Below are positions 1 to 64,000 of a DNA stretch of 64,000 nt, piece by piece. Each line of letters begins with the position of its first letter. The first letter of the stretch is position 1. The stretch is from Actinomycetes bacterium (GTDB taxonomy: Bacteria > Actinomycetota > Thermoleophilia > Solirubrobacterales > Solirubrobacteraceae): positions 18,491 through 82,490 of the forward strand of contig JAJYHG010000001.1 in NCBI GenBank assembly GCA_021784895.1, given 5' to 3'. The position numbers and the translations under genes were made by a program. The notes under the pieces are model-generated. The model had not been told where the DNA came from and did not search any database. It worked only from the letters and a program-made list of their open reading frames with translations.

Positions 1-1
1 G

Positions 2-259
2 GTGGCGCCTTCGTTGCTCACGCTCGGCTTGATCTCGTTCATGCTCTCCTGGAACAACTTCCTGCTGCCGCTGCTGGTGGCGAACCGGGAGCACCTCTGG
101 ACCGTGCCGCTCGGGATCGTCATGTTCCAGCAGGAGTACTTTGTGAACTGGCCCTATCTGATGGCGGCCGCGGTGATGACAACGATCCCGGTGGCCGTGA
201 TCTTTTTGATCTTCCAGAAGTGGTTCGTCAGAGGCATAGCCACGACTGGGATGAACTGA
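2..259 (+). CDS. carbohydrate ABC transporter permease, C-terminal fragment (gene continues upstream of window)
   Basis: ORF 2..259 has hydrophobic C-terminal TM segments and a tail (NNFLLPLL ... IFLIFQKWFVRG) typical of MalG-type binding-protein-dependent permeases. A matching ATPase gene follows it. Confidence 0.75.
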   Translation: MAPSLLTLGLISFMLSWNNFLLPLLVANREHLWTVPLGIVMFQQEYFVNWPYLMAAAVMTTIPVAVIFLIFQKWFVRGIATTGMN

Positions 260-426
260 TGCCTGCGGCTCATCCTGCCGAGCATGGCTGGCGACTTGGG
301 GCGCCGGGAGTCACCTCACAGTGTGTCAGCACCGGCCCGCGCCTGGGCGGCGCAGCTCACACAAGTGACGATGCTGGAGCTAGCTGTTGACTCGCATGAT
401 TAACCGCAAGGGAGTAGCATAAGAGT

Positions 427-1632
427 ATGGCGACTATTGAGCTGGAAGAGCTGTGTAAAAACTTCTCTGACGGCACTAAGGCTCTTTCAAACCTGAACCT
501 GACAGTGGCTGACGGTGAGTTCATGGTCTTGGTGGGGCCGTCAGGCTGTGGCAAGACAACAACTTTACGCATGGTGGCGGGCCTCGAGGAGCCATCCGGG
601 GGCACGATCACGATCGGTGAGCGTGTGGTGAACGATTTATCCCCACGCGACAGGGACGTGGCGATGGTGTTTCAGAACTACGCTCTTTACCCGCATATGA
701 CGGTGGCAAAGAACATTGGCTTTGCCCTGCGGATGCGCAAGGTGCCCAAGGATGTCATAGACAGCAAAGTCGAGGATGCCGCACGTGTGCTCGGACTCAG
801 CGCCGTGCTGAACCGCAAGCCTGGCCAGCTGTCCGGCGGGCAGCGCCAGCGTGTGGCGATGGGGAGAGCCATTGTAAGGGAGCCGGCTGTCTTTTTGATG
901 GATGAGCCGCTGTCCAGCCTGGATGCAAAGCTGCGCGTGCAGATGCGTGCGGAGGTGACACGCATACAGAGGCATCTGGGCGTGGCAACGCTGTATGTCA
1001 CGCACGATCAGATCGAAGCGATGACGATGGGTGACCGCGTGGCAGTGCTGAAGGACGGCATCCTGCACCAGTGTGACACGCCGGATATGCTCTATGACCG
1101 GCCAGCGAACCTGTTCGTAGCATCTTTCATTGGCTCGCCGACCATGAACCTCTACGAGGGACGGCTCGTAGAGGGCGACGACGGCTTGGCTGTGGCGCTT
1201 GGGGAGCAGCGTCTGAGTGTCGGGCGCGACACGGCTGAGCGACGGCAGAGCTTGGCGGCCTACAGAGACAGGGCGATCGTCGTCGGGATCCGCCCCGAGA
1301 CGCTGTATGGCGTGCAGGCGGCCGGGCTGGGGCCGGGCGGTCGGGCGGAGGAAGGCAACGGCGCGCTGAAGGTGAAGGTCGAGCTGGTCGAGTCGCTGGG
1401 AAGCGAGTTCATCGTCCACTTCCGGATCGGCGCCAAGACGGTGGAGGTGGAGGCGGCCGGCACGGATCCCGAGCTCACCGAGGTGACGGTCGGCGGCGGG
1501 GCGCGGGGCGGCCATGGGGAGGCGCGGGTCGGCAGGGACCACGAGATCAAGGCGGGCGACGAGGTCTGGCTGAGCGTCGACACGAACAGGCTGTACTTCT
1601 TCGACCTCGCGACTGGCGTGGCCATCGCCTGA
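427..1632 (+). CDS. sugar ABC transporter ATP-binding protein (MalK/UgpC/MsiK family)
   Basis: Walker A GPSGCGKTT, signature LSGGQRQR and Walker B FLMDEPLS are present. A C-terminal TOBE-like regulatory domain follows, and the ORF has an ATG start. Confidence 0.92.
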   Translation: MATIELEELCKNFSDGTKALSNLNLTVADGEFMVLVGPSGCGKTTTLRMVAGLEEPSGGTITIGERVVNDLSPRDRDVAMVFQNYALYPHMTVAKNIGFALRMRKVPKDVIDSKVEDAARVLGLSAVLNRKPGQLSGGQRQRVAMGRAIVREPAVFLMDEPLSSLDAKLRVQMRAEVTRIQRHLGVATLYVTHDQIEAMTMGDRVAVLKDGILHQCDTPDMLYDRPANLFVASFIGSPTMNLYEGRLVEGDDGLAVALGEQRLSVGRDTAERRQSLAAYRDRAIVVGIRPETLYGVQAAGLGPGGRAEEGNGALKVKVELVESLGSEFIVHFRIGAKTVEVEAAGTDPELTEVTVGGGARGGHGEARVGRDHEIKAGDEVWLSVDTNRLYFFDLATGVAIA

Positions 1633-1703
1633 GCCGCGCGGCAAGCGGGGCGAGCGGGGCGATCGGCGAGGCGGCCGACTGGCGGTGGGGCAGCTTCTCG
1701 CGC

Positions 1704-4037
1704 TCAGCCAGCGCCGGGGGCGATGGTCCAAGGCGGCCCGAGTTCGAGTCTCGCCGTGAGCGCCTCCGCGGGCAGCGGAGGGGAGAAGAGGTAACCCTGC
1801 GAGAGCTGGCAGCCAAGGCGGCCGAGGTGCTGGGCCTGCGCGGCCGTCTCGACGCCCTCCGCCACCACCTCGATCGAGAGTGCGCGCGCCATCGAAAGGA
1901 TCGCCTCGACGATCGCGTCGTCACGGCGCGTGCCGCCGAGGGCAGCCACGAACGTACGGTCGATCTTGAGCCTGTCGAGGTGCAGTTGCGAGAGGTGAGT
2001 GAGGGACGAGAAGCCGGTGCCGAAGTCGTCCAAGGCGAAGCGCACCCCGAGTGCGGAGAGCTCGCTCAGCACGGCCCCAGCGGCGCTGGGCTCACGCAGC
2101 ATCGCCGTTTCTGTGATCTCGATGCACAGCTGCTGCGGCGCGATGCCGGTCTGAAGCAGCGTCTCACGGACGGCGCTGACCAGTGTCGGGCTCGGGATCT
2201 GCACTGGCGAGAGGTTCACAGACACCGCTGCGGCGGGCGTGCCGTCAGTCAGAGCTGCCCACGCGGCTGTCTGGGCGCACGCCTGCCGCAGCACCCAGTT
2301 CCAGATCGGTTCGATCAGGCCGCTCTGCTCCGCCAGCGGTATGAAGTCGGCCGGGCCGATGCGCCCGAAGCGGCCGCTGTCCCAGCGCAGCAGGGCCTCC
2401 ACGCCGCTCAGCCTCGCGTCGCCGGTCGTCACGATCGGCTGGTATTCGAGCGTCAGCTCCTCGCGCTCGAGCGCGTGGCGCAGCTCCCCCTCGAGCCGCA
2501 GCTGGACCAGGAGCCGCCGGCGCATCGTGCGGTCAAAGACCGCGAATTGTGAGCGGCCGCGCTCCTTGGCGCGGTACATCGCCATGTCGGCGTTGCGGAC
2601 CAGCTCGTCAGCGTCCTCCACGCCGGTTCCGAGCGCGATCCCGACGCTGAAGCTGACAAAGTGCTCCCGGCCAGCGATCGTCAGCGGCTGGATGAGCAGC
2701 TGCCTGATCCGCTCCGCCATCGTGATCGCGTCGTCCGCCGAGTGAACCTGCTCGAGCAGCAGTGCGAACTCATCACCGCCGATGCGTGCGACCGTGTCGC
2801 TTGCCCGCAGCGCGCGCTTGAGGACCGCTGCCACGGCGGTCAGGACCTGATCGCCTGTCTGGTGGCCGAGGCTGTCGTTGATCACCTTGAAGTGGTCGAG
2901 GTCGAGGAACAACAGCGCCACCTGCTCACCGTGCCGGCGCGCCTGCGCGAGCGCGTGCTGCAGGCGGTCCTCCAGCAGGACGCGGTTGGGCAGTTCGGTG
3001 AGCGGGTCGTGCAGTGCCCGGTGGCGGATCTCGTCCTCGGTTGTGCGGCGGTCGAGCGCGTCGGCGAGCACGTTGGCCAGCGCCTGCAGGAAGCTGATCT
3101 CCGCCCCTTGCAGTGTGCGAGCCGTCTGGGAGTGGACGCTGAAGACGCCGAACGGGCGGCGCGCACCCTCCACCGCGACGCACGCGCTGGAGCTCCATGC
3201 GGCCCAAGCCTCCGGACGGGTGAAGCGCGGCTCATCGTCCCAGTCACCGACTATCACCGGCGTGCGGGTGAGCAGCGCCTGGCCGGCTGGAGTGTCGGGC
3301 CCGGCTGCGGTCAGCAGCCAGGCGGTCCCGTCGCTCTCCGGGTGAATGCAGCGCGGCTGCACGCTCTCGCAGCCGTCGACCAGGTCGGCGATGACCGCTG
3401 CGTCAGCGCCCAACAGCGCGCACGCGGATACTGCCGCCGCGCGCAAGAGCTCGTCTGCCGGCACGCCCTCGAGCGCGCGCTCGCCGAGTGCGGCCACGGC
3501 CGCCTCGCGGTCGGAATGCAGTTGCAACTGCTCCCCCAGCGTCTTGTAGGAGGTTACGTCGACCATCACCCCGTGCCAGAACATCCGTCCGTCGGGATCG
3601 CGCAGCAGGCGGGCATCGTCGCGCAGCCAGACGAGGTGGCCGTCCCGATGGATCATCCGGTATTCGTCGGTGAAGGCGCCGCCGCCACGCAGTTCCATCT
3701 CATGCTCGCGCTCGAGTGCGAGCGCACGGTCATCCTGGTGCAGGCGCTCCGCCCAGAGCTCTGGCCGCGCGCGCCACTCCTCCGCGCTGTAGCCCAGTAT
3801 CACCTCGATCTGTGCGCCGACGAAGAGCCAGCGTCCGAGCTCGCCCGGCTCGGCGATGTAGACGATCGCGGGCACCCGGTCGAGCAGCTCGCGGTAACGG
3901 CTTGCGAGTGAGTGGTCGGCCCTCAGCGCCAGGCCACCCTCCGGCCAGGGGGTTACCGGAGCTACCTGTCCGTCGTGCAGGCCAGCTTCCCGGTCGCCGG
4001 GGCTGCCGAAACTTGCTGCGTCACCTGCCACCACCAT
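1704..4037 (-). CDS. PAS-GAF-GGDEF-EAL signalling protein (c-di-GMP cyclase/phosphodiesterase)
   Basis: 777 aa. The N-terminal half is PAS- and GAF-like. It carries an intact GGDEF motif (RIGGDEFALL) and EAL motifs (GVEALLRW, DDFGTG). Confidence 0.9.
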   Translation of the reverse strand: MVVAGDAASFGSPGDREAGLHDGQVAPVTPWPEGGLALRADHSLASRYRELLDRVPAIVYIAEPGELGRWLFVGAQIEVILGYSAEEWRARPELWAERLHQDDRALALEREHEMELRGGGAFTDEYRMIHRDGHLVWLRDDARLLRDPDGRMFWHGVMVDVTSYKTLGEQLQLHSDREAAVAALGERALEGVPADELLRAAAVSACALLGADAAVIADLVDGCESVQPRCIHPESDGTAWLLTAAGPDTPAGQALLTRTPVIVGDWDDEPRFTRPEAWAAWSSSACVAVEGARRPFGVFSVHSQTARTLQGAEISFLQALANVLADALDRRTTEDEIRHRALHDPLTELPNRVLLEDRLQHALAQARRHGEQVALLFLDLDHFKVINDSLGHQTGDQVLTAVAAVLKRALRASDTVARIGGDEFALLLEQVHSADDAITMAERIRQLLIQPLTIAGREHFVSFSVGIALGTGVEDADELVRNADMAMYRAKERGRSQFAVFDRTMRRRLLVQLRLEGELRHALEREELTLEYQPIVTTGDARLSGVEALLRWDSGRFGRIGPADFIPLAEQSGLIEPIWNWVLRQACAQTAAWAALTDGTPAAAVSVNLSPVQIPSPTLVSAVRETLLQTGIAPQQLCIEITETAMLREPSAAGAVLSELSALGVRFALDDFGTGFSSLTHLSQLHLDRLKIDRTFVAALGGTRRDDAIVEAILSMARALSIEVVAEGVETAAQAQHLGRLGCQLSQGYLFSPPLPAEALTARLELGPPWTIAPGAG

Positions 4038-4213
4038 CCGCCTCCTGTGCAGAGCATAGCCAGTGCAGCCCGCGGCACCGGCAGCGGCCAGCCTTCTTTG
4101 CCCGAGCGGCCAGCCCGCTCGCCCACAGGGGCGTGTACTGCGGATGAGCGAAGTGTGCCGAATGCGTCACATTGCTGGCGTGGCGGTCCTAGAACGAGCA
4201 TATTGGGGGGCCG

Positions 4214-5039
4214 ATGACATCAAGATCAGCCACCGAGGCAGTCAGAGCGAGCAATCTGCCGATCGCCGCGCCAGACTGCTCGTCTGGCCCCGGCGGCACC
4301 GGCGACCGGGAGATCGCGCGGCTCGCCGAGCGCCAGCACGGTCATGTTCACCTCTACCAGCTCCGCGCGGCCGGCATCGGCCGCAACGCTCTGGCCCATC
4401 GCGTCCGCACCGGCCGGTTGCACGTCACCCTCCCCGGCGTCCACCTGGTCGGTCGCCCCAGCAGTGATATCCACGGGCGCATGATGGCCGCGGTGCTTCA
4501 GCTCAGAGGCGATGGCCTCATCTCGGCACGGACGGCCGCTCAGCTCTGGGGCATGATCGACACAACGCAACTGCTGCAGGCCGGGGACCCAATCGACGTG
4601 CTGGTCGTGGGCGGCAGCGCCCGGATCGACCACGGCGCTGCGAAAGAACCTCATGCGCGCCTTTGAGCTTCGTGAAGTTATCGCCCGCAACCCGCGTGCA
4701 AGCGGGATCGCCACTCTGCGCGCGCTGGCCGAGCGGCCTGGGGGTCCGCGTGATACGCGCTCGCTCTATGAGCGCAAGCTCCTGCGGCTGCTCCGCGATG
4801 CCGATCTGCCGCTCGAGTTCGATGGCTGGCAGCACCACGGAGGGCGCGAGCAGTTTGAGCAGGACCGGCTGCGTGACCAGCGGCTCGCGGTCGCCGGGCA
4901 GTGCGTGATCCGCGTCAGCGCACGCCAGATCGATCAGCGGCCGTACGCGCTTGTAGCACGCATCGCGAGCGTGATCACGGCGCTGGGGCTGGCCGGCGTC
5001 GGCAGTCCGGGCGGTGGCCCGCTGGCCACCGCCCGGTAA
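4214..5039 (+). pseudogene. decayed DUF559 (Vsr-like endonuclease domain) gene, frameshifted with internal deletions
   Basis: ORF 4214..4666 encodes the AbiEi-like N-terminal region common in DUF559 proteins (LAERQHG...LYQLRAAGI...RVRTGRL). ORF 4653..5039 lies in another frame and encodes the DUF559 C-terminus (EFDGWQHHGGREQFEQDRLRDQRLAVAG..IRVSARQI). The usual central and EVDF segments are missing. Confidence 0.6.
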
Positions 5040-5171
5040 TAACCGGTGGCGCCGTACTGTGTAGCGCCAGCTGGATGAGGCGCCACGACCTGGTGACCGC
5101 TGCCAGCGACCCATGCGGGCCGCGGCTGAAAGCCCGTGGAGCGGGCTGGAGATCCAGGCCGGGGACGCCCG

Positions 5172-5630
5172 TCACGCGCAGACCAGCTCGCGCGCCGCGG
5201 CTGGCTGGCGCGCGGGTGGCTGCTGGAGCGCGGGTGGCTGCTGGCGCACGGGAGGCTGCTGGCGCACGGGAGGCTGCTCGGGCGCTCGAGGCTGCTCGCG
5301 CACGGCGATGCTGGCTGGGCGCTTGCCGAGCTGCTCGGCCAGCAGCAGGCGCTGGCGTTCGGTGAGCGAGCCGATCGGCTTGATCTCGGAGACGCCGTTG
5401 CGCTCGAGGAACTTGCGGGCACGGCTTGAGCCCCAGCGCCGCTGCGACAGCAGCAGCTCGGAGACGGTCCAACGCTGCGCGGCCTCCGGGCAGCACAGGA
5501 TCACCTCGGCCGCCGAGATCTCGCCACGCGCGATCAGCCGCTTGAGCTCGGCGCGAGCCAGGCGGATGGCGTTCGCGTGCTCGAGTGCGCGGAGGCGCTG
5601 TGGCTCTGGGATCTGCGTGGTGTCGGTCAT
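5172..5630 (-). CDS. mihF: actinobacterial-type integration host factor (mIHF/sIHF-like) with C-terminal Q/P-rich hexapeptide repeats
   Basis: The core RLRALEHANAIRLARAELKRLIARGEIS...VSELLLS...LTERQRLLLAEQLG matches the mIHF pattern (RARAELK ... KVSALLEALP ... GDRQRKALLEKF). The likely start is MTDTTQ at 5630; the longest ORF extends to 5675. Confidence 0.7.
   Translation of the reverse strand: MTDTTQIPEPQRLRALEHANAIRLARAELKRLIARGEISAAEVILCCPEAAQRWTVSELLLSQRRWGSSRARKFLERNGVSEIKPIGSLTERQRLLLAEQLGKRPASIAVREQPRAPEQPPVRQQPPVRQQPPALQQPPARQPAAARELVCA
5210..5299. repeat. 5 tandem copies of an 18-bp unit (gcgcgggtggctgctggn-like) encoding (Q-Q-P-P-V/A-R)n in the IHF tail
   Basis: Read directly from the sequence. 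The units are at 5210-5227, 5228-5245, 5246-5263, 5264-5281 and 5282-5299, with a few substitutions between them. Confidence 0.85.
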
Positions 5631-5931
5631 CGACGTCCTCTCGTCTCTAAATGTTCTGCCTGCACAGCAGGGCAATCCGTGGGCGGACGCACGGAGCCGC
5701 CACCCGCACGGGTGCCCTTCTCAGCTTCAGCCTGCTCGGGCCGGCAACGCCCAAGCGTCCGCCTCTGCCCCCTGTGGCCCCGACTTCCGCGCGTGGCGCC
5801 TCCGGGACCCTCTCTGGACTGTGCTCAAGCTACCGCGCCGCGACCCTTCACGGCAAGGCCACAGAATCCGATCCGTTTGCTTAGAGCGTGTTTTTTCTGT
5901 TATCGAGGTGTGACCGCGGCTGGAGCGGTGC

Positions 5932-7194
5932 TCACTTCGCGCCGCTTGGCAGCGGGCCATGCTCGGCCTCGAAGTCCTGCTTGGCCCGGGCGAAGATCTC
6001 GAGCGCCTCGTCGAGCACGGCCCGGTCGTGCGTGGCCATGACGCTGGTGCGCAGCAGCGCGCCGGCCGGCGGCACCGCGGGATGGATCGCCACGTTCACA
6101 AAGACGCCGGCCTCATAGAGCGCCTTCCATAGGAACACCGCCTTCCAGTCGTCACCGACGACTACCGGGACGACTGGGGTTGTGATCTCGCTCCCGTCGG
6201 CGGTGCGGGCGGGCGGGAGCACCCAGAAGCCGCGCTCGGCGAGCCCGTGGCGCAGGTAGGCGGCGTTGGCTAGCACCTTGGCGAACAGCTCACGGCCCTC
6301 ATCCGAGCGGCAGATGCGCACGGCGGCGAGCGTCGCCCCGACCGCGGCCGGAACCGCCGAAGCGGTGAACAGGAACTGGCGCGCGTCGATGCGCAGGTAC
6401 TCGATCACTTCCGCGGAGCCGGCGATCACGCCGCCGCAGGAGGCCAGCGACTTGGAGAAGGTCGCCATCCTGAGATCGACGTCGGCCTCGACGCCGAACA
6501 GCTCACAGGTGCCGGCCCCGCGAGCGCCGAGCACGCCGAAGCCGTGCGCCTCGTCGACCATCAGGCGGGCGCCGTGGGCTTTGCAGAGCGCGACGATCTC
6601 AGGCAGCGGGGCGACATCACCCTCCATCGAATAGACCCCGTCGACCACCACCAGGATGCCGCCGCCGTCGGCCTGGGCCTTAATGAGCTGCTTCTCCAGC
6701 AGGTCCATGCGGTTGTGCCGGAAGGGCCGCATCTTGGCGCGTGACAGCAGGCAGCCGTCGAGGATCGAGGCGTGGTCGCCCGAGTCGGCTATGACCGTGT
6801 CAGCTGGGCCGAGGATCGTGCCCAGCGCACCGAGATTCGCCTGGGCGCCGGTGGTGAAGACCAGGGCGTCCTCAGTCTGGAACCAGCCGGCGAGCTCGCG
6901 CTCGAGCTCGACGTGCAGCCCGGTCGTCCCGTTCAGCAGGCGCGAGCCGGTGAGACCGGTGCCGTAGCGGTCGAGCGCCTCCTTGGCGCCCTGCTTGACG
7001 CGTGCGTCACCCGTCAGCCCCAGGTAGTTGTTCGAGCCGAGCATGATGCGCCGCTGGCCCTCCATCTCAACCACCGGCAGCGTTGGCCCCTCGAGCACGT
7101 GGAAGAACGGGAGGGCCCCGATCTGCCGTGCGGCGTTGAGCTGCTCGATGCGCTCGAACTCACGAGCCTTGGCAAAGAGGTCGGTCGTGGCCAT
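5932..7194 (-). CDS. PLP-dependent alpha-oxoamine synthase family enzyme (BioF/Kbl/serine palmitoyltransferase-like)
   Basis: 420 aa. Matches include GSNNYLGL, GSRLLNG, DEAHGFGV and the PLP-lysine motif TFSKSLASCGG. The length and N-terminus resemble bacterial SPT or Kbl. Confidence 0.85.
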   Translation of the reverse strand: MATTDLFAKAREFERIEQLNAARQIGALPFFHVLEGPTLPVVEMEGQRRIMLGSNNYLGLTGDARVKQGAKEALDRYGTGLTGSRLLNGTTGLHVELERELAGWFQTEDALVFTTGAQANLGALGTILGPADTVIADSGDHASILDGCLLSRAKMRPFRHNRMDLLEKQLIKAQADGGGILVVVDGVYSMEGDVAPLPEIVALCKAHGARLMVDEAHGFGVLGARGAGTCELFGVEADVDLRMATFSKSLASCGGVIAGSAEVIEYLRIDARQFLFTASAVPAAVGATLAAVRICRSDEGRELFAKVLANAAYLRHGLAERGFWVLPPARTADGSEITTPVVPVVVGDDWKAVFLWKALYEAGVFVNVAIHPAVPPAGALLRTSVMATHDRAVLDEALEIFARAKQDFEAEHGPLPSGAK

Positions 7195-7247
7195 CGGCCC
7201 ACCATCCTAACGTTGACAGCGCCGCGAGCGCTGTCAAGATCACTGGC

Positions 7248-7547
7248 GTGCCGACGGGCGAAGAGGAGCTTTACGAGATCGAAGTCCTTGACGGGGAGCT
7301 CGTTCCCGTGCCGGCCGGTGTGCTCGAGCCCGCCGCAGGCGACCGGCTGGCGCTGTGGATCGCTCAGCCCGGAGTGCAGGCGGCGGTCGTGGCCGCGACC
7401 GGCTTCGTGGCCGGCGCGGCGACCATGGCGCTGCTGCGCCGCTACGGGCAGTCGCGGCTGGAGCGGGCAGCCGCTGGCCAGGCGCTCGAGACCCCGCGCC
7501 TGCGAGAGGTGCGCACCTACGTGGTCTCCGTCCGACGGCTGGGATGA
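7248..7547 (+). CDS. hypothetical protein (99 aa, one predicted TM segment)
   Basis: The ORF has G/C-rich third codon positions. Its stop overlaps the next gene's start as ATGA (7544-7547), which suggests translational coupling. Confidence 0.45.
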   Translation: MPTGEEELYEIEVLDGELVPVPAGVLEPAAGDRLALWIAQPGVQAAVVAATGFVAGAATMALLRRYGQSRLERAAAGQALETPRLREVRTYVVSVRRLG

Positions 7548-8455
7548 GCACCGAGCTCAGGCTCGAGGTACAGCCACGCTGGCCGTTGCGGCTGCGCCAC
7601 CGCAGTGGCATGGACGGGCTCAGCCCGGTGCGCGGCGGAGTGCTGCAGCGGCTGGTGCATGAGCCGCTGGAGGAGCAGGCGTGGCCGGTCCAGCTGCGCG
7701 TCGCGCAGCTGTCGTCGGGCAACGTGCTGCTCGGCGCCCGCGCGGAGCGCCGGGAGCTCGCCGAGCGGGCGATCGCTCGCATGCGCCGCGCGCTCTGGAT
7801 CGACACCGACCTGCGGGCCTTCCATCGCACTTTCCGTGAGGACCCGTTGATCGGCCGGGCGCTGCGCGCCGACCCGCGGCTGCGCCCGGCGGGGCGCCCG
7901 GATGCCTTTGAGGCGCTCGCCTGGGCGGTGACCGAACAGCTGATCGAGTACGAGCGCGCCGCTGCAATCCAGCGGCGGCTGGTGGCGGCGCTTGGGCGCT
8001 ATGACGCCACCAGTGGCCTGCGCGACTCGCCGTCGGCGGTGCGCCTGGCGGGCTGCGCGCCGGCGCAGCTGGAGGCGCTCGGCCTGGCCGGCTCGCGCGC
8101 GCTGGCGCTGGTGCGCGTCGCCCGTGCAGTCGCGCGCGGCCAGCTTGAGCTCGACAGCAGCGACCCCGCTGTGCAGGAGGATGGCTGGCGGCGGCTGCGG
8201 GCGCTCCCGGGGATCGGCAGCTGGACCGTGGAGATCCTTGCGCTCACCGGCCAGGGCCGCATCGACCAGCTCCCGGCTGGGGATCTGGGCCTGCTCAAGC
8301 TGGTCGGCCGGCTGCTCTCGGGCGGCGACCCGAAGGCCCGCGCGGACGAGCGGCAGGTGCGCGAGCTCTTTGCCCGCTTCGGGCCCTGGCAGGGCCTCGC
8401 CGCGAGCTACGCGCTGCGGGCCGGCGGGGTGCTAAAGACGCCGCTGGCTGCGTAG
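7544..8455 (+). CDS. DNA-3-methyladenine glycosylase II family protein (AlkA-like, HhH-GPD)
   Basis: The HhH-GPD region reads LRALPGIGSWTVEILALTGQGRIDQLPAGDLGL. The start was taken at ATG 7544 (MSTELRLEV); the longer ORF from 7355 overlaps the upstream gene. Confidence 0.8.
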   Translation: MSTELRLEVQPRWPLRLRHRSGMDGLSPVRGGVLQRLVHEPLEEQAWPVQLRVAQLSSGNVLLGARAERRELAERAIARMRRALWIDTDLRAFHRTFREDPLIGRALRADPRLRPAGRPDAFEALAWAVTEQLIEYERAAAIQRRLVAALGRYDATSGLRDSPSAVRLAGCAPAQLEALGLAGSRALALVRVARAVARGQLELDSSDPAVQEDGWRRLRALPGIGSWTVEILALTGQGRIDQLPAGDLGLLKLVGRLLSGGDPKARADERQVRELFARFGPWQGLAASYALRAGGVLKTPLAA

Positions 8456-8462
8456 GCCAACT

Positions 8463-9404
8463 TCAGATCCCCTGCCCCTGAAGCAGCTGGTTGGTCGACG
8501 CCGAGCTGACCGCGTTCGGGTTGGTCAGGACGTGATTGGTGGTCATCCAGGTGCCGAACGCGTTCCACTGCGCCTCGCGCTGAAAGCCCCAGACACGCAG
8601 GCCCGGCGGGAACATCTCGGGTAGCGCCGCCTTCAGCATCGCCAGCTCGTAGCGGCGCCGCGGGGCCAGTGCCGGGTTTGCGGCAATGAGCTTACTGACC
8701 GCCTGGGCGGGATCGGCGCGTGCCGCCCGGTAGCCGCGCGCGAGCGCCTGGATGAAACGCCTGAGGACGCCCGAGCGGTCGGTGATCGTCTCGGCCCGCA
8801 CGGCCACCGTCAGGCCGTCGTAGGTGGGCGCGCCCGGTGCGGCCAGCAGCTGGCGCAGCTTGGCCGGCCAGACCTGTGTGACCGGCGCGGGGACGGTGGT
8901 GACGGCGGGCGCGCTGACGACCCGCTTGGACCGGCTGCTCTTACGCTGCCCGTGGGCCGGCGCGCCTGTGACCGGGGCCGTGCCGCCGGTGGGCGGGGCG
9001 GCAGGCAGCGTGATCCTGATCGTGTTCAGAGGGGCGTGCAGCAGCGCCGCGACGCCGGCCACGGGCTCGTTGAGGTTGCGCTGCAGGAACACGCTCGGCT
9101 CGGAGGCCACGGCCAGGAGCACGCGCCCGTCGTGGAGCATCGTCAGCGGATTCTGGCCGCGCGCGGGGATCTGGAAGCGGACGTCCAGGTCGGTCTGCTT
9201 GAAGTAGCCGAGCGCCTGCGCTTCGTAGAAGCCCGCGTAGAGCGCATTGGGTGCGCCGGCGAGCTCGATCGTCACGTGGTTGGCGCTGTGCGGGGCTGGC
9301 GTGAAGGTGTTGGCGATCGCGCCGCAGCCGGCGAGCGCCAGGGCCACCAGCAGTGACGCGCCGGCGCGGGCGACGGCGGGCGTCGGGTGTCTGCGCGGTG
9401 TCAT
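8463..9404 (-). CDS. lipoprotein, NMT1/THI5-like ABC substrate-binding protein (nitrate/sulfonate/bicarbonate family)
   Basis: A lipobox-like LALAGCG is present. APNALYAGFYEAQALGYFKQTDLDV is typical of the NMT1 family. An internal low-complexity insertion (PAAPPTGGTAPVTGAPAHGQRKSSRSKR) is present. No cognate permease or ATPase is adjacent. Confidence 0.7.
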   Translation of the reverse strand: MTPRRHPTPAVARAGASLLVALALAGCGAIANTFTPAPHSANHVTIELAGAPNALYAGFYEAQALGYFKQTDLDVRFQIPARGQNPLTMLHDGRVLLAVASEPSVFLQRNLNEPVAGVAALLHAPLNTIRITLPAAPPTGGTAPVTGAPAHGQRKSSRSKRVVSAPAVTTVPAPVTQVWPAKLRQLLAAPGAPTYDGLTVAVRAETITDRSGVLRRFIQALARGYRAARADPAQAVSKLIAANPALAPRRRYELAMLKAALPEMFPPGLRVWGFQREAQWNAFGTWMTTNHVLTNPNAVSSASTNQLLQGQGI

Positions 9405-9421
9405 CTCGTATCAGTATCCCG

Positions 9422-10789
9422 CTAAGTGACCCGCGGCCTCGTGAGCGCCCTGACGAAGTCCTCGAGCTGATCGGTGCGCCAGCACTCGAACGCCTCGCAG
9501 TGCTGCGCGTAGGCGGCGATTACGCTGTCGCCGTAGTTCCAGTAGAGCTTCGGCTCCGGGTTCAGCCAGAACGTGCGTCCGGCTCGCTGGGTGATCGCTG
9601 CAAACAGATCCTCGCGCGGCGGGCGCCCGTTGGTGCGCGCGTCGCCGAGCACGATCACGGTGGCCCGCGGGTGCAGCTCGTCCTCGATCTCGTCCAGGAA
9701 CTCGCTCCAGACGCGGCCGTAGTCGGTGTAGCCGGAGACGTCGGCGACGCCCGCGTCGCGGCTGACCGCCGCCGCGGCGGCACGGAAGTCGCGCTCGCGG
9801 CGGAAGACGTCCGTTACCTCGGAGATCCGCTCGATGAACACGAATGAGCGCTGCTTGCGGAAGACGTCGTGGAGCGCATGCAGGATGCTCAAAAAGAACG
9901 CACTGGCGCTGGTGACCGAGGTCGACACGTCGCAGAGCACGAACAGCTCGGGGCGCCGCGGGCGCCGCGGGCGGTAGCGCAGCTCGACCGGCACGCCGCC
10001 GGTGCCGAGCGACGCCCGCATGGTGGCGCGCACGTCGACGTGGGCGTGACGGGTGTGGCCGCGCAGCTCGTGGCCCTGGGTCGCCAGGCGCCGGCGCAGC
10101 TGGGCCACCACCCGGTGGACGGCGGCGAGGTCCTGGACCGGGCCGCCCGGCAGCGCCCGGTCCAGGTCGCTGAGTGCCCGCTTCGGCGGCAGGGCCTGGT
10201 TGCGCTCGATCTGTGCCCGCTCGAGCTCGCGCCGCAGCGCCTGCTCAAAGCGCCGCAGCTGATCGCGCGGGATGCCGTCATGGCGCGGGTCATCGGGGGC
10301 CAGTTCGGGCTGCGGTTCGGTGCGCAGCCCAAGCGCGCGGCGGATGCGCTGCACGTCGACGCCCAGCACGCCCGAGCCCTGGCCCTTGCCGAAGGCGGCG
10401 ATCGCCAGGCGCGCGAGGTCGCGCAGGTCTGAATCTGAGCCCTTCTCCAGCGCCCGCGCGATCTGGCGGCGCAGGTCATCGAGGTCGAGCTCGCCGCCGT
10501 CACCGACGCGGACCTGGGGCTCTGAAACCTCGAGCCGCACGGCCTGCAGCTCCGCCTCGCGAAAGAAGAAGCGGTCAAAGACCAGCGCAAACAGGCGCCG
10601 GTCGTCAGGCGACTTGGCGATCGTCGCGGCGAGCGTCTCGCGGAACTCGGTGACCGAGCCCCAGCTCACGAGCTCCAGGGCGCTGAAGGCGTCCAACAGC
10701 TCGGAGGTGCCGACGGTGACGCCCTCGGCGCGCAGGTCGGCGGCGAAGGCGACGAGCGCGCCGTCGAAGTCGAGCGGGTCGCTGAGCAT
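9422..10789 (-). CDS. VWA domain-containing protein (CoxE-like)
   Basis: 455 aa. The C-terminal VWA/MIDAS-like region reads LFVLCDVSTSV. The gene is paired with a MoxR ATPase upstream, the usual MoxR-VWA arrangement. Confidence 0.8.
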   Translation of the reverse strand: MLSDPLDFDGALVAFAADLRAEGVTVGTSELLDAFSALELVSWGSVTEFRETLAATIAKSPDDRRLFALVFDRFFFREAELQAVRLEVSEPQVRVGDGGELDLDDLRRQIARALEKGSDSDLRDLARLAIAAFGKGQGSGVLGVDVQRIRRALGLRTEPQPELAPDDPRHDGIPRDQLRRFEQALRRELERAQIERNQALPPKRALSDLDRALPGGPVQDLAAVHRVVAQLRRRLATQGHELRGHTRHAHVDVRATMRASLGTGGVPVELRYRPRRPRRPELFVLCDVSTSVTSASAFFLSILHALHDVFRKQRSFVFIERISEVTDVFRRERDFRAAAAAVSRDAGVADVSGYTDYGRVWSEFLDEIEDELHPRATVIVLGDARTNGRPPREDLFAAITQRAGRTFWLNPEPKLYWNYGDSVIAAYAQHCEAFECWRTDQLEDFVRALTRPRVT

Positions 10790-10799
10790 GGGCGGCCCT

Positions 10800-11684
10800 T
10801 CAGGCTGCGCGGGCGGGTTCGAGCCTGACGCCGACGCGCTCGGCGACCGTGTCCATGTCGGTGCGGTGCTTGACGATCACGCTCATCGTCTGGCGGAAGA
10901 CCGCCTGGTCGATACTGCCGGCACCGAGCAGCAGCAGCGCGCGCGCCCAGTCGATCGATTCAGCGATGCTCGGTGGCTTCTTCAGGTCGAGCTCGCGCAC
11001 CAGCGAGACAACCTCGACCAGCTTGCGCGCGACCGTCTCCGGCAGGTCGGGCGAGTGCATGCGGACGATCTCTAGCTCGTGCTCGAGATCTGGGTAGTCG
11101 AGCCACAGGTACAGGCAGCGGCGCTTGAGCGCCTCGGTCAGCTCACGGCTGTTGTTGGAGGTCAGAAGCACCACCGGGTGCGTCCTGGCCTCGATCCGGC
11201 CCAGCTCGGGGATCGTGATCTGGAAGTCCGAGAGCAGCTCGAGCAGCATCGCCTCGAACTCCTGGTCGGTCTTGTCGATCTCGTCGATCAGCAGCACGAC
11301 CGGCGCCTGCGAGGAGATCGCAGTCAACAGCGGCCGCGCGAGCAGGAACTGCTCGCCGAAGATGTCGTCCTGCACCGCGTCCCAGCCGGCCTCACCGGAT
11401 TCGGCCTGGATGCGCAAGAGCTGCTTGCGGTAGTTCCATTCATAGAGCGCCTTGGCCTCGTCCAGCCCCTCGTAGCACTGCAGGCGAACGAGCTCGCGCC
11501 CCAGGTACTTTGCGAGCGCCTTGGCGAGCTCGGTCTTGCCGACACCGGCTGGTCCCTCGACCAGCACGGGCTTGCCGAGCTTTGCCGCCAGGAAGCTCAC
11601 CAGCGCCGTGGACTCGCCTGGCAGGTAGCCGACCGAGCGCAGGCCCGCGGCCACATCGGCTACAGAGGTTGGGTTGCCGACCAT
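10800..11684 (-). CDS. MoxR-family AAA+ ATPase (CoxD-like)
   Basis: Walker [16 protein letters not shown] and Walker B VLLIDEIDK are present. The start was taken at ATG 11684 (MVGNPTS); the longest ORF reaches 11753. Confidence 0.88.
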   Translation of the reverse strand: MVGNPTSVADVAAGLRSVGYLPGESTALVSFLAAKLGKPVLVEGPAGVGKTELAKALAKYLGRELVRLQCYEGLDEAKALYEWNYRKQLLRIQAESGEAGWDAVQDDIFGEQFLLARPLLTAISSQAPVVLLIDEIDKTDQEFEAMLLELLSDFQITIPELGRIEARTHPVVLLTSNNSRELTEALKRRCLYLWLDYPDLEHELEIVRMHSPDLPETVARKLVEVVSLVRELDLKKPPSIAESIDWARALLLLGAGSIDQAVFRQTMSVIVKHRTDMDTVAERVGVRLEPARAA

Positions 11685-11721
11685 GTCGCAAATATAGGGA
11701 GCGCGCCGCCCTGGGCGCGCC

Positions 11722-11997
11722 TCAGAGGATCGGGATGTCGCGCACCTCGACATCGGTGCTGGCGCCGCGGCGCTCGAGCCACGCGACGCACCATTCGATC
11801 AGTGCGCGCAGCGACTCGAGCAGCTGCCGCAATGCTTCCACGAGCCGCAGCCGCAGATCATCGGGGATCATGCCGAGCAGCTGCTCGAGCAGCTGCCTGG
11901 TGTTATCGCCGTCCGCATCGCCCGCCCCGTGACCCGCGTCCGCGCGCGGGCCCCAGCCGCGGGGTGGCACCTTGTCCTCGGGTAGTTCACTGTCCAC
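11722..11997 (-). CDS. small conserved hypothetical protein (91 aa), translationally coupled to the ArsA-like gene
   Basis: The start overlaps the ArsA-like stop by 11 nt. The C-terminal half is helical (LLEQLLGMIPDDLRLRLVEALRQLLESLRALIEW). Confidence 0.5.
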   Translation of the reverse strand: MDSELPEDKVPPRGWGPRADAGHGAGDADGDNTRQLLEQLLGMIPDDLRLRLVEALRQLLESLRALIEWCVAWLERRGASTDVEVRDIPIL

Positions 11998-13189
11998 GGC
12001 TGAAGCTCACCTCCAGGGTTCCGTCGTTGTAGGCGCCCGAGACCGGTGTGTAGGCCGCCAGTGTCGGCGGCAGCATGATCGTGCGCCGCTGTTTGCCTGC
12101 CGTGACGACCAGCTCGAGCCCGATCTGCTTGAGGGCGATGTCCTGCTTCCTGGCGAACGGGATCTGCAGGCGCAGGGTGGCGCCGTCGGGGGTGCTCTCG
12201 AGCGTCTGGGTGATCGAGTCGTGGAGCACCGCGTCGGGCGAGGCACCGGCCAGCGGGCCGGTGCCGAAGAGCTCTGTGTCGAACAGCTCGCTGCCCAGCA
12301 GGGCGAGCATCTGGGTGCCGATCACCTCGCGGTCGAGGTAGGGCACCTCGATCACCGGCACGGGTGTGAAGGCCGAGCGCACGAGCTCGAGCTGCTCCTG
12401 CTGGTGGGTGCGCCAGGCGGCGAAGTAGGCGCCCACATCCGCCGGGAAGACCTTGTTGACCACCACCGCGTCAGTCAGGTAGCCGTACAGGTTCAGGTAG
12501 GTGAAGGTGCGCATCGCCTCACCGATCACCATCCGGTCTGGCGCCATCACCAGCCGGATCGTGCTGTGTGCCGTGTCGCGCAGGATCGCGTCCATCGCGA
12601 TCAGGCTGGCTGACAGGCGCTCCAGATCGTCAAAGACCGCGTTTGACGGCAGCGGCAAATCGAGCAGGTTGCGGGCGATCGGCGCGGCGGTCGCGAGGAT
12701 CGCGCGCTGGAGGGGAACGATCTTCTCGAGCCACCATCGCGCCGCCTCCGGGAAGGAGAGCAGCCGCAGCGTCTCGCCGGTCGGGGCGCAGTCGACGATG
12801 ATCACGTCCCACTCGCCGGCCTCGTGGTGCTCGCGCAGGCGCAGCAGCGAGAACAGCTCGTCAAATCCCGGCGGGACGGTCAGCTCCTCGGCCGAGATGC
12901 GGTCCAGGCCGCGCTGGGCGAACACCTGGCCGAGCCAGTCCTTGACCCCCTGCCAGTGGTGTTCGAGCTCGTGCTGGGCATCTATCTCCGCCGCCTCGAG
13001 GTTGGCCGCCACGGCCTGCGGCTGGGGGCCGAGCTCCGCCTGCAGCGAGTCAGAGAGGCTGTGCGCCGGGTCGGTCGAGATCAGCAGCGTGCGGCGCCCG
13101 CCGGCTGCGCAGCGCACCGCGGTGGCGGCGGCGACCGAGGTCTTGCCGACGCCGCCCTTGCCGGTGTAGAGGATCGTGCGCGGTGTCAC
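11987..13189 (-). CDS. ArsA/Get3-family ATPase
   Basis: It carries the deviant Walker A GKGGVGKTSVAAATA and the DTAPTGHT-like motif IIVDCAPTGETLRLL. Confidence 0.88.
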   Translation of the reverse strand: MTPRTILYTGKGGVGKTSVAAATAVRCAAGGRRTLLISTDPAHSLSDSLQAELGPQPQAVAANLEAAEIDAQHELEHHWQGVKDWLGQVFAQRGLDRISAEELTVPPGFDELFSLLRLREHHEAGEWDVIIVDCAPTGETLRLLSFPEAARWWLEKIVPLQRAILATAAPIARNLLDLPLPSNAVFDDLERLSASLIAMDAILRDTAHSTIRLVMAPDRMVIGEAMRTFTYLNLYGYLTDAVVVNKVFPADVGAYFAAWRTHQQEQLELVRSAFTPVPVIEVPYLDREVIGTQMLALLGSELFDTELFGTGPLAGASPDAVLHDSITQTLESTPDGATLRLQIPFARKQDIALKQIGLELVVTAGKQRRTIMLPPTLAAYTPVSGAYNDGTLEVSFSRGQ

Positions 13190-13201
13190 CGACTCTGAAC
13201 G

Positions 13202-15010
13202 CTACACGCCGCTGCCGCCGGTGGGGGTGGTCGTGGTCGCGGTGGTGGTCGGTGTGGTGGTCGTGGTCGTTGGTGTGGTCGTGGTCGTTGGTGTGGTCGT
13301 CGTCGTGGTGGTCGTCGTGGTGGTCGTGGTGGTGGTGGACGGTGGCGGCAGCGGGACTGTCACGGCTGGCACGGTGCCGGTCGTCGGCTCGAGCTCGTAC
13401 GGTGGCGTTGGGCAACCGCCCCGGCACACGCGCAGCTTCGTCTGCAGCTGGGCGTAGTGGCCCGCGGGGTCGGTGATGGACAGCGCCAGGCTGTAGGTGC
13501 CCGCCTTGAGCTTCGGCGCCGCGAAGGTGCGCGTGCCGGCAAAGAAGTTGCGCTTGGTGTAGATGTAGCGGTGCCGGCCGGAGCTGAGCGCGATCCCGAC
13601 GGTCGCGTACTTGTTGATCGTGAAGCGCAGCGGGAAGCGCTGGCCCGCCGGTGCCTGTGTGGTCAGCAGCGTCAGCTGCGGCCGCAGCAGCAGATCGCCT
13701 TCAAAGAGCTGGTAGGTGGAGCAGTAGACGGGGATCTGGGTCTTCTCGCAGAGCAGCTTCAGAAAGCCGGTCACGAGCACGTGATAGTTGTAGGGGTCCG
13801 GCTCTCCGGGCTGATACAGCGACCAGCCGCCGATCACAAACAGGTGCAGATCAGCCTGCGCCTGGACGTTGCCCGCGTTGTAGAGCGCGCTGGCGACGGG
13901 ATCCTGCGAGACGCGCTGGTAGTCGTAGAGGCCGAGCAGCGTCTGTAGAAAGGCGTTGATGATGTCGGTGCGCGGGGTGAAGGAGTACTGCAGGTAGCGG
14001 GTGCCGAGCGGTGTCTTCACCGCCACGCCCGCGGGCGGCGGGTTCTCAAACAGCGGCAGTGCGTCATGGGCGACGGTGAGATACTCCTGGTTGCCGGTAG
14101 CCAGGTAGGCGTCGGTGAGCGCCTCCAGACCGGTGGCCTGAGCCATCGCGCTCACCCATGGCGGCCGGCCGCCCTCCCAGTTGAAGTAGTACTCCCAGGC
14201 CAGCCCGCCGGCACGGCGTACCGCCAGCGGGATCATCTCGCTCATCAGCGTGACCAGCTTCGGGTAGTCGCTGGGGCCGGCCTCGTGGAAGCCGTCGCCC
14301 TCACCGAAGGTGTGCAGCACCTGTAGCTGGATCCCCGAGCCGGCGTAATACTCCCAGACCAGCTCCGAGCCCTGGAACTGCACCGACGTGCCGTTGGCCA
14401 GCGGCCGGCCGCTGCGCCAGTAGGCGGCGTTGTTGGCCAGGGTCAGCATCAGCACCGGCAGGCGGCTGACCGTGATCTGGTGGTAGGTGGCCATCTCATC
14501 GAACGTGGCGGTGACGTCGGTGAGCTGGGCGGCGCGCCAGCGGGCGATGTGTCGCTCCTCGATCAGCGCCGCGCGCCAGGCTCGCAGATCGGCCAGGTAG
14601 GTGACGGTTGCGAGCGCACCGCTCCGGTTGAGCTTCTGCAGCGCTTGCGCAAAGGTGATGAGCGGCGGGCGGTGGGGGTGCTTGCGGCGCTTGGCAAGCT
14701 GGCCGGCCCGGGCAACCTGAGCGAGCGGCACCAGGGTCCTGGTCGTCAAGCTGAGCCCCGTGGCGGGGGCCGGCGGCAGGCCGGGCGCGGCCGGCATTGC
14801 CGGGAGGTTCGGGTTGGCGGCGGCGCCCGTCAAGAAGCGGTTGTTGACCAAGCCGGTGCGGCCGTCGCGGTACAGCATCACGACGGTCGCGGCCCGTGCG
14901 CCGGCGGCGCCGTTGGCGAGCTGCACGTAGGCCGCCAAGGCGCAGAGAGCCGCGAGCGCGGTCAGGCGTCGCAGCTTCCGGGCGCGCTCTGTGGCCGCAC
15001 CGCCCTTCAC
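13202..15010 (-). CDS. secreted D-glucuronyl C5-epimerase C-terminal-domain-like protein with Ig-like domain and poly-Thr/Pro tail
   Basis: The N-terminus is signal-peptide-like (LTALAALCALAAYVQLANG). The segment WVSAMAQATGLEALTDAYLATGNQEYL...IINAFLQTLLGLYDY matches the C5-epimerase C-terminal family pattern. The protein ends in a 39-residue T/P tract. Confidence 0.65.
   Translation of the reverse strand: MKGGAATERARKLRRLTALAALCALAAYVQLANGAAGARAATVVMLYRDGRTGLVNNRFLTGAAANPNLPAMPAAPGLPPAPATGLSLTTRTLVPLAQVARAGQLAKRRKHPHRPPLITFAQALQKLNRSGALATVTYLADLRAWRAALIEERHIARWRAAQLTDVTATFDEMATYHQITVSRLPVLMLTLANNAAYWRSGRPLANGTSVQFQGSELVWEYYAGSGIQLQVLHTFGEGDGFHEAGPSDYPKLVTLMSEMIPLAVRRAGGLAWEYYFNWEGGRPPWVSAMAQATGLEALTDAYLATGNQEYLTVAHDALPLFENPPPAGVAVKTPLGTRYLQYSFTPRTDIINAFLQTLLGLYDYQRVSQDPVASALYNAGNVQAQADLHLFVIGGWSLYQPGEPDPYNYHVLVTGFLKLLCEKTQIPVYCSTYQLFEGDLLLRPQLTLLTTQAPAGQRFPLRFTINKYATVGIALSSGRHRYIYTKRNFFAGTRTFAAPKLKAGTYSLALSITDPAGHYAQLQTKLRVCRGGCPTPPYELEPTTGTVPAVTVPLPPPSTTTTTTTTTTTTTTTPTTTTTPTTTTTTPTTTATTTTPTGGSGV
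13220..13336 (-). repeat. low-complexity poly-Thr/Pro coding tract (STTTTTTTTTTTTTTPTTTTTPTTTTTTPTTTATTTTPT)
   Basis: Plus-strand ggtggtcgtggt-type reiterations. Position was derived from the ORF end. Confidence 0.9.
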
Positions 15011-15073
15011 GGGTTGTGCGGTCTGAGCGGAGATCCTTGCACCGACTGGTGCGCTACCCGCGCACCCCCGCTT

Positions 15074-15385
15074 CTAATCGCGGCCGACCTCCTGGTCGTC
15101 CTGCTCGAGCTCGTCGTCGGTGTCGTCGGGCCCGAGCTCGGAGGCGGCGCCCGCGTGGTAGTGGATCTGAAAGCGCTGCAGCAGCTCATCGCGACGGTCC
15201 TCGTCGACCGGGACCTCGTCGGAGATGCGGACCCACTCCGCGCCCTCAAACTCCTCCATGTTGAAGATCTCGCGGTCCAGCTCGGGCGAGTCATCAACGA
15301 CGATCAGCACCTCGGTTTGAGGGTTGAAGTACGTGCCGGGGCGGTTCAGGAGCTCCTCGAGCTCCACGCGGTCTGAATCAGCCAT
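15074..15385 (-). CDS. small acidic hypothetical protein (103 aa)
   Basis: ATG-initiated ORF with G/C-rich third positions and a D/E-rich sequence. I recognise no family. Confidence 0.5.
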   Translation of the reverse strand: MADSDRVELEELLNRPGTYFNPQTEVLIVVDDSPELDREIFNMEEFEGAEWVRISDEVPVDEDRRDELLQRFQIHYHAGAASELGPDDTDDELEQDDQEVGRD

Positions 15386-15531
15386 GCCCGGCAGCCTACC
15401 CGTTCCCGCGGCTGTGCGCCTGCTGGCCGAGGCTTGCGCTAATATCCCGAACCGGTTGACTGACTAGTCAATCAGCCGACGATCGTTCGACCACCGGCTG
15501 TTCGTAAAGCCCCCTCGAGGAGAGACCACAC

Positions 15532-16683
15532 GTGATCGACTTCACGCTTACAGACGAGCAGCTCGCGATGCGCGAGATGGCGCACGACTTTGCCGAGAAG
15601 GAGATGCGGCCGGTCGCCTGGGAGTACGACCGCGACGGCACCTGGCCGCAGGAGATCATCGACAAGGCCTGGGAGCTAGGGATGATGAACAGCCAGCTGC
15701 CTGAGGAGTACGGCGGCTCGGGGCTCGGCTATCTAGATGAGGCGATCATCGGCGAGGAGATCGCCTGGGGCTGCTCGGGCATCGGCACGAGCCTCACCTG
15801 CAACGGCCTGGCGATCGCACCGGTCGTGCTGGCCGGATCGGAGGCAGTGAAGAAGGAGTACCTCGGCCGCCTGTCGCAGGCGCCGCTCCTGGCCTCCTTC
15901 TGCCTGACGGAGCCCGACGCTGGCTCGGACGTGTCGGGGATGAAGACGACCGCCACTCGCAAGGGTGACAAGTGGGTCATCAGCGGCTCCAAGTGCTTCA
16001 TCACCAACGGTGAGTACGCCAACTGGTACACGGTCTTTGCCAAGACCGACCGTGAGGCCGGTCACCGGGGCATCTCCTGCTTCGTCGTGCCCCGCGACGC
16101 CGGCGTGATCGTCGACAAGCACGAGGACAAGCTGGGGCAGCGCGCCTCAAACACGGCGACGATCACCTTCCCCGACGTCGAGATTCCGCTGGATCACCTG
16201 GTCGGCGAGGAGAACAAGGGGTTCAAGCTGTCGATGATGACGCTCGACCGCACCCGTCCCGGGGTGGCGGCGATGGCCACCGGTGTCGCCCGCGCGGCAC
16301 TCGAGATGGCTCAGGAGTACGCCAAGCAGCGGGTCCAGTTCGGCGTGCCGATCGCGATGCACCAGGGCATTCAGTTCATGCTCGCCGACATGGCGACCAA
16401 GGTCTACCTGAGCCGCTTGGCCGCCTACCACGCCGCCGCGCTGCTGGACCAGGGCAAGCGCAACACGCTCGAGTCCTCGCACGCCAAGCGCTTTGCAGCC
16501 GACTCCGCCATGGAGGTGGCGGTGGACGCGGTCCAGATCTTCGGCGGCTACGGCTTCATCAAGGAATACAAGGTCGAGAAGCTGATGCGCGACGCCAAGA
16601 TCCTGGCGCTCTACGAGGGCACTGCCCAGATCCAGCGGCTGGTGATCGCGCGCGAGACGCTGCTGCCGCGCAACGGCCTCTAA
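15532..16683 (+). CDS. acyl-CoA dehydrogenase
   Basis: 383 aa with full-length ACAD architecture (FCLTEPDAGSDVSGMKTTA, catalytic-region YEGTAQIQRLVIAR). GTG start. Confidence 0.93.
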   Translation: MIDFTLTDEQLAMREMAHDFAEKEMRPVAWEYDRDGTWPQEIIDKAWELGMMNSQLPEEYGGSGLGYLDEAIIGEEIAWGCSGIGTSLTCNGLAIAPVVLAGSEAVKKEYLGRLSQAPLLASFCLTEPDAGSDVSGMKTTATRKGDKWVISGSKCFITNGEYANWYTVFAKTDREAGHRGISCFVVPRDAGVIVDKHEDKLGQRASNTATITFPDVEIPLDHLVGEENKGFKLSMMTLDRTRPGVAAMATGVARAALEMAQEYAKQRVQFGVPIAMHQGIQFMLADMATKVYLSRLAAYHAAALLDQGKRNTLESSHAKRFAADSAMEVAVDAVQIFGGYGFIKEYKVEKLMRDAKILALYEGTAQIQRLVIARETLLPRNGL

Positions 16684-17343
16684 CAGCCGGAGCCCGCCGT
16701 GACGGAGCGAGCGAACTGGGACCCGCCCGGCTAACTTGCTCGGTCTCAGTGGGCTGTCGGAGCGTGTTCCAGCTGCATCGGGCCTACGCCCGCCGCCAGA
16801 GCGCATGCCGGCTGCAGGGAATCCGCGCGTTCGCTACAGAACGCGCCGCAGTCCTGGCCCTGTGCGAAGCGTCGGTGTACGCAGAGCCCGAAACTATCCG
16901 GCAGCAGAGCAGGCTGCCGTGAGCCCGTCCTGCAGAGACGATGACATCGACCCGGGGCGCGGCGCACGGTCCCGGCCTGCGGCCCACGAAGTCCACCGGG
17001 ATCGCGACACGACCGCCAGTCGCGACCCAGTAGCCGACTGACCGAGGATCGACCTCTATCGCGCGTGCGGGTGACAACGGCCACCCAGGACGGCGGCGTC
17101 GACCTGCACGCCCTCGGTAGCGACTCCGGCGAGGCGGGGCGCGTGGAACCCCAGAGCGAGCCACATGGAGGGCCGTGAACCGTCATCACCGCCCCCGACC
17201 GGTTGGACAGCCACTCGGTGCTGTCTCCGGCTTGGCCGGGCACCACGCCGATGGTGGCGCCGCCGCCTCGTAATCGGCCCACGCCGCAGCCGGCCACCAG
17301 CAGTGCCGCGGGCAAGCCACGATCGGCGGACGGCGTACGCGAC

Positions 17344-18570
17344 TCACTCGTCGTTCTGGAAGCGACCGCCGGCGAAGATCACGCGCTGTGAGCCGTCGCG
17401 CAGGATCGCGGTGACCGTGCGGTCGGTGGTTGAGACGATGTCGTTGTGGACGGCGGCTTTGAGGTTGTAGCCGAGCGCTTCCCACTGCTCATCGCCGAGC
17501 GCGGCCCCGTCGCCGTCATAGGTGATGTTGAGCGACATTCCCACCGCCAGGTGGGTGTTGCCGAACGGACCGCCCATGTTCTCGTCGTAGAGGGTGCTGG
17601 CCATGAAGCGGTCGATGCGCGAGAGGCGGGCGTCGGTCAGCGAGTACTCACCGACGCGGTCACCGCCCGGCGCAGCGACGATCTGCTCGATCAGCTCCTG
17701 ATTCTCATCTGCTGTGGCCGCGGTGACCAGGCCGTTCCTGAACTCGAGGCGCACGCCGCGGGCGATCTTGCCGTGGCTGTAGAGCGGCTCGGAGAAGCTG
17801 ATCTGACCGCTGGTGCCGCGCCAGTCGGGGCTGGTGAAGATCTCGAAGCTCGGGATGTTGCGCCCGCCGCCGCCGATCCACTGCCGCTGCTCGCCGATCG
17901 TCAGCCACAGGTCGGTGCCTTCGGCCTCGACGTGCAGGCGGTCGATGTCGAGCGAGTTCAGCCAGTCGCGGTAGCGGCCGATCTCTGCCTGGGCCGTCCG
18001 CCAGCGGGCGATCGGGTCGGGGTCGTCGAGGAAGCATGCGTGGGTGATCTGCTCCCAGTACTGCTCGAGCGTGAGGCCGGCCTCGGCCGCGAGCCCAGCG
18101 GTGCCCCACAGGCCGATCGTCCAGTGCAAGCGGCCCGCGGCCTCCTTCTCCTGGTGCCAGGCGACCCAGGGCATCCCTGCGGCCTGGTGGCGGATCATCT
18201 TCTGCGGGTCGACGTCCTGCATCGTCCGCGGGTGGTCCTCGCCCGCCAGGTAGATGTAGTGGTCGATCTCATCGATCAGCCCGCGCATCATCTTTTCGGC
18301 AAAGAAGTCAAGCTGCGCGTCCCCCGCCAGCTCGTAGAAGTCCCGTTCGAGGTTGATGCGCTCGTCCTGGGTGGGGGTGAACTCCTTGATCACATTGCCG
18401 CCCGACCGCCACACCGCCCGGCAGACCTCGGCGAACAGGGGCTTGGTCTCCTCGGCTCCGATCACCAGTACGGTGTCGCCCGCCTTAATGCCCTCCCCGT
18501 TCCCGAGCGCGAAGTCGACCAGCACGCGGCCGTAGCGTTCGAGGATCTCCGGGCTTGGTTCGTAGCTCAT
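17344..18570 (-). CDS. M29 family aminopeptidase (AmpS/PepS-like), paralog 1
   Basis: 408 aa. Family-like motifs are WTIGLWGT, FEIFTSPDWRGTSG and YDENMGGPFGNTHLAVG. Confidence 0.88.
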   Translation of the reverse strand: MSYEPSPEILERYGRVLVDFALGNGEGIKAGDTVLVIGAEETKPLFAEVCRAVWRSGGNVIKEFTPTQDERINLERDFYELAGDAQLDFFAEKMMRGLIDEIDHYIYLAGEDHPRTMQDVDPQKMIRHQAAGMPWVAWHQEKEAAGRLHWTIGLWGTAGLAAEAGLTLEQYWEQITHACFLDDPDPIARWRTAQAEIGRYRDWLNSLDIDRLHVEAEGTDLWLTIGEQRQWIGGGGRNIPSFEIFTSPDWRGTSGQISFSEPLYSHGKIARGVRLEFRNGLVTAATADENQELIEQIVAAPGGDRVGEYSLTDARLSRIDRFMASTLYDENMGGPFGNTHLAVGMSLNITYDGDGAALGDEQWEALGYNLKAAVHNDIVSTTDRTVTAILRDGSQRVIFAGGRFQNDE

Positions 18571-18633
18571 GCGCCGCAGCCTAGCGGTCCCGTGCGCCGC
18601 CTGTGCGGTGACCGCCTGGGACGGGGCCGCTGA

Positions 18634-19866
18634 CTACAGGCCCACGTCGTCGAGCTGGAACTGCCCGTCGGCGTAGATCACGCGCTCGGAGCCGTCCCGC
18701 AACGTCGCTGTGACGGTCCGGTCGGTGGTCGAGACGATGTCGGTGTGGATCGCCGACTCGTTGAAGCCCAGGCGCCGCCAGTCCTCCTCGCCGAGCTCGG
18801 AGGGGTCGCCGTCGTAGGCGTCCTGGTAGGCGTTGCCGAGCGCCAGGTGGGTGTTGCCAAATGGCCCGCCGACGTTCTCGTCATAGAGCGTGTCGGCCAT
18901 GAAGCGGTCGATCGGCGACAGGCGCGCGTCGGTGAGCGAGAACTCGCCGACGCGGTCGGCGTTCTCGGTTTCGAGCATCTCGTGCAGCAGGGGCTCGTTC
19001 TCGGCGGCGATCGCACGCGCCACGCGGCCGTGCTCGAACTCGAGCTCGACTCCGGTGATCAGCGAGCCGAACGCATACAGCGGCTCGCTGAAGCGGATCC
19101 AGCCCTCGGTCCCGCGCCAGTCGGGGGAGGTGAAGAGCTCGAAGCTCGGCACGTTCACGCCCACGCCGTCCCGCCACTTGCGCCGCTCGCCCAGGCTCAC
19201 CCAGAGGTCGGCCTCGGGCCCCTCTACGTGCATCCGCTCGATTGGCAGGGCGTTCAGGCGCTCGCGCGTGACATCGATCGTGGCACGCACCTCGCGCCAG
19301 CGGGCGACGGGATCCTCCCGGTCCAGGAAGCAGGCCCGGATGATCTGCTCCCAGTACTCCTCGATCGTCATCTCGGCCTCTGCCGCCATGCCGGGGGTGC
19401 CGTAGGAGGCGATCGTCCAGCTGTACGCGCCGCGATTCTCCTTCTCCTGCTCCCGCTGGCGGACCGGCAGCCAGGCCTTGCCGCGCAGCATCTGCTTGGC
19501 CGGGTCGATGCCGTCGAGCGAGCGTGGTCTGGCAGGGGCGTAGATCACCAGGTCGTGGTCCACCTGGTCGACCACGGCGTTCGCGTACGGCTGGGGCACG
19601 AAGGTGAGCTGCTCGTCTGAAGCGAGCTCCAGGAACGCCCGGCGGACGTCGCCGTAGTCGTCCTCGGAGGGCATGTAGCTGTGGATCACGTGGCCCCCGG
19701 CACGCCAGACCGCCGAGCAAGCCTCGATGTAGAGCGGCTTGCAGGCATCGCAGCCGTGGATCTGGACCACGTCGCCAGCCTTGATCCCGTTGCCCTGGCC
19801 GAGCGCGAACGCGATCAGCAGCCGCCCATAGCGCTCGAGCACCTCCCGTTCCGGCACGAAGCTCAC
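18634..19866 (-). CDS. M29 family aminopeptidase, paralog 2
   Basis: It is collinear with paralog 1 (FELFTSPDWRGTEG, YDENVGGPFGNTHLALG). The start was taken at GTG 19866 (VSFVPEREVLERYG) by alignment with MSYEPSPEILERYG of paralog 1. The longest ORF reaches 19947. Confidence 0.85.
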   Translation of the reverse strand: MSFVPEREVLERYGRLLIAFALGQGNGIKAGDVVQIHGCDACKPLYIEACSAVWRAGGHVIHSYMPSEDDYGDVRRAFLELASDEQLTFVPQPYANAVVDQVDHDLVIYAPARPRSLDGIDPAKQMLRGKAWLPVRQREQEKENRGAYSWTIASYGTPGMAAEAEMTIEEYWEQIIRACFLDREDPVARWREVRATIDVTRERLNALPIERMHVEGPEADLWVSLGERRKWRDGVGVNVPSFELFTSPDWRGTEGWIRFSEPLYAFGSLITGVELEFEHGRVARAIAAENEPLLHEMLETENADRVGEFSLTDARLSPIDRFMADTLYDENVGGPFGNTHLALGNAYQDAYDGDPSELGEEDWRRLGFNESAIHTDIVSTTDRTVTATLRDGSERVIYADGQFQLDDVGL

Positions 19867-20004
19867 GCGCAGAACAATAAACCGGCTGCCGGAGCCATAA
19901 GGTTTTTCGCGAGCGCGCGACGGCTGGTTGTGGGCCCGGCGGGGCAAAGCCGCGTGGGGCGCTGCCGCTGGCCAGCGGGCCAGCGGCAGCGGGCAGGACG
20001 CCCT

Positions 20005-20886
20005 TCACTCGGTCGCAGAGAACTCCCAGATCGCGACGCTCAGCAGCGCGAGGCCGAGCCCCAGCACCACGCCGACCTCGAGCAGCGCCGGCATGCGCCA
20101 GCCCCACCAGGTGATGCCGGGGTCGAGCGCGTGGCGCGCGGCCGCGGAGATGTTGAGGTGGCCGAAGACCAGCCGGCGCATCGGGTCAACCGCGTAGGCG
20201 AGCGGGTCGATGCGGTTCAGCACGGTCAGCCAGGTGGGCAGCCCGGAGGAGGGGAAGAGGGCGCCGGAGATGAAGTACATCGGCATCACGATCATCTGCA
20301 TCACGCCCATGAAGGACTGCATCTGCTTGATGCGGATCGCGACGCTGAGGCCAAAGGCGGTGATCGCGAAGGCGAGCAGCAGCTGCAGGCCGAGCGCCCC
20401 CAGGATCAGGCCGGGCGCGTAGGGGACGCCGACCAGGCCGGCGATCGCGAGCACGATCACGCCCTGGGCGCCGGCCACGGTGGCGCCGCCGAGGCACTTG
20501 CCGATCACGATCGAGCTGCGCCTGACCGGCGCCACCATCATCTCCCGCAGGAAGCCGAACTCGCGGTCCCAGACGATCGACGCGGCGCTGAACATGGCCG
20601 TGAACATCACCGTCATGCAGAGGATGCCCGGATAGATGAAGGTCTTCAGGTCGACCCCGTGGGTGCCGGCGCTCGCCAGCCGCTGCAGGCCGCCGCCGAG
20701 CACGAACAGGAACAGGAACGGCTGTACCAGCGAGGTCACGATCCGCATGCGGTCGTTGAGGAAGCGGATCAGCTCTCGCCGCCAGACGATCTTGATCGCC
20801 CGCAGCTCCGAGCGGGCGCTGCGATGCGGAACCTGGACGCGGACGACGTCGGTGGGGTCAAGCGGCGTGTCGGCAACGGCGGTCAT
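20005..20886 (-). CDS. ABC-2 type exporter permease
   Basis: 293 aa with 6 predicted TM segments. Its start overlaps the upstream ATPase stop by 4 nt. Confidence 0.85.
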   Translation of the reverse strand: MTAVADTPLDPTDVVRVQVPHRSARSELRAIKIVWRRELIRFLNDRMRIVTSLVQPFLFLFVLGGGLQRLASAGTHGVDLKTFIYPGILCMTVMFTAMFSAASIVWDREFGFLREMMVAPVRRSSIVIGKCLGGATVAGAQGVIVLAIAGLVGVPYAPGLILGALGLQLLLAFAITAFGLSVAIRIKQMQSFMGVMQMIVMPMYFISGALFPSSGLPTWLTVLNRIDPLAYAVDPMRRLVFGHLNISAAARHALDPGITWWGWRMPALLEVGVVLGLGLALLSVAIWEFSATE

Positions 20887-21893
20887 CGGCGGCCTCCCAT
20901 CATCTGCATCATCACGCGGTTTCTGAGCTTGGAGGGATCCTCCTCGGCGTCGCGGATGGTCGAGCCGGTGAACGACATGAACACGTCATCGAGCGTCGGC
21001 CGCGACACGCTCACGCCGCTGATCGCGGGCAGATCCGGATTGCGGGTGGGATCAAACTCGGCGAACAGGCGCGGCACGAACTGCTCGCCGGCTTCGATCC
21101 TGAAGCTGACGGCGCCCTCGGAGACCTGGGCCTCGATGCCGAAGCGTGCGTGCAGGGCGGCGATCGCTGAGTCGTTGTCGGCGGTCTGGATCGTGACCCG
21201 GTCGGCGCCAACGCCGGCCTTGAGCCGCTCGGGCGTGTCGAGCGCGACGATCTGGCCCTGGTCCATGATCGCGATCCGGTCACACCACTCGGCCTCATCC
21301 ATGTAGTGGGTGGTCATGAAGATCGTGATCTCCTCGCGCTCCTGCAGCTGGCGGATGTAGTCCCAGATCGACCGCCGTGTCTGCGGGTCAAGGCCGATCG
21401 TCGGCTCGTCGAGGAACAGCACGCGCGGGGAGTGCATCAGCCCGCGGGCGATCTCGAGCCGCCGGCGCATGCCGCCCGAGAACGACAGCACCTGGCCGTC
21501 CTTGCGATCCCAGAGCCCGACCATTGTCAGCACCTGCTCCATGCGCGGCGCGACCAGGGCGGGCGGCACGCCGTAGAGCTCGGCGTGGAGCTTGAGGTTC
21601 TGGGCGGCGGTGAGGTAGCCGTCGAGCGTTGGATCCTGGAAGACCAGGCCAATGTTGCGCCGTACGTCGTCGCGCTCCCTGACCACATCATGTCCGGCGA
21701 CGCGGGCCTCGCCGGAGGTCGGCGTCAGCAGGGTGCAGAGCATGTTGATGGTAGTGCTCTTGCCCGCGCCGTTGGGACCGAGGAAGCCGAAGACCTCCCC
21801 GGTCCCAACCTCGAAGCTGACGCCCTTGACCGCCTCAAAGTCGCCGAACTGCTTGCGCAGGCTTCTGACCGTGATCGCCTGGGAGTCGCTCAT
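20883..21893 (-). CDS. ABC exporter ATP-binding protein (DrrA-like)
   Basis: Walker A GPNGAGKSTT, signature FSGGMRRRLEIA and Walker B LFLDEPTIGLD are present. The start was taken at ATG 21893 (MSDSQAITVRSL). Confidence 0.9.
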   Translation of the reverse strand: MSDSQAITVRSLRKQFGDFEAVKGVSFEVGTGEVFGFLGPNGAGKSTTINMLCTLLTPTSGEARVAGHDVVRERDDVRRNIGLVFQDPTLDGYLTAAQNLKLHAELYGVPPALVAPRMEQVLTMVGLWDRKDGQVLSFSGGMRRRLEIARGLMHSPRVLFLDEPTIGLDPQTRRSIWDYIRQLQEREEITIFMTTHYMDEAEWCDRIAIMDQGQIVALDTPERLKAGVGADRVTIQTADNDSAIAALHARFGIEAQVSEGAVSFRIEAGEQFVPRLFAEFDPTRNPDLPAISGVSVSRPTLDDVFMSFTGSTIRDAEEDPSKLRNRVMMQMMGGRR

Positions 21894-21990
21894 GACAGAC
21901 AGCTTAGGGCTCGCCTCGGGCCTGGCGGCTGGGCTGGGGGGCGGGCCGTGCTCGTGGCCGTCGCCGCGCTGCGGCAGGTGGGGGTTGGGC

Positions 21991-22620
21991 TCACTCGTCG
22001 CCTGCCAGCAGGCGGTAGAGCTTGCGCCGCGCCTCGTCGAGGATCTCGAGCGCTGCCTCCGCCTGCTCGGGGGTGCCGTCGTGGAGCGCATGGGCCGCGG
22101 CGCGCGCGAGCCCTCTGATGCTGTGGTGGAGCCGGTGGGCTGGGTGGCCGTGCTCGCCCGGGCCGAGCTCCCAGGGTGGACGGTGCTCGCCGTGCTCGCT
22201 TAGGTGCGCGCGGCCTGAGTCAGTGAGCTCGAAGGCGCGGCCTGACTCGCCCTCGGTGTTGGCGGCCCGGATCAGGCCCTCGTCCTCGAGTTGCTGGAGG
22301 GCGGGGTAAACCGAGCCCGGGCTCGGGCGCCAGCGGCCGTCGCTGCGCTGTTCGAGCCCCTGCATCAGCTGGTAGCCGTTGAGCGGGCCCTCGAGCGAGA
22401 GCAGCATCAGCAGCGCGAGTCTCACGTCGCCGCGGCGGCGGCGGCCGGAGCCTGGGCCTGAGCCTGGTCCGCGCGGGCCAACGCCGCGAGGACCACCGGG
22501 CCCGAACCCGCGCGGGCCCAGGCCGAAGCCGCCGGGGCCGAAGCCGCAGCGGCCGCGCATGCTGCGGGATTCGCCCTCGCCCTCGCCCTCGTCCTTGTAG
22601 AAGAAGCGTTCGTCTCTCAT
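21991..22620 (-). CDS. PadR family transcriptional regulator with Gly/Pro/Arg-rich N-terminal region
   Basis: The winged-helix core reads LLMLLSLEGPLNGYQLMQGLEQRSDGRWRPSPGSVYPALQQLEDEGLI. It lies upstream of, and is co-oriented with, the ABC exporter pair. Confidence 0.88.
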   Translation of the reverse strand: MRDERFFYKDEGEGEGESRSMRGRCGFGPGGFGLGPRGFGPGGPRGVGPRGPGSGPGSGRRRRGDVRLALLMLLSLEGPLNGYQLMQGLEQRSDGRWRPSPGSVYPALQQLEDEGLIRAANTEGESGRAFELTDSGRAHLSEHGEHRPPWELGPGEHGHPAHRLHHSIRGLARAAAHALHDGTPEQAEAALEILDEARRKLYRLLAGDE

Positions 22621-22667
22621 GGTGTCGTGTCCTTCGTGGGGTGGTGCCGTTCTATCCAGACACTAAA

Positions 22668-22677
22668 CGATATATCG
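22668..22677. promoter_or_regulatory. perfect 10-bp palindrome cgatatatcg in an AT-rich patch about 50 bp upstream of padR; candidate operator
   Basis: Read directly from the sequence. It is followed by the direct repeat atcggtatcggt. Function is inferred only. Confidence 0.3.
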
Positions 22678-22771
22678 GTATCGGTCGTTAGTCAAGGCCG
22701 GACGCTGCGAGGGAGGCGTTAGCGTCCGTAGGGGACGAAAACCCCTCCCTCGCGGTGTCCGTGTCTCAATT

Positions 22772-22799
22772 CATCCGGCATCCGGCATCCGGCATCCGG
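22772..22799. repeat. 4 perfect tandem copies of the heptamer CATCCGG
   Basis: Read directly from the sequence, in the divergent intergenic region between padR and the phasin-like gene. Confidence 0.9.
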
Positions 22800-22804
22800 C
22801 GTGG

Positions 22805-22842
22805 CTGTGGCCGCGCCGAGCCGGGGCGCCTGGCGGCCACAG
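22805..22842. promoter_or_regulatory. 10-bp perfect inverted repeat (ctgtggccgc / gcggccacag) with an 18-nt loop
   Basis: Read directly from the sequence. It lies about 45 nt upstream of ATG 22888 and is followed by the direct repeat gggtacgatc x2 (22856-22865, 22871-22880). Confidence 0.4.
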
Positions 22843-22887
22843 GCAATCGCGGATTGGGTACGATCTGACCGGGTACGATCGGTGTTA

Positions 22888-23286
22888 ATGAACGGCGACC
22901 ACGACGGCATCCGCGCCCGCTTCACCCTGCAGGGGGAGGAGACACTTGGCCGTCTTGCACAGGATCTGTTGCGAAGCCCGCTGGTGAGCGGCACGCTGAC
23001 CGCGGCATTTGAAGCGCGCGAGCGAGCCAGCCGCGCGCAGGAGCTCGCGATGAGTGCGCTCAACCTCCCGTCGGCCGCTGACCTGGAGCGCCTGACGCGC
23101 CGCCTGCGCTCAGTGTCCCAGCGCCTCGAGGGGCTCGAGGAGGGGCTCGAGCGGATCTCAGAGCAGATCGAGCGGCCGCGCGAGGTCGTGGAGTTCGACG
23201 GACGCCTGGAGAAGCTGGAAAAGCGCCTCGCCTCGATCGACCGCGCGCTGGTGCGGATCGACAAGAAGCTTGGCGCCAGCAGCTGA
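22888..23286 (+). CDS. coiled-coil protein with phasin/PhaE-like motif
   Basis: The motif LNLPSAADLERLTRRLRSVSQRLEGLEEGLERI resembles the NLPxxxDxxxLxxRxxxLExRL motif of PHA-granule-associated proteins. The start was taken at ATG 22888. Confidence 0.5.
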   Translation: MNGDHDGIRARFTLQGEETLGRLAQDLLRSPLVSGTLTAAFEARERASRAQELAMSALNLPSAADLERLTRRLRSVSQRLEGLEEGLERISEQIERPREVVEFDGRLEKLEKRLASIDRALVRIDKKLGASS

Positions 23287-23346
23287 AGACCTCACCCGGC
23301 GCCGCTGGAGGGTCTCGCTCGCTCGCTCGTTCGCTCGCCCGGCCGC

Positions 23347-24063
23347 CTATGGCGCGCCGGTGAGCGCCGCGACCGCCAGCGCTCCCAGGCGCAGCTCCGC
23401 AGTCTCGAGCTCGTCTGGGGTGATGTAAGCGGAGTCGCCAAGGAGGTTGGAAACGAGCAGCGCGCATCCCGCCGCGACGCCCGCGCGGGCCGCGACGGTG
23501 AAGATCGCCGCCGTCTCCATCTCCACGACCAGGGCGCCGGTCGCGCGCCAGGCCGCGACCCGCTCCTGCGCCCCATAGAAGAGGTCGCTGGAGACCGCGG
23601 CTCCGACGATCGCTGGAGGCGTGGCGGCTGCGCCCGCCGCAAGCAGCGGCTCGAGCACGTCGGTGCCGGGTGCCGGCACCCGCGCGAGCGGGGCGTGGCC
23701 GCCGAGCGCGATGCTCGTGCCGTCGTCGGCGACCGCTGCCGTGGCGACCACGAGCTGTCCCAGCGCGAGCGAGTCCTGGAGCGCGCCGCAGGTGCCGATC
23801 CGCAACAGCCGCCGCGCACCGAGCTCAATCAGCTCAGTGGCCACGATCGCCGCGCTGGGTCCGCCCATCCCCGTGCTCTGGATGCTCAGCGCCAGGCCGT
23901 CCGGCGCCACACCGGTGTATCCCCAGAGGCCGCGGTTGTGGTTGAGCATCCGGGGTGACTTGAGCAGCGCCTGCGCGAGCCGCAGCGCACGGCCCGGGTC
24001 GCCGGGGAGCAGCACGCGGTCGGCCAGCTCGGCCGTCTGGCGGATGTGGGTCAGGTCTCGCAC
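23347..24063 (-). CDS. nucleoside phosphorylase (PNP/UDP family 1, DeoD/Udp-like)
   Basis: 238 aa. Family-like segments are VLLPGDPGRA, STGMGGPSAAIVATELIELGARRLLRIGTCGAL and VEMETAAIF. Confidence 0.85.
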   Translation of the reverse strand: MRDLTHIRQTAELADRVLLPGDPGRALRLAQALLKSPRMLNHNRGLWGYTGVAPDGLALSIQSTGMGGPSAAIVATELIELGARRLLRIGTCGALQDSLALGQLVVATAAVADDGTSIALGGHAPLARVPAPGTDVLEPLLAAGAAATPPAIVGAAVSSDLFYGAQERVAAWRATGALVVEMETAAIFTVAARAGVAAGCALLVSNLLGDSAYITPDELETAELRLGALAVAALTGAP

Positions 24064-24184
24064 CGGCAGCGAGCGTATAGGTCTTCTGCCGGCCGGGCAT
24101 CATCCATAGACTCGGGCGCGAGGCGATGCCAATGAAGCGGAGCGGGATGCCACAGGCGGGATCAGGAATGGGTGTACGCCGCTG

Positions 24185-25156
24185 ATGCCGGGCGTCGCCG
24201 AGACGATCCTCGCCGGTGTGCGCGCCGACGGCCTGCTCTCCCCGGGCCAGCCCGTGGTCGTGATGCTCTCCGGTGGGCGTGACTCGACTTGCCTGCTCGA
24301 CGCGGCCGTAGCCGTGGCCGGCGCCGACGCCGTCGCGGCGTTGCACGTCAACTACGGCCTGCGCGCCGAGGCCGAGGACGATGAGCGCCACTGCCGCGAG
24401 CTCTGTGCCGCCATGGGTGTGGAGCTCACGGTGCGCCGTGCCGGTGGCGAGCGCCCAGCGTCGGGGAACGTCCAGGATTGGGCGCGACGGGTGCGCTACG
24501 CAGCCGCCGCCGCGCTCGCCGCTGCGCGCGCGGCGGACATAGCTGCCGGACACACCGCCACCGACCAGGTCGAGACGATCCTCTACCGGATCGCGTCGTC
24601 ACCCAGTCGCCGGGCGCTGCTTGGCATGAGCCCGCGCGACGGGGCGCTGATCCGGCCTCTGCTCGCCTTCACACGCGAGCAGACGGGCGCCTACTGCCAG
24701 GACCGCGGCCTGGCTTGGCGTGAGGATGAGTCCAACGCCAGCGACGCATACGCGCGCAGCCGCATCCGCCACCGGCTGGTCCCGGCGCTGCGCCAGGTCC
24801 ATCCGGGCGCGGAGCGCAACGTGCTGATGCTCGCCGAACGTCTGCGCGACGAGGCCGAGGTGCTGGACGCGCTGGTGGAGCGTGAGCTGGGCGGCAGGGC
24901 TGAGATCGAGCTCAAGCAGCTGCGGGCGCTTGCACCGGCGATCGCACGCCTGATCGTGCAGCGGCTGGCGGATGGCGTCGGCGGCCGCCCCACTCCAGGG
25001 GCCGCGCGGCGCCTGGATGAGATCCTGGCGCTGCGCGAGGTGGGCGTAATGCACCTCGATCTGCCGGGGGGCGTCCGCGCGACAGTCGCCAGCGGCCTGC
25101 TCAGCTTCAGCAGCACGCCACCACCGCGGACGCCGCGTACGGCCGCAGACCCATAG
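24185..25156 (+). CDS. tilS: tRNA(Ile)-lysidine synthetase
   Basis: The PP-loop reads VVVMLSGGRDSTCLL. The gene is followed by hpt and ftsH, the conserved order. Confidence 0.9.
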   Translation: MPGVAETILAGVRADGLLSPGQPVVVMLSGGRDSTCLLDAAVAVAGADAVAALHVNYGLRAEAEDDERHCRELCAAMGVELTVRRAGGERPASGNVQDWARRVRYAAAAALAAARAADIAAGHTATDQVETILYRIASSPSRRALLGMSPRDGALIRPLLAFTREQTGAYCQDRGLAWREDESNASDAYARSRIRHRLVPALRQVHPGAERNVLMLAERLRDEAEVLDALVERELGGRAEIELKQLRALAPAIARLIVQRLADGVGGRPTPGAARRLDEILALREVGVMHLDLPGGVRATVASGLLSFSSTPPPRTPRTAADP

Positions 25157-25334
25157 ACTTGAGCACAGTGGCGAACGACACTGAGGGCTCACGACTCAAT
25201 TGCTGGGCGGTTTGGCGGCGTCTGGACGCGCCTGGATGCCGCCCTCGGGAATCGCCGATGCGCTGCATCGACTCATCCCGCGTGCGGCCCCAGCCACGCC
25301 CAGTCACGCGCCAAACCACTCCACTAATTTCCTC

Positions 25335-25859
25335 GTGAGCCCCAACCTGGGTGAGGTACTGGTCGGCCCCGACGAGCTCAAGCGCCGTGTGCGGGAGCTC
25401 GCCGAGGCTGTGACGGCCGACTATGCCGGCAAGGATCTGCTGCTGATCGGCGTCCTCAAGGGGGCGATCTTCTTCCTCGCCGACTTCATGCGTGAGCTCG
25501 ACCTCGACTGCGAGGTGGACTTCATGGCGATCTCCTCCTACGGCTCCTCGACCAGGTCCTCTGGTGTGGTGAGAATCCTGAAGGACCTGGACGCGGCCAT
25601 TGAGGGCCGCCATGTCCTGATCGTCGAGGACATCGTCGACTCTGGCCTCACCCTCCAGTACCTGCTCCGCAACCTCGCGGGCCGCAAACCCGAGTCGCTC
25701 GAGGTCTGCGCGCTGCTGCTCAAGCCCTCCAACAGCCAGGTCCCGCTCACGCCGCGGTACGTGGGCTTTGAGATTCCGGACCGGTTTGTGGTCGGATACG
25801 GCCTCGACCATGCAGAGCGCTACCGCGCTCTGCCCTATGTGGCCGCGCTCGACGAGTAG
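25335..25859 (+). CDS. hpt: hypoxanthine phosphoribosyltransferase
   Basis: Family motifs are LLLIGVLKGAIFFLADFMREL and the PRPP motif VLIVEDIVDSGLT. The start is uncertain: GTG 25335 was chosen by length, and the ORF is open from 25200. Confidence 0.88.
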   Translation: MSPNLGEVLVGPDELKRRVRELAEAVTADYAGKDLLLIGVLKGAIFFLADFMRELDLDCEVDFMAISSYGSSTRSSGVVRILKDLDAAIEGRHVLIVEDIVDSGLTLQYLLRNLAGRKPESLEVCALLLKPSNSQVPLTPRYVGFEIPDRFVVGYGLDHAERYRALPYVAALDE

Positions 25860-25963
25860 CCTTGCCGATCGGGCCGGTGTGGCCGTGATGCTACCCTTGG
25901 CCTTTCCCCGCCTGCGCGCCGCATGAGCCCATCGGCGGCAAACAGAAGTGAGGCATTCAAGCC

Positions 25964-27901
25964 ATGAGCCGTTTCTTTAAGAGCGCCGCCTTCCCGATCC
26001 TGATCGTCGTGGTGCTCGCCTTCTTTGCCTCCAGGCTCCTGCAGACGACCAGCACCCAGCCGGCGCCGTCCTTCGGGCAGACGATGAACCTGATCAACAG
26101 TGGTGGCGTGCGCAGCGTCAACCTCGATCAGCGCGACAACAGCATGTCGGTCGTCACCAAGGAGGGCCTGAAGTACACGACCGGCTACCCCAACAACTAC
26201 GTCTCGACGATCATCCACGACGTCCAGCTCCACGAGGGCGGCGCCGCGCTTCAGGTTCAGGACACCGCCACCAGCGGCTGGCTCTCGCTGCTGACCTACT
26301 TGCTTCCGTTCGTGTTCTTCATCGGCATCTGGCTGTTCTTGATGAACCAGGTCCAGGGCGGGGGCTCGAAGGTGATGTCCTTTGGCAAGTCCCGCGCCAA
26401 GCGCATGTCCGTCGACTCGCCGAAGATCACCTTCCGTGACGTAGCCGGTGTCGACGAGGCCGTCGAGGAGCTGCACGAGATCAAGGAGTTCCTCGAGAAC
26501 CCGAAGAAGTTTCAGGCGCTGGGGGCACGGATCCCCAAAGGCGTGCTGCTCTACGGGCCTCCGGGCACCGGTAAGACGCTGCTCGCCCGGGCCGTGGCCG
26601 GCGAGGCCGGCGTGCCGTTCTTCTCGATCTCGGGCTCTGACTTCGTGGAGATGTTCGTCGGCGTCGGCGCATCGCGCGTGCGCGACCTGTTCGAGCAGGC
26701 CAAGCAGAACTCTCCCTGCATCATCTTCATGGACGAGATCGACGCTGTCGGCCGCCACCGCGGCGCCGGCCTCGGCGGCGGCCACGACGAGCGCGAGCAG
26801 ACGCTCAACCAGCTGCTGGTCGAGATGGACGGCTTCGAGATGAAGGACAACATCATCCTGATCGCCGCGACCAACCGCCCTGACATCCTCGACCCTGCGC
26901 TCCTGCGCCCCGGCCGCTTCGACCGCCAGATCGTGGTCGACCGGCCTGACCGCACGGGCCGCAAGAAGATCCTCGAGGTCCACACCCGCGGCAAGCCGCT
27001 TGCGCGTGAGATCGATGTCGACGCGCTCGCCGGCCAGACCCCCGGTTTCACGGGGGCCGATCTCTCCAACCTCGTCAACGAAGCCGCCCTGCTCGCCGCC
27101 CGCAGCGGCAAGCGCGAGATCACCCAGCTCGAGCTCGAAGAGGGCATCATGCGCGTGATTGCGGGCCCCGAGAAGAAGACCAGGGTGATGGGCGAGAAGG
27201 AGCGGCGGGTCACAGCCTTCCACGAGATGGGTCACGCGATCGTCGGCCACTACCTGCCAAACAGCGATCCGATCCACAAGATCTCGGTGATCTCCCGCGG
27301 CCAGGCGCTCGGCTACACGATCTCGCTGCCAGGTGAGGACAAGTTCCTGACCACACGCGCCGAGCTGCTCGACACGATGGCGATGACGCTCGGCGGCCGG
27401 GCCGCCGAGGAGCTCGTCTTCGGAGAGATCACGACCGGTGCCTCCAATGACCTGGAGAAGGTGACGGCCACCGCCAAACAGATGGTGATGCGCTTCGGCA
27501 TGTCCGAAAAGCTGGGACCGCGAGTCTTCGGCCATGACCACGGCCAGCCTTTCCTGGGCCGTGAGTTCAGTGCCGAACCCGACTACTCGGACGAGATCGC
27601 ACGTGAGATCGACCTCGAAATCCGGCGCATCGTTGAGTCCGCGCACACGGTTGCGCGCGACATCCTCACCGGCCATCGGGAGGCGCTCGACCGGATCTCC
27701 GAGATCCTGCTCAAGCGTGAGACGATTGAGCGCGAGCAGTTTGTCGCGCTGCTTGGCGGCGAGACCGAAGAGCAGGTCTTTGGCGCTGAGGCACCACCGC
27801 CGCCCCAGCTGCCGATGCCTCCAGCCGCGCCCGAGCGCAGCAGTGGTGAGAGCCCGAAGCTCTTCCCGCGCCCCGGTTACGCCGGCGGCACCGCTGAGTA
27901 G
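25964..27901 (+). CDS. ftsH: ATP-dependent zinc metalloprotease FtsH
   Basis: Walker [19 protein letters not shown], the SRH region and the zinc motif HEMGHAIV are present. There are two N-terminal TM segments. Confidence 0.97.
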
Positions 27902-27996
27902 GAAGCGACGAGCAGGCGGTGCCGGACCAGCGGCGGGGCCACGGAGCCCGACGCGGTAACGTTGGACGAGTGCGGTACAGCTCAGCCCTAGGTCTC

Positions 27997-28335
27997 ATGG
28001 TCCCGCGGCGCAGGCCGCGCCCCGGGCCGCTGGTGCTGGCGATCAGGTGGGGCCTGCCGCTCGCGTTCGTCATTCTCGGCCTCGTCCTGCTGATCATGGC
28101 CCACTTTCACCTCACCGGCGTCCAGGACAACGCCGCCGAGGCGAACGTGTTCACGACGACCAGGCTGAGTCACGACTCGCTGCTTTCGACGATCGGCGTG
28201 GCCTCGATCGTCGTGGCGATGATGGTCGCGCTGCTCAACTGGATGCTGCGGCTCAACTCCGATGAGGCCGAGGACCGCGCCGAGGAGGAGGACGCGCGCG
28301 CGTACTTTCGCCGCAACGGGCGCTGGCCCGACTGA
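27997..28335 (+). CDS. small membrane protein (2 TM), hypothetical
   Basis: It has two hydrophobic segments (LPLAFVILGLVLLIMA and IGVASIVVAMMVALLNWML) and an acidic tail. The start is uncertain. Confidence 0.5.
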   Translation: MVPRRRPRPGPLVLAIRWGLPLAFVILGLVLLIMAHFHLTGVQDNAAEANVFTTTRLSHDSLLSTIGVASIVVAMMVALLNWMLRLNSDEAEDRAEEEDARAYFRRNGRWPD

Positions 28336-28360
28336 CTCAGAGCGAGCCAGAGCGCACACG

Positions 28361-29191
28361 GTGCTGGCAGCTTCAGGTGATGGCTCAGCGTTCGCGCTGA
28401 TGGGGATCGTCAACGTCACCCCCGACTCCTTCAGCGACGGCGGAGAGTTCTTCGACCCGGCGGCAGCGGTCGCGCACGGGCTCGCACTGGAGGCCGACGG
28501 CGCTGCGATCCTCGACGTCGGCGGCGAGTCAACGCGCCCTGGGGCCGAGCCGGTGGAGGCTGAGGAGGAGTCCCGCCGCGTGGTGCCGGTGATCGAGGCG
28601 CTGGTGGCAGCCGGGGTCAGAGCGCAGATCTCGGTTGACACGATGAAGGCCGAGGTGGCGGAGCGCGCGCTGAGCGCCGGCGCGAGCCTGGTCAACGACG
28701 TCACGGCGCTGCGGGCCGCACCGAGGCTCGCCGAGCTGAGCGCGGCCGCCGGCGCAGATCTGTGTTTGATGCACATGCGCAACCTGCCTGGCCAGCCGCC
28801 GCAGCCACCGCGTTACGACGACATCGTCTCGGAGGTGAAGGCCTTCCTCGAGGAGCGCATGGCCTTTGCGATCGCGCACGGGGTGGCGGAGCAGAAGATC
28901 ATCCTCGACCCGGGCTTCGGTGCCGGCAGCTTCGGCAAGAGCACGGCAGAGAACCTCGAACTGCTCAGAAGGCTGCCCGAGCTGGTCGCGATCGGCCGGC
29001 CGCTGCTGGTCGGCACCAGCCGCAAGGGGTTTTTGGGTGAGCTCACCGGACGGCCCGTGGACCAGCGCCTGGCGGCGACTCTCGCGAGCAATGTGATCGC
29101 GTTCACGCACGGCGCCCGGATCTTCCGGGTTCACGACGTTGCGCCGCTGCACGACGCGCTGGCGGTGACGGCTGCGACGCTTCGGAGCTAG
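28361..29191 (+). CDS. folP: dihydropteroate synthase
   Basis: Family motifs are MGIVNVTPDSFSDGG, ILDVGGESTRPG and GTSRKGF. The chosen start is GTG 28361. Confidence 0.93.
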   Translation: MLAASGDGSAFALMGIVNVTPDSFSDGGEFFDPAAAVAHGLALEADGAAILDVGGESTRPGAEPVEAEEESRRVVPVIEALVAAGVRAQISVDTMKAEVAERALSAGASLVNDVTALRAAPRLAELSAAAGADLCLMHMRNLPGQPPQPPRYDDIVSEVKAFLEERMAFAIAHGVAEQKIILDPGFGAGSFGKSTAENLELLRRLPELVAIGRPLLVGTSRKGFLGELTGRPVDQRLAATLASNVIAFTHGARIFRVHDVAPLHDALAVTAATLRS

Positions 29192-29203
29192 AGTCCGGAA
29201 GCG

Positions 29204-29689
29204 ATGAGCAGCGACGGCGAGCCGGCCGAGTACGACCCGGGTGAGTCTGACCGCGACGAGGTAGAGCCAGCCGAGCCGGCCGACTTCGACGAGGAGATCG
29301 ACGATGACGAGGAGGATGGCTACCCCGAGCCCGAGGTGACGATCGAGGTCAGCGGGCTGTCGCTCTACACGCACATGGGTGTGACCGCGGCCGAGCGGGA
29401 GGTCGGGCAGCGTCTGCTGGTCGACCTGCGGCTCGACGTGGGCGAGTGCGACGCGACCGTAACCGACCGGATCGAGGACACGGTCGACTACGGTGAGGTC
29501 TGCCAGCTCGTTTGGCTGGTCGCCCAGCAGCGCGAATACCGCACGCTCGAGCGTTTCTGTGCCGCGGTTGCTGATCGTCTGATCGAGCGCTACGAGCTGC
29601 ATTCGGTCTGGGTTAAAGCCGCCAAGCCGGAGCCGCCGATCGCGCTCAGCATCGGTGAGGTGTCGGTCGAGGTCTGGCGCGAGGCGTGA
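29204..29689 (+). CDS. folB: dihydroneopterin aldolase with about 45-aa acidic N-terminal extension
   Basis: The core reads GLSLYTHMGVTAAEREVGQRLLVDLRL...DTVDYGEV. The extension is D/E-rich and shows coding-like G/C third positions. Confidence 0.85.
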   Translation: MSSDGEPAEYDPGESDRDEVEPAEPADFDEEIDDDEEDGYPEPEVTIEVSGLSLYTHMGVTAAEREVGQRLLVDLRLDVGECDATVTDRIEDTVDYGEVCQLVWLVAQQREYRTLERFCAAVADRLIERYELHSVWVKAAKPEPPIALSIGEVSVEVWREA

Positions 29690-30186
29690 GCATCGGATAC
29701 CTCGGGCTCGGCTCGAACCTCGGTGAGCGCCGCGACCATCTGCAGGCAGCCGTTACAGCTCTGGGCCAGGCCGGCGTCCGGGTGCTGCGCAGCTCCCACA
29801 CCTACGAGACCGAGCCCGTCGGGCTGGTGCTGGAGCAGCCCGAGTTCCTGAACGCCTGCGTCGAGGTCGAGACCGCGCTCGGACCGACCGAGCTGCTCGA
29901 CGCATGCAAGACGGTGGAGCGCGAGGTGGGGAGGGCCGCCGGCGGCCCGCGGCACGGACCGCGCGTGATCGACGTGGACGTGTTGCTGCTGGGCGAGCTC
30001 GAGTACGCGTCCGAGCGCCTCACGCTGCCCCACGAACAGGTCACGAGCCGCCGCTTCGTGCTGGTGCCGTTGCTCGAGCTGAGTCCGGACTTGCGTCTGC
30101 CCCGCGGCGAGCGGCTCGCCGGCTCGCTCGCCGCGCTGGGAGGCGGTCAGCAGGTTCGCCTCGCCGGACCGCCGCTGGCCATATAG
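29686..30186 (+). CDS. folK: 2-amino-4-hydroxy-6-hydroxymethyldihydropteridine diphosphokinase
   Basis: Family segments are YLGLGSNLGER, SHTYETEPVG and RVIDVDVLL. The start overlaps the folB stop by 4 nt. Confidence 0.92.
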   Translation: MSIGYLGLGSNLGERRDHLQAAVTALGQAGVRVLRSSHTYETEPVGLVLEQPEFLNACVEVETALGPTELLDACKTVEREVGRAAGGPRHGPRVIDVDVLLLGELEYASERLTLPHEQVTSRRFVLVPLLELSPDLRLPRGERLAGSLAALGGGQQVRLAGPPLAI

Positions 30187-30214
30187 TCAGGCCCCGTGAG
30201 CGGGCGGGATCGTC

Positions 30215-31012
30215 GTGACTGAGGCAGAGCCGGTAGCACACCTCCTGGTTGTGGATGTGGGCAACACGCAGACCCACGCCGGCATCTTCGACGCGGGGGC
30301 CGAGCGGCCGTCCGAGAACTGGCGCGTCGCCACGGCCCGTGAGGCGACGGCCGACGAGCTGGCCGTGCTGCTATCGGGCCTGCTGGCACTCCGGGGCCGG
30401 GACCTTGCCGGGATCGGCGCCTCGATCGTCTCCTCGACCGTTCCGCGGCTGGGCGAGCAGTGGCGCGAGCTGGGCGCCCGCTACCTCGGGCACGAGACCC
30501 TCGTCGTGGGGCCGTCGCTGAAGACCGGCATGCCGATCCGCACCGAGGTGCCACACGAGGTCGGTGCCGACCGCCTGGTCAACGCCGTGGCCGCGTATGC
30601 GCGCGTGGCTGACGCCTGCGTGGTTGTCGACTTTGGCACCGCTATCACCTACGACGTCGTCTCTGCCCAGGGCGAGTACCTGGGCGGCATCATCACTCCC
30701 GGGATCGAGATCTCGCTTCAGGCGCTCTCCGAGCGCGCCGCCAAGCTGCCCGCGGTCGAGCTGAGCGAGCCGCGCGCAGTGATCGGCCGCTCGACCGTGG
30801 ACGCGATCCGCAGTGGTATCGCCTTCGGGTTTGCCGGCCAGGTCGAGGGCATCGTGTGGCGCCTGCGTGCAGAGCTCGGTGAGCGCACGCACGTGATCGC
30901 CACGGGCGGGTTCTCGACGGTCATGTATCCGTTCACAAAGGCGGCGATCGACGAGGTGGATGAGTTTCTGACGCTCACTGGCCTACGCCTGATCTGGGAG
31001 CGCAACCGCTGA
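30215..31012 (+). CDS. coaX: type III pantothenate kinase
   Basis: Family segments are LLVVDVGNTQTHAG, VVVDFGTAITYDV and ATGGF. Confidence 0.92.
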   Translation: MTEAEPVAHLLVVDVGNTQTHAGIFDAGAERPSENWRVATAREATADELAVLLSGLLALRGRDLAGIGASIVSSTVPRLGEQWRELGARYLGHETLVVGPSLKTGMPIRTEVPHEVGADRLVNAVAAYARVADACVVVDFGTAITYDVVSAQGEYLGGIITPGIEISLQALSERAAKLPAVELSEPRAVIGRSTVDAIRSGIAFGFAGQVEGIVWRLRAELGERTHVIATGGFSTVMYPFTKAAIDEVDEFLTLTGLRLIWERNR

Positions 31013-31034
31013 GGGTCTGGCGTTCAGCGGGCGT

Positions 31035-32159
31035 TCAGGTGGAGCTGGCCACCGGCACCGGCACGTCCGGTGACATCGCCACCGCGGCTGCCAGCTGCAG
31101 CAGCGCTCGGGTCGAGCGATCGCCAGGCTGTGCGGTGCGCGCCTGCCGGTAAGCCTCGAGCAGGCGCCCGATCGCTTGGAAGACGGGGAGGTCGTCGTGT
31201 TCTGTGGGGATGTTGCGCGCGAGTTCGGCGAGCGCTACCTGCTCGCTGCCATCGCCGGTGCGGAACTCGATTAGCGCGCCGATCTGGAGGTAGTTGGCGA
31301 CCCGGTGGAGCAGCACATGGCTGGCCTGCTCGCGTTCGCCGGCCGCTGGGCCACTGACCGCCAGCGGCTCGCGCCGGGCGATCTGGACCGCCTGGCCCGA
31401 GGCGATCAGCGCAACCTGCTCCGGCGTCAGGCCGGCCTGGAGCGCCAGGCGCAGCTGCGCAGCTGCGGCGACCGCGGTCGAGCCATAGGGCGCGTCGGAG
31501 GCGAACACGATCTGGGCGGCCGGGACGAGCGTGAACAGCGCCAGCAGATCCTGAGAGATCCACCAGGAGGTGTCGATCAGGACGTTCGGCAGGTCTGGCA
31601 TGGCCCGCCAGATCCAGGAGAGGTCCGACACCGCTGCGTGGGCGAGGATCACGCGCGCGTTCGGATAGCGGCCGGCGTTGCCGATCACGTGCTCACCGAG
31701 CGCGGGGATCCCCCGGCCGGCGTGGATCAGGATCGGCAGCGTGCGTTCGTGCGCGAGCGCGAACAGGCGTGGGATGTCGGGGTGGTCGAGCGTGAATTGC
31801 TCGGCCCTTGGATGCAGCTTGATCCCCTGGGCGCCGCGGGCGAGGGCGCGCTCGGCTTCGCCGAGCGCGCCCTCGCCCGGCTTGACCCGGCAGAACGGCA
31901 CCAGCAGCCCAGCGGACGCCGCCGCGGCCTCGATCACGTGGTCGTTGGCGGGCCGGTAGCCATCAGGCTCGTGCATCGGGAAGACAAAGCAGCCCCGGGC
32001 TCCTGCTCGGCGCAGCCGGGCCGTCAGCTCGGCGGCGCTCTGGCGCATCCCGTCGGGGTCGTGCTCGCCGACATGGGTGTGGGCGTCAAAGAGCTCGATC
32101 CCCGGTACCAGGCTGCGCAGCAGCTCGAGCCAGGGTGCGGTCACTCCGTCAAGGTCCAC
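31035..32159 (-). CDS. amidohydrolase-2 (TIM-barrel metal-dependent hydrolase) family protein with C-terminal helical extension
   Basis: The motifs FDAHTH, GIKLHP, ILIHAG, ILAHAA and DTSW are spaced as in PF04909-type hydrolases. Confidence 0.75.
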   Translation of the reverse strand: MDLDGVTAPWLELLRSLVPGIELFDAHTHVGEHDPDGMRQSAAELTARLRRAGARGCFVFPMHEPDGYRPANDHVIEAAAASAGLLVPFCRVKPGEGALGEAERALARGAQGIKLHPRAEQFTLDHPDIPRLFALAHERTLPILIHAGRGIPALGEHVIGNAGRYPNARVILAHAAVSDLSWIWRAMPDLPNVLIDTSWWISQDLLALFTLVPAAQIVFASDAPYGSTAVAAAAQLRLALQAGLTPEQVALIASGQAVQIARREPLAVSGPAAGEREQASHVLLHRVANYLQIGALIEFRTGDGSEQVALAELARNIPTEHDDLPVFQAIGRLLEAYRQARTAQPGDRSTRALLQLAAAVAMSPDVPVPVASST

Positions 32160-32174
32160 CTACGGATTCCTACC

Positions 32175-33218
32175 ATGAACGCGATGGCTACGACTTCATG
32201 CCCGCCCCGCCGGTCGCTCGACGAGCCCTGGCAGCTGGGCCCGCTGACGGTCGCAAATCGCGTTGTGCTGGCGCCGCTCGCGGGTATCGGCAACTGGTTC
32301 GTGCGCTTGCAGGCAAGGCGCTATGGGGCCGGCCTGACCGTCTCCGAGATGGTCTCGAGCCACGCGGTGCATCACGGCAACGTGCGTACCTGCACGGAGC
32401 TGCTGCGCATCCATCCCGACGAGCACCCGGTTGCCGTACAGCTCTTCGGCGCCGATCCGGAGGTGATGGCGTCGGCCGCGGAGCGGGTCGCCGCCGCCGG
32501 TGCTGACCTGATCGACATCAACATGGGCTGCCCGGTGCCAAAGGTCTGTAAGACCGGGGCTGGCGCGGCGCTGTTGGATGATCCTCAGCGCGCGCTGGCG
32601 ATCGCGCGCGCCGCGGCCCGGGGCAGCGGGCTCCCGGTCACGGTCAAGCTGCGCACGGGGCTGCGGCCCGGCGACGGCAAGGGTGTCGCTTTGGCCCGCG
32701 ACCTCGCCGAGCGCGGCGGGGTCGCGGGGCTTGCGATCCATCCCCGTCACGCCTCGCAGCGCCACAGCGGCCAGCCCGACTACGAGCTCGCGGCCCGCCT
32801 GGTGGAAGAGCTGCCGGTCCCGGTGATGCTATCAGGCGGCCTGCGCTCGGTGGCGAGCGTGCAGGCGGCGCTTGACGGCACCGGCGCCGAGGCGGTGCTT
32901 TTGGCACGCGGCTCGCTGGGCAACCCGTGGCTGTTTGCGCAGCTGCTCGGCGCGCGGGTGGCCGAGCCCTCGCGCGAGGAGATCATCGCCGAGCTGCACT
33001 GGGTGATGGACCGCGCTGCCGATCACCTCGGTGAAGAGCGAGCGGGCCGCTACCTGCGCAAGTTCTACCCCTGGTACGTCGAGCGGCTCGGCGGCAGCCG
33101 CCACCAGCAGGCGGCGCTGCAGGCCGCGCTGCAGCAGGCGGCGAGCCTGGATCACGCGCGCGAGCTGCTGGGCGGTGTTCAGCCTGGCGAGCCGGCGGTC
33201 GTCGCCGCCGCCGCGTAG
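32175..33218 (+). CDS. dus: tRNA dihydrouridine synthase
   Basis: Family segments are VVLAPLAGIGNWFVR, DLIDINMGCPVPKV and TVKLRTG. The start was taken at ATG 32175. The track ORF is open from 31305 only because no stop intervenes. Confidence 0.9.
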   Translation: MNAMATTSCPPRRSLDEPWQLGPLTVANRVVLAPLAGIGNWFVRLQARRYGAGLTVSEMVSSHAVHHGNVRTCTELLRIHPDEHPVAVQLFGADPEVMASAAERVAAAGADLIDINMGCPVPKVCKTGAGAALLDDPQRALAIARAAARGSGLPVTVKLRTGLRPGDGKGVALARDLAERGGVAGLAIHPRHASQRHSGQPDYELAARLVEELPVPVMLSGGLRSVASVQAALDGTGAEAVLLARGSLGNPWLFAQLLGARVAEPSREEIIAELHWVMDRAADHLGEERAGRYLRKFYPWYVERLGGSRHQQAALQAALQQAASLDHARELLGGVQPGEPAVVAAAA

Positions 33219-34426
33219 GCGAGCGCATCCGGCTCGGCGCTCGAGCGGAAGGCGAGCCGGCCGAACCAGGCGATGGTGGCGAGCGCGAAGGCGGTGAACA
33301 GCGCAGCCAGGGCGGTTGGGCCCAGGCTGTGAAAGACGCCGGCAGGTGGGACGATCAAGGGGATCGCGACAACGAAGAGCCAAGTGAGCTTAGGAAACCC
33401 AGGCGGATCCTCAAGCGCAGCGACCGCAAGCATAAACGGCGCGAAGTAGTAAACGTTGTCCATCGGGTCAAGCGCACAGCGCAGGAACAGCACCAGCGCG
33501 AGCGCTGCGAGTGCATCGGGGACGGGCGGGCGTCCTCTGTTGCCGTGCACCCGCAGCCACCACCAAAGACCCGTCACCAGCCACGCGGCGAGTACGAGCA
33601 GGATGTGGGCCTGATGTACAACCCAGGAGGAGGGACCCAGCCACCACAGCAGTTGCGGGGTGAGCAGGATGCTGGACGTCGGGTCGCCGAGCGCGCCGCT
33701 AAAGGTGCTGGCCGAACTCATACGCACGGCGGTGACGGGGATCATCACTACTCCTGCCGTTACAACGAGCGTCACGATTGCCTCCAGACGCCTTTCTTTG
33801 GGCACCATGGCGATCACGAGAGGTACCGCTACGAGTGCCCATTGCTTGTTGATGACCGCTAGGCCGAGTGCCAGTCCCGTGGCGCGGCCAGAGCCGCGGC
33901 AGGCAAGCAACATCGCAAGCACGCATAACGCTCCCCCCAGCACGTCCTCCGGGTGGCCGCCGACCACCGCGACCACAGCGGGTGGGGTGAGCATGAAGCC
34001 GTCGGCGGGGCGTAGCCCTCGACGCCTGCTGTCACCAGTCGACCGTGCTGGCTCGACTCGAGGCTCGGCTGCTAGGTAGCCTGCGAGCAGGCCGGGTGCG
34101 AGCAGGCAAGGAATCGCTGTTGCGACGTAAACTCCGCGGGCCGGGGCTCCCAGTGCCCCTGCGAGCAGCGCAAGGGGCGCTCGCAGAACCAGCGAGCCGA
34201 CATAGGCTGGGCTCGCCCGCAGAAAGCCGAGGACGCGGCCGCGCAAGAGCAGCTGGTATGCGGGCCACGCCTCCCTGTAGAAGTCGTTCTCGTGGTGCAG
34301 GGGGATCGCGTATGTGAACACATAGATGGAGAGCAGCGCGACACCCGCTCCGAACAGGACTGCTGGCACGTGGATGGCTCTGATCTCTCGCAGCCGGGTA
34401 GCTTCTGTGACTGCGCTGAGTGACAT
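33179..34426 (-). CDS. polytopic membrane protein, distant DUF2029/GT-C-like
   Basis: 415 aa with more than 9 hydrophobic segments. A first-loop motif NDFYREAWPAYQLLLRG and a later INKQW...VPL parallel the DF...Y...G..PY and (L/I)KP..WPLG motifs of the GT87-like paralogs at 42.6-50.6 kb. Confidence 0.55.
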   Translation of the reverse strand: MSLSAVTEATRLREIRAIHVPAVLFGAGVALLSIYVFTYAIPLHHENDFYREAWPAYQLLLRGRVLGFLRASPAYVGSLVLRAPLALLAGALGAPARGVYVATAIPCLLAPGLLAGYLAAEPRVEPARSTGDSRRRGLRPADGFMLTPPAVVAVVGGHPEDVLGGALCVLAMLLACRGSGRATGLALGLAVINKQWALVAVPLVIAMVPKERRLEAIVTLVVTAGVVMIPVTAVRMSSASTFSGALGDPTSSILLTPQLLWWLGPSSWVVHQAHILLVLAAWLVTGLWWWLRVHGNRGRPPVPDALAALALVLFLRCALDPMDNVYYFAPFMLAVAALEDPPGFPKLTWLFVVAIPLIVPPAGVFHSLGPTALAALFTAFALATIAWFGRLAFRSSAEPDALAYAAAATTAGSPG

Positions 34427-34627
34427 CGCTCAGCAGTATCGGCGATGACGGCTCGTGCCTGAGTCGGGCCGTGTTAGTGGCAGCGATCGTGCAGGCGATG
34501 GCTGGTCTCGACGCGGCGTTGCGAGGAGCGCTGTTGGTGGCCGTCTATACTGGCGCGCCCACGAGCCGACGGAGCCGTGTTCAGCCCGTGATCGCAGGCG
34601 TTTCTGTTCCAGCCAACCCATCAGCAC

Positions 34628-35101
34628 ATGCCCAAGGACGTCATTCTCACCCCTGAAGGACTCGCCAGCCTCAAGGCTGAGCTCGAGCACATGGCGACCG
34701 TGCGCCGCCGCGAGGTGGCTGCGCGAATCAAGGAGGCGCGCGAGTTCGGCGACATCTCCGAGAACGCCGAATATGACGATGCAAAGAACGAACAGGCGAT
34801 GATCGAGGCCCGCATCGCCGTGCTCGAGGAGAAGCTGCGCTCGGCCACGGTGATCGATGCATCGGATCTAGATGCCGACGTGGTCAGGGTCGGCACCACC
34901 GTGCATGTCGTTGACGGCGACGGCGGTAAGCACAAGTACACGATCGTGGGCTCGGCGGAGGCCAAGCCGGCCCAGATGCGGCTCTCAAACCAATCGCCGG
35001 TCGGTAAGGCGCTGATGGGCCGCCAGAAGGGCGATACGGTCACCGTTGCCACGCCGCGTGGCGAGCGCCGCCTAAAGATCGCCAAGATCGAAGTGGCCTA
35101 G
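34628..35101 (+). CDS. greA: transcription elongation factor GreA
   Basis: 157 aa. The sequence EAREFGDISENAEYDDAKNEQ is canonical for GreA. Confidence 0.95.
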   Translation: MPKDVILTPEGLASLKAELEHMATVRRREVAARIKEAREFGDISENAEYDDAKNEQAMIEARIAVLEEKLRSATVIDASDLDADVVRVGTTVHVVDGDGGKHKYTIVGSAEAKPAQMRLSNQSPVGKALMGRQKGDTVTVATPRGERRLKIAKIEVA

Positions 35102-35115
35102 CCGTCAGGCCAGAG

Positions 35116-36597
35116 ATGACGGAGGCAGGCGACGAGCGGCGTCGTGGGGCTGGACCACCTGAGGTCTTGGCGGCTCGGCGCCACAAGCTCGAGTCGCTTC
35201 GTGCTCGGGGCGTGGAACCGTTTCCGCACGGTTATGCCGGAGCCGAGCCGATCGCGTCCGTTCGCGAAGCGCACGCCGGGCTGGGGGTGGGGGAGGAGAC
35301 GATCGTCGCCCACAGGGTTGCAGGGCGGATAACAGCACGCCGCGGGCAGGGCGCCATGGCATTTCTTGACCTCGTGGATCGCTCGGGCAGGATCCAGCTT
35401 CAGGCACGTATCGATGAGCTCGGGACTGACGGTCTTGATCTTCTGACCGGTCTCGATTTGGGCGACCTGATCGGTGTCGAAGGCTTCGCGATAAGCTCGC
35501 GCCGCGGCGAGCTGACATTGCGTCTGACGGCCTTCACGCTCCTGGCCAAGTCGCTCAGGCCGCCGCCCGACAAGCACCACGGTTTGGCCGACACCGAGAC
35601 GCGCCTGCGCCATCGGGAGGCTGACCTGCTTGCAAACGAGGAGACCCGGGCTGTCTTCATCATGCGTGCGCGTATGGTCTCGGCCATCAGGAGCTACCTC
35701 GACTCGGAGGGTTTTATCGAGGTCGAGACCCCGATCCTGCAGCCGCTCTATGGCGGTGCTATGGCACGACCCTTCACCACGCACCACAACGCGCTGGACC
35801 GTGAGTTCTACCTGCGGATCGCCCCGGAGCTCTATCTCAAGCGGCTGCTGGTCGGCGGCCTCGAACGCGTATACGAGATTGGACGTTTATTCCGGAATGA
35901 GGGCATCTCCACCAAGCACAACCCGGAGTTCACTTCGATCGAGTACTACGAAGCCTACGCCGACTACATAAACGTCGCCGACCGCTTCGAGGAGCTGATG
36001 CGTTTCGTCACTGCGGCGATCGGCTATCGCGGGCCGATCGACTTCCAGCGGCCATGGCACCGCGAGACGCTCACGGGCGCGATCGAGCGGCGCACGGGGG
36101 TTGACATCCGGCGCTGTCACGACCGCGGCCGGCTCGCTGGTGCTATGCGTGCAGCTGGACTCGACGTGCCAGAGTCAGACACCTGGCCCCAGCTTGTTGA
36201 TCAGCTCGTCTCCAAGCACGTCGAGCCCACGCTGGTTGAGCCGACCTTCCTGTTCGATTATCCGGTCGAGACTTCGCCGCTTGCCAAGCGCCACCGTTCA
36301 GAGCCGGGCCTGGTGGAGCGGTTCGAGGCGTTCATCGCCGGCATGGAGGTAGCCAACGCGTTCACTGAGCTCAACGACCCTGACGAACAGCGTGCGCGCT
36401 TTGAAGTGCAGCGCGCGCTGGCCGACGGGGGCGACGAAGAGGCCCAGCCCTACGACGCGGCCTACATCGAGGCGCTCGAATATGGCATGCCACCCGCCGG
36501 GGGGATCGGCTTTGGGATCGACCGCATGGCGATGATCCTCACTGGCAGGACCACGATCCGCGAGGTTGTGCTATTCCCGGCTATGAGAGACACTTGA
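35116..36597 (+). CDS. lysS: lysine--tRNA ligase (class II)
   Basis: It has an OB-fold N-terminus and class II motifs (FIEVETPILQ, YLRIAPELYLKRL, GGIGFGIDRMAMIL). Confidence 0.95.
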   Translation: MTEAGDERRRGAGPPEVLAARRHKLESLRARGVEPFPHGYAGAEPIASVREAHAGLGVGEETIVAHRVAGRITARRGQGAMAFLDLVDRSGRIQLQARIDELGTDGLDLLTGLDLGDLIGVEGFAISSRRGELTLRLTAFTLLAKSLRPPPDKHHGLADTETRLRHREADLLANEETRAVFIMRARMVSAIRSYLDSEGFIEVETPILQPLYGGAMARPFTTHHNALDREFYLRIAPELYLKRLLVGGLERVYEIGRLFRNEGISTKHNPEFTSIEYYEAYADYINVADRFEELMRFVTAAIGYRGPIDFQRPWHRETLTGAIERRTGVDIRRCHDRGRLAGAMRAAGLDVPESDTWPQLVDQLVSKHVEPTLVEPTFLFDYPVETSPLAKRHRSEPGLVERFEAFIAGMEVANAFTELNDPDEQRARFEVQRALADGGDEEAQPYDAAYIEALEYGMPPAGGIGFGIDRMAMILTGRTTIREVVLFPAMRDT

Positions 36598-36657
36598 CCC
36601 ACATGCTTAGCTCTGTGCTAAAGGAATCAGCCTCCAGCCGCCGATAGAGGTTGCATC

Positions 36658-37158
36658 GTGCGTACGGTGATGCGGAAAGTCCGTGCAGAGAACGGCCAAG
36701 CACTCGTGGAGTTTGCGTTTGTGCTTCCTTTGCTGCTGCTCTTTCTGTTCGCGATCATAGATTTCGGGATCGCCCTGAACCAGCAGAACGCGGATACCAA
36801 CATCGCCAATATCGCCGTGCGCGACGCGGCTGTGATTGGCACGACCACGAGCCAGACCTGCGGCTCCACGACCGAGACGACGCTCGGGGCGTGGGTGCAG
36901 TGCGAGTCGACCAGCATCGGCGGGCCGGCATTGACCAGCGTTTGCGTGGGCGACATCGCGACGAGCACGTCGCCGGCAAGCGGCACCTACACCTCGGGCG
37001 ACCCGATCGAGGTCAAGGTGACTTCGTCGTTCAGCTGGCTGAAGATCGTCAGCCAGGCGTCGGGAGGTCCGTCCTCATCGATCGCGTCGAGCGCAACCAT
37101 GCGCATGGAGGGCTCGCTCACCGGCACCAACCCATTCCTCAGCCCCACCTGTACGTAG
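36658..37158 (+). CDS. TadE/TadG-like pseudopilin
   Basis: The N-terminus ENGQALVEFAFVLPLLLLFLFAIIDFG is the TadE-like motif. Confidence 0.8.
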   Translation: MRTVMRKVRAENGQALVEFAFVLPLLLLFLFAIIDFGIALNQQNADTNIANIAVRDAAVIGTTTSQTCGSTTETTLGAWVQCESTSIGGPALTSVCVGDIATSTSPASGTYTSGDPIEVKVTSSFSWLKIVSQASGGPSSSIASSATMRMEGSLTGTNPFLSPTCT

Positions 37159-37356
37159 AAGCAAGAGGCAACGGGGGCGGCAATGACCACTTTGTTAGCG
37201 GACGCAGGCAGGGAGCGGCAGGGATCTGGCCCAGGTGCAAGAACTGATGTGACACCGGCGCCGGTGGGTGCGCTCTCTTGTTTTGGATTCATCAGTCAAG
37301 CTCACCGCGGATCACGCCGATAGCCGTAACGAACCCTCACTGGAGCTCGAACTCAA

Positions 37357-38055
37357 ATGGAAGCCCATCGTAACCTTGGTAAGTTCGGTCGCCGCAGCCC
37401 GATGCGTGGCGCGGCCGGTCGCCGGAACGCAGTCCTCATCGCCGTGGTCTCGGCGCTGCTGGCGGCTGCGCTGATCTACCTCTTCGTCTCCGCGTACAAC
37501 AAGAACAAGACTGCGCAGGTGGCACCCACGCAGATTACGGTCTGGGTCGCCGCACACAACATTCCGCAGGGAACGTCTGAGGCTGCGATCGCCGGTGAGG
37601 GTTACTTCAAGCCCAAGGCGGTGCCGAGCACTCAGGTTGTTCCGGGAGCGATCACCGACCCGTCCGAGATCGTGGGTGAGGCGGCGACCACCGACATCGT
37701 GGCAGGACAGCAGATCACCGCCAGTGACTTCACCAAGACGGTCTCCACGCTCTCTGGGCTGCTGAAAGGTGATCAGCGCGCCGTTGCCTTCACGCTGGAT
37801 ACCGAGCACGGCCTCACGAGCTATCTCACCCCAGGCGACACTGTCGATGTCATGGCTGAGAAGGGCAAGACATCCGAGATGCTGATCCAGAACGCGCCGG
37901 TGCTCGAAAATGCGGGCGGGCTGGTGGTCCTGCGGCTCACGGACCGCCAGGCACTGATCGTGACGGCGGCCACGTTGACCTCCAGCCTCTGGCTCGCACT
38001 TCGGCCGTCAATCGGGGCGACCAACTCCGTCAAGCTCTACGCTGTTGCGAGCTGA
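37357..38055 (+). CDS. cpaB: Flp pilus assembly protein CpaB/RcpC (SAF domain)
   Basis: It has an N-terminal TM segment and a SAF-like region (VWVAAHNIPQGT...ITASDF). Position is immediately upstream of tadZ. Confidence 0.8.
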   Translation: MEAHRNLGKFGRRSPMRGAAGRRNAVLIAVVSALLAAALIYLFVSAYNKNKTAQVAPTQITVWVAAHNIPQGTSEAAIAGEGYFKPKAVPSTQVVPGAITDPSEIVGEAATTDIVAGQQITASDFTKTVSTLSGLLKGDQRAVAFTLDTEHGLTSYLTPGDTVDVMAEKGKTSEMLIQNAPVLENAGGLVVLRLTDRQALIVTAATLTSSLWLALRPSIGATNSVKLYAVAS

Positions 38056-38057
38056 CG

Positions 38058-39317
38058 ATGGCACGCCGAATCAACATCGCTCTGGCGCACGACGAGACAG
38101 CGCCGGCTCGTCTCGTTCGCGAGCACATCCCGGATGACTCGGGCATCGAGATGGCGGAGCAGTTCGCCACCTTCGATCTCAATGCCGACGTGATTCTCCG
38201 GATGGACGTCGATGTGCTGCTCGTCGCCTGCCGGGAGGGCTCGCCGGCGGCGCTGGAACTGGTCGGGCTCTGGCACACGGTGCGCAGCAGCTCCCCAGTG
38301 GCGGTGCTCTCACATGGCAGTGACGAGGAGTTTGTCCAAGCTGCGTTCACCGCAGGGGCCGATGACTTCCTCGTTCTGCAGCCAGGACCATACATCCCCG
38401 AACAGGTGGGCCGTGACTTCGAGTTCGCGATCCGTAAGGCTGTGACCCGGACCCGCCACACAGCCGAGCGCGGAAACGAGTCTGGTTCGCTGATCGCGGT
38501 GCTCGGCTCCAAAGGCGGGGTTGGCAAGACGGTCGCTGCAACCAACCTGGGAGCGGCGCTTGCCACCCGCGGGCGGCGCACCGTGATCATCGACTTGGAC
38601 CTCCAGTTTGGCGATGTGGCGCTGGCGCTAGGGCTCACGCCGACGACGACACTGTTTGACCTGGCCGTGTCGGGCGGTAGCCTCGACGCAGACAAGCTCG
38701 ATGACTTCATGTTGCGCCATCCGAGCGGGCTGCGGGTACTGGCTGCGCCGGCACGCCCGGACCAGGCCGTGTCTGTGACCGCACAGATGATCAGCACCAT
38801 CTACGGGGTGCTGCGCGAGGAGTTCGACTTCATCGTGGTGGACACGCCACCGGCGTTCACCGCGGAGGTGATCGCCACCGTGGACGTGGCTACCTGGATC
38901 TGCATGGTCGCGATGTTCGACGCGCTCTCGCTCAAGAACACCCGCCTGGGTCTCGACACGCTCGAGCTCATGGGCCATCCACCAGATCACGTGCGCGTGG
39001 TGCTGAACCGCGCGGGAACGAACGTGGGGATCGCTAGCGCGGAGGCTGTGGAGATCCTCGGCCGCGCGCCGGACCTGCTGGTCCCGAGCGACCGTGAGGT
39101 CCCCGTGTCGATCAACGACGGCATTCCGATCGCACTCTCGGGGAGCCGGTCGGCGGCTGCCGCCGCGATCAGGTCGCTGGCTGACATGTTCCTCGCAAAT
39201 CCGAGCGCTGAACCGTCCGAGCCCAGCAAGGCGTCGCCGACTCCGACCCGGCGACGCGGATGGTTCCGGCGCAAGCGGGCTGTCGCGGGTGCCGCCGAGT
39301 TAGCCCGCGGACGCTGA
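38058..39317 (+). CDS. TadZ/CpaE-like pilus assembly ATPase (atypical receiver + ParA/MinD domain)
   Basis: The N-terminal receiver-like fold lacks the phospho-acceptor Asp (DVLLVAC). The deviant Walker A reads GSKGGVGKTVAATNLG. Confidence 0.85.
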   Translation: MARRINIALAHDETAPARLVREHIPDDSGIEMAEQFATFDLNADVILRMDVDVLLVACREGSPAALELVGLWHTVRSSSPVAVLSHGSDEEFVQAAFTAGADDFLVLQPGPYIPEQVGRDFEFAIRKAVTRTRHTAERGNESGSLIAVLGSKGGVGKTVAATNLGAALATRGRRTVIIDLDLQFGDVALALGLTPTTTLFDLAVSGGSLDADKLDDFMLRHPSGLRVLAAPARPDQAVSVTAQMISTIYGVLREEFDFIVVDTPPAFTAEVIATVDVATWICMVAMFDALSLKNTRLGLDTLELMGHPPDHVRVVLNRAGTNVGIASAEAVEILGRAPDLLVPSDREVPVSINDGIPIALSGSRSAAAAAIRSLADMFLANPSAEPSEPSKASPTPTRRRGWFRRKRAVAGAAELARGR

Positions 39318-39327
39318 GAGGTAGATA

Positions 39328-40755
39328 ATGGAACTGCGCGAACGTCTCGCCGGAACTCAGACACCGGCTGCTGCATCGGATTCGGCCCAGTCCGACTCGC
39401 TGGTCGAGCTCAAGGACCGCATCCACATGGCGATCATCTCCGAGTTGGGCCCACGGCTCTACAACGAGTCGCTGTCGCAGGGCACCCTGCGTGAGGTTGT
39501 GCTCGCCGACGTGCGCCAGCGGCTGGCTCAGGAGCGCGGCCTGGCGACCGCCGATCGCGAGCGGCTCACCCAGGAGATCGCCAACGACACCCTGGGACAC
39601 GGACCGATCGAGCCACTGTTGCAGGACGACACCGTCACCGAGGTGATGGTCAACGGGCCCAGCGATGTGTGGGTTGAGCGCTCGGGGCGGATCGAGAAGA
39701 CTGGTGTGCGCTTCACGGACGAGCACCACCTGCGACGGATCATCAACAAGATCGTCGCGCAGGTGGGCCGCCGTGTTGACGAATCCTCCCCGATGGTGGA
39801 TGCCCGTCTGCCAGATGGCAGCCGCGTCAATGCCGTGCTGCCGCCGCTGTCGCTCAGCGGCCCGCTGCTCACGATCCGTAAGTTCTCGAAGCGGCGCCTT
39901 GATCTGGGCGATCTGGTCGCCATCAACTCGCTCACGGTCGCTGCCAGGGAGTTCCTGGAAGCGGCGATCCGCGCCGAGCTGAACATCCTGATTGCTGGCG
40001 GCACGGGCTCTGGTAAGACGACGTTGCTCAATGCGCTCTCCACCGCCATCCCGGGTGATCAGCGGATCGTCACGATCGAGGACGCGGCCGAGCTGCGGCT
40101 CAACCAGGATCACGTCCTGCGGCTCGAGTCGCGCCCGAAGAACATGGAGGGTCAGGGCGAGATTCCGATCCGCGAGCTGGTCCGTAACTCGCTGCGCATG
40201 CGCCCGGACCGGATCATCGTCGGCGAGGTCCGCGGTGCTGAGACGCTGGACATGTTGCAGGCCATGAACACGGGTCACGACGGCTCGCTCAGCACCTGCC
40301 ACGCCAACACTCCCCGTGACGCGGTGGCGCGCATCGAGAGCATGGTGCTGATGGCCGGGATCGACTTCCCGATCCGCGCCATCAGACAGCAGCTTTCACG
40401 CGCGCTCGACCTGATCGTCCAGATCGAGCGGTTCAACGACGGTTCCCGCAAGATCACGACGATCACCGAGGTACAGCGCATGGAGGGCGACACCGTCACC
40501 CTGCAGGACATCTTCGAATATCGCTTGGACAAGGAGAGCGCCGATGGCCGCGGCCAGCTCGTCTACTCGGGGTTGCGCCCAACCTGCGGCAAGTTCGAGC
40601 GCAACGGTGTTCGGTTGCCCTCTTACATGGACCAGCACAGTTTCGGGGCGGAGCGGATGGCACCGGCTCAGCCGGCTCCGGTTGAGCACCCAACGGCTGG
40701 CGGGTCGGCCTATGCCATCCGTCCCGGGCGTGTAGAGCGGCGGGCTGTCAGGTGA
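39328..40755 (+). CDS. cpaF: CpaF/TadA secretion ATPase
   Basis: Family segments are Walker [36 protein letters not shown] and the His box GHDGSLST. Confidence 0.93.
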
Positions 40756-41708
40756 GTGCCGACTCTGCAGTGGTCGCTGGCGCGGTGAGCGTGGCAGCTG
40801 GCGCGCTCATTGGCGTGGCCGTCTTTGCCCTGGTTGGCCGTCGTGCCACGGCGGCTGACCGAGTGAGTGCCTACGTGACGATGCGCCAAGAGTCCTCGGA
40901 GGCGGGCAAGTCGCTGGTTGAACGGGCTCTCGGTGACCGGCAAGCGCGTAAGATCGTCCGCTCGCCGTTGCTCACACGCCTGCGGGCCGATATGGACGTC
41001 GCCAACCTGGACATCCCGTTGGAGCAGTTGCTTGCGCTGGTGGTGATCGTGACTGTGGTGATCGGCTGGCTGCTCGTTCTGCAGACCAACAGCCCGGTGG
41101 CTGCTCTGCTTGCGCTGCTGGTACCGGTCCTGGCGGTCGGTGGCGTCAGGATGCTAGCGGGGCGCCAGCGGCGTGCCTTCACCGATCAGCTGCCCGACAA
41201 TCTGCAGGTCATAGCATCGGCGATGCGGTCTGGGCAGACCTTCGTAGGCGCGCTCAAGGCAGTGCTCCAGGACGCGCCCGAGCCATCGCAGCGGGAGCTG
41301 CGCCGTGCCGTGCTCGATGAGGAGCTTGGGATCCCGTTGGCAGAAGCGCTGGGCAATGTGACGGAGCGCATGAAGAGCGAGGACTTTAAGCACGTTGCGA
41401 TCGTGGCTTCGCTGCAACGCGAGACCGGCGGTAACACGGCTGAGGTGATCGATTTGGTGGCTGATACGGTTCGTCAGCGGATCGAGATCCGGCGATTGGT
41501 CCGCGGGCTCACTGCGCAGGGGCGGCTCTCGGGGACGGTCCTGACGCTGTTGCCGGTCGCGCTGCTGCTGCTGATTTCGCTGGTAAACCCCGGTTACGTG
41601 CATCCGCTCTTTCACTCGACCGGGGGGCTGGTTGCGCTTGGCGTGGCTCTCGGGCTGATGGCCTGTGGTGGGGTTGTGATCAACAAGATCGTCCAGATCA
41701 AGGTTTGA
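40752..41708 (+). CDS. tadB: TadB (type II secretion system F family) membrane protein
   Basis: T2SSF-like domain. The gene shows a 4-nt start/stop overlap with cpaF. Confidence 0.85.
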   Translation: MSADSAVVAGAVSVAAGALIGVAVFALVGRRATAADRVSAYVTMRQESSEAGKSLVERALGDRQARKIVRSPLLTRLRADMDVANLDIPLEQLLALVVIVTVVIGWLLVLQTNSPVAALLALLVPVLAVGGVRMLAGRQRRAFTDQLPDNLQVIASAMRSGQTFVGALKAVLQDAPEPSQRELRRAVLDEELGIPLAEALGNVTERMKSEDFKHVAIVASLQRETGGNTAEVIDLVADTVRQRIEIRRLVRGLTAQGRLSGTVLTLLPVALLLLISLVNPGYVHPLFHSTGGLVALGVALGLMACGGVVINKIVQIKV

Positions 41709-41712
41709 AGCG

Positions 41713-42648
41713 GTGATGACCTATCTGTATCTAGTGGGTGGCGCGCTCTTCGTTGGCCTCGCGGTGTTGGCGGTGGTGGCCTCATTCAGCGGCACGCGCT
41801 CGTCCGCGCTCGAACGAGTGCGGGCGGTGATCGACACCGGTGCGCTGGCGCGTGGCGCACCCGGTGAACCCGATGTGAGCATCTACCTGGCGCGCGACCG
41901 CCAGGGACTCTTGGCTGGGATCGCCACTCGGCTCGGCGGGCTGTTTTCAGGTCGTCTTACGACGATCAGTGAAAAGGCGATAGGCGAGCAGCTGATGGCG
42001 GCGGGAATGTACACGGTCAGCCCACGTACGATCATCGGGTATCGCATACTGACGACGGTCGTCCTGCCGGTGCTTGCGGTTCTCGTGGTTGGTGTGCACA
42101 GCCTGCTGGACGTGGCAATCGTTGCGCTTGCGGTTTTCATGGGCTGGGTCCTGCCGCTGACCTACGTACAGCGCAAGGCCCGGCTGCGTATCGAGACGAT
42201 CGACCGTGCGCTCCCCGATCTGATCGATCTGCTGACCGTGATGATTGAGGCGGGGCTCTCCTTCCCACAGGCGATGCGGATGTCAGCGGGCCAGTTCGAC
42301 CCTCCGCTGGGTGACGAGCTACGACTAACCCTCCAGGAGCAGACGATGGGCCTGTCGATCGACGAGGCGCTTGGCCACATGGCGGACCGGGCTGACACTC
42401 CGGCCATGCGGTCGTTTGTGCGCGCGATGTCGCAAGGCGAACGGATGGGCATCTCACTGGGCCAGATCATGCGTAACCTGGCCCATGAGATGCGCGCAAG
42501 GCGACGGTCAAGGGCCGAGGAGCGGGCCCAGAAGACACCGGTCCTGATGTTGTTCCCGCTGGTCTTTCTGATCTTTCCGGCGATCTTCATCGTGCTGATG
42601 ACGCCCGCTGTGATCAGCTTGGTGCACAATCTGGGTCACCTCGGCTGA
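41713..42648 (+). CDS. tadC: TadC (type II secretion system F family) membrane protein
   Basis: T2SSF-like domain (LPDLIDLLTVMIEAGLSF). It directly follows tadB. Confidence 0.85.
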   Translation: MMTYLYLVGGALFVGLAVLAVVASFSGTRSSALERVRAVIDTGALARGAPGEPDVSIYLARDRQGLLAGIATRLGGLFSGRLTTISEKAIGEQLMAAGMYTVSPRTIIGYRILTTVVLPVLAVLVVGVHSLLDVAIVALAVFMGWVLPLTYVQRKARLRIETIDRALPDLIDLLTVMIEAGLSFPQAMRMSAGQFDPPLGDELRLTLQEQTMGLSIDEALGHMADRADTPAMRSFVRAMSQGERMGISLGQIMRNLAHEMRARRRSRAEERAQKTPVLMLFPLVFLIFPAIFIVLMTPAVISLVHNLGHLG

Positions 42649-42650
42649 CG

Positions 42651-43844
42651 GTGGCCGGCGGCGGCCGTCGCGGTACGGGCACGCTTATGAGCATCGCGGA
42701 CGATTCTGCCGGAGAGCGCCAGCAACCGGGGGTAAAGCGTCTGGCCACGGCAACCGTCAATGTTCTCGCCGGCCCACTCTCGGTCTCGCTGCTTGGTCTG
42801 TTGCTGGTGCTCGTTCCGCGTGGTCAACGCCTAGCCGGTGACTTCAGCTTTGCATACTGGCACGCCGGACGGCGCGTTCTGGCGGGCGTGAGCCCCTACA
42901 TCTGGACGGCGGCTCAGTTTCGCGAGGGGATGGCGTTTGTCTATCCGGCGCTGTCGGCGGTGATGTTCGCGCCGCTGTCTTTGATCCCGCGGAGCATTGG
43001 CGCGGTGCTGTTCACGTTCGTGTCGATCGCGCTGCTGCCTTTGGCGTTGTGGGTGCTGCGTGTGCGTGACTGGCGTGTGTACGGGATCGCGGCACTGTGG
43101 GAGCCATTCTTTGTTGGCTGGGCAACCGCGAACGAGTCGCTGTATCTGATGTTCGGCTTGGCGTGCGTATGGCGTGTGCGTGACCGGCCGTGGCTGACGG
43201 GCTTGCTGGCTGGCGCTTTGATCTCGCTTGAGCCGCTGTTGTGGCCGCTTGGGCTGTGGCTTGTGGCTACTAGGCGCTGGCGGGCGTCGCTGCATGCGCT
43301 GGCCTGGGGTGTGGCGCTGAACCTCTTTGCGTGGGGGATTGTCGGCTTCGGCCAGATTGGGGCGTATCTGCACGCCAGCGCGACCGACACCGCCGACGCT
43401 TGGCGCGGCGGTTTCGGTGTACCGGCGTCCCTGGCTCACTTTGGCGTAGCGCAGACGGGAGGGTTTGCCGTCATGGCGGTGCTGTGTGCAGGACTTGCCG
43501 CCGGGGTGCTCCACGCTGCGCTTGTGCGCCATGGCGAGATTCCGGCGTTCGTGTTGACTGTGGCGCTCGCTTTGGTGTCCTCGCCGCTTCTGTGGTCGCA
43601 CTATGTGATGCTCGTGCTCGTGCCGCTGGCGATTCTCCGTCCGCGGCTTGACTGGCTGTGGGCGCTGCCAGTGGTGTTCTGGGCAAGCCAGCTACCGGCT
43701 CCGGCGCAGGACTGGCAGATTGTGCTCGACTGGGTCATTATGGCCGTGATTCTCTTGCCGTTGGCGATGGCATCACCGGCGCATCACGTCCGGGTGAGCG
43801 GATCCCTGCAGGCGGGCGCGGAGCCGACTCCGACTGCCTGGTAG
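42651..43844 (+). CDS. GT87/DUF2029-like GT-C membrane glycosyltransferase, paralog 1
   Basis: Polytopic membrane protein with the first-loop motif GDFSFAYWHAGRRVLAGVSPY. A GTG start lies 2 nt after the tadC stop, with an alternative ATG at 42687. It is closely related to paralogs 2 and 3. Confidence 0.75.
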   Translation: MAGGGRRGTGTLMSIADDSAGERQQPGVKRLATATVNVLAGPLSVSLLGLLLVLVPRGQRLAGDFSFAYWHAGRRVLAGVSPYIWTAAQFREGMAFVYPALSAVMFAPLSLIPRSIGAVLFTFVSIALLPLALWVLRVRDWRVYGIAALWEPFFVGWATANESLYLMFGLACVWRVRDRPWLTGLLAGALISLEPLLWPLGLWLVATRRWRASLHALAWGVALNLFAWGIVGFGQIGAYLHASATDTADAWRGGFGVPASLAHFGVAQTGGFAVMAVLCAGLAAGVLHAALVRHGEIPAFVLTVALALVSSPLLWSHYVMLVLVPLAILRPRLDWLWALPVVFWASQLPAPAQDWQIVLDWVIMAVILLPLAMASPAHHVRVSGSLQAGAEPTPTAW

Positions 43845-43884
43845 CCGGCGCCGACTGGGGGCTCACCCCGGTTACCTAACGAGA

Positions 43885-43912
43885 GCGGGCCAGCTCCGAA
43901 GATCTGGCCCGC
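43885..43912. terminator. 9-bp perfect hairpin (gcgggccag N10 ctggcccgc) between convergent GT87 paralog 1 and flp
   Basis: Read directly from the sequence. It is positioned 41 nt after the paralog 1 stop and 48 nt after the flp stop, so it is plausibly a bidirectional terminator. The U-tract is weak. Confidence 0.5.
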
Positions 43913-43959
43913 TACGTTCAGTTACGCCAGCGGCTCGGCCCTTGTCATGGCCACGGCCG

Positions 43960-44142
43960 CTAGATGCTGTTCGCGACTGTGGAAAGCACGTCGCTCACCT
44001 TGCCGCCGAGGAATGTCAGCGCGACGATCGCGATGATCGCAATCAGCGCGAGGATCAGGGCGTACTCGGTAAGCCCCTGCCCCTCCTCGTCGTCCATCAG
44101 ACGAGCAAGCGCGAGCTTCATGTTGATGAAGAGCTTCAGCAT
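43960..44142 (-). CDS. flp: Flp family type IVb pilin
   Basis: The sequence is MLKLFINMKLALARLMDDEEG/QGLTEYALILALIAIIAIVALTFLGGKVSDVLSTVANSI. It contains the Flp processing motif G/XXXXEY followed by a hydrophobic helix. Alternative starts are at 44121 and 44163. Confidence 0.85.
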   Translation of the reverse strand: MLKLFINMKLALARLMDDEEGQGLTEYALILALIAIIAIVALTFLGGKVSDVLSTVANSI

Positions 44143-44152
44143 GTGTTTGTCA

Positions 44153-44161
44153 CCCCCCCCC
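44153..44161 (-). repeat. G9 homopolymer (C9 on plus strand) 11-19 nt upstream of the flp ATG at 44142 (or inside codons 1-4 if ATG 44163 is used)
   Basis: Read directly (cacccccccc|c) and cross-checked against the ORF translation MGGGDKHM. It is the longest G/C homopolymer I noticed in the window. Confidence 0.85.
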
Positions 44162-44482
44162 ATGAGATCAGGTGGACGCCTCGTTCCTTGTGGCGTGAGC
44201 CACTCGCTGGAAGCGTGCCATCGCTTCCACGGCACCACATTCAAGTGCCGCACAAACCCATCGGTGCGATCTCGTAGACACTTTAGTCTCGCAGCGAAGC
44301 CCGCGTCAAACAATCAGTCCGAGAGCAGCGCCGCCGCTCCGGTGGCGGTGAAGTCGACAAGAGCCTTTGGCACGGTGCGCGAGTATATAGAGGCTGGTGT
44401 ACCATGGTCTGGGGGCTGGACGCATATACGGGGCTGCAACAGAACTTGCATGCACGGCTTGGCAGGTTGACGAGATAGTCAC

Positions 44483-46057
44483 ATGACCACCGACGCGCTG
44501 GATGATCATCTCGCTGGACAGGAGCGGACCGAGCTGCCGGAAACCTGTTCCGATGCGGCAGCGCAACGCGGGCTAGCCGGCTTGCGGGACTGGCTGACAG
44601 CGCGAGCTCTGTTTGTCGTCGCCGTTTGCGCGGTGATCATCATCAGCTTGCTTGGGATACCAACGCATCTGGCACAGGACGGCTGGCTGGCTCTGATCGC
44701 TGGGCGGCTTGTGGCCTCGCACGGGGTTCCCACGCACGACTACTTCGCCTGGATGACTTACGGGCAGCGCTGGGTTGATCAGCAGTGGCTCGCCCAGTGG
44801 GTCATGTTTGAACTCGTGCGCCTGGGCGGGCTCCAGCTGATGACAGTTTTCTATGTGCTCGTGACCGGCGTGGCGTTTGGTGGCGCGGTGGCAGCGGGCC
44901 GCAGTCTTGGTGGTGAAGATCTGGATGTGCTGAAAATCACGCTTCCCGGGGTCTTCTTCTACCTGGTGACTGCGGTTTCGATCCGCACACAGGGGTTCGC
45001 CTATCCGCTCTTTGTTGCGACGCTCTGGCTTCTCGCCTCTGATTGGCGATCTCGTGAGCGCGGTCAGCGGGTATATCTGGTGTTGCCGATACTTGTGCTC
45101 TGGGGAAACTTGCACGGTTCCGCGACGATGGGTGCGGGCCTCGGCGGCCTCTACGGGCTTCTCCTTCTGGCTCGTGGTTTGCGTGACCGCGGTCTGGCTG
45201 CGCTACGCGATGCCCGTGCCTGGGCCTTCGTGCTCATCTCGCCGTTAACCTTATTGGCGACACCGTACGGGATGGGCATGGTCCACTATTATCGGGTCAC
45301 CCTATTGAACCCGCAGTTCAGTAGGCTGGTCACGGAGTGGAAACCGATTACGACGGTTCCGATCCTGGCGGTGCCCCTGTTTGTGATGATTGCCGGCGCG
45401 ATCCTCGCTGTGCTCGTGACGGTGGTTCGAGCCCGCTCGAGTGCCGCCGCCGCGCCGCCGTTGTATGACGTGTTGGTGCTGCTGATCCTCGCCGCGGGTG
45501 CGGTGATCGCAGTCCGTAACGTCACCTGGTTCGGGCTGGCATTGGTCATACTGCTTCCCCACGTCGTCACGCAGATGCGGGCTGGGCGAGCCGCGCCGCT
45601 GCGCCGCTCGCGTAGAAATTTCCTCGCTGCTGGAGCAACGCTGGTGCTGTGTGGGCTGGTTACACTCGTGGTGCTCATGCGGCCAAGCGGCTGGTTCACC
45701 AGTACCTATCCACGGCGGGCGATAACCACACTTAGCACGCTGATTGCGCAGGATCCCCACGCCAAGATACTCGCCGACGTGCGCTATGCCGACTGGCTGA
45801 TCTGGGAACGCCCGGCGCTGTTCAGCGGCCGAGTTGCCTACGACACGAGCTTTGAGTTGTTGAGCAAGCGTCAGCTCGAGGCGATCGGAGACCTCGCTGC
45901 CAACACCCGCAACGCTCGCACGACGGTCGCCAGCTATCCGATCTGGATGCTATATCCCGGTAACCGTGCGGTCAACCGGAAGCTGCTGCGCCGGCCAGGG
46001 GCTCGCCTGATCAGTAAGAGCCGGAAGGTGATCATCGCTACCTACCACATGTCGTAG
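44483..46057 (+). CDS. large polytopic membrane protein with C-terminal extracytoplasmic domain, uncharacterised (possible GT-C-like glycosyltransferase/polymerase)
   Basis: 524 aa with about 11 or more hydrophobic segments. A first-loop motif reads DGWLALIAGRLV..GVPTHDYFAW...QRWVDQQWLAQ. The C-terminal domain of about 110 aa is soluble. Confidence 0.6.
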   Translation: MTTDALDDHLAGQERTELPETCSDAAAQRGLAGLRDWLTARALFVVAVCAVIIISLLGIPTHLAQDGWLALIAGRLVASHGVPTHDYFAWMTYGQRWVDQQWLAQWVMFELVRLGGLQLMTVFYVLVTGVAFGGAVAAGRSLGGEDLDVLKITLPGVFFYLVTAVSIRTQGFAYPLFVATLWLLASDWRSRERGQRVYLVLPILVLWGNLHGSATMGAGLGGLYGLLLLARGLRDRGLAALRDARAWAFVLISPLTLLATPYGMGMVHYYRVTLLNPQFSRLVTEWKPITTVPILAVPLFVMIAGAILAVLVTVVRARSSAAAAPPLYDVLVLLILAAGAVIAVRNVTWFGLALVILLPHVVTQMRAGRAAPLRRSRRNFLAAGATLVLCGLVTLVVLMRPSGWFTSTYPRRAITTLSTLIAQDPHAKILADVRYADWLIWERPALFSGRVAYDTSFELLSKRQLEAIGDLAANTRNARTTVASYPIWMLYPGNRAVNRKLLRRPGARLISKSRKVIIATYHMS

Positions 46058-46064
46058 CAAGTCC

Positions 46065-47210
46065 ATGGGCACGACGCCTCTGACCGCTCGCGGGCGCTTG
46101 GGCTGGTGGCAGGGTCGGCAGCGTCTAGCCATGGCGCTCGTCAACGTGATCGCCGGCCCGTTCGCGGTCATGGCGCTTGGCCTGCTGGTGGCCTGGGCAC
46201 TGCGTAGCCGGGTGACTGCGTTTGACTTCCAACACGCCTACTGGCAATCGGGTCACCGCGTGCTCGTGGGCGCGAGTCCGTATGCCTGGTCTGTGGCTCA
46301 GTTTCACCTCAGGTTTGTCTTCGTTTATCCGGCGCTGTCGGCGGTGATGTTCGCGCCGCTCTCGCTGCTCCCGCGGAGCTTCGGTGTGGTGCTGTTCACG
46401 TTCGTGTCGGTCGCGCTGCTGCCAGCGGCGTTGTGGGTGCTGCGGGTGCGTGACTGGCGTGTGTACGGGATGGCGACGCTGTGGGAGCCATTCTTCTACG
46501 GCTGGCTCACTGCGAATCAGTCGCTGTATCTGATGTTCGGCCTAGCGTGCGTGTGGCGTGTGCGTGACCGGCCGCGGCTGGCGGGCTTGCTGGCGGGCGC
46601 TTTGATGTCGCTTGAGCCGCTTCTGTGGCCGCTTGGGCTGTGGCTTTTGGCCACCAGGCGCTGGCGGGCGTCACTGTATGCGCTGGCGTCGGGTTTGGTG
46701 CTGAACCTGGTGGCGTGGGGAATCGTCGGCTTCGGGCAGATCGGGGCTTACCTGCACGCGAGCGCCACTCTCACAGGGGATGCTTGGCGCACAGGCTTTG
46801 GTATACCCGCGTTGGTGGGGCGGTTAGGGGTCGGGTGGCATGTTGGTCTGGCGGCGCTGGTTCTGGTGTCGACTGCTCTTGCGGTCGCGCTGATTCGGTC
46901 TGGCTGGCGTCGCCGCAGCGATCATCACGCGCTGGTGCTGACGGTCGCGCTTGCGCTGGTGTCGTCACCGCTTCTGTGGTCGCATTACGTCATGCTCCTG
47001 TTGGTGCCGCTGGCGCTTTTGCGTCCGCGGCTTGACTGGCCGTGGGCGGTGCCGGTCGTGTTTTGGGCGAGCCAGCTGCCGACCGTGCCGCAGGACTGGC
47101 AACTGGTCGTCGACTGGGTTGGCATCGTTGTCATGTTGGTGGCTGTAGCCAGAGCGGGGCGCCGTATATCGAGTCGCGGTCTGATGCCTGCTGTGGCGGC
47201 GAGCGGATGA
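46065..47210 (+). CDS. GT87/DUF2029-like GT-C membrane glycosyltransferase, paralog 2
   Basis: The motif is FDFQHAYWQSGHRVLVGASPY. It shares long identical nucleotide runs with paralogs 1 and 3. Confidence 0.75.
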   Translation: MGTTPLTARGRLGWWQGRQRLAMALVNVIAGPFAVMALGLLVAWALRSRVTAFDFQHAYWQSGHRVLVGASPYAWSVAQFHLRFVFVYPALSAVMFAPLSLLPRSFGVVLFTFVSVALLPAALWVLRVRDWRVYGMATLWEPFFYGWLTANQSLYLMFGLACVWRVRDRPRLAGLLAGALMSLEPLLWPLGLWLLATRRWRASLYALASGLVLNLVAWGIVGFGQIGAYLHASATLTGDAWRTGFGIPALVGRLGVGWHVGLAALVLVSTALAVALIRSGWRRRSDHHALVLTVALALVSSPLLWSHYVMLLLVPLALLRPRLDWPWAVPVVFWASQLPTVPQDWQLVVDWVGIVVMLVAVARAGRRISSRGLMPAVAASG

Positions 47211-48334
47211 GCACGACACCTGGGATTGCGCTCGAGCACACGGCCGAGCGGTCGGGTAGGCGGCGGCATCTGGACGCCGTCTGCAATGTCTTGGCCGGCC
47301 CGATCGCGATCCTGTGGGTGTTGTACTTGGTGGTGGCCAACCTCCGGGCTGCGAACCCTGCCTTTGACTTCCAGCATGCCTACTGGCACGCTGGTCACCG
47401 TGTTCTGCTCGGTCAGAGTCCCTACCTCTGGACCGCGGCCCAGTTTCGCGAAAAGCTCGCTTTCGTTTATCCGGCGCTGTCGGCGGTGATGTTCGCGCCG
47501 CTGTCTTTGATCCCGCGGAGTACTGGAGCGGTCCTGTTCACGTTCGTGTCGGTGGCGCTCCTGCCTTTGACGCTGTGGGTGCTGCGCGTGCGTGACTGGC
47601 GTGTGTACGGGATCGCGGCACTGTGGCAGCCGTTCTATGACGGCTGGATGACCGCGAACGAGTCGATCTATCTGATGTTTGGCTTGGCTTGCGTGTGGCG
47701 CGTTCGCGACCGGAGCTGGATGGCCGGACTCTTGACCGCCGTACTGATCTCGCTCAAGCCGCTGTTGTGGCCGCTTGGGCTGTGGCTTCTGGCCACCAGG
47801 CGCTGGCGGGCGTCACTGTATACGCTGGCTTGGGCTGTGGTGCTGAACCTGGTGGCGTGGGGCATCGTCGGCTTCGGGCAGATTGGGGCTTACCTGCATG
47901 CGAGCGCAGTCTCCACCGCCGACGCTTGGCGCGGGGGTTTCGGGCTACCCGCGTTCCTGGGTCGGCTTGGCCTGGATTGGCATAGCGGATTGGTGGTGCT
48001 CCTGGTCGTTTCCGCGGTCGTTGTGGCTGCTCTGATTCGCTCCGGTCGCCACGGGCATGGCGATCACTATGCCCTGGTGCTGATGGTGGCGCTCGCGCTG
48101 GTGTCATCGCCGCAGCTCTCGGCCCACTACATGCTGCTCCTGCTGGTGCCGCTGGCGCTTTTGCGTCCGCGGCTTGACTGGCTGTGGGCGGTGCCAGTCC
48201 TGCTGTGGGTCTCGTTACCCACTGAACCGGTCAGCGGCTGGCAGCAGGTTTGCGCCTGGGTCTTGGTGGGCGGCAGCTGCCTGGCCCTTGTCCGGCAGAC
48301 AGCGAGACCGACCACGCTGGAGCCGGCGTTGTGA
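47207..48334 (+). CDS. GT87/DUF2029-like GT-C membrane glycosyltransferase, paralog 3
   Basis: The motif is FDFQHAYWHAGHRVLLGQSPY. The ATG at 47207 overlaps the paralog 2 stop (ATGA). Confidence 0.75.
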   Translation: MSTTPGIALEHTAERSGRRRHLDAVCNVLAGPIAILWVLYLVVANLRAANPAFDFQHAYWHAGHRVLLGQSPYLWTAAQFREKLAFVYPALSAVMFAPLSLIPRSTGAVLFTFVSVALLPLTLWVLRVRDWRVYGIAALWQPFYDGWMTANESIYLMFGLACVWRVRDRSWMAGLLTAVLISLKPLLWPLGLWLLATRRWRASLYTLAWAVVLNLVAWGIVGFGQIGAYLHASAVSTADAWRGGFGLPAFLGRLGLDWHSGLVVLLVVSAVVVAALIRSGRHGHGDHYALVLMVALALVSSPQLSAHYMLLLLVPLALLRPRLDWLWAVPVLLWVSLPTEPVSGWQQVCAWVLVGGSCLALVRQTARPTTLEPAL

Positions 48335-49485
48335 GCGCCGCAGCTGCAAACTCTCAGCGCAGCCGCCCAACGTTCGGGGAGCGCCGCGCGGGGCTGTTCG
48401 GCGCCGCCCAGCGGGGCCTGTTTGCCTTCAGCCCGCTGGTGGTCACGGCGGCCCTGCTCGTGGTGACGCTCAAAGCTCACGCGCTCGCGTTTGACTTCCA
48501 GTCGGCCTACTACCCGGCGGCCACCCGTCTCCTGCAGGGCGCCAGTCCCTATGCCGTCACAGCGAGGCAGTTGGCCGTCGGTACGGCGTTCGTTTATCCC
48601 GCGTTCTCAGCCATCGTGTTCATTCCCTTTGCGCTGGTCCCTAGCGGCGTTGCCCAGGCCCTGGACACGGCGCTGTGCCTAGCGTGCGTCCCAGCGACCC
48701 TCTGGACGCTGAACGTGCGGGACTGGCGGCTCTACGGGCTGGCTATGCTGTGGTCGCCGGTCTTTGACGGCTGGCAGACCGGAAACGTGACGCTTCCGCT
48801 GGTGCTGGGTGTGGCGCTGACCTGGCGGTACCGTGACCGGCCGCTCGTGGCTGGCCTGTTGACGGCGGCCGCTATCAGCATCAAGCCGTTCGTGTGGCCA
48901 CTCGGGCTCTGGCTGCTGGCCACCCGGCGCTATCGGGCAGCTGGCTGGGCGCTCGTCTGGGGCGTGGTGCTCAACCTCGTGGCGTGGTCGGTCGTGGGCT
49001 TTAGTTCGTTTGGTACCTATCTCCGGCTCTCCGCACGGGTCACCAGCATGCTCTGGCGTGGCGGCTACGCAGTCCTCGCGGTCGCTGCTCAGCTTGGCCT
49101 TGGACAAAATGTGGGCTATGGCATGCTGCTCGGGTTGGCGGTCTTGGCGGCCGCGGCCGTTTTTTACCTCGGGTTCCTCAGGAGTGCCGACCAGAGTGCG
49201 CTGACAGTTGCGGTGCTGCTGATGCTGATCGCGTCGCCGCTTGTGTGGAACCACTATTTCTGCCTGCTGCTGGTGCCACTTGCGCTCGGCCGGCCGCGCC
49301 TCAGCGTCGCGTGGATTGTTGGTCTGGTCATGTGGCCACTGCCGCCGCGGCTGCCGATTCACGCTTGGGAGCAGGCAATCGCCTGGGGCGCTGCGCTAGT
49401 CGTAACGGCCGTTGCCCTCGGTGGGGCTCGTGGCCACAAGGAGTCTGAGAATGGCCGTCAGCGCTGGCTTACGCATCCTGCCTGA
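48331..49485 (+). CDS. GT87/DUF2029-like GT-C membrane glycosyltransferase, paralog 4 (more divergent)
   Basis: The motif is FDFQSAYYPAATRLLQGASPY. The GTG at 48331 overlaps the paralog 3 stop (GTGA). Confidence 0.7.
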   Translation: MSAAAANSQRSRPTFGERRAGLFGAAQRGLFAFSPLVVTAALLVVTLKAHALAFDFQSAYYPAATRLLQGASPYAVTARQLAVGTAFVYPAFSAIVFIPFALVPSGVAQALDTALCLACVPATLWTLNVRDWRLYGLAMLWSPVFDGWQTGNVTLPLVLGVALTWRYRDRPLVAGLLTAAAISIKPFVWPLGLWLLATRRYRAAGWALVWGVVLNLVAWSVVGFSSFGTYLRLSARVTSMLWRGGYAVLAVAAQLGLGQNVGYGMLLGLAVLAAAAVFYLGFLRSADQSALTVAVLLMLIASPLVWNHYFCLLLVPLALGRPRLSVAWIVGLVMWPLPPRLPIHAWEQAIAWGAALVVTAVALGGARGHKESENGRQRWLTHPA

Positions 49486-50641
49486 TGGTGCCCGCGGACG
49501 TCGGCGGGCGCTAGAGCACGTGTTGCTCGGCGCGCTGCCGGCTGCCCTCACGCTCTGGGTTGGCATATCTGCGGCAGCGCACCACTCGGTGGCCGAGGAC
49601 TTCTCCCTCGTCTACTACCCAGCGGCCCACCTGCTGCTCGTCGGCCAGAGTCCTTATGGAGCGGCCAGCGCCCACGTTACCAGTGGATCTGCCTTTGTAT
49701 ACCCGGCGTTGGCGGCAGTTTTGCTGGCGCCGTTCGCTCTGCTCCCGATGGGCCTTGCCTACCACCTCTTTGTGCTGATCTGCCTGGCGATGGTGCCGGG
49801 TACCCTATGGGCCACCGGGGTTCGCGACTGGCGTGTGTACGGTGCCGTTCTGCTGTGGCTCCCGATCGTTGTCGGCTGGCAGGGGGAGAACATCTCGGTG
49901 CCGCTGATGTATTCTGCCGCGCTCACTTGGCGTTACCGAGAGAGCCCAGTAGTCGCAGGTCTGGTCGTTGCCGTAGCATGCAGCGTGAAGCCTGTCGTCT
50001 GGCCCCTTGGCCTGTGGCTAATCGCGACCCGGCGGTTTGCGGCTGCGTTCTGGTCTGTCGCTTGGGGTGTTGTCGTCAACCTGCTGGCCTGGGTGATCGT
50101 CGGCCCGCGGGAGCTGGTGATCTGGCTGCGGCTTGCCGGGGCAGACGCCTCAGTGCTCTGGCGTGGTGGTTACGGTCTCATGGCGGTCTCGCACCACCTG
50201 GGTCTGGGTCGGAATGCGGGCGAGGGTCTTTTGCTGCTCGGCACCGCTGTGCTCGCGGTCGCGACGGTTTGGCGTGGCCTGGATGGCCATCACGATCGTG
50301 AGGCATTCGGGCTCGCGGTCGGGCTTGTGCTGATAGCCTCCCCGCTCGTCTGGATCCACTACTTTGTGTTGCTGGCCGCTGCGCTCGCGGTTCTGCGGCC
50401 GAAATTCGACGCAGTGTGGGTCGTGCCCGTCGCCTTATGGTTGTTGCCGCCTGCGACTCAGGTTCGCAGCTGGCAGGTCGGTCTTGCCTGGGTGGTTGTG
50501 ACAGCCTGCCTTTGGATTGCGTTGCGATCGCCCGAACGGGCCGGGTGGCCGGACGGCTGCGATGCCCAGAACCAACTGGTGGCTCGCTCACGCAGCCTTG
50601 ACCCAGACGCACGCGCGGAGGCGGCCGGCACCGAGTGTTAG
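49451..50641 (+). CDS. GT87/DUF2029-like GT-C membrane glycosyltransferase, paralog 5 (more divergent)
   Basis: The motif is EDFSLVYYPAAHLLLVGQSPY. The chosen start is ATG 49451; the ORF is open from 49412 and overlaps the paralog 4 end. Confidence 0.7.
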   Translation: MAVSAGLRILPDGARGRRRALEHVLLGALPAALTLWVGISAAAHHSVAEDFSLVYYPAAHLLLVGQSPYGAASAHVTSGSAFVYPALAAVLLAPFALLPMGLAYHLFVLICLAMVPGTLWATGVRDWRVYGAVLLWLPIVVGWQGENISVPLMYSAALTWRYRESPVVAGLVVAVACSVKPVVWPLGLWLIATRRFAAAFWSVAWGVVVNLLAWVIVGPRELVIWLRLAGADASVLWRGGYGLMAVSHHLGLGRNAGEGLLLLGTAVLAVATVWRGLDGHHDREAFGLAVGLVLIASPLVWIHYFVLLAAALAVLRPKFDAVWVVPVALWLLPPATQVRSWQVGLAWVVVTACLWIALRSPERAGWPDGCDAQNQLVARSRSLDPDARAEAAGTEC

Positions 50642-50822
50642 ACTGGGTTATGGCCTCAGCCCGACCCAAGCCGCTACTCAAGCGCCCGAGCTTTCGCCGC
50701 TGCGATCGGCCTGGGCACCGGGTCCAAGCCTCCTGGCTGGCTACTAGTATGGGTAGCCTGCCGAAAGTCCAGGACAACGAATCGACCGACCCGCCCTTGT
50801 CCCGCGACAAAGAGATTTAGAC

Positions 50823-53417
50823 ATGTTCGAGCGATTTACAGAACGCGCCCGCCAGGTGGTGGTCCTTGCACAGGAAGAGGCACGGACGCTCAAGCACAAC
50901 TACATCGGCACCGAGCACATTCTGCTCGGTCTGCTCCGCGAGGAGGAGGGGCTCGCGGCGCGCGTGCTCGAGTCGCTGGAGATCACGGTCGAGCGCGTGC
51001 GCGCCCAGGTCGTGCGCATCGTTGGCTCCGGCGAGGAGGTCACCTCTGGGCAGATACCCTTCACGCCGCGCGCGAAGAAGGTACTCGAGCTGGCGCTGCG
51101 CGAGGCACTCAGCCTCGGCCACAACTACATCGGGACCGAGCACATCCTTTTGGGCTTGGTGCGCGAGAACGAGGGTGTGGCGGCACGCATCCTGCTGGAC
51201 TTCGATGCTGATTCGGAGAAGATCCGTAACGAGGTCATCCGGATGCTCTCGGGCCCGGGCGGGCGTCGTGGCACCGCGCCGGGCACCCCGGCGGCTGCCG
51301 GTGTCGGTGGCGCCGCAGCCGAAGGCAAGAAGTCATCCAAGCTGCTCGACCAGTTCGGACGCAACCTGACCAAGCTCGCCGCCGACGGCAAGCTCGATCC
51401 CGTCGTGGGCCGTGAGACCGAGATCGAGCGGATCATGCAGATCCTCAGCCGTCGCACCAAGAACAACCCGGTTCTGGTGGGTGAGCCCGGCGTCGGCAAG
51501 ACGGCGGTCGTCGAGGGCCTCGCACAACGGATTAACGACGCCGACGTGCCCGAGCTCTTGAAGGGCAAGCAGATCTACACGCTCGATCTGGCCGCCCTGG
51601 TCGCGGGATCCAAGTACAGGGGCGAGTTCGAGGAGCGGCTCAAGAAGGTGATGAAGGAGATCACCCAGCGCGGCGACATCATCCTGTTCATCGACGAGCT
51701 CCACAACCTCGTCGGCGCGGGGGCGGCCGAGGGCGCGATAGACGCTGCCTCGATCCTCAAGCCGGCGCTCGCCCGTGGTGAGCTGCAGACGATCGGCGCC
51801 ACCACGCTCGAGGAGTTCCGCAAGTACCTCGAGCGCGACTCGGCGCTGGAGCGCCGCTTCCAGAAGATCGTCGTCGAGCAACCCTCGAAGGATGAGACCG
51901 TGCAGATCCTCAAGGGCCTGCGCGACCGGTACGAGCAGCACCACAAGGTCAACATCACCGACGAGGCGCTGGTGGCGGCCGCCGACCTCGCCGACCGTTA
52001 CATCTCTGACCGCTTCCTGCCTGATAAGGCGATCGACCTGATCGACGAGGCAGCCTCGCGCATGCGCATCAAGTCGATGACCTCACCGCCCGTCTATCGC
52101 GAGCTGGAGGATGAGATCGAGGAGACGCGCCGCGCCAAGGAGGCAGCCATCGAGGCGCAGGAGTTCGAGAAGGCCGCGAACCTGCGCGACCAGGAGCGCC
52201 GCCTGACGCAGAAGAAGCGCGAGCTGGCCGAGCAATGGGAGGCCGGTGAGGCGACCGAGCGGCCGTCCATCGGAGAGGAGGAGATAGCCGACATCGTCTC
52301 CATGTGGACTGGCATCCCTGTCTTCAAGCTGACAGAGGCGGAGACCGCGAAGCTGATGCGCATGGAGGAGGAGCTGCATAAGCGCGTCATCGGCCAGCAC
52401 GCCGCAGTCGAGGTGATCTCCAAGGCGATCCGGCGCTCGCGTGCGGGTCTCAAGGACCCGAAGCGGCCGACCGGCTCGTTCATCTTCCTGGGCCCGTCTG
52501 GTGTCGGTAAGACCGAGCTTGCCCGCACGCTCGCTGAGTTTCTGTTCGGCGACGAGGAGACGATGATCCGCATCGACATGTCGGAGTACATGGAGAAGCA
52601 CGCGGTCAGCCGCTTGGTCGGCTCGCCTCCGGGCTACATCGGCTACGACGAAGGTGGCCAGCTCACCGAGGCAGTGCGCCGCAAGCCCTACAGCGTGCTG
52701 CTCCTGGATGAGATCGAGAAGGCACACCCAGACGTCTTCAACATCCTGCTGCAGATCCTCGATGACGGCCGCCTGACCGACGCTCAGGGCCGTACCGTCG
52801 ACTTCCGCCACACGATCGTGATCATGACCTCGAACATTGGTGCCTCCGAGATCGCCAAGAACTTCCAGATTGGCTTCTCGACCATCGACGACGAAACCGG
52901 TGTCAGCTACGACGAGATGAAGAGCCGGATCATGGGCGAGCTCAAGCGCGTCTTCCGTCCGGAGTTCATCAACCGGATCGACGATGTGATCGTCTTCCAC
53001 AAGCTCGCCAAGACCGAGATCAAGGAGATAGTGGATCTGCTGCTGCGCCGCATCCGCGAGTCGATGGCGGAGCGGGAGCTGCAGCTCGAGCTCTCAGACA
53101 ACGCCAAGGACCTGCTTGTCGAGAAGGGCTGGGATCCTGCCATGGGTGCCCGTCCGCTCAAGCGTGCGATCCAGCGCTACATCGAGGATCCGCTCGCCGA
53201 CTTTGTCCTGCGCTCGCAGGTGCCTGAGGGCTCGACCGTGCTGATCGACCGCGACGAGGCTCCCGCGGGCACTGGCGACGAAGCCCCTGAGGTCAAGCTC
53301 TCGGTGCTCGAACCTGTGCCGCAGCCCACGCCTGTCGGCGTTGGTGCTGAGGGTGGGGCCGACGACGACGAGCAGCACGAGGTACCCGGCCCCGGGGACG
53401 CAGCCGCCGAGTCCTGA
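50823..53417 (+). CDS. clpC: ATP-dependent Clp protease ATP-binding subunit ClpC
   Basis: 864 aa. It has the duplicated Clp-N repeat ([12 protein letters not shown] x2), two AAA+ modules (GEPGVGKTA and GPSGVGKTE) and a UVR-like linker. Confidence 0.97.
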
Positions 53418-53485
53418 GCTGGCAGCTGCTCCACCCTCGGTGTGCCTGAGCGGCATGGCCTAAGGACAGGCGTAGGCTGGGGCCG

Positions 53486-54880
53486 ATGGCCAATGCGAAG
53501 TCAGTCCACGTCTGCACTGCATGCGGATATGAGGCACCGCGCTGGTCGGGGCAGTGCCCCGGCTGTGGGGAGTGGAACACGCTGGCGGAGGAGCTTCGGG
53601 CCAGGGCTGGCGGCTCGGGCCGTGGCGCCGGCCAGCGGGCCGGCGCCAGCGGGGTTACGCCCGTAGCGCTGGGTAGCGTCGCGGCCGCCGACCATACGCG
53701 TCTGAGCACCGGCATCGGAGAGCTTGACAACGTCCTCGGCGGTGGGCTTGTGCCCGGTTCACTGGTGCTGATCGGAGGCTCCCCCGGGGTCGGGAAGTCG
53801 ACGCTCACGACGATGGCGCTGGCCAACCTGGTCGCTGCCGGCCGCCGCACGCTCTACGTGTCGGCGGAGGAGTCACCGGCCCAGATCCGGCTGCGCGCCC
53901 AGCGGCTGAGCGCCGGCCAGCCACTCGGCATACCCGTGATCGCGGAGACGGATCTGGCCACTGTGGTCGCGACGCTCGAGCGCGAGCGGCCAGAGGTCTG
54001 CGTCGTCGATTCGGTGCAGACGCTGCACTGCGCGGAGCTGGCGAGCGCCTCTGGCTCCGTCGCACAGGTGCGCGAGGTTGCGACCGAGATAATGCAGGTC
54101 GCCAAGACGCGAAGGATCGCCGTGCTGCTGGTCGGGCATGTGACCAAGGAAGGCGCGCTGGCGGGGCCGCGCGTGCTCGAGCACCTGGTCGACTGCGTGC
54201 TGCAGTTCGACGGCGAGCGCGAGCGCAGCTACCGCACGGTCCGGGCGGTCAAGAACCGCTTCGGCTCGACCAATGAAGCGGGGGTCTTTGAGATGCGCGA
54301 CGACGGCCTGGTCGAGGTGCTTGACGCCTCGGCCCGGTTCGTCGCCGAGGCGACGCGCGCGCCCGGCAGTGTCGTCCTGTGCGCGATGGAGGGCAGCCGG
54401 CCGCTGCTGGTCGAGGTGCAGGCGCTGGTGTCGCCCTCTGAGCTCGAGCAGCCCCGGCGCGTGGTGGCGGGCATTGGCCGCAACCGGCTCGCACTCGTGT
54501 TGGCGGTGCTCGCACGCCACACTGGGGTCGGGCTTGGAAACGCCGATGTCTTTGTCAACGTGGTTGGAGGAGTGCGAGTGGACGAGCCCGGTGCCGACCT
54601 GGCCGTGGCGCTGGCGGTGGCCAGCGCGGCGCGCGGCAGGCCACTGCAGTCGGCGCCCGGCCGGCCGCTCGCGTGCTTCGGCGAGCTGGGACTAACAGGT
54701 GAGCTGCGTACGGTCGGCCACAGCGATCGCAGACTCGCTGAGGCGGCAAAGTTCGAGCTTGGAGAAGTGGTCCATCCGAGCCGCTGCCGCACGCTGCGCG
54801 ACGCAGTGCGCGCGACTCTGGCAGGCGATGCGGCTGGCGCCGACGCCGGCCTGCCATCCGATCCGGCGGTCAGGTCGTAG
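53486..54880 (+). CDS. radA: DNA repair protein RadA
   Basis: It has the zinc finger CTACGYEAPRWSGQCPGCGEWNT, Walker A GGSPGVGKST, the KNRFG motif and a Lon-like C-terminus. Confidence 0.96.
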   Translation: MANAKSVHVCTACGYEAPRWSGQCPGCGEWNTLAEELRARAGGSGRGAGQRAGASGVTPVALGSVAAADHTRLSTGIGELDNVLGGGLVPGSLVLIGGSPGVGKSTLTTMALANLVAAGRRTLYVSAEESPAQIRLRAQRLSAGQPLGIPVIAETDLATVVATLERERPEVCVVDSVQTLHCAELASASGSVAQVREVATEIMQVAKTRRIAVLLVGHVTKEGALAGPRVLEHLVDCVLQFDGERERSYRTVRAVKNRFGSTNEAGVFEMRDDGLVEVLDASARFVAEATRAPGSVVLCAMEGSRPLLVEVQALVSPSELEQPRRVVAGIGRNRLALVLAVLARHTGVGLGNADVFVNVVGGVRVDEPGADLAVALAVASAARGRPLQSAPGRPLACFGELGLTGELRTVGHSDRRLAEAAKFELGEVVHPSRCRTLRDAVRATLAGDAAGADAGLPSDPAVRS

Positions 54881-54889
54881 AATCGGTTC

Positions 54890-56005
54890 ATGGCCTCGCG
54901 ATCCGGGGAAGAGCTCAAGGTTGAGCTCGAAACTCGACAGGAGTCCCGGATGGTTAGGGCGCTCGAGATGGTCGCGCCTGGAACCGCTCTCAGGGATGGG
55001 CTTGACAACATCCTGCATGCGCACACCGGCGGGCTGATCGTGGTTGGTGAGGTCGATGACCTCGCGTTCCTGTTCTCTGGAGGAATCAAGCTCGATCTCG
55101 ACTACACACCGGCTCTGCTCTACGAGCTGTCCAAGATGGACGGGGCGATCGTGCTCAACGCAAACGCCACCAAGCTCGCTCACGCGAACGTCCAGCTGAC
55201 GCCAGATCCGACGATTCATACCCTCGAGACGGGAACGCGACATCGGACCGCGGAGCGTGTGTCCAAGCAGACGGATGCAGTCGTGGTCGCGATCTCCGAG
55301 CGTCGCGAGGTCGTGTCACTGTTCGTCGACGGCGTCAAGTACATCCTCGCCGACATCCCGATGGTGCTGGCCAAGGCGAACCAGGCTTTGGCGACCCTCG
55401 ACAAGTACCGCAGCCGCCTTGACCAGGTCTCAACCCGGCTGACGGCACTCGAGTTCGAAGGCGGGGCCACCCTGCACGACGTGTTGACCGTGCTGCAGCG
55501 TGCGGAGCTCGTCACCCGCATGGCGGTTGAGATCGAGCGCTACATCGTCGAGCTCGGCACCGAGGGCAGGCTGATCGAGATGCAGCTCGACGAAACGATG
55601 GTCGGCGTCTCCGCAGACAAGGCGGCGCTGGTTCACGACTATCTGCTGGAGGACAGTGACGAGGCATTCTCACTGGCGCTAGATCAGCTCATCCGCCTGC
55701 CGCATCAGGACCTGCTCGACTTTGGGCGCTTGGCGGAGCTGCTTGGCCATGACCGCAAGGTGAACACGCTCGACTTCTCGATCTCACCTCGCGGCATCCG
55801 CGTGCTCGGCCGCATACCAAGGCTGCCAAAGCTGGTCGTAAAGCGCATCATCGATGAGTTCGGAGGGCTCGAGGAGCTCATGGCTGCCACTGACGGCGAG
55901 CTTGAAACCGTAGACGGGGTCGGTGAGATCCGGGCCAAGGACATCCGTGAGGGGCTCCGCCGGCTGCAGGAGATCAACCTCGTCGACCGCTACCTGCAGG
56001 CTTGA
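54890..56005 (+). CDS. disA: DNA integrity scanning protein DisA (diadenylate cyclase)
   Basis: The DAC domain shows GALIVVG-like and RHRTAERVS-type motifs (TGTRHRTAERVSKQT). The C-terminus carries an HhH (VDGVGEIRAKDIREGL). Confidence 0.94.
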   Translation: MASRSGEELKVELETRQESRMVRALEMVAPGTALRDGLDNILHAHTGGLIVVGEVDDLAFLFSGGIKLDLDYTPALLYELSKMDGAIVLNANATKLAHANVQLTPDPTIHTLETGTRHRTAERVSKQTDAVVVAISERREVVSLFVDGVKYILADIPMVLAKANQALATLDKYRSRLDQVSTRLTALEFEGGATLHDVLTVLQRAELVTRMAVEIERYIVELGTEGRLIEMQLDETMVGVSADKAALVHDYLLEDSDEAFSLALDQLIRLPHQDLLDFGRLAELLGHDRKVNTLDFSISPRGIRVLGRIPRLPKLVVKRIIDEFGGLEELMAATDGELETVDGVGEIRAKDIREGLRRLQEINLVDRYLQA

Positions 56006-56052
56006 GGCCGGTGGCCCTCCTTGCAGCCGCCGCACGGTAGAGAAAGGGCAGT

Positions 56053-56649
56053 ATGCAGGTGATCCAAGCGCATATGGCAGTTCAGGGAGTCGATGCCGAC
56101 GAGTTCGACGTGCAGCCGCCACCAGTGGATGCCTTTGAGGTGGGCGACAGCGTCGTCTATCCGCACCACGGTGCCGGCAAGGTGCTGCGCAAGGAGGTCA
56201 AGGAGGTGCTCGGGGAGAAGCGTGAATACCTCACGATCAAGATCCTGCACAACGACATGACGGTGATGGTCCCGACTGCCAACGCCGCCGTCGCGGGCCT
56301 GAGACGCGTGGTCTCCGAGGAGACCCTCCAGCAGGTGCTCGGTGTGCTGCAGGCTGAGTGCTCGGACATGCCCAACAACTGGAGCCGGCGCTTCAAGCAC
56401 AACCAGGAGAAGATCAAGACGGGAGACATCTGCGAGCTCGCTGAGGTCGTGCGCAACCTCACCATCCGTGAACACGAGAAGGGGCTGTCAACCGGCGAGA
56501 AGCAGATGTACGTGCGCGCCAAGAAGGTGCTCGTCTCCGAGATGATGTATGCGCTCGACATGGACGAGGAGCAGGTTGATGCCCACCTCAGCAGCGTGAT
56601 CCTCGCCGGGGCCGGTGGCTCCGGAGCGGGGGCGGCGGTGGCCGACTAG
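56053..56649 (+). CDS. carD: CarD family transcriptional regulator
   Basis: VGDSVVYPHHGAGKV...EYLTIKI...MTVMVPT...NWSRRFK matches CarD. An alternative start lies at 56074. Confidence 0.92.
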   Translation: MQVIQAHMAVQGVDADEFDVQPPPVDAFEVGDSVVYPHHGAGKVLRKEVKEVLGEKREYLTIKILHNDMTVMVPTANAAVAGLRRVVSEETLQQVLGVLQAECSDMPNNWSRRFKHNQEKIKTGDICELAEVVRNLTIREHEKGLSTGEKQMYVRAKKVLVSEMMYALDMDEEQVDAHLSSVILAGAGGSGAGAAVAD

Positions 56650-57388
56650 CTTGGCCGGGCGAGGGGTGGCGGTCGCGCTGGTCGTGGCTGCGGGAAGCGG
56701 CGAACGTCTGGGGCTTCCGGGACCAAAGGCGCTTGTCAGGCTCGTTGGGCGACCGATGCTCGACTGGAGCGTTGCGGCCTTGCGTGCGGTCGCGGCGGTT
56801 GACGAGATCGTGGTGGCGATGCCCGCGGGCCATCTCGCCGACGCTCCGGACGGCGTGATCGCCGTGCCTGGCGGGGCCACGCGCTCAGAGTCGGTGCGCG
56901 CCGCGCTCAGCGCAGCGCGCGACTGCGACTTTGTGGTCGTGCACGATGCCGCGCGTGCGCTTGTCACACCGGAGCTGTTCGAGCGGGCGATCGAAGAGCT
57001 CGAGCGCGCCGGCAGCGATGCCGTCGTGGCCGCGGCGCCCGTCACTGACACGATCAAGGAGGTTGCGGCGGGCGGGCGAGCGGTCGAGCGGACGCTCGAC
57101 CGCTCGCTGCTGTGGGCTGTGCAGACGCCGCAGGTCTTCCGGCGCGCCGCGATTGAGCGCGCGCTGTCGGCTTCCGGCGACCTGATCGCGGCGGCGACTG
57201 ATGACGCCTGGCTGGTGGAGCAGTTCGGCGGCTCGGTGATGGTCCTGCCAGCGCCGCCCGACAACTTCAAGATCACCACGCCACTCGATCTCAGGCTCGC
57301 GGAGCTGGTGCTCGCCGAACGGGATGCGGCCAGTGCGCCTGCGGAGCGGCGATCGCACCGGGACGGGCAGCGAGGCACCGAGCGTTGA
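56615..57388 (+). CDS. ispD: 2-C-methyl-D-erythritol 4-phosphate cytidylyltransferase
   Basis: Family motif VALVVAAGSGERLG. The start is uncertain: ATG 56615 overlaps carD, TTG 56651 lies just after the carD stop, and GTG 56666 is also possible. Confidence 0.9.
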   Translation: MAPERGRRWPTSLAGRGVAVALVVAAGSGERLGLPGPKALVRLVGRPMLDWSVAALRAVAAVDEIVVAMPAGHLADAPDGVIAVPGGATRSESVRAALSAARDCDFVVVHDAARALVTPELFERAIEELERAGSDAVVAAAPVTDTIKEVAAGGRAVERTLDRSLLWAVQTPQVFRRAAIERALSASGDLIAAATDDAWLVEQFGGSVMVLPAPPDNFKITTPLDLRLAELVLAERDAASAPAERRSHRDGQRGTER

Positions 57389-57900
57389 ACGGCGAGCGCT
57401 ACCGGGTTGCGACCGGGCTTGGCTACGACTGTCACAGGCTGGTGGCAGGCCGGCCGCTGGTGATCGGCGGGGTTGAGATACCGCACACGCACGGGCTGCT
57501 CGGCCACTCCGATGCTGACGTGCTGACGCACGCGATCATCGATGCGCTGCTCGGCGCGGCCGGGATGGGCGACATTGGCCAGCACTTTCCCGATACCGAC
57601 GAGCGCTACCGCGATGCCGACTCGATCGAGCTACTGCGCGCGACCGTTGGAATGCTCGTCGAGCGGGGATCTGTGGTCGAGCACGTCGATGCCACTGTCG
57701 TGCTCGAGCGGCCACAGCTGGCGCCGTACCGGGCCGCGATCCATGCGCGTCTGTGCACGGCCCTGGGAGTCGATGCCGACCGGCTGAACGTCAAGGCCAC
57801 CCGTGGGGAGGGGATGGGCTTCATCGGGCGCCTAGAGGGTGCAGCCGCGCTCGCGGTGGCGACCGTCACGCTGCCCTCGGGCCCCGCCGCAAAGGGATAG
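57385..57900 (+). CDS. ispF: 2-C-methyl-D-erythritol 2,4-cyclodiphosphate synthase
   Basis: Family segments are GLGYDCHRL and GHSDADVLTHAIIDALLGA. The TTG start overlaps the ispD stop (TTGA). Confidence 0.93.
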   Translation: MNGERYRVATGLGYDCHRLVAGRPLVIGGVEIPHTHGLLGHSDADVLTHAIIDALLGAAGMGDIGQHFPDTDERYRDADSIELLRATVGMLVERGSVVEHVDATVVLERPQLAPYRAAIHARLCTALGVDADRLNVKATRGEGMGFIGRLEGAAALAVATVTLPSGPAAKG

Positions 57901-57910
57901 TTTCTGGGCT

Positions 57911-59266
57911 GTGCGCGAGATCACGCTCCACGACACCCTGCTTGGCGAGGTGGTGCCACTTTGCACCCGTGAGCCCGGCAGGGTTGGGATCTATGCCTGC
58001 GGGCCGACCGTCTACGCGCGCATCCACGTCGGCAATGCACGCCAGTTTGTGGTCTTCTCGCTGTTCAAGCGCTTTCTCCAGCACGAGGGCTACGAGGTGA
58101 CGCTCGTAGCCAACATCACCGACGTCAACGACAAGATCTACGCCGCGGCTGCGGCGGCGGGAGTTGCCTCGCCCGAGCTTGCGGAGGCGATGACCGCCCG
58201 CTACGTCGCCGACACCGACCGCCTCGGCCTCGGGCGCCCGGACCATGAGCCGCTTGCTGGCAACACGGTTGCCGAGATCATCGCCCTGATCCAGGTGCTG
58301 ATCGACGCTGGACACGCCTACACGGCCGATGGTGACGTGTACTTTGCTGTCCGCAGCTACGAGCGCTACGGCGAGCTCTCGCACCGCCGCCTCGACGATC
58401 TCGACCAGGGCGAGGGCGGAGTCGGTGCCGAGCGCAAGCGCGATCCGGTGGACTTCGCGCTGTGGAAGGGGCACAAGCCGGGAGAGGACACATCCTGGGA
58501 TGCGCCCTGGGGCAGGGGCCGTCCCGGGTGGCACATCGAGTGCTCGGCCATGGCGGAGGCCATACTGGGCCTTGACTTTGAGGTGCACGGCGGCGGCACC
58601 GATCTCATATTCCCGCATCACGAGAACGAGGCCGCCCAGACAAGGGCGGCACGCGGAGTGCCGCTGGCTCGGATTTGGATGCACCCGGGGATGGTGCGCT
58701 TGGATAGCGAGAAGATGTCAAAGTCGGCCGGGAACACCTTCCTCCTGCACGCAGCGCTCGACGCCTATGGGCGCGATGCGCTGATCGCATACTTCTGTTC
58801 GGCGCATTACCGAGCACCGATCGAGTTCGACGATGAGCGCCTGCGAGCGGCCGCGGCAGCCGTTGGGCGCCTGCGCGAGGTGGCGCGGCGCGTGGTCCCC
58901 GGGGCATCGCCAGCCTGGTCCGCGCCGCTACGCGAGGAGTTCTTCGGCGCGCTTGCCGAGGACTTCAACACCCCGCGGGCCATGGCCGCGGTGTTTGAGT
59001 GGGTGCGGACCGCCAACCGGGCTAGCGAGGCGGTCGGCGACTACGACCTACGCGAGATGCTGGGCGTGCTAGCGCTCGACAATGTGCTTGAGGCTGATCC
59101 GGCGCGGGGGCAAGCGACGCCACAAGCCCTGGCGCTGATGCGCGAGCGGGAGGCTGCTCGGAGAGAGCGCGACTGGGACCGTGCCGACAGCCTGCGAGAA
59201 GAGCTCCAGCGGCTCGGTTTCGCCGTCCGCGACGGGCCGGACGGGCCCGAGCTGCTGGCGCTGTGA
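57911..59266 (+). CDS. cysS: cysteine--tRNA ligase
   Basis: It has a HIGH-type motif (ARIHVGNAR) and a KMSKS motif (EKMSKSAGN). The chosen start is GTG 57911. Confidence 0.94.
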   Translation: MREITLHDTLLGEVVPLCTREPGRVGIYACGPTVYARIHVGNARQFVVFSLFKRFLQHEGYEVTLVANITDVNDKIYAAAAAAGVASPELAEAMTARYVADTDRLGLGRPDHEPLAGNTVAEIIALIQVLIDAGHAYTADGDVYFAVRSYERYGELSHRRLDDLDQGEGGVGAERKRDPVDFALWKGHKPGEDTSWDAPWGRGRPGWHIECSAMAEAILGLDFEVHGGGTDLIFPHHENEAAQTRAARGVPLARIWMHPGMVRLDSEKMSKSAGNTFLLHAALDAYGRDALIAYFCSAHYRAPIEFDDERLRAAAAAVGRLREVARRVVPGASPAWSAPLREEFFGALAEDFNTPRAMAAVFEWVRTANRASEAVGDYDLREMLGVLALDNVLEADPARGQATPQALALMREREAARRERDWDRADSLREELQRLGFAVRDGPDGPELLAL

Positions 59267-59958
59267 TGATCGTCTACGGGCGCAACGCGGTGCATGAGGC
59301 GTTGCGTGGCCGGCGGACCGTCGGCCAGGTATGGGCCACGAGCGGCGCGAGCCGCGAGCCGTGGCTGGCCGCCACCGGCGCGCTGGTAACGCTCGAGCGT
59401 GCCGAGGAGATCTCCAGACGTGCCGGATCCGACGGCCACCAGGGGATCTGCGCCGAGGTGTCGGACTTCCGCTATGACGACGCCGACGCGCTGCTGCGCG
59501 ATGAGCGCGGCCTGATTGTCGCGCTCGACCAGGTACAGGATCCGCAGAACCTGGGAGCGATCTGCCGGTCCGCTGAGTGTGCGGGTGCGGCCGGGGTTGT
59601 GCTGCCAGAGCGGCGTTCAGCTGAGGTGACCGCCGCCGTGTGCAAGGCCTCAGCAGGGGCCGTTGAGCATCTTCCGCTCGCCCGCGTGCGCAACCTCGCA
59701 GATTTCCTGATCATGGCCAAGGCCCGTGGATTCTGGTGTTACGGGGCAAGTGCCACTGGCGCGCTCGACTACCGGCGGGTCGACCTGACCGGTCCGGTGA
59801 TCCTCGTGCTGGGTTCTGAGGGCGCCGGGCTGCGCCCCCGGGTGGCGGCGGCGTGTGACGCCCTGATTGCGCTGCCACTGCGCGGCCAGATCGGCTCACT
59901 GAGCGTCGCCGCCGCGGCTGCGGTTCTGCTCTACGCGGCCGCCGCCGCTCGCGAGTGA
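59263..59958 (+). CDS. rlmB: TrmH-family 23S rRNA 2'-O-methyltransferase (RlmB-like)
   Basis: SpoU/TrmH motifs are LDQVQDPQNLGAICRSA, LVLGSEGAGL and SLSVAAAAAVLLY. The conserved position after cysS fits. Confidence 0.88.
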   Translation: MMIVYGRNAVHEALRGRRTVGQVWATSGASREPWLAATGALVTLERAEEISRRAGSDGHQGICAEVSDFRYDDADALLRDERGLIVALDQVQDPQNLGAICRSAECAGAAGVVLPERRSAEVTAAVCKASAGAVEHLPLARVRNLADFLIMAKARGFWCYGASATGALDYRRVDLTGPVILVLGSEGAGLRPRVAAACDALIALPLRGQIGSLSVAAAAAVLLYAAAAARE

Positions 59959-60109
59959 GCTCTCGCCCTTGACACGGAGGCGGCATTATGCGAACCTGCC
60001 GCTCATACTAAGCATCAACTGAAGCTTTAGATCAGATGCGAAGCTGGGCTCACTTGGTGGTGCACAGTGGAGCGCCTGGGAGGCAGGAAACAAAACAGGC
60101 AGCGGCGCC

Positions 60110-60838
60110 ATGGGAGGTGACGCGCCACGTAATTCCAACCGCCGCAGCGGGCAGGTCGCGTTACGGCGAAACAAAGGAACGACCGTCGTGGCACGACTTT
60201 CATCTAACCCAAAGGGTCAACTTCAGGTTGAGGATGGATACCTGATCGCGCTGGCTAAGGCCGGTAGCCCCGACGCATACGATCGGCTGGTCCGCCGTTA
60301 TTACGGCTTTGTCCGGCTGAAGGCGTCCTCCTACTTTCTCGCTGGTGGTGACGCGGATGACCTGATCCAGGAGGGGCTTGTGGGCCTCTATAAGGCGATC
60401 CGCGACTACCGCAGCGACCGCGAGTCGAGTTTCCGCAACTTCGCCGAACTCTGCATAACCCGTCAGATCATCACGGCCGTCAAGACTGCTACTCGCAACA
60501 AGCACACGCCCCTGAACCAGTACGTGTCCTTCTCGAGCTCACCGGTCGGGACCGGCTCTGAGGCCGAGCCCACGCTCGATGAGATGATCGCCGGCTCGCC
60601 CGTGCACGACCCTGTCAACCAGGTGATCAGCTCCGAGGAGTTGCGGGCGCTGGTCGGCTGCATCTCAACCTCACTGTCTGAGCTGGAATCGCGTGTGCTC
60701 GCGCTTTACCTCGACGGCCGCTCCTACGAGGAGGTCGGCAGGCGCCTGGACTGCGACTGCAAGACCGTTGACAACGCCCTGCAGCGCGTCAAGCGTAAGG
60801 TGGGCCAGCACCTGGCGTCCAGGGCCGTCGCCGCCTGA
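60110..60838 (+). CDS. sigH: RNA polymerase sigma factor, Firmicutes SigH (Spo0H)-type
   Basis: FAELCITRQIITAVKTATRNKHTPLNQY and LYLDGRSYEEV...TVDNALQRVKRKV are near-identical to the B. subtilis SigH signature segments as I recall them. The GTG at 60188 is preceded by aaagga, would give about 216 aa, and may be the true start. Confidence 0.85.
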   Translation: MGGDAPRNSNRRSGQVALRRNKGTTVVARLSSNPKGQLQVEDGYLIALAKAGSPDAYDRLVRRYYGFVRLKASSYFLAGGDADDLIQEGLVGLYKAIRDYRSDRESSFRNFAELCITRQIITAVKTATRNKHTPLNQYVSFSSSPVGTGSEAEPTLDEMIAGSPVHDPVNQVISSEELRALVGCISTSLSELESRVLALYLDGRSYEEVGRRLDCDCKTVDNALQRVKRKVGQHLASRAVAA

Positions 60839-60846
60839 GGGCTCGG

Positions 60847-61731
60847 TCAGCTGGCGAGCGGTCCGAGATTCGGCTCGTGGCCGTAGGTGCTGAATGCCCC
60901 GAAGCGGGCGAAGCGCGGATGGCTCGGGCCGTGGAAGTCCGACGAGCCTGTGGTGATCAGGCCAAGCTCGCGTGCTCGTGCCACCAGGAGGTCGGTCTGT
61001 GCGCGCGTGTGCGTGGTGTAGAAGGCTTCCACGCCGTCAAGTCCGAAGCTCACGAAACGCTCGAGCGTGGAAGACACCTCGCGCGCCGTGGCCAGATCCC
61101 AGAATGGGTGAGCCCAGACCGCCAGGCCGCCGGCCGCGTGGATCAGCGCGACCGCCTGTGCGACTCCGGGTGCAGCGCGGGCGAGGAAGGCCGGTCTGCC
61201 CTCGGTCAGGTAGGCGACCAGAAAGTCAGTCGGCGTGGTCAGCCGCTCGGCGCGCAGACGCGCCCGGTTGCGCTCCGCGCCCAGCACCGCCGCCGCCAGA
61301 TGGGGACGGCCGATGCTCGCACCCGCTGCCTGACGGTCACGCAGCGGCTGCTCGTCCACGTGCCAGCCGAGTTCCCGTAGCGCCTGTGCCATGCGCTCCA
61401 GACGCGTCGCCCGGTCGCGGCGCGAGCACTCGAGTGCATCCTGGAGGCTCGAGTCCTGCGGATCGACGAGGTAGCCGCACAGGTGCAGGTCGGTGGCCGC
61501 CGCGTCGAGCACCGAGATCTCCACGCCGGTGACCAGCCGCAACCCCTGACTGACAGCCGCGGCGGCCGCCTCCCGCGCGCCGGCGAGGCTGTCGTGGTCG
61601 GTCAGCGAGAACAGCTCGATCCCGGCGCGGGCGGCGGCTCGCACCACCTCTGCGGGGCTGAGCTCGCCGTCGGAGACGGTCGAGTGTCCCTGGAGGTCGA
61701 AACGTGGCGCGGGGCTGGCGGGGGCGGGCAT
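60847..61731 (-). CDS. PHP-domain metal-dependent phosphoesterase (TrpH/YciV-like)
   Basis: Family segments are FDLQGHSTVSDG, LTDHDS and AHP; the C-terminus carries SSDFHG. Confidence 0.85.
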   Translation of the reverse strand: MPAPASPAPRFDLQGHSTVSDGELSPAEVVRAAARAGIELFSLTDHDSLAGAREAAAAAVSQGLRLVTGVEISVLDAAATDLHLCGYLVDPQDSSLQDALECSRRDRATRLERMAQALRELGWHVDEQPLRDRQAAGASIGRPHLAAAVLGAERNRARLRAERLTTPTDFLVAYLTEGRPAFLARAAPGVAQAVALIHAAGGLAVWAHPFWDLATAREVSSTLERFVSFGLDGVEAFYTTHTRAQTDLLVARARELGLITTGSSDFHGPSHPRFARFGAFSTYGHEPNLGPLAS

Positions 61732-61977
61732 TGCGGCTGCGCTGGAGATCGTTGTGTCCGACTGTCGCGGTGGCTGGTCTGGGCGGCTTGTTAGGTCGCC
61801 CTAATCTCTGGTAGCTTTCGCCCTCACCGTGAATCCGACCATCTAACTCGGAATTAAACACGCTCTGGCGGCGGCTCGTCGCGCTCCAGGACCGGATGCC
61901 GCAAGATTTGTCTGTGAGCGCTCGGGCGTCAGGCGCTGTCCGCCGGCGCCAGGGTCGGCGGTGGAGCACCTACCTCT

Positions 61978-62475
61978 GTGATCAACAGCTCGATCCTGGT
62001 GTTCCGGGAGGGCTTGGAGACGATCCTCGTGTTCGCGGCGGTCACCGCCAGCTTCCGCGGTGCCAATACCGCGTACAAGCGGCCGGTGGTGCTCGGCGGA
62101 GCGCTCGGCCTGCTCGCGACCGTGGGCACCTGGTTTGCGGTGGGGAGCCTCTACACCGCGGCGGTCGGCGTGCTGACCTTCTCACTGCACCAGAAGCTGC
62201 CCTACAAGCGGCTTTTGATCGTGACCGGCGGGATGCTCCTGCTGGTGCTGGTCGTGACGGTCGGCGAGGAGGTCAACGAGATGCAGCTAGCGGGCTGGAT
62301 CGGTACGACGCCGCTCGGGCACTGGCCCGGCTGGCTTGGGGCGTGGTTCTCGGTCTTCCCCAACCTGCAGACGGTGGCCGCCCAGCTGGGGGCGGTGACG
62401 GTCGTGATCGGCTCCTATCTGCTGGCGGAGTATCTGCGCGTGGGGCGGCCGCGCCGCCGGGGCCTGCCACACTGA
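61978..62475 (+). CDS. short FTR1 (iron permease)-family-like membrane protein
   Basis: 165 aa, GTG start. The N-terminal TM segment carries the REGLE motif (LVFREGLETILVF). There are about 4 TM segments, roughly half the usual family length. Confidence 0.55.
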   Translation: MINSSILVFREGLETILVFAAVTASFRGANTAYKRPVVLGGALGLLATVGTWFAVGSLYTAAVGVLTFSLHQKLPYKRLLIVTGGMLLLVLVVTVGEEVNEMQLAGWIGTTPLGHWPGWLGAWFSVFPNLQTVAAQLGAVTVVIGSYLLAEYLRVGRPRRRGLPH

Positions 62476-62483
62476 CAGGCGAC

Positions 62484-62556
62484 GCCCGCTTGGCGCAACT
62501 GGTAGCGCACCTCACTTGTAATGAGGCGGTTGTCGGTTCGAGTCCGACAGCGGGCT
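62484..62556 (+). tRNA. tRNA-Thr (anticodon UGU)
   Basis: I hand-folded the cloverleaf. The acceptor stem is GCCCGCT/AGCGGGC, the D stem GCGC/GCGC, and the anticodon stem CCTCA/TGAGG with loop CTTGTAA. The T stem is GTCGG/CCGAC with loop TTCGAGT, and the discriminator is T. No CCA is encoded. Confidence 0.92.
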
Positions 62557-62613
62557 TGCCGAGGTCTCCAGCCCGCGGCGTTCGCTCGTGGGAGACGGGG
62601 CGCCAGTCCGCGT

Positions 62614-64000
62614 ATGCCGGTCAGTACAACCCGGCGGCGCCGGTTGGGATCGCCCGGTCGGCCGTCCGGCTGGAATGATGAGTGTCCGTTGCCGTCACCA
62701 TGGCCAGCCAAGATCACGGGCAGCACCGCGCGCGCCGCCTTCGCCGACGCCGAGCGGCGGCCGCACTGGATTGACACGCTGCCGCGCCGCGACCCGCACC
62801 TGCCGCTCGAGCAGGCGCTCGAGGCTGACCTGTGCATCGTCGGCGGCGGCTTCACCGGGCTCTGGGCGGCGCTGTATGCCAAGCAGCTGGACCCACAGCG
62901 TGAGGTCGTGGTGCTCGAGCAGCTGCGCTGCGGGGCGGGCGCCAGCTCCCGCAACGGCGGCTTCATGAACTACTCGCTGACGCATGGGATCGAGAACGGC
63001 GCGAGCCGCTTCCCGGATGAACTTGGCGTGCTCGAGCGCCTTGGCATGGAGAACTATGACGGCCTGTGTGCTGATCTCGCTCGCTACGGGATTGACGCTG
63101 AGCTAGAGCTCACCGGGGAGATTGACGTGGCGGTCTCAGACGACCAGGTACCGCATCTGCGAGAACGCGCGCGGCTGTTCGAGGAGTTCGGCCAGCGGGC
63201 CGAGCTCCTCGGGCGTGAGGCTCTGCAGGCAGAGATTCGCTCGCCGCTCTACCGCGGCGGCCTCTGGCAGCAGACCGGCGCCGCGATCCTCAATCCGGCC
63301 AAGCTCGCTGACGGGCTGCGGCGGGCTGCCCTCGCCACCGGTGTGCGGATCTTCGAGCACACGCACGTGCACCAGTTGCGCCGCAGCTCCGCCGGGGTCG
63401 ACGTGCTGGCGGGCGCGGGCAGCGTCGCCGCCGCCCGCGTGCTGCTCGCGACCAGCGCCTACGCGCCGCTCGTGCCTGCGATCGGCCGCTACGTGGCACC
63501 GGTCTATGACTATGCGCTGATGACCGAGCCGCTCAGCGGCGCTCAGCTGGAAGCGATCGGCTGGGCCCGGCGCCAGGGCATCGGTGACGCCGGCAACCAG
63601 TTTCACTACTACCGGCTGAGTGCTGATGACCGGATCCTGTGGGGCGGCTACGACGCTGTCTACCGCTACGGCGGACCGGTTGGGCCCCAGCACGACGACC
63701 ACGAGCCGACCTTCACGCGGCTGGCAGCGAACTTCTTCACCAACTTCCCGCAGCTCGAGGGGCTCCGCTTCACTCACCGCTGGGGCGGCGCGATCGACAC
63801 CTGCAGCCGCTTTGCGGTCTTCTTCGGGCGCGCGCTGGGCGGCCGCGTCGTCTACGCGCTCGGATACACCGGGCTCGGGGTGGCCGCCACGCGCTTCGGC
63901 GCCCACACCGGCCTCGACCTGCTGGATGGCCGCCGCACCGAGGTGACCGCGCTCGCGTTCGTGCGCCGCCGCCCCGTTCCGTTCCCGCCCGAGCCGCTGC
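62614..64000 (+). CDS. FAD-dependent oxidoreductase (DAO family), 3'-truncated by window edge
   Basis: I translated this frame by hand and it is open through position 64000, so it is absent from the ORF track. The dinucleotide-binding motif is DLCIVGGGFTGLWAALYA, followed by GAGASSRNGG. The start is uncertain: ATG 62614 or TTG 62689. Confidence 0.8.
   Translation, partial: MPVSTTRRRRLGSPGRPSGWNDECPLPSPWPAKITGSTARAAFADAERRPHWIDTLPRRDPHLPLEQALEADLCIVGGGFTGLWAALYAKQLDPQREVVVLEQLRCGAGASSRNGGFMNYSLTHGIENGASRFPDELGVLERLGMENYDGLCADLARYGIDAELELTGEIDVAVSDDQVPHLRERARLFEEFGQRAELLGREALQAEIRSPLYRGGLWQQTGAAILNPAKLADGLRRAALATGVRIFEHTHVHQLRRSSAGVDVLAGAGSVAAARVLLATSAYAPLVPAIGRYVAPVYDYALMTEPLSGAQLEAIGWARRQGIGDAGNQFHYYRLSADDRILWGGYDAVYRYGGPVGPQHDDHEPTFTRLAANFFTNFPQLEGLRFTHRWGGAIDTCSRFAVFFGRALGGRVVYALGYTGLGVAATRFGAHTGLDLLDGRRTEVTALAFVRRRPVPFPPEPL

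Follow-up and report, generated by a model that had tools for sequence, protein, structure and literature searches.

The region described here belongs to a soil actinobacterium of the class Thermoleophilia, in which the genes of a Tad/Flp pilus adjoin a GT-C gene and an array of PimE-like GT87 genes. Six Tad genes, an antisense flp gene, the gene of a 524-amino-acid membrane protein (here called X524) and five GT87 paralogs are all present in this part of the window, by which we mean the whole 64-kb stretch of DNA that was analysed. The Tad genes lie on the plus strand in the order tadE-like (36658-37158; a minor pilin of 166 amino acids; PF07811, E = 3e-12), cpaB/rcpC (37357-38055; PF16976 and SAF domain matches), tadZ (38058-39317; a ParA/MinD-like ATPase with AAA_31, CbiA and ParA matches), cpaF/tadA (39328-40755; the secretion ATPase; PF00437, E = 8e-69), tadB (40752-41708) and tadC (41713-42648), the last two encoding platform proteins that match PF00482. 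An earlier note on this DNA had described these genes as joined by overlaps or separated by 10 nt at most. All six are there, but cpaB starts 198 nt past tadE, and its open reading frame offers no earlier in-frame start that would shorten this gap. The GC content by codon position (GC3 0.74-0.80 > GC1 > GC2) backs the plus-strand frames.

The tad operon ends with GT87 paralog 1 (42651-43844, plus strand; PF09594, E = 7e-19) as its final cistron. As the earlier note had read it, the gene can start 2 nt past tadC (TGA 42646-42648, then cg, then GTG 42651); an alternative start, ATG 42687, would leave a gap of 38 nt. The flp gene (43960-44142, minus strand) converges on it and is embedded among the glycosyltransferase genes, also as claimed. 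It encodes a prepilin of 60 amino acids, and cleavage at G/QGLTEY gives a mature pilin of 39 amino acids with the tail GGKVSDVLSTVANSI. Its score against PF04964 was 27.6 bits, under the cut-off of 32.2, yet the full model was covered. The convergent spacer between the two genes (43845-43959, 115 nt; folding energy -59 kcal/mol, z -3.66) contains a perfect 10-bp hairpin, AGCGGGCCAG...CTGGCCCGCT (43884-43913), which is probably a bidirectional terminator. On its other side, flp is separated from the divergent X524 gene by 340 nt (44143-44482). Alignments of this intergenic region revealed the conserved blocks CTCAAG and CACCGATG in the flp leader, which also has a strong ribosome-binding site, GGGGGGAGGTGA; a sigma-70-like match lies on the minus strand at 44309-44280.

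The X524 gene (44483-46057) is followed on the plus strand by GT87 paralogs 2 (46065-47210; PF09594, E = 5e-19), 3 (47207-48334; E = 3.6e-20), 4 (48331-49485; E = 3.7e-22) and 5 (49451-50641; E = 6e-19). The junctions are those already reported: a 7-nt gap, an ATGA overlap at 47207, a GTGA overlap at 48331 and lastly an overlap of 35 nt. The ribosome-binding site AAGGAG precedes the start of paralog 5 (ATG 49451). The tad operon had been described as fused to the whole five-paralog array. This is true of paralog 1 only; paralogs 2-5 form a separate unit behind X524, divergent from flp. A sixth GT87-like open reading frame (33179-34426) lies in the window outside the array. No GT2 gene for donor synthesis, no GtrA gene and no prepilin peptidase gene was found within the 64-kb window.

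The assignment of the paralogs as GT87/PimE-like was borne out by both the Pfam search and structure comparison. Each of the five fully covered the 237 positions of the PF09594/GT87 model (E from 3.7e-22 to 7e-19), and the AlphaFold2 model of paralog 1 (pLDDT 88.6) had PimE as its best match in the PDB (9dm5/9dm7, TM 0.61-0.68). Paralog 4 also matched the NCBIfam PimE model NF009915, under its cut-off (E = 1.7e-7). A first-loop motif is common to the paralogs, as had been noted, but its spacing is DF-x3-Y[WY]-x8-G-x-SPY and differs from the form originally written. D64, Y69 and G79 were invariant among 41 family members.

Paralogs 1-3 are a lineage-specific triplication, 63-66% identical in amino acids and, over 300-nt blocks, 78-84% identical in nucleotides; within it, paralog 1 is a recent duplicate of 2 and 3. 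In the tree, paralog 4 is an older subtype with orthologues in relatives, and paralog 5 is a third old subtype. The junction of tadC and paralog 1 is a recent local duplication and not ancestral architecture. Only in the closest relative (L082) is the interval from tadC to flp likewise occupied by a GT87 gene, which is missing in the other close relatives of the lysS-tad-flp-X524-GT87-clpC layout; in L029 a GT87 gene lies in this interval on the reverse strand. GT87 genes are a variable, accessory part of the module, with 0-6 copies per locus and none in 11 of 46 loci. Conexibacter sp. S30A1 has one GT87 gene together with an X524 of 67% identity.

The 524-amino-acid protein had been treated as an unknown bystander. 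This description has to be given up, as the protein has a GT-C fold, is the best-conserved element of the module and shows the tightest link to flp. It is polytopic and had no sequence match in Pfam, NCBIfam or the PDB; the PMT families of Pfam were also not matched. Its AlphaFold2 model (pLDDT 85.9, pTM 0.86) was compared with the PDB by Foldseek, and the best 16 matches were all GT-C enzymes. The structural matches included STT3, ArnT, AftA, ALG12, AglB, AftB, PglB, Pmt (Pmt1, Pmt4) and EmbC. The predicted structure thus identifies X524 as a formerly unrecognised GT-C-fold glycosyltransferase of a family without annotation. The protein has 80 invariant positions, among them Q65-D66 in the first outer loop, where D66 opens the first helix. 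Its C-terminus forms an alpha/beta domain of ~120 amino acids.

Across the same loci X524 is 58-67% identical, versus 45-56% for GT87. This conservation, and the persistence of X524 where GT87 is absent, would also suit a structural or chaperone-like component of the Tad machine that kept the GT-C fold and lost catalysis, with the GT87s as unrelated passengers. We regard such a role as very improbable: the invariant polar residues, D66 among them, occupy the positions of GT-C active sites, and distant homologues argue for an active lipid-linked-sugar transferase. One of these (P0285) carries a GtrA/DPMS domain as a fusion and has a GT2 gene as its neighbour; a GtrA fusion plus GT2 is also what the X524 homologues of L084-L086 show. 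These arrangements imply a polyprenyl-phosphate-sugar donor. In L083, GT2, DUF2079 and GT87 genes lie 4-8 kb from X524. The wider family comprises 536 cluster representatives at E<=1e-30, and its linkage to Tad genes is not universal (P0285, P0300).

Linkage was counted in 46 species-level X524 loci of Thermoleophilia that had flanks of 8 kb or more on each side. In 41 of them cpaF was no more than 10 kb from X524, in 35 GT87 was, and in 33 both were; five had no cpaF within this distance. X524 and flp are direct neighbours in 29 of 37 loci (median gap 293 nt), in divergent as well as co-directional orientations, and in L083 X524 lies between flp and tadE/tadG. All eight GT87 homologues that were looked up were in tad-flp-X524 loci, and in five loci (L001, L002, L004, L006, L008) X524 overlaps the first GT87 gene by 4 nt.

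Could the tad and glycosyltransferase genes have been inserted separately between lysS and clpC, with no functional link, so that their adjacency is synteny passed down in a lineage where GT-C genes abound? All 20 loci with an X524 at least 47% identical to that of the window have a single layout inside a housekeeping block (tilS-hpt-ftsH-folP-coaX-dus-greA-lysS ... clpC-radA-disA). Extra GT-C genes are close by, with PMT_2-like genes between clpC and radA in relatives and GT-C genes common in the lineage, and the surroundings of some X524 homologues (L048, L062, L075, P0285, P0300) are free of tad genes. However, the 26 loci with a less similar X524 (<47%) are without lysS and clpC and show at least eight gene orders. 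Most of the arrangements that keep cpaF or GT87 with X524 are outside the lysS-clpC slot. In these distant loci cpaF was within 10 kb in 21 of 26 by tblastn, or in 23 of 28 when the split was HMM-based. By a rough estimate, chance would place a tad locus in ~1% of 20-kb windows of a 3-5 Mb genome. Both genes were rare elsewhere: of 80 further Tad loci, with a CpaF 48-78% identical, only four had X524 and one had GT87. The start/stop overlaps inside the X524-GT87 unit and the 2-nt junction of tadC and GT87 also speak against an unlinked origin, which we consider unlikely. The gene-neighbourhood check proposed in the earlier note came out in favour of co-conservation: the glycosyltransferases stay with tad genes in many gene orders and are rare at other Tad loci. 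The neighbourhood has survived many genome rearrangements, and the pilus is therefore likely to have machinery of its own for adding sugars. Dedicated glycosylation machinery has not previously been described for Tad pili. Our literature search found no paper tying GT87/DUF2029 or GT-C enzymes to Tad/Flp, in agreement with the earlier statement that no described Tad locus with a dedicated GT-C array was known.

We propose, with about even confidence, that the region is a Tad/Flp pilus locus equipped with its own module for glycosylation on the outer face of the membrane, with X524 as the initiating enzyme and the GT87s as the elongating ones. Drawing on a polyprenyl-phosphate-sugar donor, X524 would attach the first sugar to Ser/Thr of a Tad pilin that is still in the membrane, ahead of assembly. 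The GT87s would extend the chain with mannose from polyprenyl-phosphate-mannose, and their three old subtypes, together with the lineage-specific duplication that yields 1-6 copies, would make glycan length and linkage vary between strains. Donor synthesis (by a Ppm1/GT2 enzyme) and flipping would have to be encoded elsewhere in the genome.

Two pilins are candidate acceptors, singly or together: Flp, through its exposed C-terminal tail, and the TadE-like minor pilin, which is rich in Ser/Thr. In 65 distinct Flp pilins, tail positions 29, 33, 34 and 38 were Ser/Thr in 68-83%, and almost none had an N-x-S/T sequon. The Ser/Thr content of this tail, which the earlier note had put forward as one possible acceptor, was no different at Tad loci with X524 from that at Tad loci without it. 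Residues 58-166 of the TadE-like protein of the window, its extracellular part, are 38% Ser+Thr; the median for this part was 28% at X524-linked loci (n=30) versus 17% at X524-negative Tad loci (n=27), uncorrected for phylogeny or composition. This makes the TadE-like pilin as good a candidate as the Flp tail. The acceptor may be the Flp tail, the TadE-like pilin or a lipoglycan, all of them candidates. The structure of the Caulobacter crescentus Tad pilus lacks glycan density (PMC10710030), so glycosylation is not a general need of Tad pili.

Several observations count against a pilus-directed module. The Flp tail does not stand out in its Ser/Thr content, there is no donor gene in the window, and the X524 family is not always Tad-linked. 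In mycobacteria, the combination found here, of several GT87-type enzymes and large GT-C enzymes, makes lipomannan and lipoarabinomannan. X524 and the GT87s might then leave the pilins unmodified and serve to make a mannan or lipoglycan anchored to lipid or wall, or to glycosylate other proteins of the envelope. Their linkage would reflect a shared role in adhesion or biofilm (compare pilus plus holdfast) or a pilus that needs a locally modified envelope, with co-inheritance and co-regulation. The presence of AftA, AftB, EmbC and ArnT among the structural matches of X524 is consistent with this, as are the unremarkable Flp tail and the grouping of further GT-C genes in the same chromosomal neighbourhood. 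There are also three conserved GT87 subtypes, versus a single known elongase of protein O-mannose (PMC12757957). On the other hand, the window has no priming glycosyltransferase, flippase/ABC exporter or ligase genes beside the module; X524 adjoins flp specifically and not just any part of the locus; and L083 places it with tadE and tadG. The 11 loci that keep X524 without any GT87 fit single-step protein modification better than polymer synthesis. We regard an envelope glycan as possible but doubtful.

Among known systems, archaeal AglB is a GT-C enzyme that modifies type IV pilins and archaellins and is itself one of the structural matches of X524. Unlike the system proposed here, it is encoded outside the pilus locus and transfers preassembled glycans to N-x-S/T sequons, which Flp pilins almost never have. 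In the Gtr-type systems (GtrA/GtrB/GtrC; CsbB/GtcA/YfhO), a GT2 enzyme synthesises the lipid-linked sugar, which GtrA then flips and a GT-C enzyme transfers, a logic directly visible in the homologues L084-L086. The window, in contrast, holds the GT-C parts only, and the known Gtr acceptors are O-antigen or teichoic acids, not pilins. The mycobacterial PIM/LM/LAM pathway (PimE, MptA/B/C, Emb/Aft) also relies on several GT87-type enzymes alongside large GT-C enzymes, and in both sequence and structure the paralogs match PimE best. Their identity to PimE is only ~20%, however, and the score against the NCBIfam PimE equivalog is 30 bits versus a cut-off of 413. Genes for a PIM anchor are not near the array, and LM/LAM genes are not known to be linked to a pilus locus.

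The proposed pathway would parallel protein O-mannosylation in other actinobacteria, in which Pmt initiates and GT87 elongates (PMC12757957). There, a large GT-C enzyme (Pmt, GT39) starts on Ser/Thr at the outer face and PimE/GT87 extends with polyprenyl-phosphate-mannose, and Pmt1 and Pmt4 are among the structural matches of X524. X524 differs in its lack of a match to the PMT families. Pmt serves as a general housekeeping enzyme for Sec/Tat substrates and is encoded at an unlinked position; the X524 module, in contrast, sits in the locus of one machine, with up to six GT87 copies instead of one. The GT-C enzyme TfpW glycosylates the Pseudomonas aeruginosa pilin and requires a GtrA-like protein (bioRxiv 10.1101/2020.04.19.049825). 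This arabinosylation of T4aP in group IV strains concerns a globular pilin in a Gram-negative host and not a 39-amino-acid Flp; TfpW by itself polymerises D-Araf, whereas separate GT87 elongases are present here, and the locus in the window has no sugar-biosynthesis genes. By analogy, X524 would resemble TfpW as a membrane GT-C enzyme encoded beside the major pilin gene, with loop 1 and the C-terminal domain facing the periplasm in TfpW, and with a polyprenyl-phosphate-monosaccharide donor and a dependence on a GtrA-like protein that has its counterpart in the GtrA fusion of the X524 family.

The tad and glycosyltransferase genes lie in surroundings that form a conserved actinobacterial housekeeping block. 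The upstream order is tilS, hpt, ftsH, folP, coaX, dus, a weak GT87-like open reading frame (ORF) on the minus strand, greA and lysS; downstream of the tad and glycosyltransferase genes are clpC, radA, disA and carD. The following Tad genes, all on the plus strand, scored above their Pfam cut-offs: a tadE-like gene (36658-37158), cpaB (RcpC/CpaB, 37357-38055), tadZ (38058-39317), cpaF for the CpaF/TadA ATPase (39328-40755), tadB (40752-41708) and tadC (41713-42648). They are followed on the same strand by GT87 paralog 1 (42651-43844), then by a hairpin (43884-43913) and by the prepilin gene flp on the minus strand (43960-44142). An intergenic region of 340 nt separates flp from the divergent gene for X524, a 524-aa membrane protein (44483-46057, plus strand), and GT87 paralogs 2-5 (46065-50641, plus strand) come next. 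The gene junctions of the earlier note were real as described, apart from the gap between the tadE-like gene and cpaB, which is 198 nt. The plus-strand frames of the membrane-protein genes were backed by codon-position GC.

The Flp prepilin has the processing site G/QGLTEY and a mature peptide of 39 aa. Its match to PF04964 covered the full model at 27.6 bits, under the cut-off of 32.2. No homologue of the prepilin peptidase (TadV/CpaA, family A24) was found within the 64-kb window. As some related loci (L046 and L083) do contain an A24 peptidase gene, this genome probably has its own at another site. In the window and its close relatives, TadB and TadC are separate proteins of ~315 aa each. 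TadB has ~620-750 aa in distant loci (L029, L038, L040, L051, L055, L061, L071, L077 and L083), and in L083 it consists of VWA domains fused to a T2SSF domain. Tad pili are often under c-di-GMP control, and a 777-aa PAS-GAF-GGDEF-EAL protein for c-di-GMP turnover is encoded 33 kb upstream (1704-4037, minus strand).

The 5′ leader of flp (44143-44300, minus strand) was compared with the same region in the related loci L001, L002, L004, L006, L007 and L010-L016. It contains the conserved blocks CTCAAG and, ~14 nt on, CACCGATG, and the ribosome-binding site of flp is unusually strong (GGGGGGAGGTGA). The region upstream of flp had no match in Rfam. The covariation term of RNAalifold was ~0 although the blocks are conserved, and a structured RNA leader is not supported; the leader looks more like a conserved promoter/operator with a ribosome-binding site. 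The GC content of the tad/GT region (36000-50000) is 62-66%, versus 68-72% in the upstream 34 kb (1-34000), and its third-position GC is 0.73-0.84 versus 0.85-0.93. This dip is weak evidence for a horizontally acquired island, an explanation that we rejected: the downstream housekeeping genes are close to the tad/GT region in GC, and no tRNA or integrase gene was found at its flanks, the sole tRNA gene being tRNA-Thr at 62484-62556.

All five paralogs matched PF09594 over model positions 1-237 of 237 with 68.9-79.7 bits (cut-off 25; E ~1e-19 to 1e-22), so their earlier assignment to GT87/DUF2029 holds. Their suggested likeness to PimE was borne out by structure comparison, for which paralog 1 was the one GT87 protein modeled. 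Its AlphaFold2 model (pLDDT 88.6) matched PimE (9dm5/9dm7) best, with TM 0.61-0.68 and E 1.6e-6, then GPI mannosyltransferase I, and then GPI and ALG mannosyltransferases. A six-sequence profile of the paralogs (A1) matched solved PimE 9dm5 at E 4.6e-7. A deeper GT87 alignment of 41 sequences (A4) had no PDB match, and for this reason the likeness to PimE was based on the structure search. D64, Y69 and G79 of the first-loop motif were invariant across 41 family members. In the model of paralog 1, D64 is where the first loop helix begins, and the PDB alignment to PimE begins past this motif; in PimE, the conserved catalytic Asp of the first outer loop is D58. The best score against the NCBIfam equivalog for PimE (NF009915) was 30.2 bits, far from its cut-off of 413, and the paralogs are therefore GT87 family members that are not orthologues of PimE.

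Paralogs 1-3 share 63-66% amino-acid identity. Three blocks of 300 nt in them (42832-43138, 46216-46522 and 47358-47664) have 78-84% nucleotide identity, more than their overall divergence would lead one to expect, which fits recent duplication or gene conversion. These paralogs are a lineage-specific triplication. In the tree, paralogs 4 and 5 each clustered with orthologues of other genomes, and such loci therefore contain at least three old GT87 subtypes. The earlier note described a tad operon fused to the array. In the window this applies to paralog 1, but L082, the nearest relative (X524 78% identical), was the sole other genome in which a GT87 gene was seen between tadC and flp. The other close relatives of the same layout lack it, and L029 has a reverse-strand GT87 gene there. 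The fusion is thus recent and local.

X524 had no Pfam match at E<=0.1, no NCBIfam match and no PDB sequence match at E<=10, and it therefore represents a new sequence family. Alignment with GT87 by hhalign gave a probability of 0.3, that is, no profile similarity. Its GT-C identity came from fold comparison alone. With the confident AlphaFold2 model of X524 (pLDDT 85.9, pTM 0.86), the top 16 matches of a Foldseek search of the PDB were all GT-C proteins (TMq 0.30-0.53, E down to 4e-5); matches were to STT3, ArnT, AftA, ALG12, AglB, AftB, PglB, Pmt1/4 and EmbC. Because these TM-scores are moderate, they indicate membership in the fold and not a specific subfamily. As modeled, X524 is a polytopic protein of predicted GT-C fold, in which the first transmembrane helix is followed by an outer-loop helix; the model also has a C-terminal alpha/beta domain of ~120 residues, and we infer that the topology of X524 is outward-facing. 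Residues Q65-D66 in the first outer loop, at the start of helix 65-80, did not vary among 38 sequences, the most distant at 50% identity, and neither did ~80 other positions. Across the same loci, X524 is 58-67% identical, versus 45-56% for GT87. What had been listed as a large unknown membrane protein is hence better conserved than the GT87 enzymes and has a GT-C fold by model.

The X524 family is large, with 536 cluster representatives (50% identity) at E<=1e-30 and 4212 at E<=1e-10. In one branch of distant homologues (P0285; loci L084-L086), the X524-family protein has an N-terminal GtrA/DPMS transmembrane domain and is encoded beside a GT2 gene. A second unannotated membrane protein of 518 aa adjoins the GtrA-fused homologue there, and these short contigs carry no tad genes. 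A GtrA fusion with GT2 alongside is the hallmark of three-component systems whose donors are polyprenyl-phosphate-monosaccharides. These fusions and the conservation of the active-site-like residues make it unlikely that X524 is a non-catalytic protein.

All eight GT87 homologues that were looked up had the locus form tad, flp (antisense), X524, GT87. A scan with an X524 profile, using one genome per GTDB species, gave 72 loci; for their annotation, the proteins of the window and HMMs were used as queries. Relatives of the metagenome-assembled source belong to Solirubrobacterales, Conexibacteraceae and Gaiellaceae, which places it in Thermoleophilia. In the 46 loci whose flanks both reached 8 kb or more, cpaF was within 10 kb of X524 in 41, GT87 in 35 and both together in 33. 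A Flp ORF was found in 37 loci, and X524 directly adjoined flp in 29 of them (median gap 293 nt). Overlaps of 4 nt occur between X524 and the first GT87 gene in several relatives, and also within the window's array.

Since the close relatives all have the lysS...clpC layout, they were counted as one event. In 26 loci X524 was <47% identical to that of the window, and lysS and clpC were both absent nearby; 21 of these still had tad genes within 10 kb by tblastn (23 of 28 when the loci were split by HMM score). These distant loci showed at least eight different gene orders or orientations. For example, tad was downstream on the opposite strand or upstream on the opposite strand, X524 was followed on the same strand by flp and cpaB onward, or a DUF192 gene was followed by X524 adjoining flp. 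In L083, X524 is inside the locus between flp and tadE/tadG, with GT2, DUF2079 and GT87 genes a few kb off. For the converse, 80 metagenomic Tad loci were collected with a CpaF profile (48-78% identity): X524 was present in only 4 and GT87 in only 1, so the association is specific to one Tad lineage and not general to Tad loci or to high-GC contigs. Pure synteny, in which the tad and GT genes would share a neighbourhood and nothing more, is improbable because the linkage survives rearrangement and the background is low. The neighbourhood comparison thus agrees with the link suggested in the earlier note. Two kinds of GT-C-fold enzyme, encoded in tightly packed operons, have a link to tad and flp that is both specific and durable.

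Other genes recur near these loci. A DUF192 (PF02643) gene is directly upstream of X524 in the distant relatives L051, L065, L068, L070, L077 and L078 (at ~9.1-9.9 kb), and another group (L038, L040, L044, L071 and L073) has DUF192 fused to a response regulator, encoded after the GT87 genes or the tad operon. We know of no function for DUF192, and a literature search on it found nothing relevant; it may be another part of this Tad variant. Many relatives have PMT_2/Mannosyl_trans2-like GT-C genes on the opposite strand in the clpC-radA interval (for example L001 17563-18678, L002 16232-18638 and L006 15119-17601, with an acyltransferase gene also in L002), so GT-C genes accumulate in this chromosomal neighbourhood. 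The window has nothing between clpC and radA. Just outside the flagged region, between dus and greA, is a sixth GT87-like ORF (33179-34426, minus strand, 415 aa), which reached 21.1 bits with PF09594, below the cut-off of 25, and is 22% identical to paralog 1. It had no homologue in any locus fetched, and homology to the PMT_2-like genes of the relatives was considered and not found. L079 has three tandem DUF2079 genes of ~500 aa each (14005-18591) between X524/GT87 and flp/tadE, another tandem set of putative GT-C-like proteins at a Tad locus.

We tentatively propose, as quite possible, that X524 represents a new GT-C family whose members in Thermoleophilia are dedicated O-glycosyltransferases of Tad pilins (Flp, the TadE-like protein or both), with the GT87 enzymes of the locus elongating a strain-variable mannose glycan. 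X524 would be the initiating transferase and the GT87 enzymes the elongating mannosyltransferases, both working at the membrane's outer face and drawing on polyprenyl-phosphate sugars as donors. No GT2 or GtrA gene was found within the 64-kb window, which has no A24 peptidase gene either; the donors would therefore be made elsewhere.

The acceptor is the weakest step of this mechanism. In mature Flp, the outward-facing part would be the last ~15 residues. Among 65 distinct pilins, positions 29, 33, 34 and 38 were Ser/Thr in 68-83%. N-glycosylation was rejected: STT3 was the top structural match of X524, but the Flp pilins have next to no N-x-S/T sequons. In the Flp tail, the Ser/Thr fraction was 0.16-0.21 for metagenomic Tad loci with and without X524 alike, and tail composition was discarded as evidence for pilin glycosylation because the X524-negative tails are equally rich. 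The TadE-like minor pilin is a second candidate acceptor, since its extracellular part is very rich in these residues (38% Ser+Thr in the window). The median was 28% in X524-linked loci (n = 30; TadE-like genes in L009-L080) versus 17% in X524-negative Tad loci (n = 27), with a Mann-Whitney p of 4e-9 that ignores phylogeny; the background for all proteins in the loci was 11%. The same genes could instead form a lipoglycan or mannan pathway that is co-inherited with the pilus. This is plausible, because LM and LAM are built by the same enzyme classes and the three conserved GT87 subtypes exceed the need of simple O-mannose elongation, though less likely than not.

Tad/Flp pili are widespread organelles of adhesion and colonisation. 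Modification of Flp has been reported, but to our knowledge no described tad locus encodes enzymes dedicated to this purpose. Our literature search found no paper that ties GT87/DUF2029 or any GT-C enzyme to Tad/Flp pili, in line with the earlier note, which knew of no Tad locus with a dedicated GT-C array. If X524 and GT87 do glycosylate pilins, they would be the first machinery described as dedicated to glycosylating Tad/Flp pili, and also the first GT-C system in a Gram-positive lineage that is directed at a pilin. The conserved, locus-encoded GT-C pair of initiator and elongases would make a testable Tad pilin glycosylation system, and it would open a first route to the function of a large family (hundreds of clusters at 50% identity) for which neither Pfam nor NCBIfam has a model. 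The copy numbers vary (1-6 GT87 genes and 1-4 flp genes), which points to a surface structure under diversifying selection, with phages or grazers as possible agents. Experiments are feasible because the module occurs in cultured strains: Conexibacter sp. S30A1 (NZ_CP097127) has an X524 of 67% identity and a single GT87 gene, and Paraconexibacter antarcticus has X524 with no GT87 gene nearby.

Among pili of this type, cryo-EM of the Caulobacter Tad pilus showed no modification (PMC10710030). In actinobacterial protein O-mannosylation, Pmt acts first and PimE/GT87 then follows (PMC12757957). Initiation by X524 and elongation by GT87 would be parallel to this, and would widen the Pmt-plus-GT87 logic to a machine-specific version. 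TfpW, a GT-C enzyme encoded next to the pilin gene, arabinosylates the pilin of P. aeruginosa with a GtrA-like protein (bioRxiv 10.1101/2020.04.19.049825). The X524 gene likewise adjoins the major pilin gene flp, whereas the window lacks donor-synthesis and GtrA-like genes, which were seen only with distant X524 homologues. Each component is of a known kind: GT-C enzymes, glycosyltransferases encoded beside a pilin gene, and an initiation step with later elongation by GT87. What is new is how they are combined, their setting at a Tad locus and X524 as an unannotated family.
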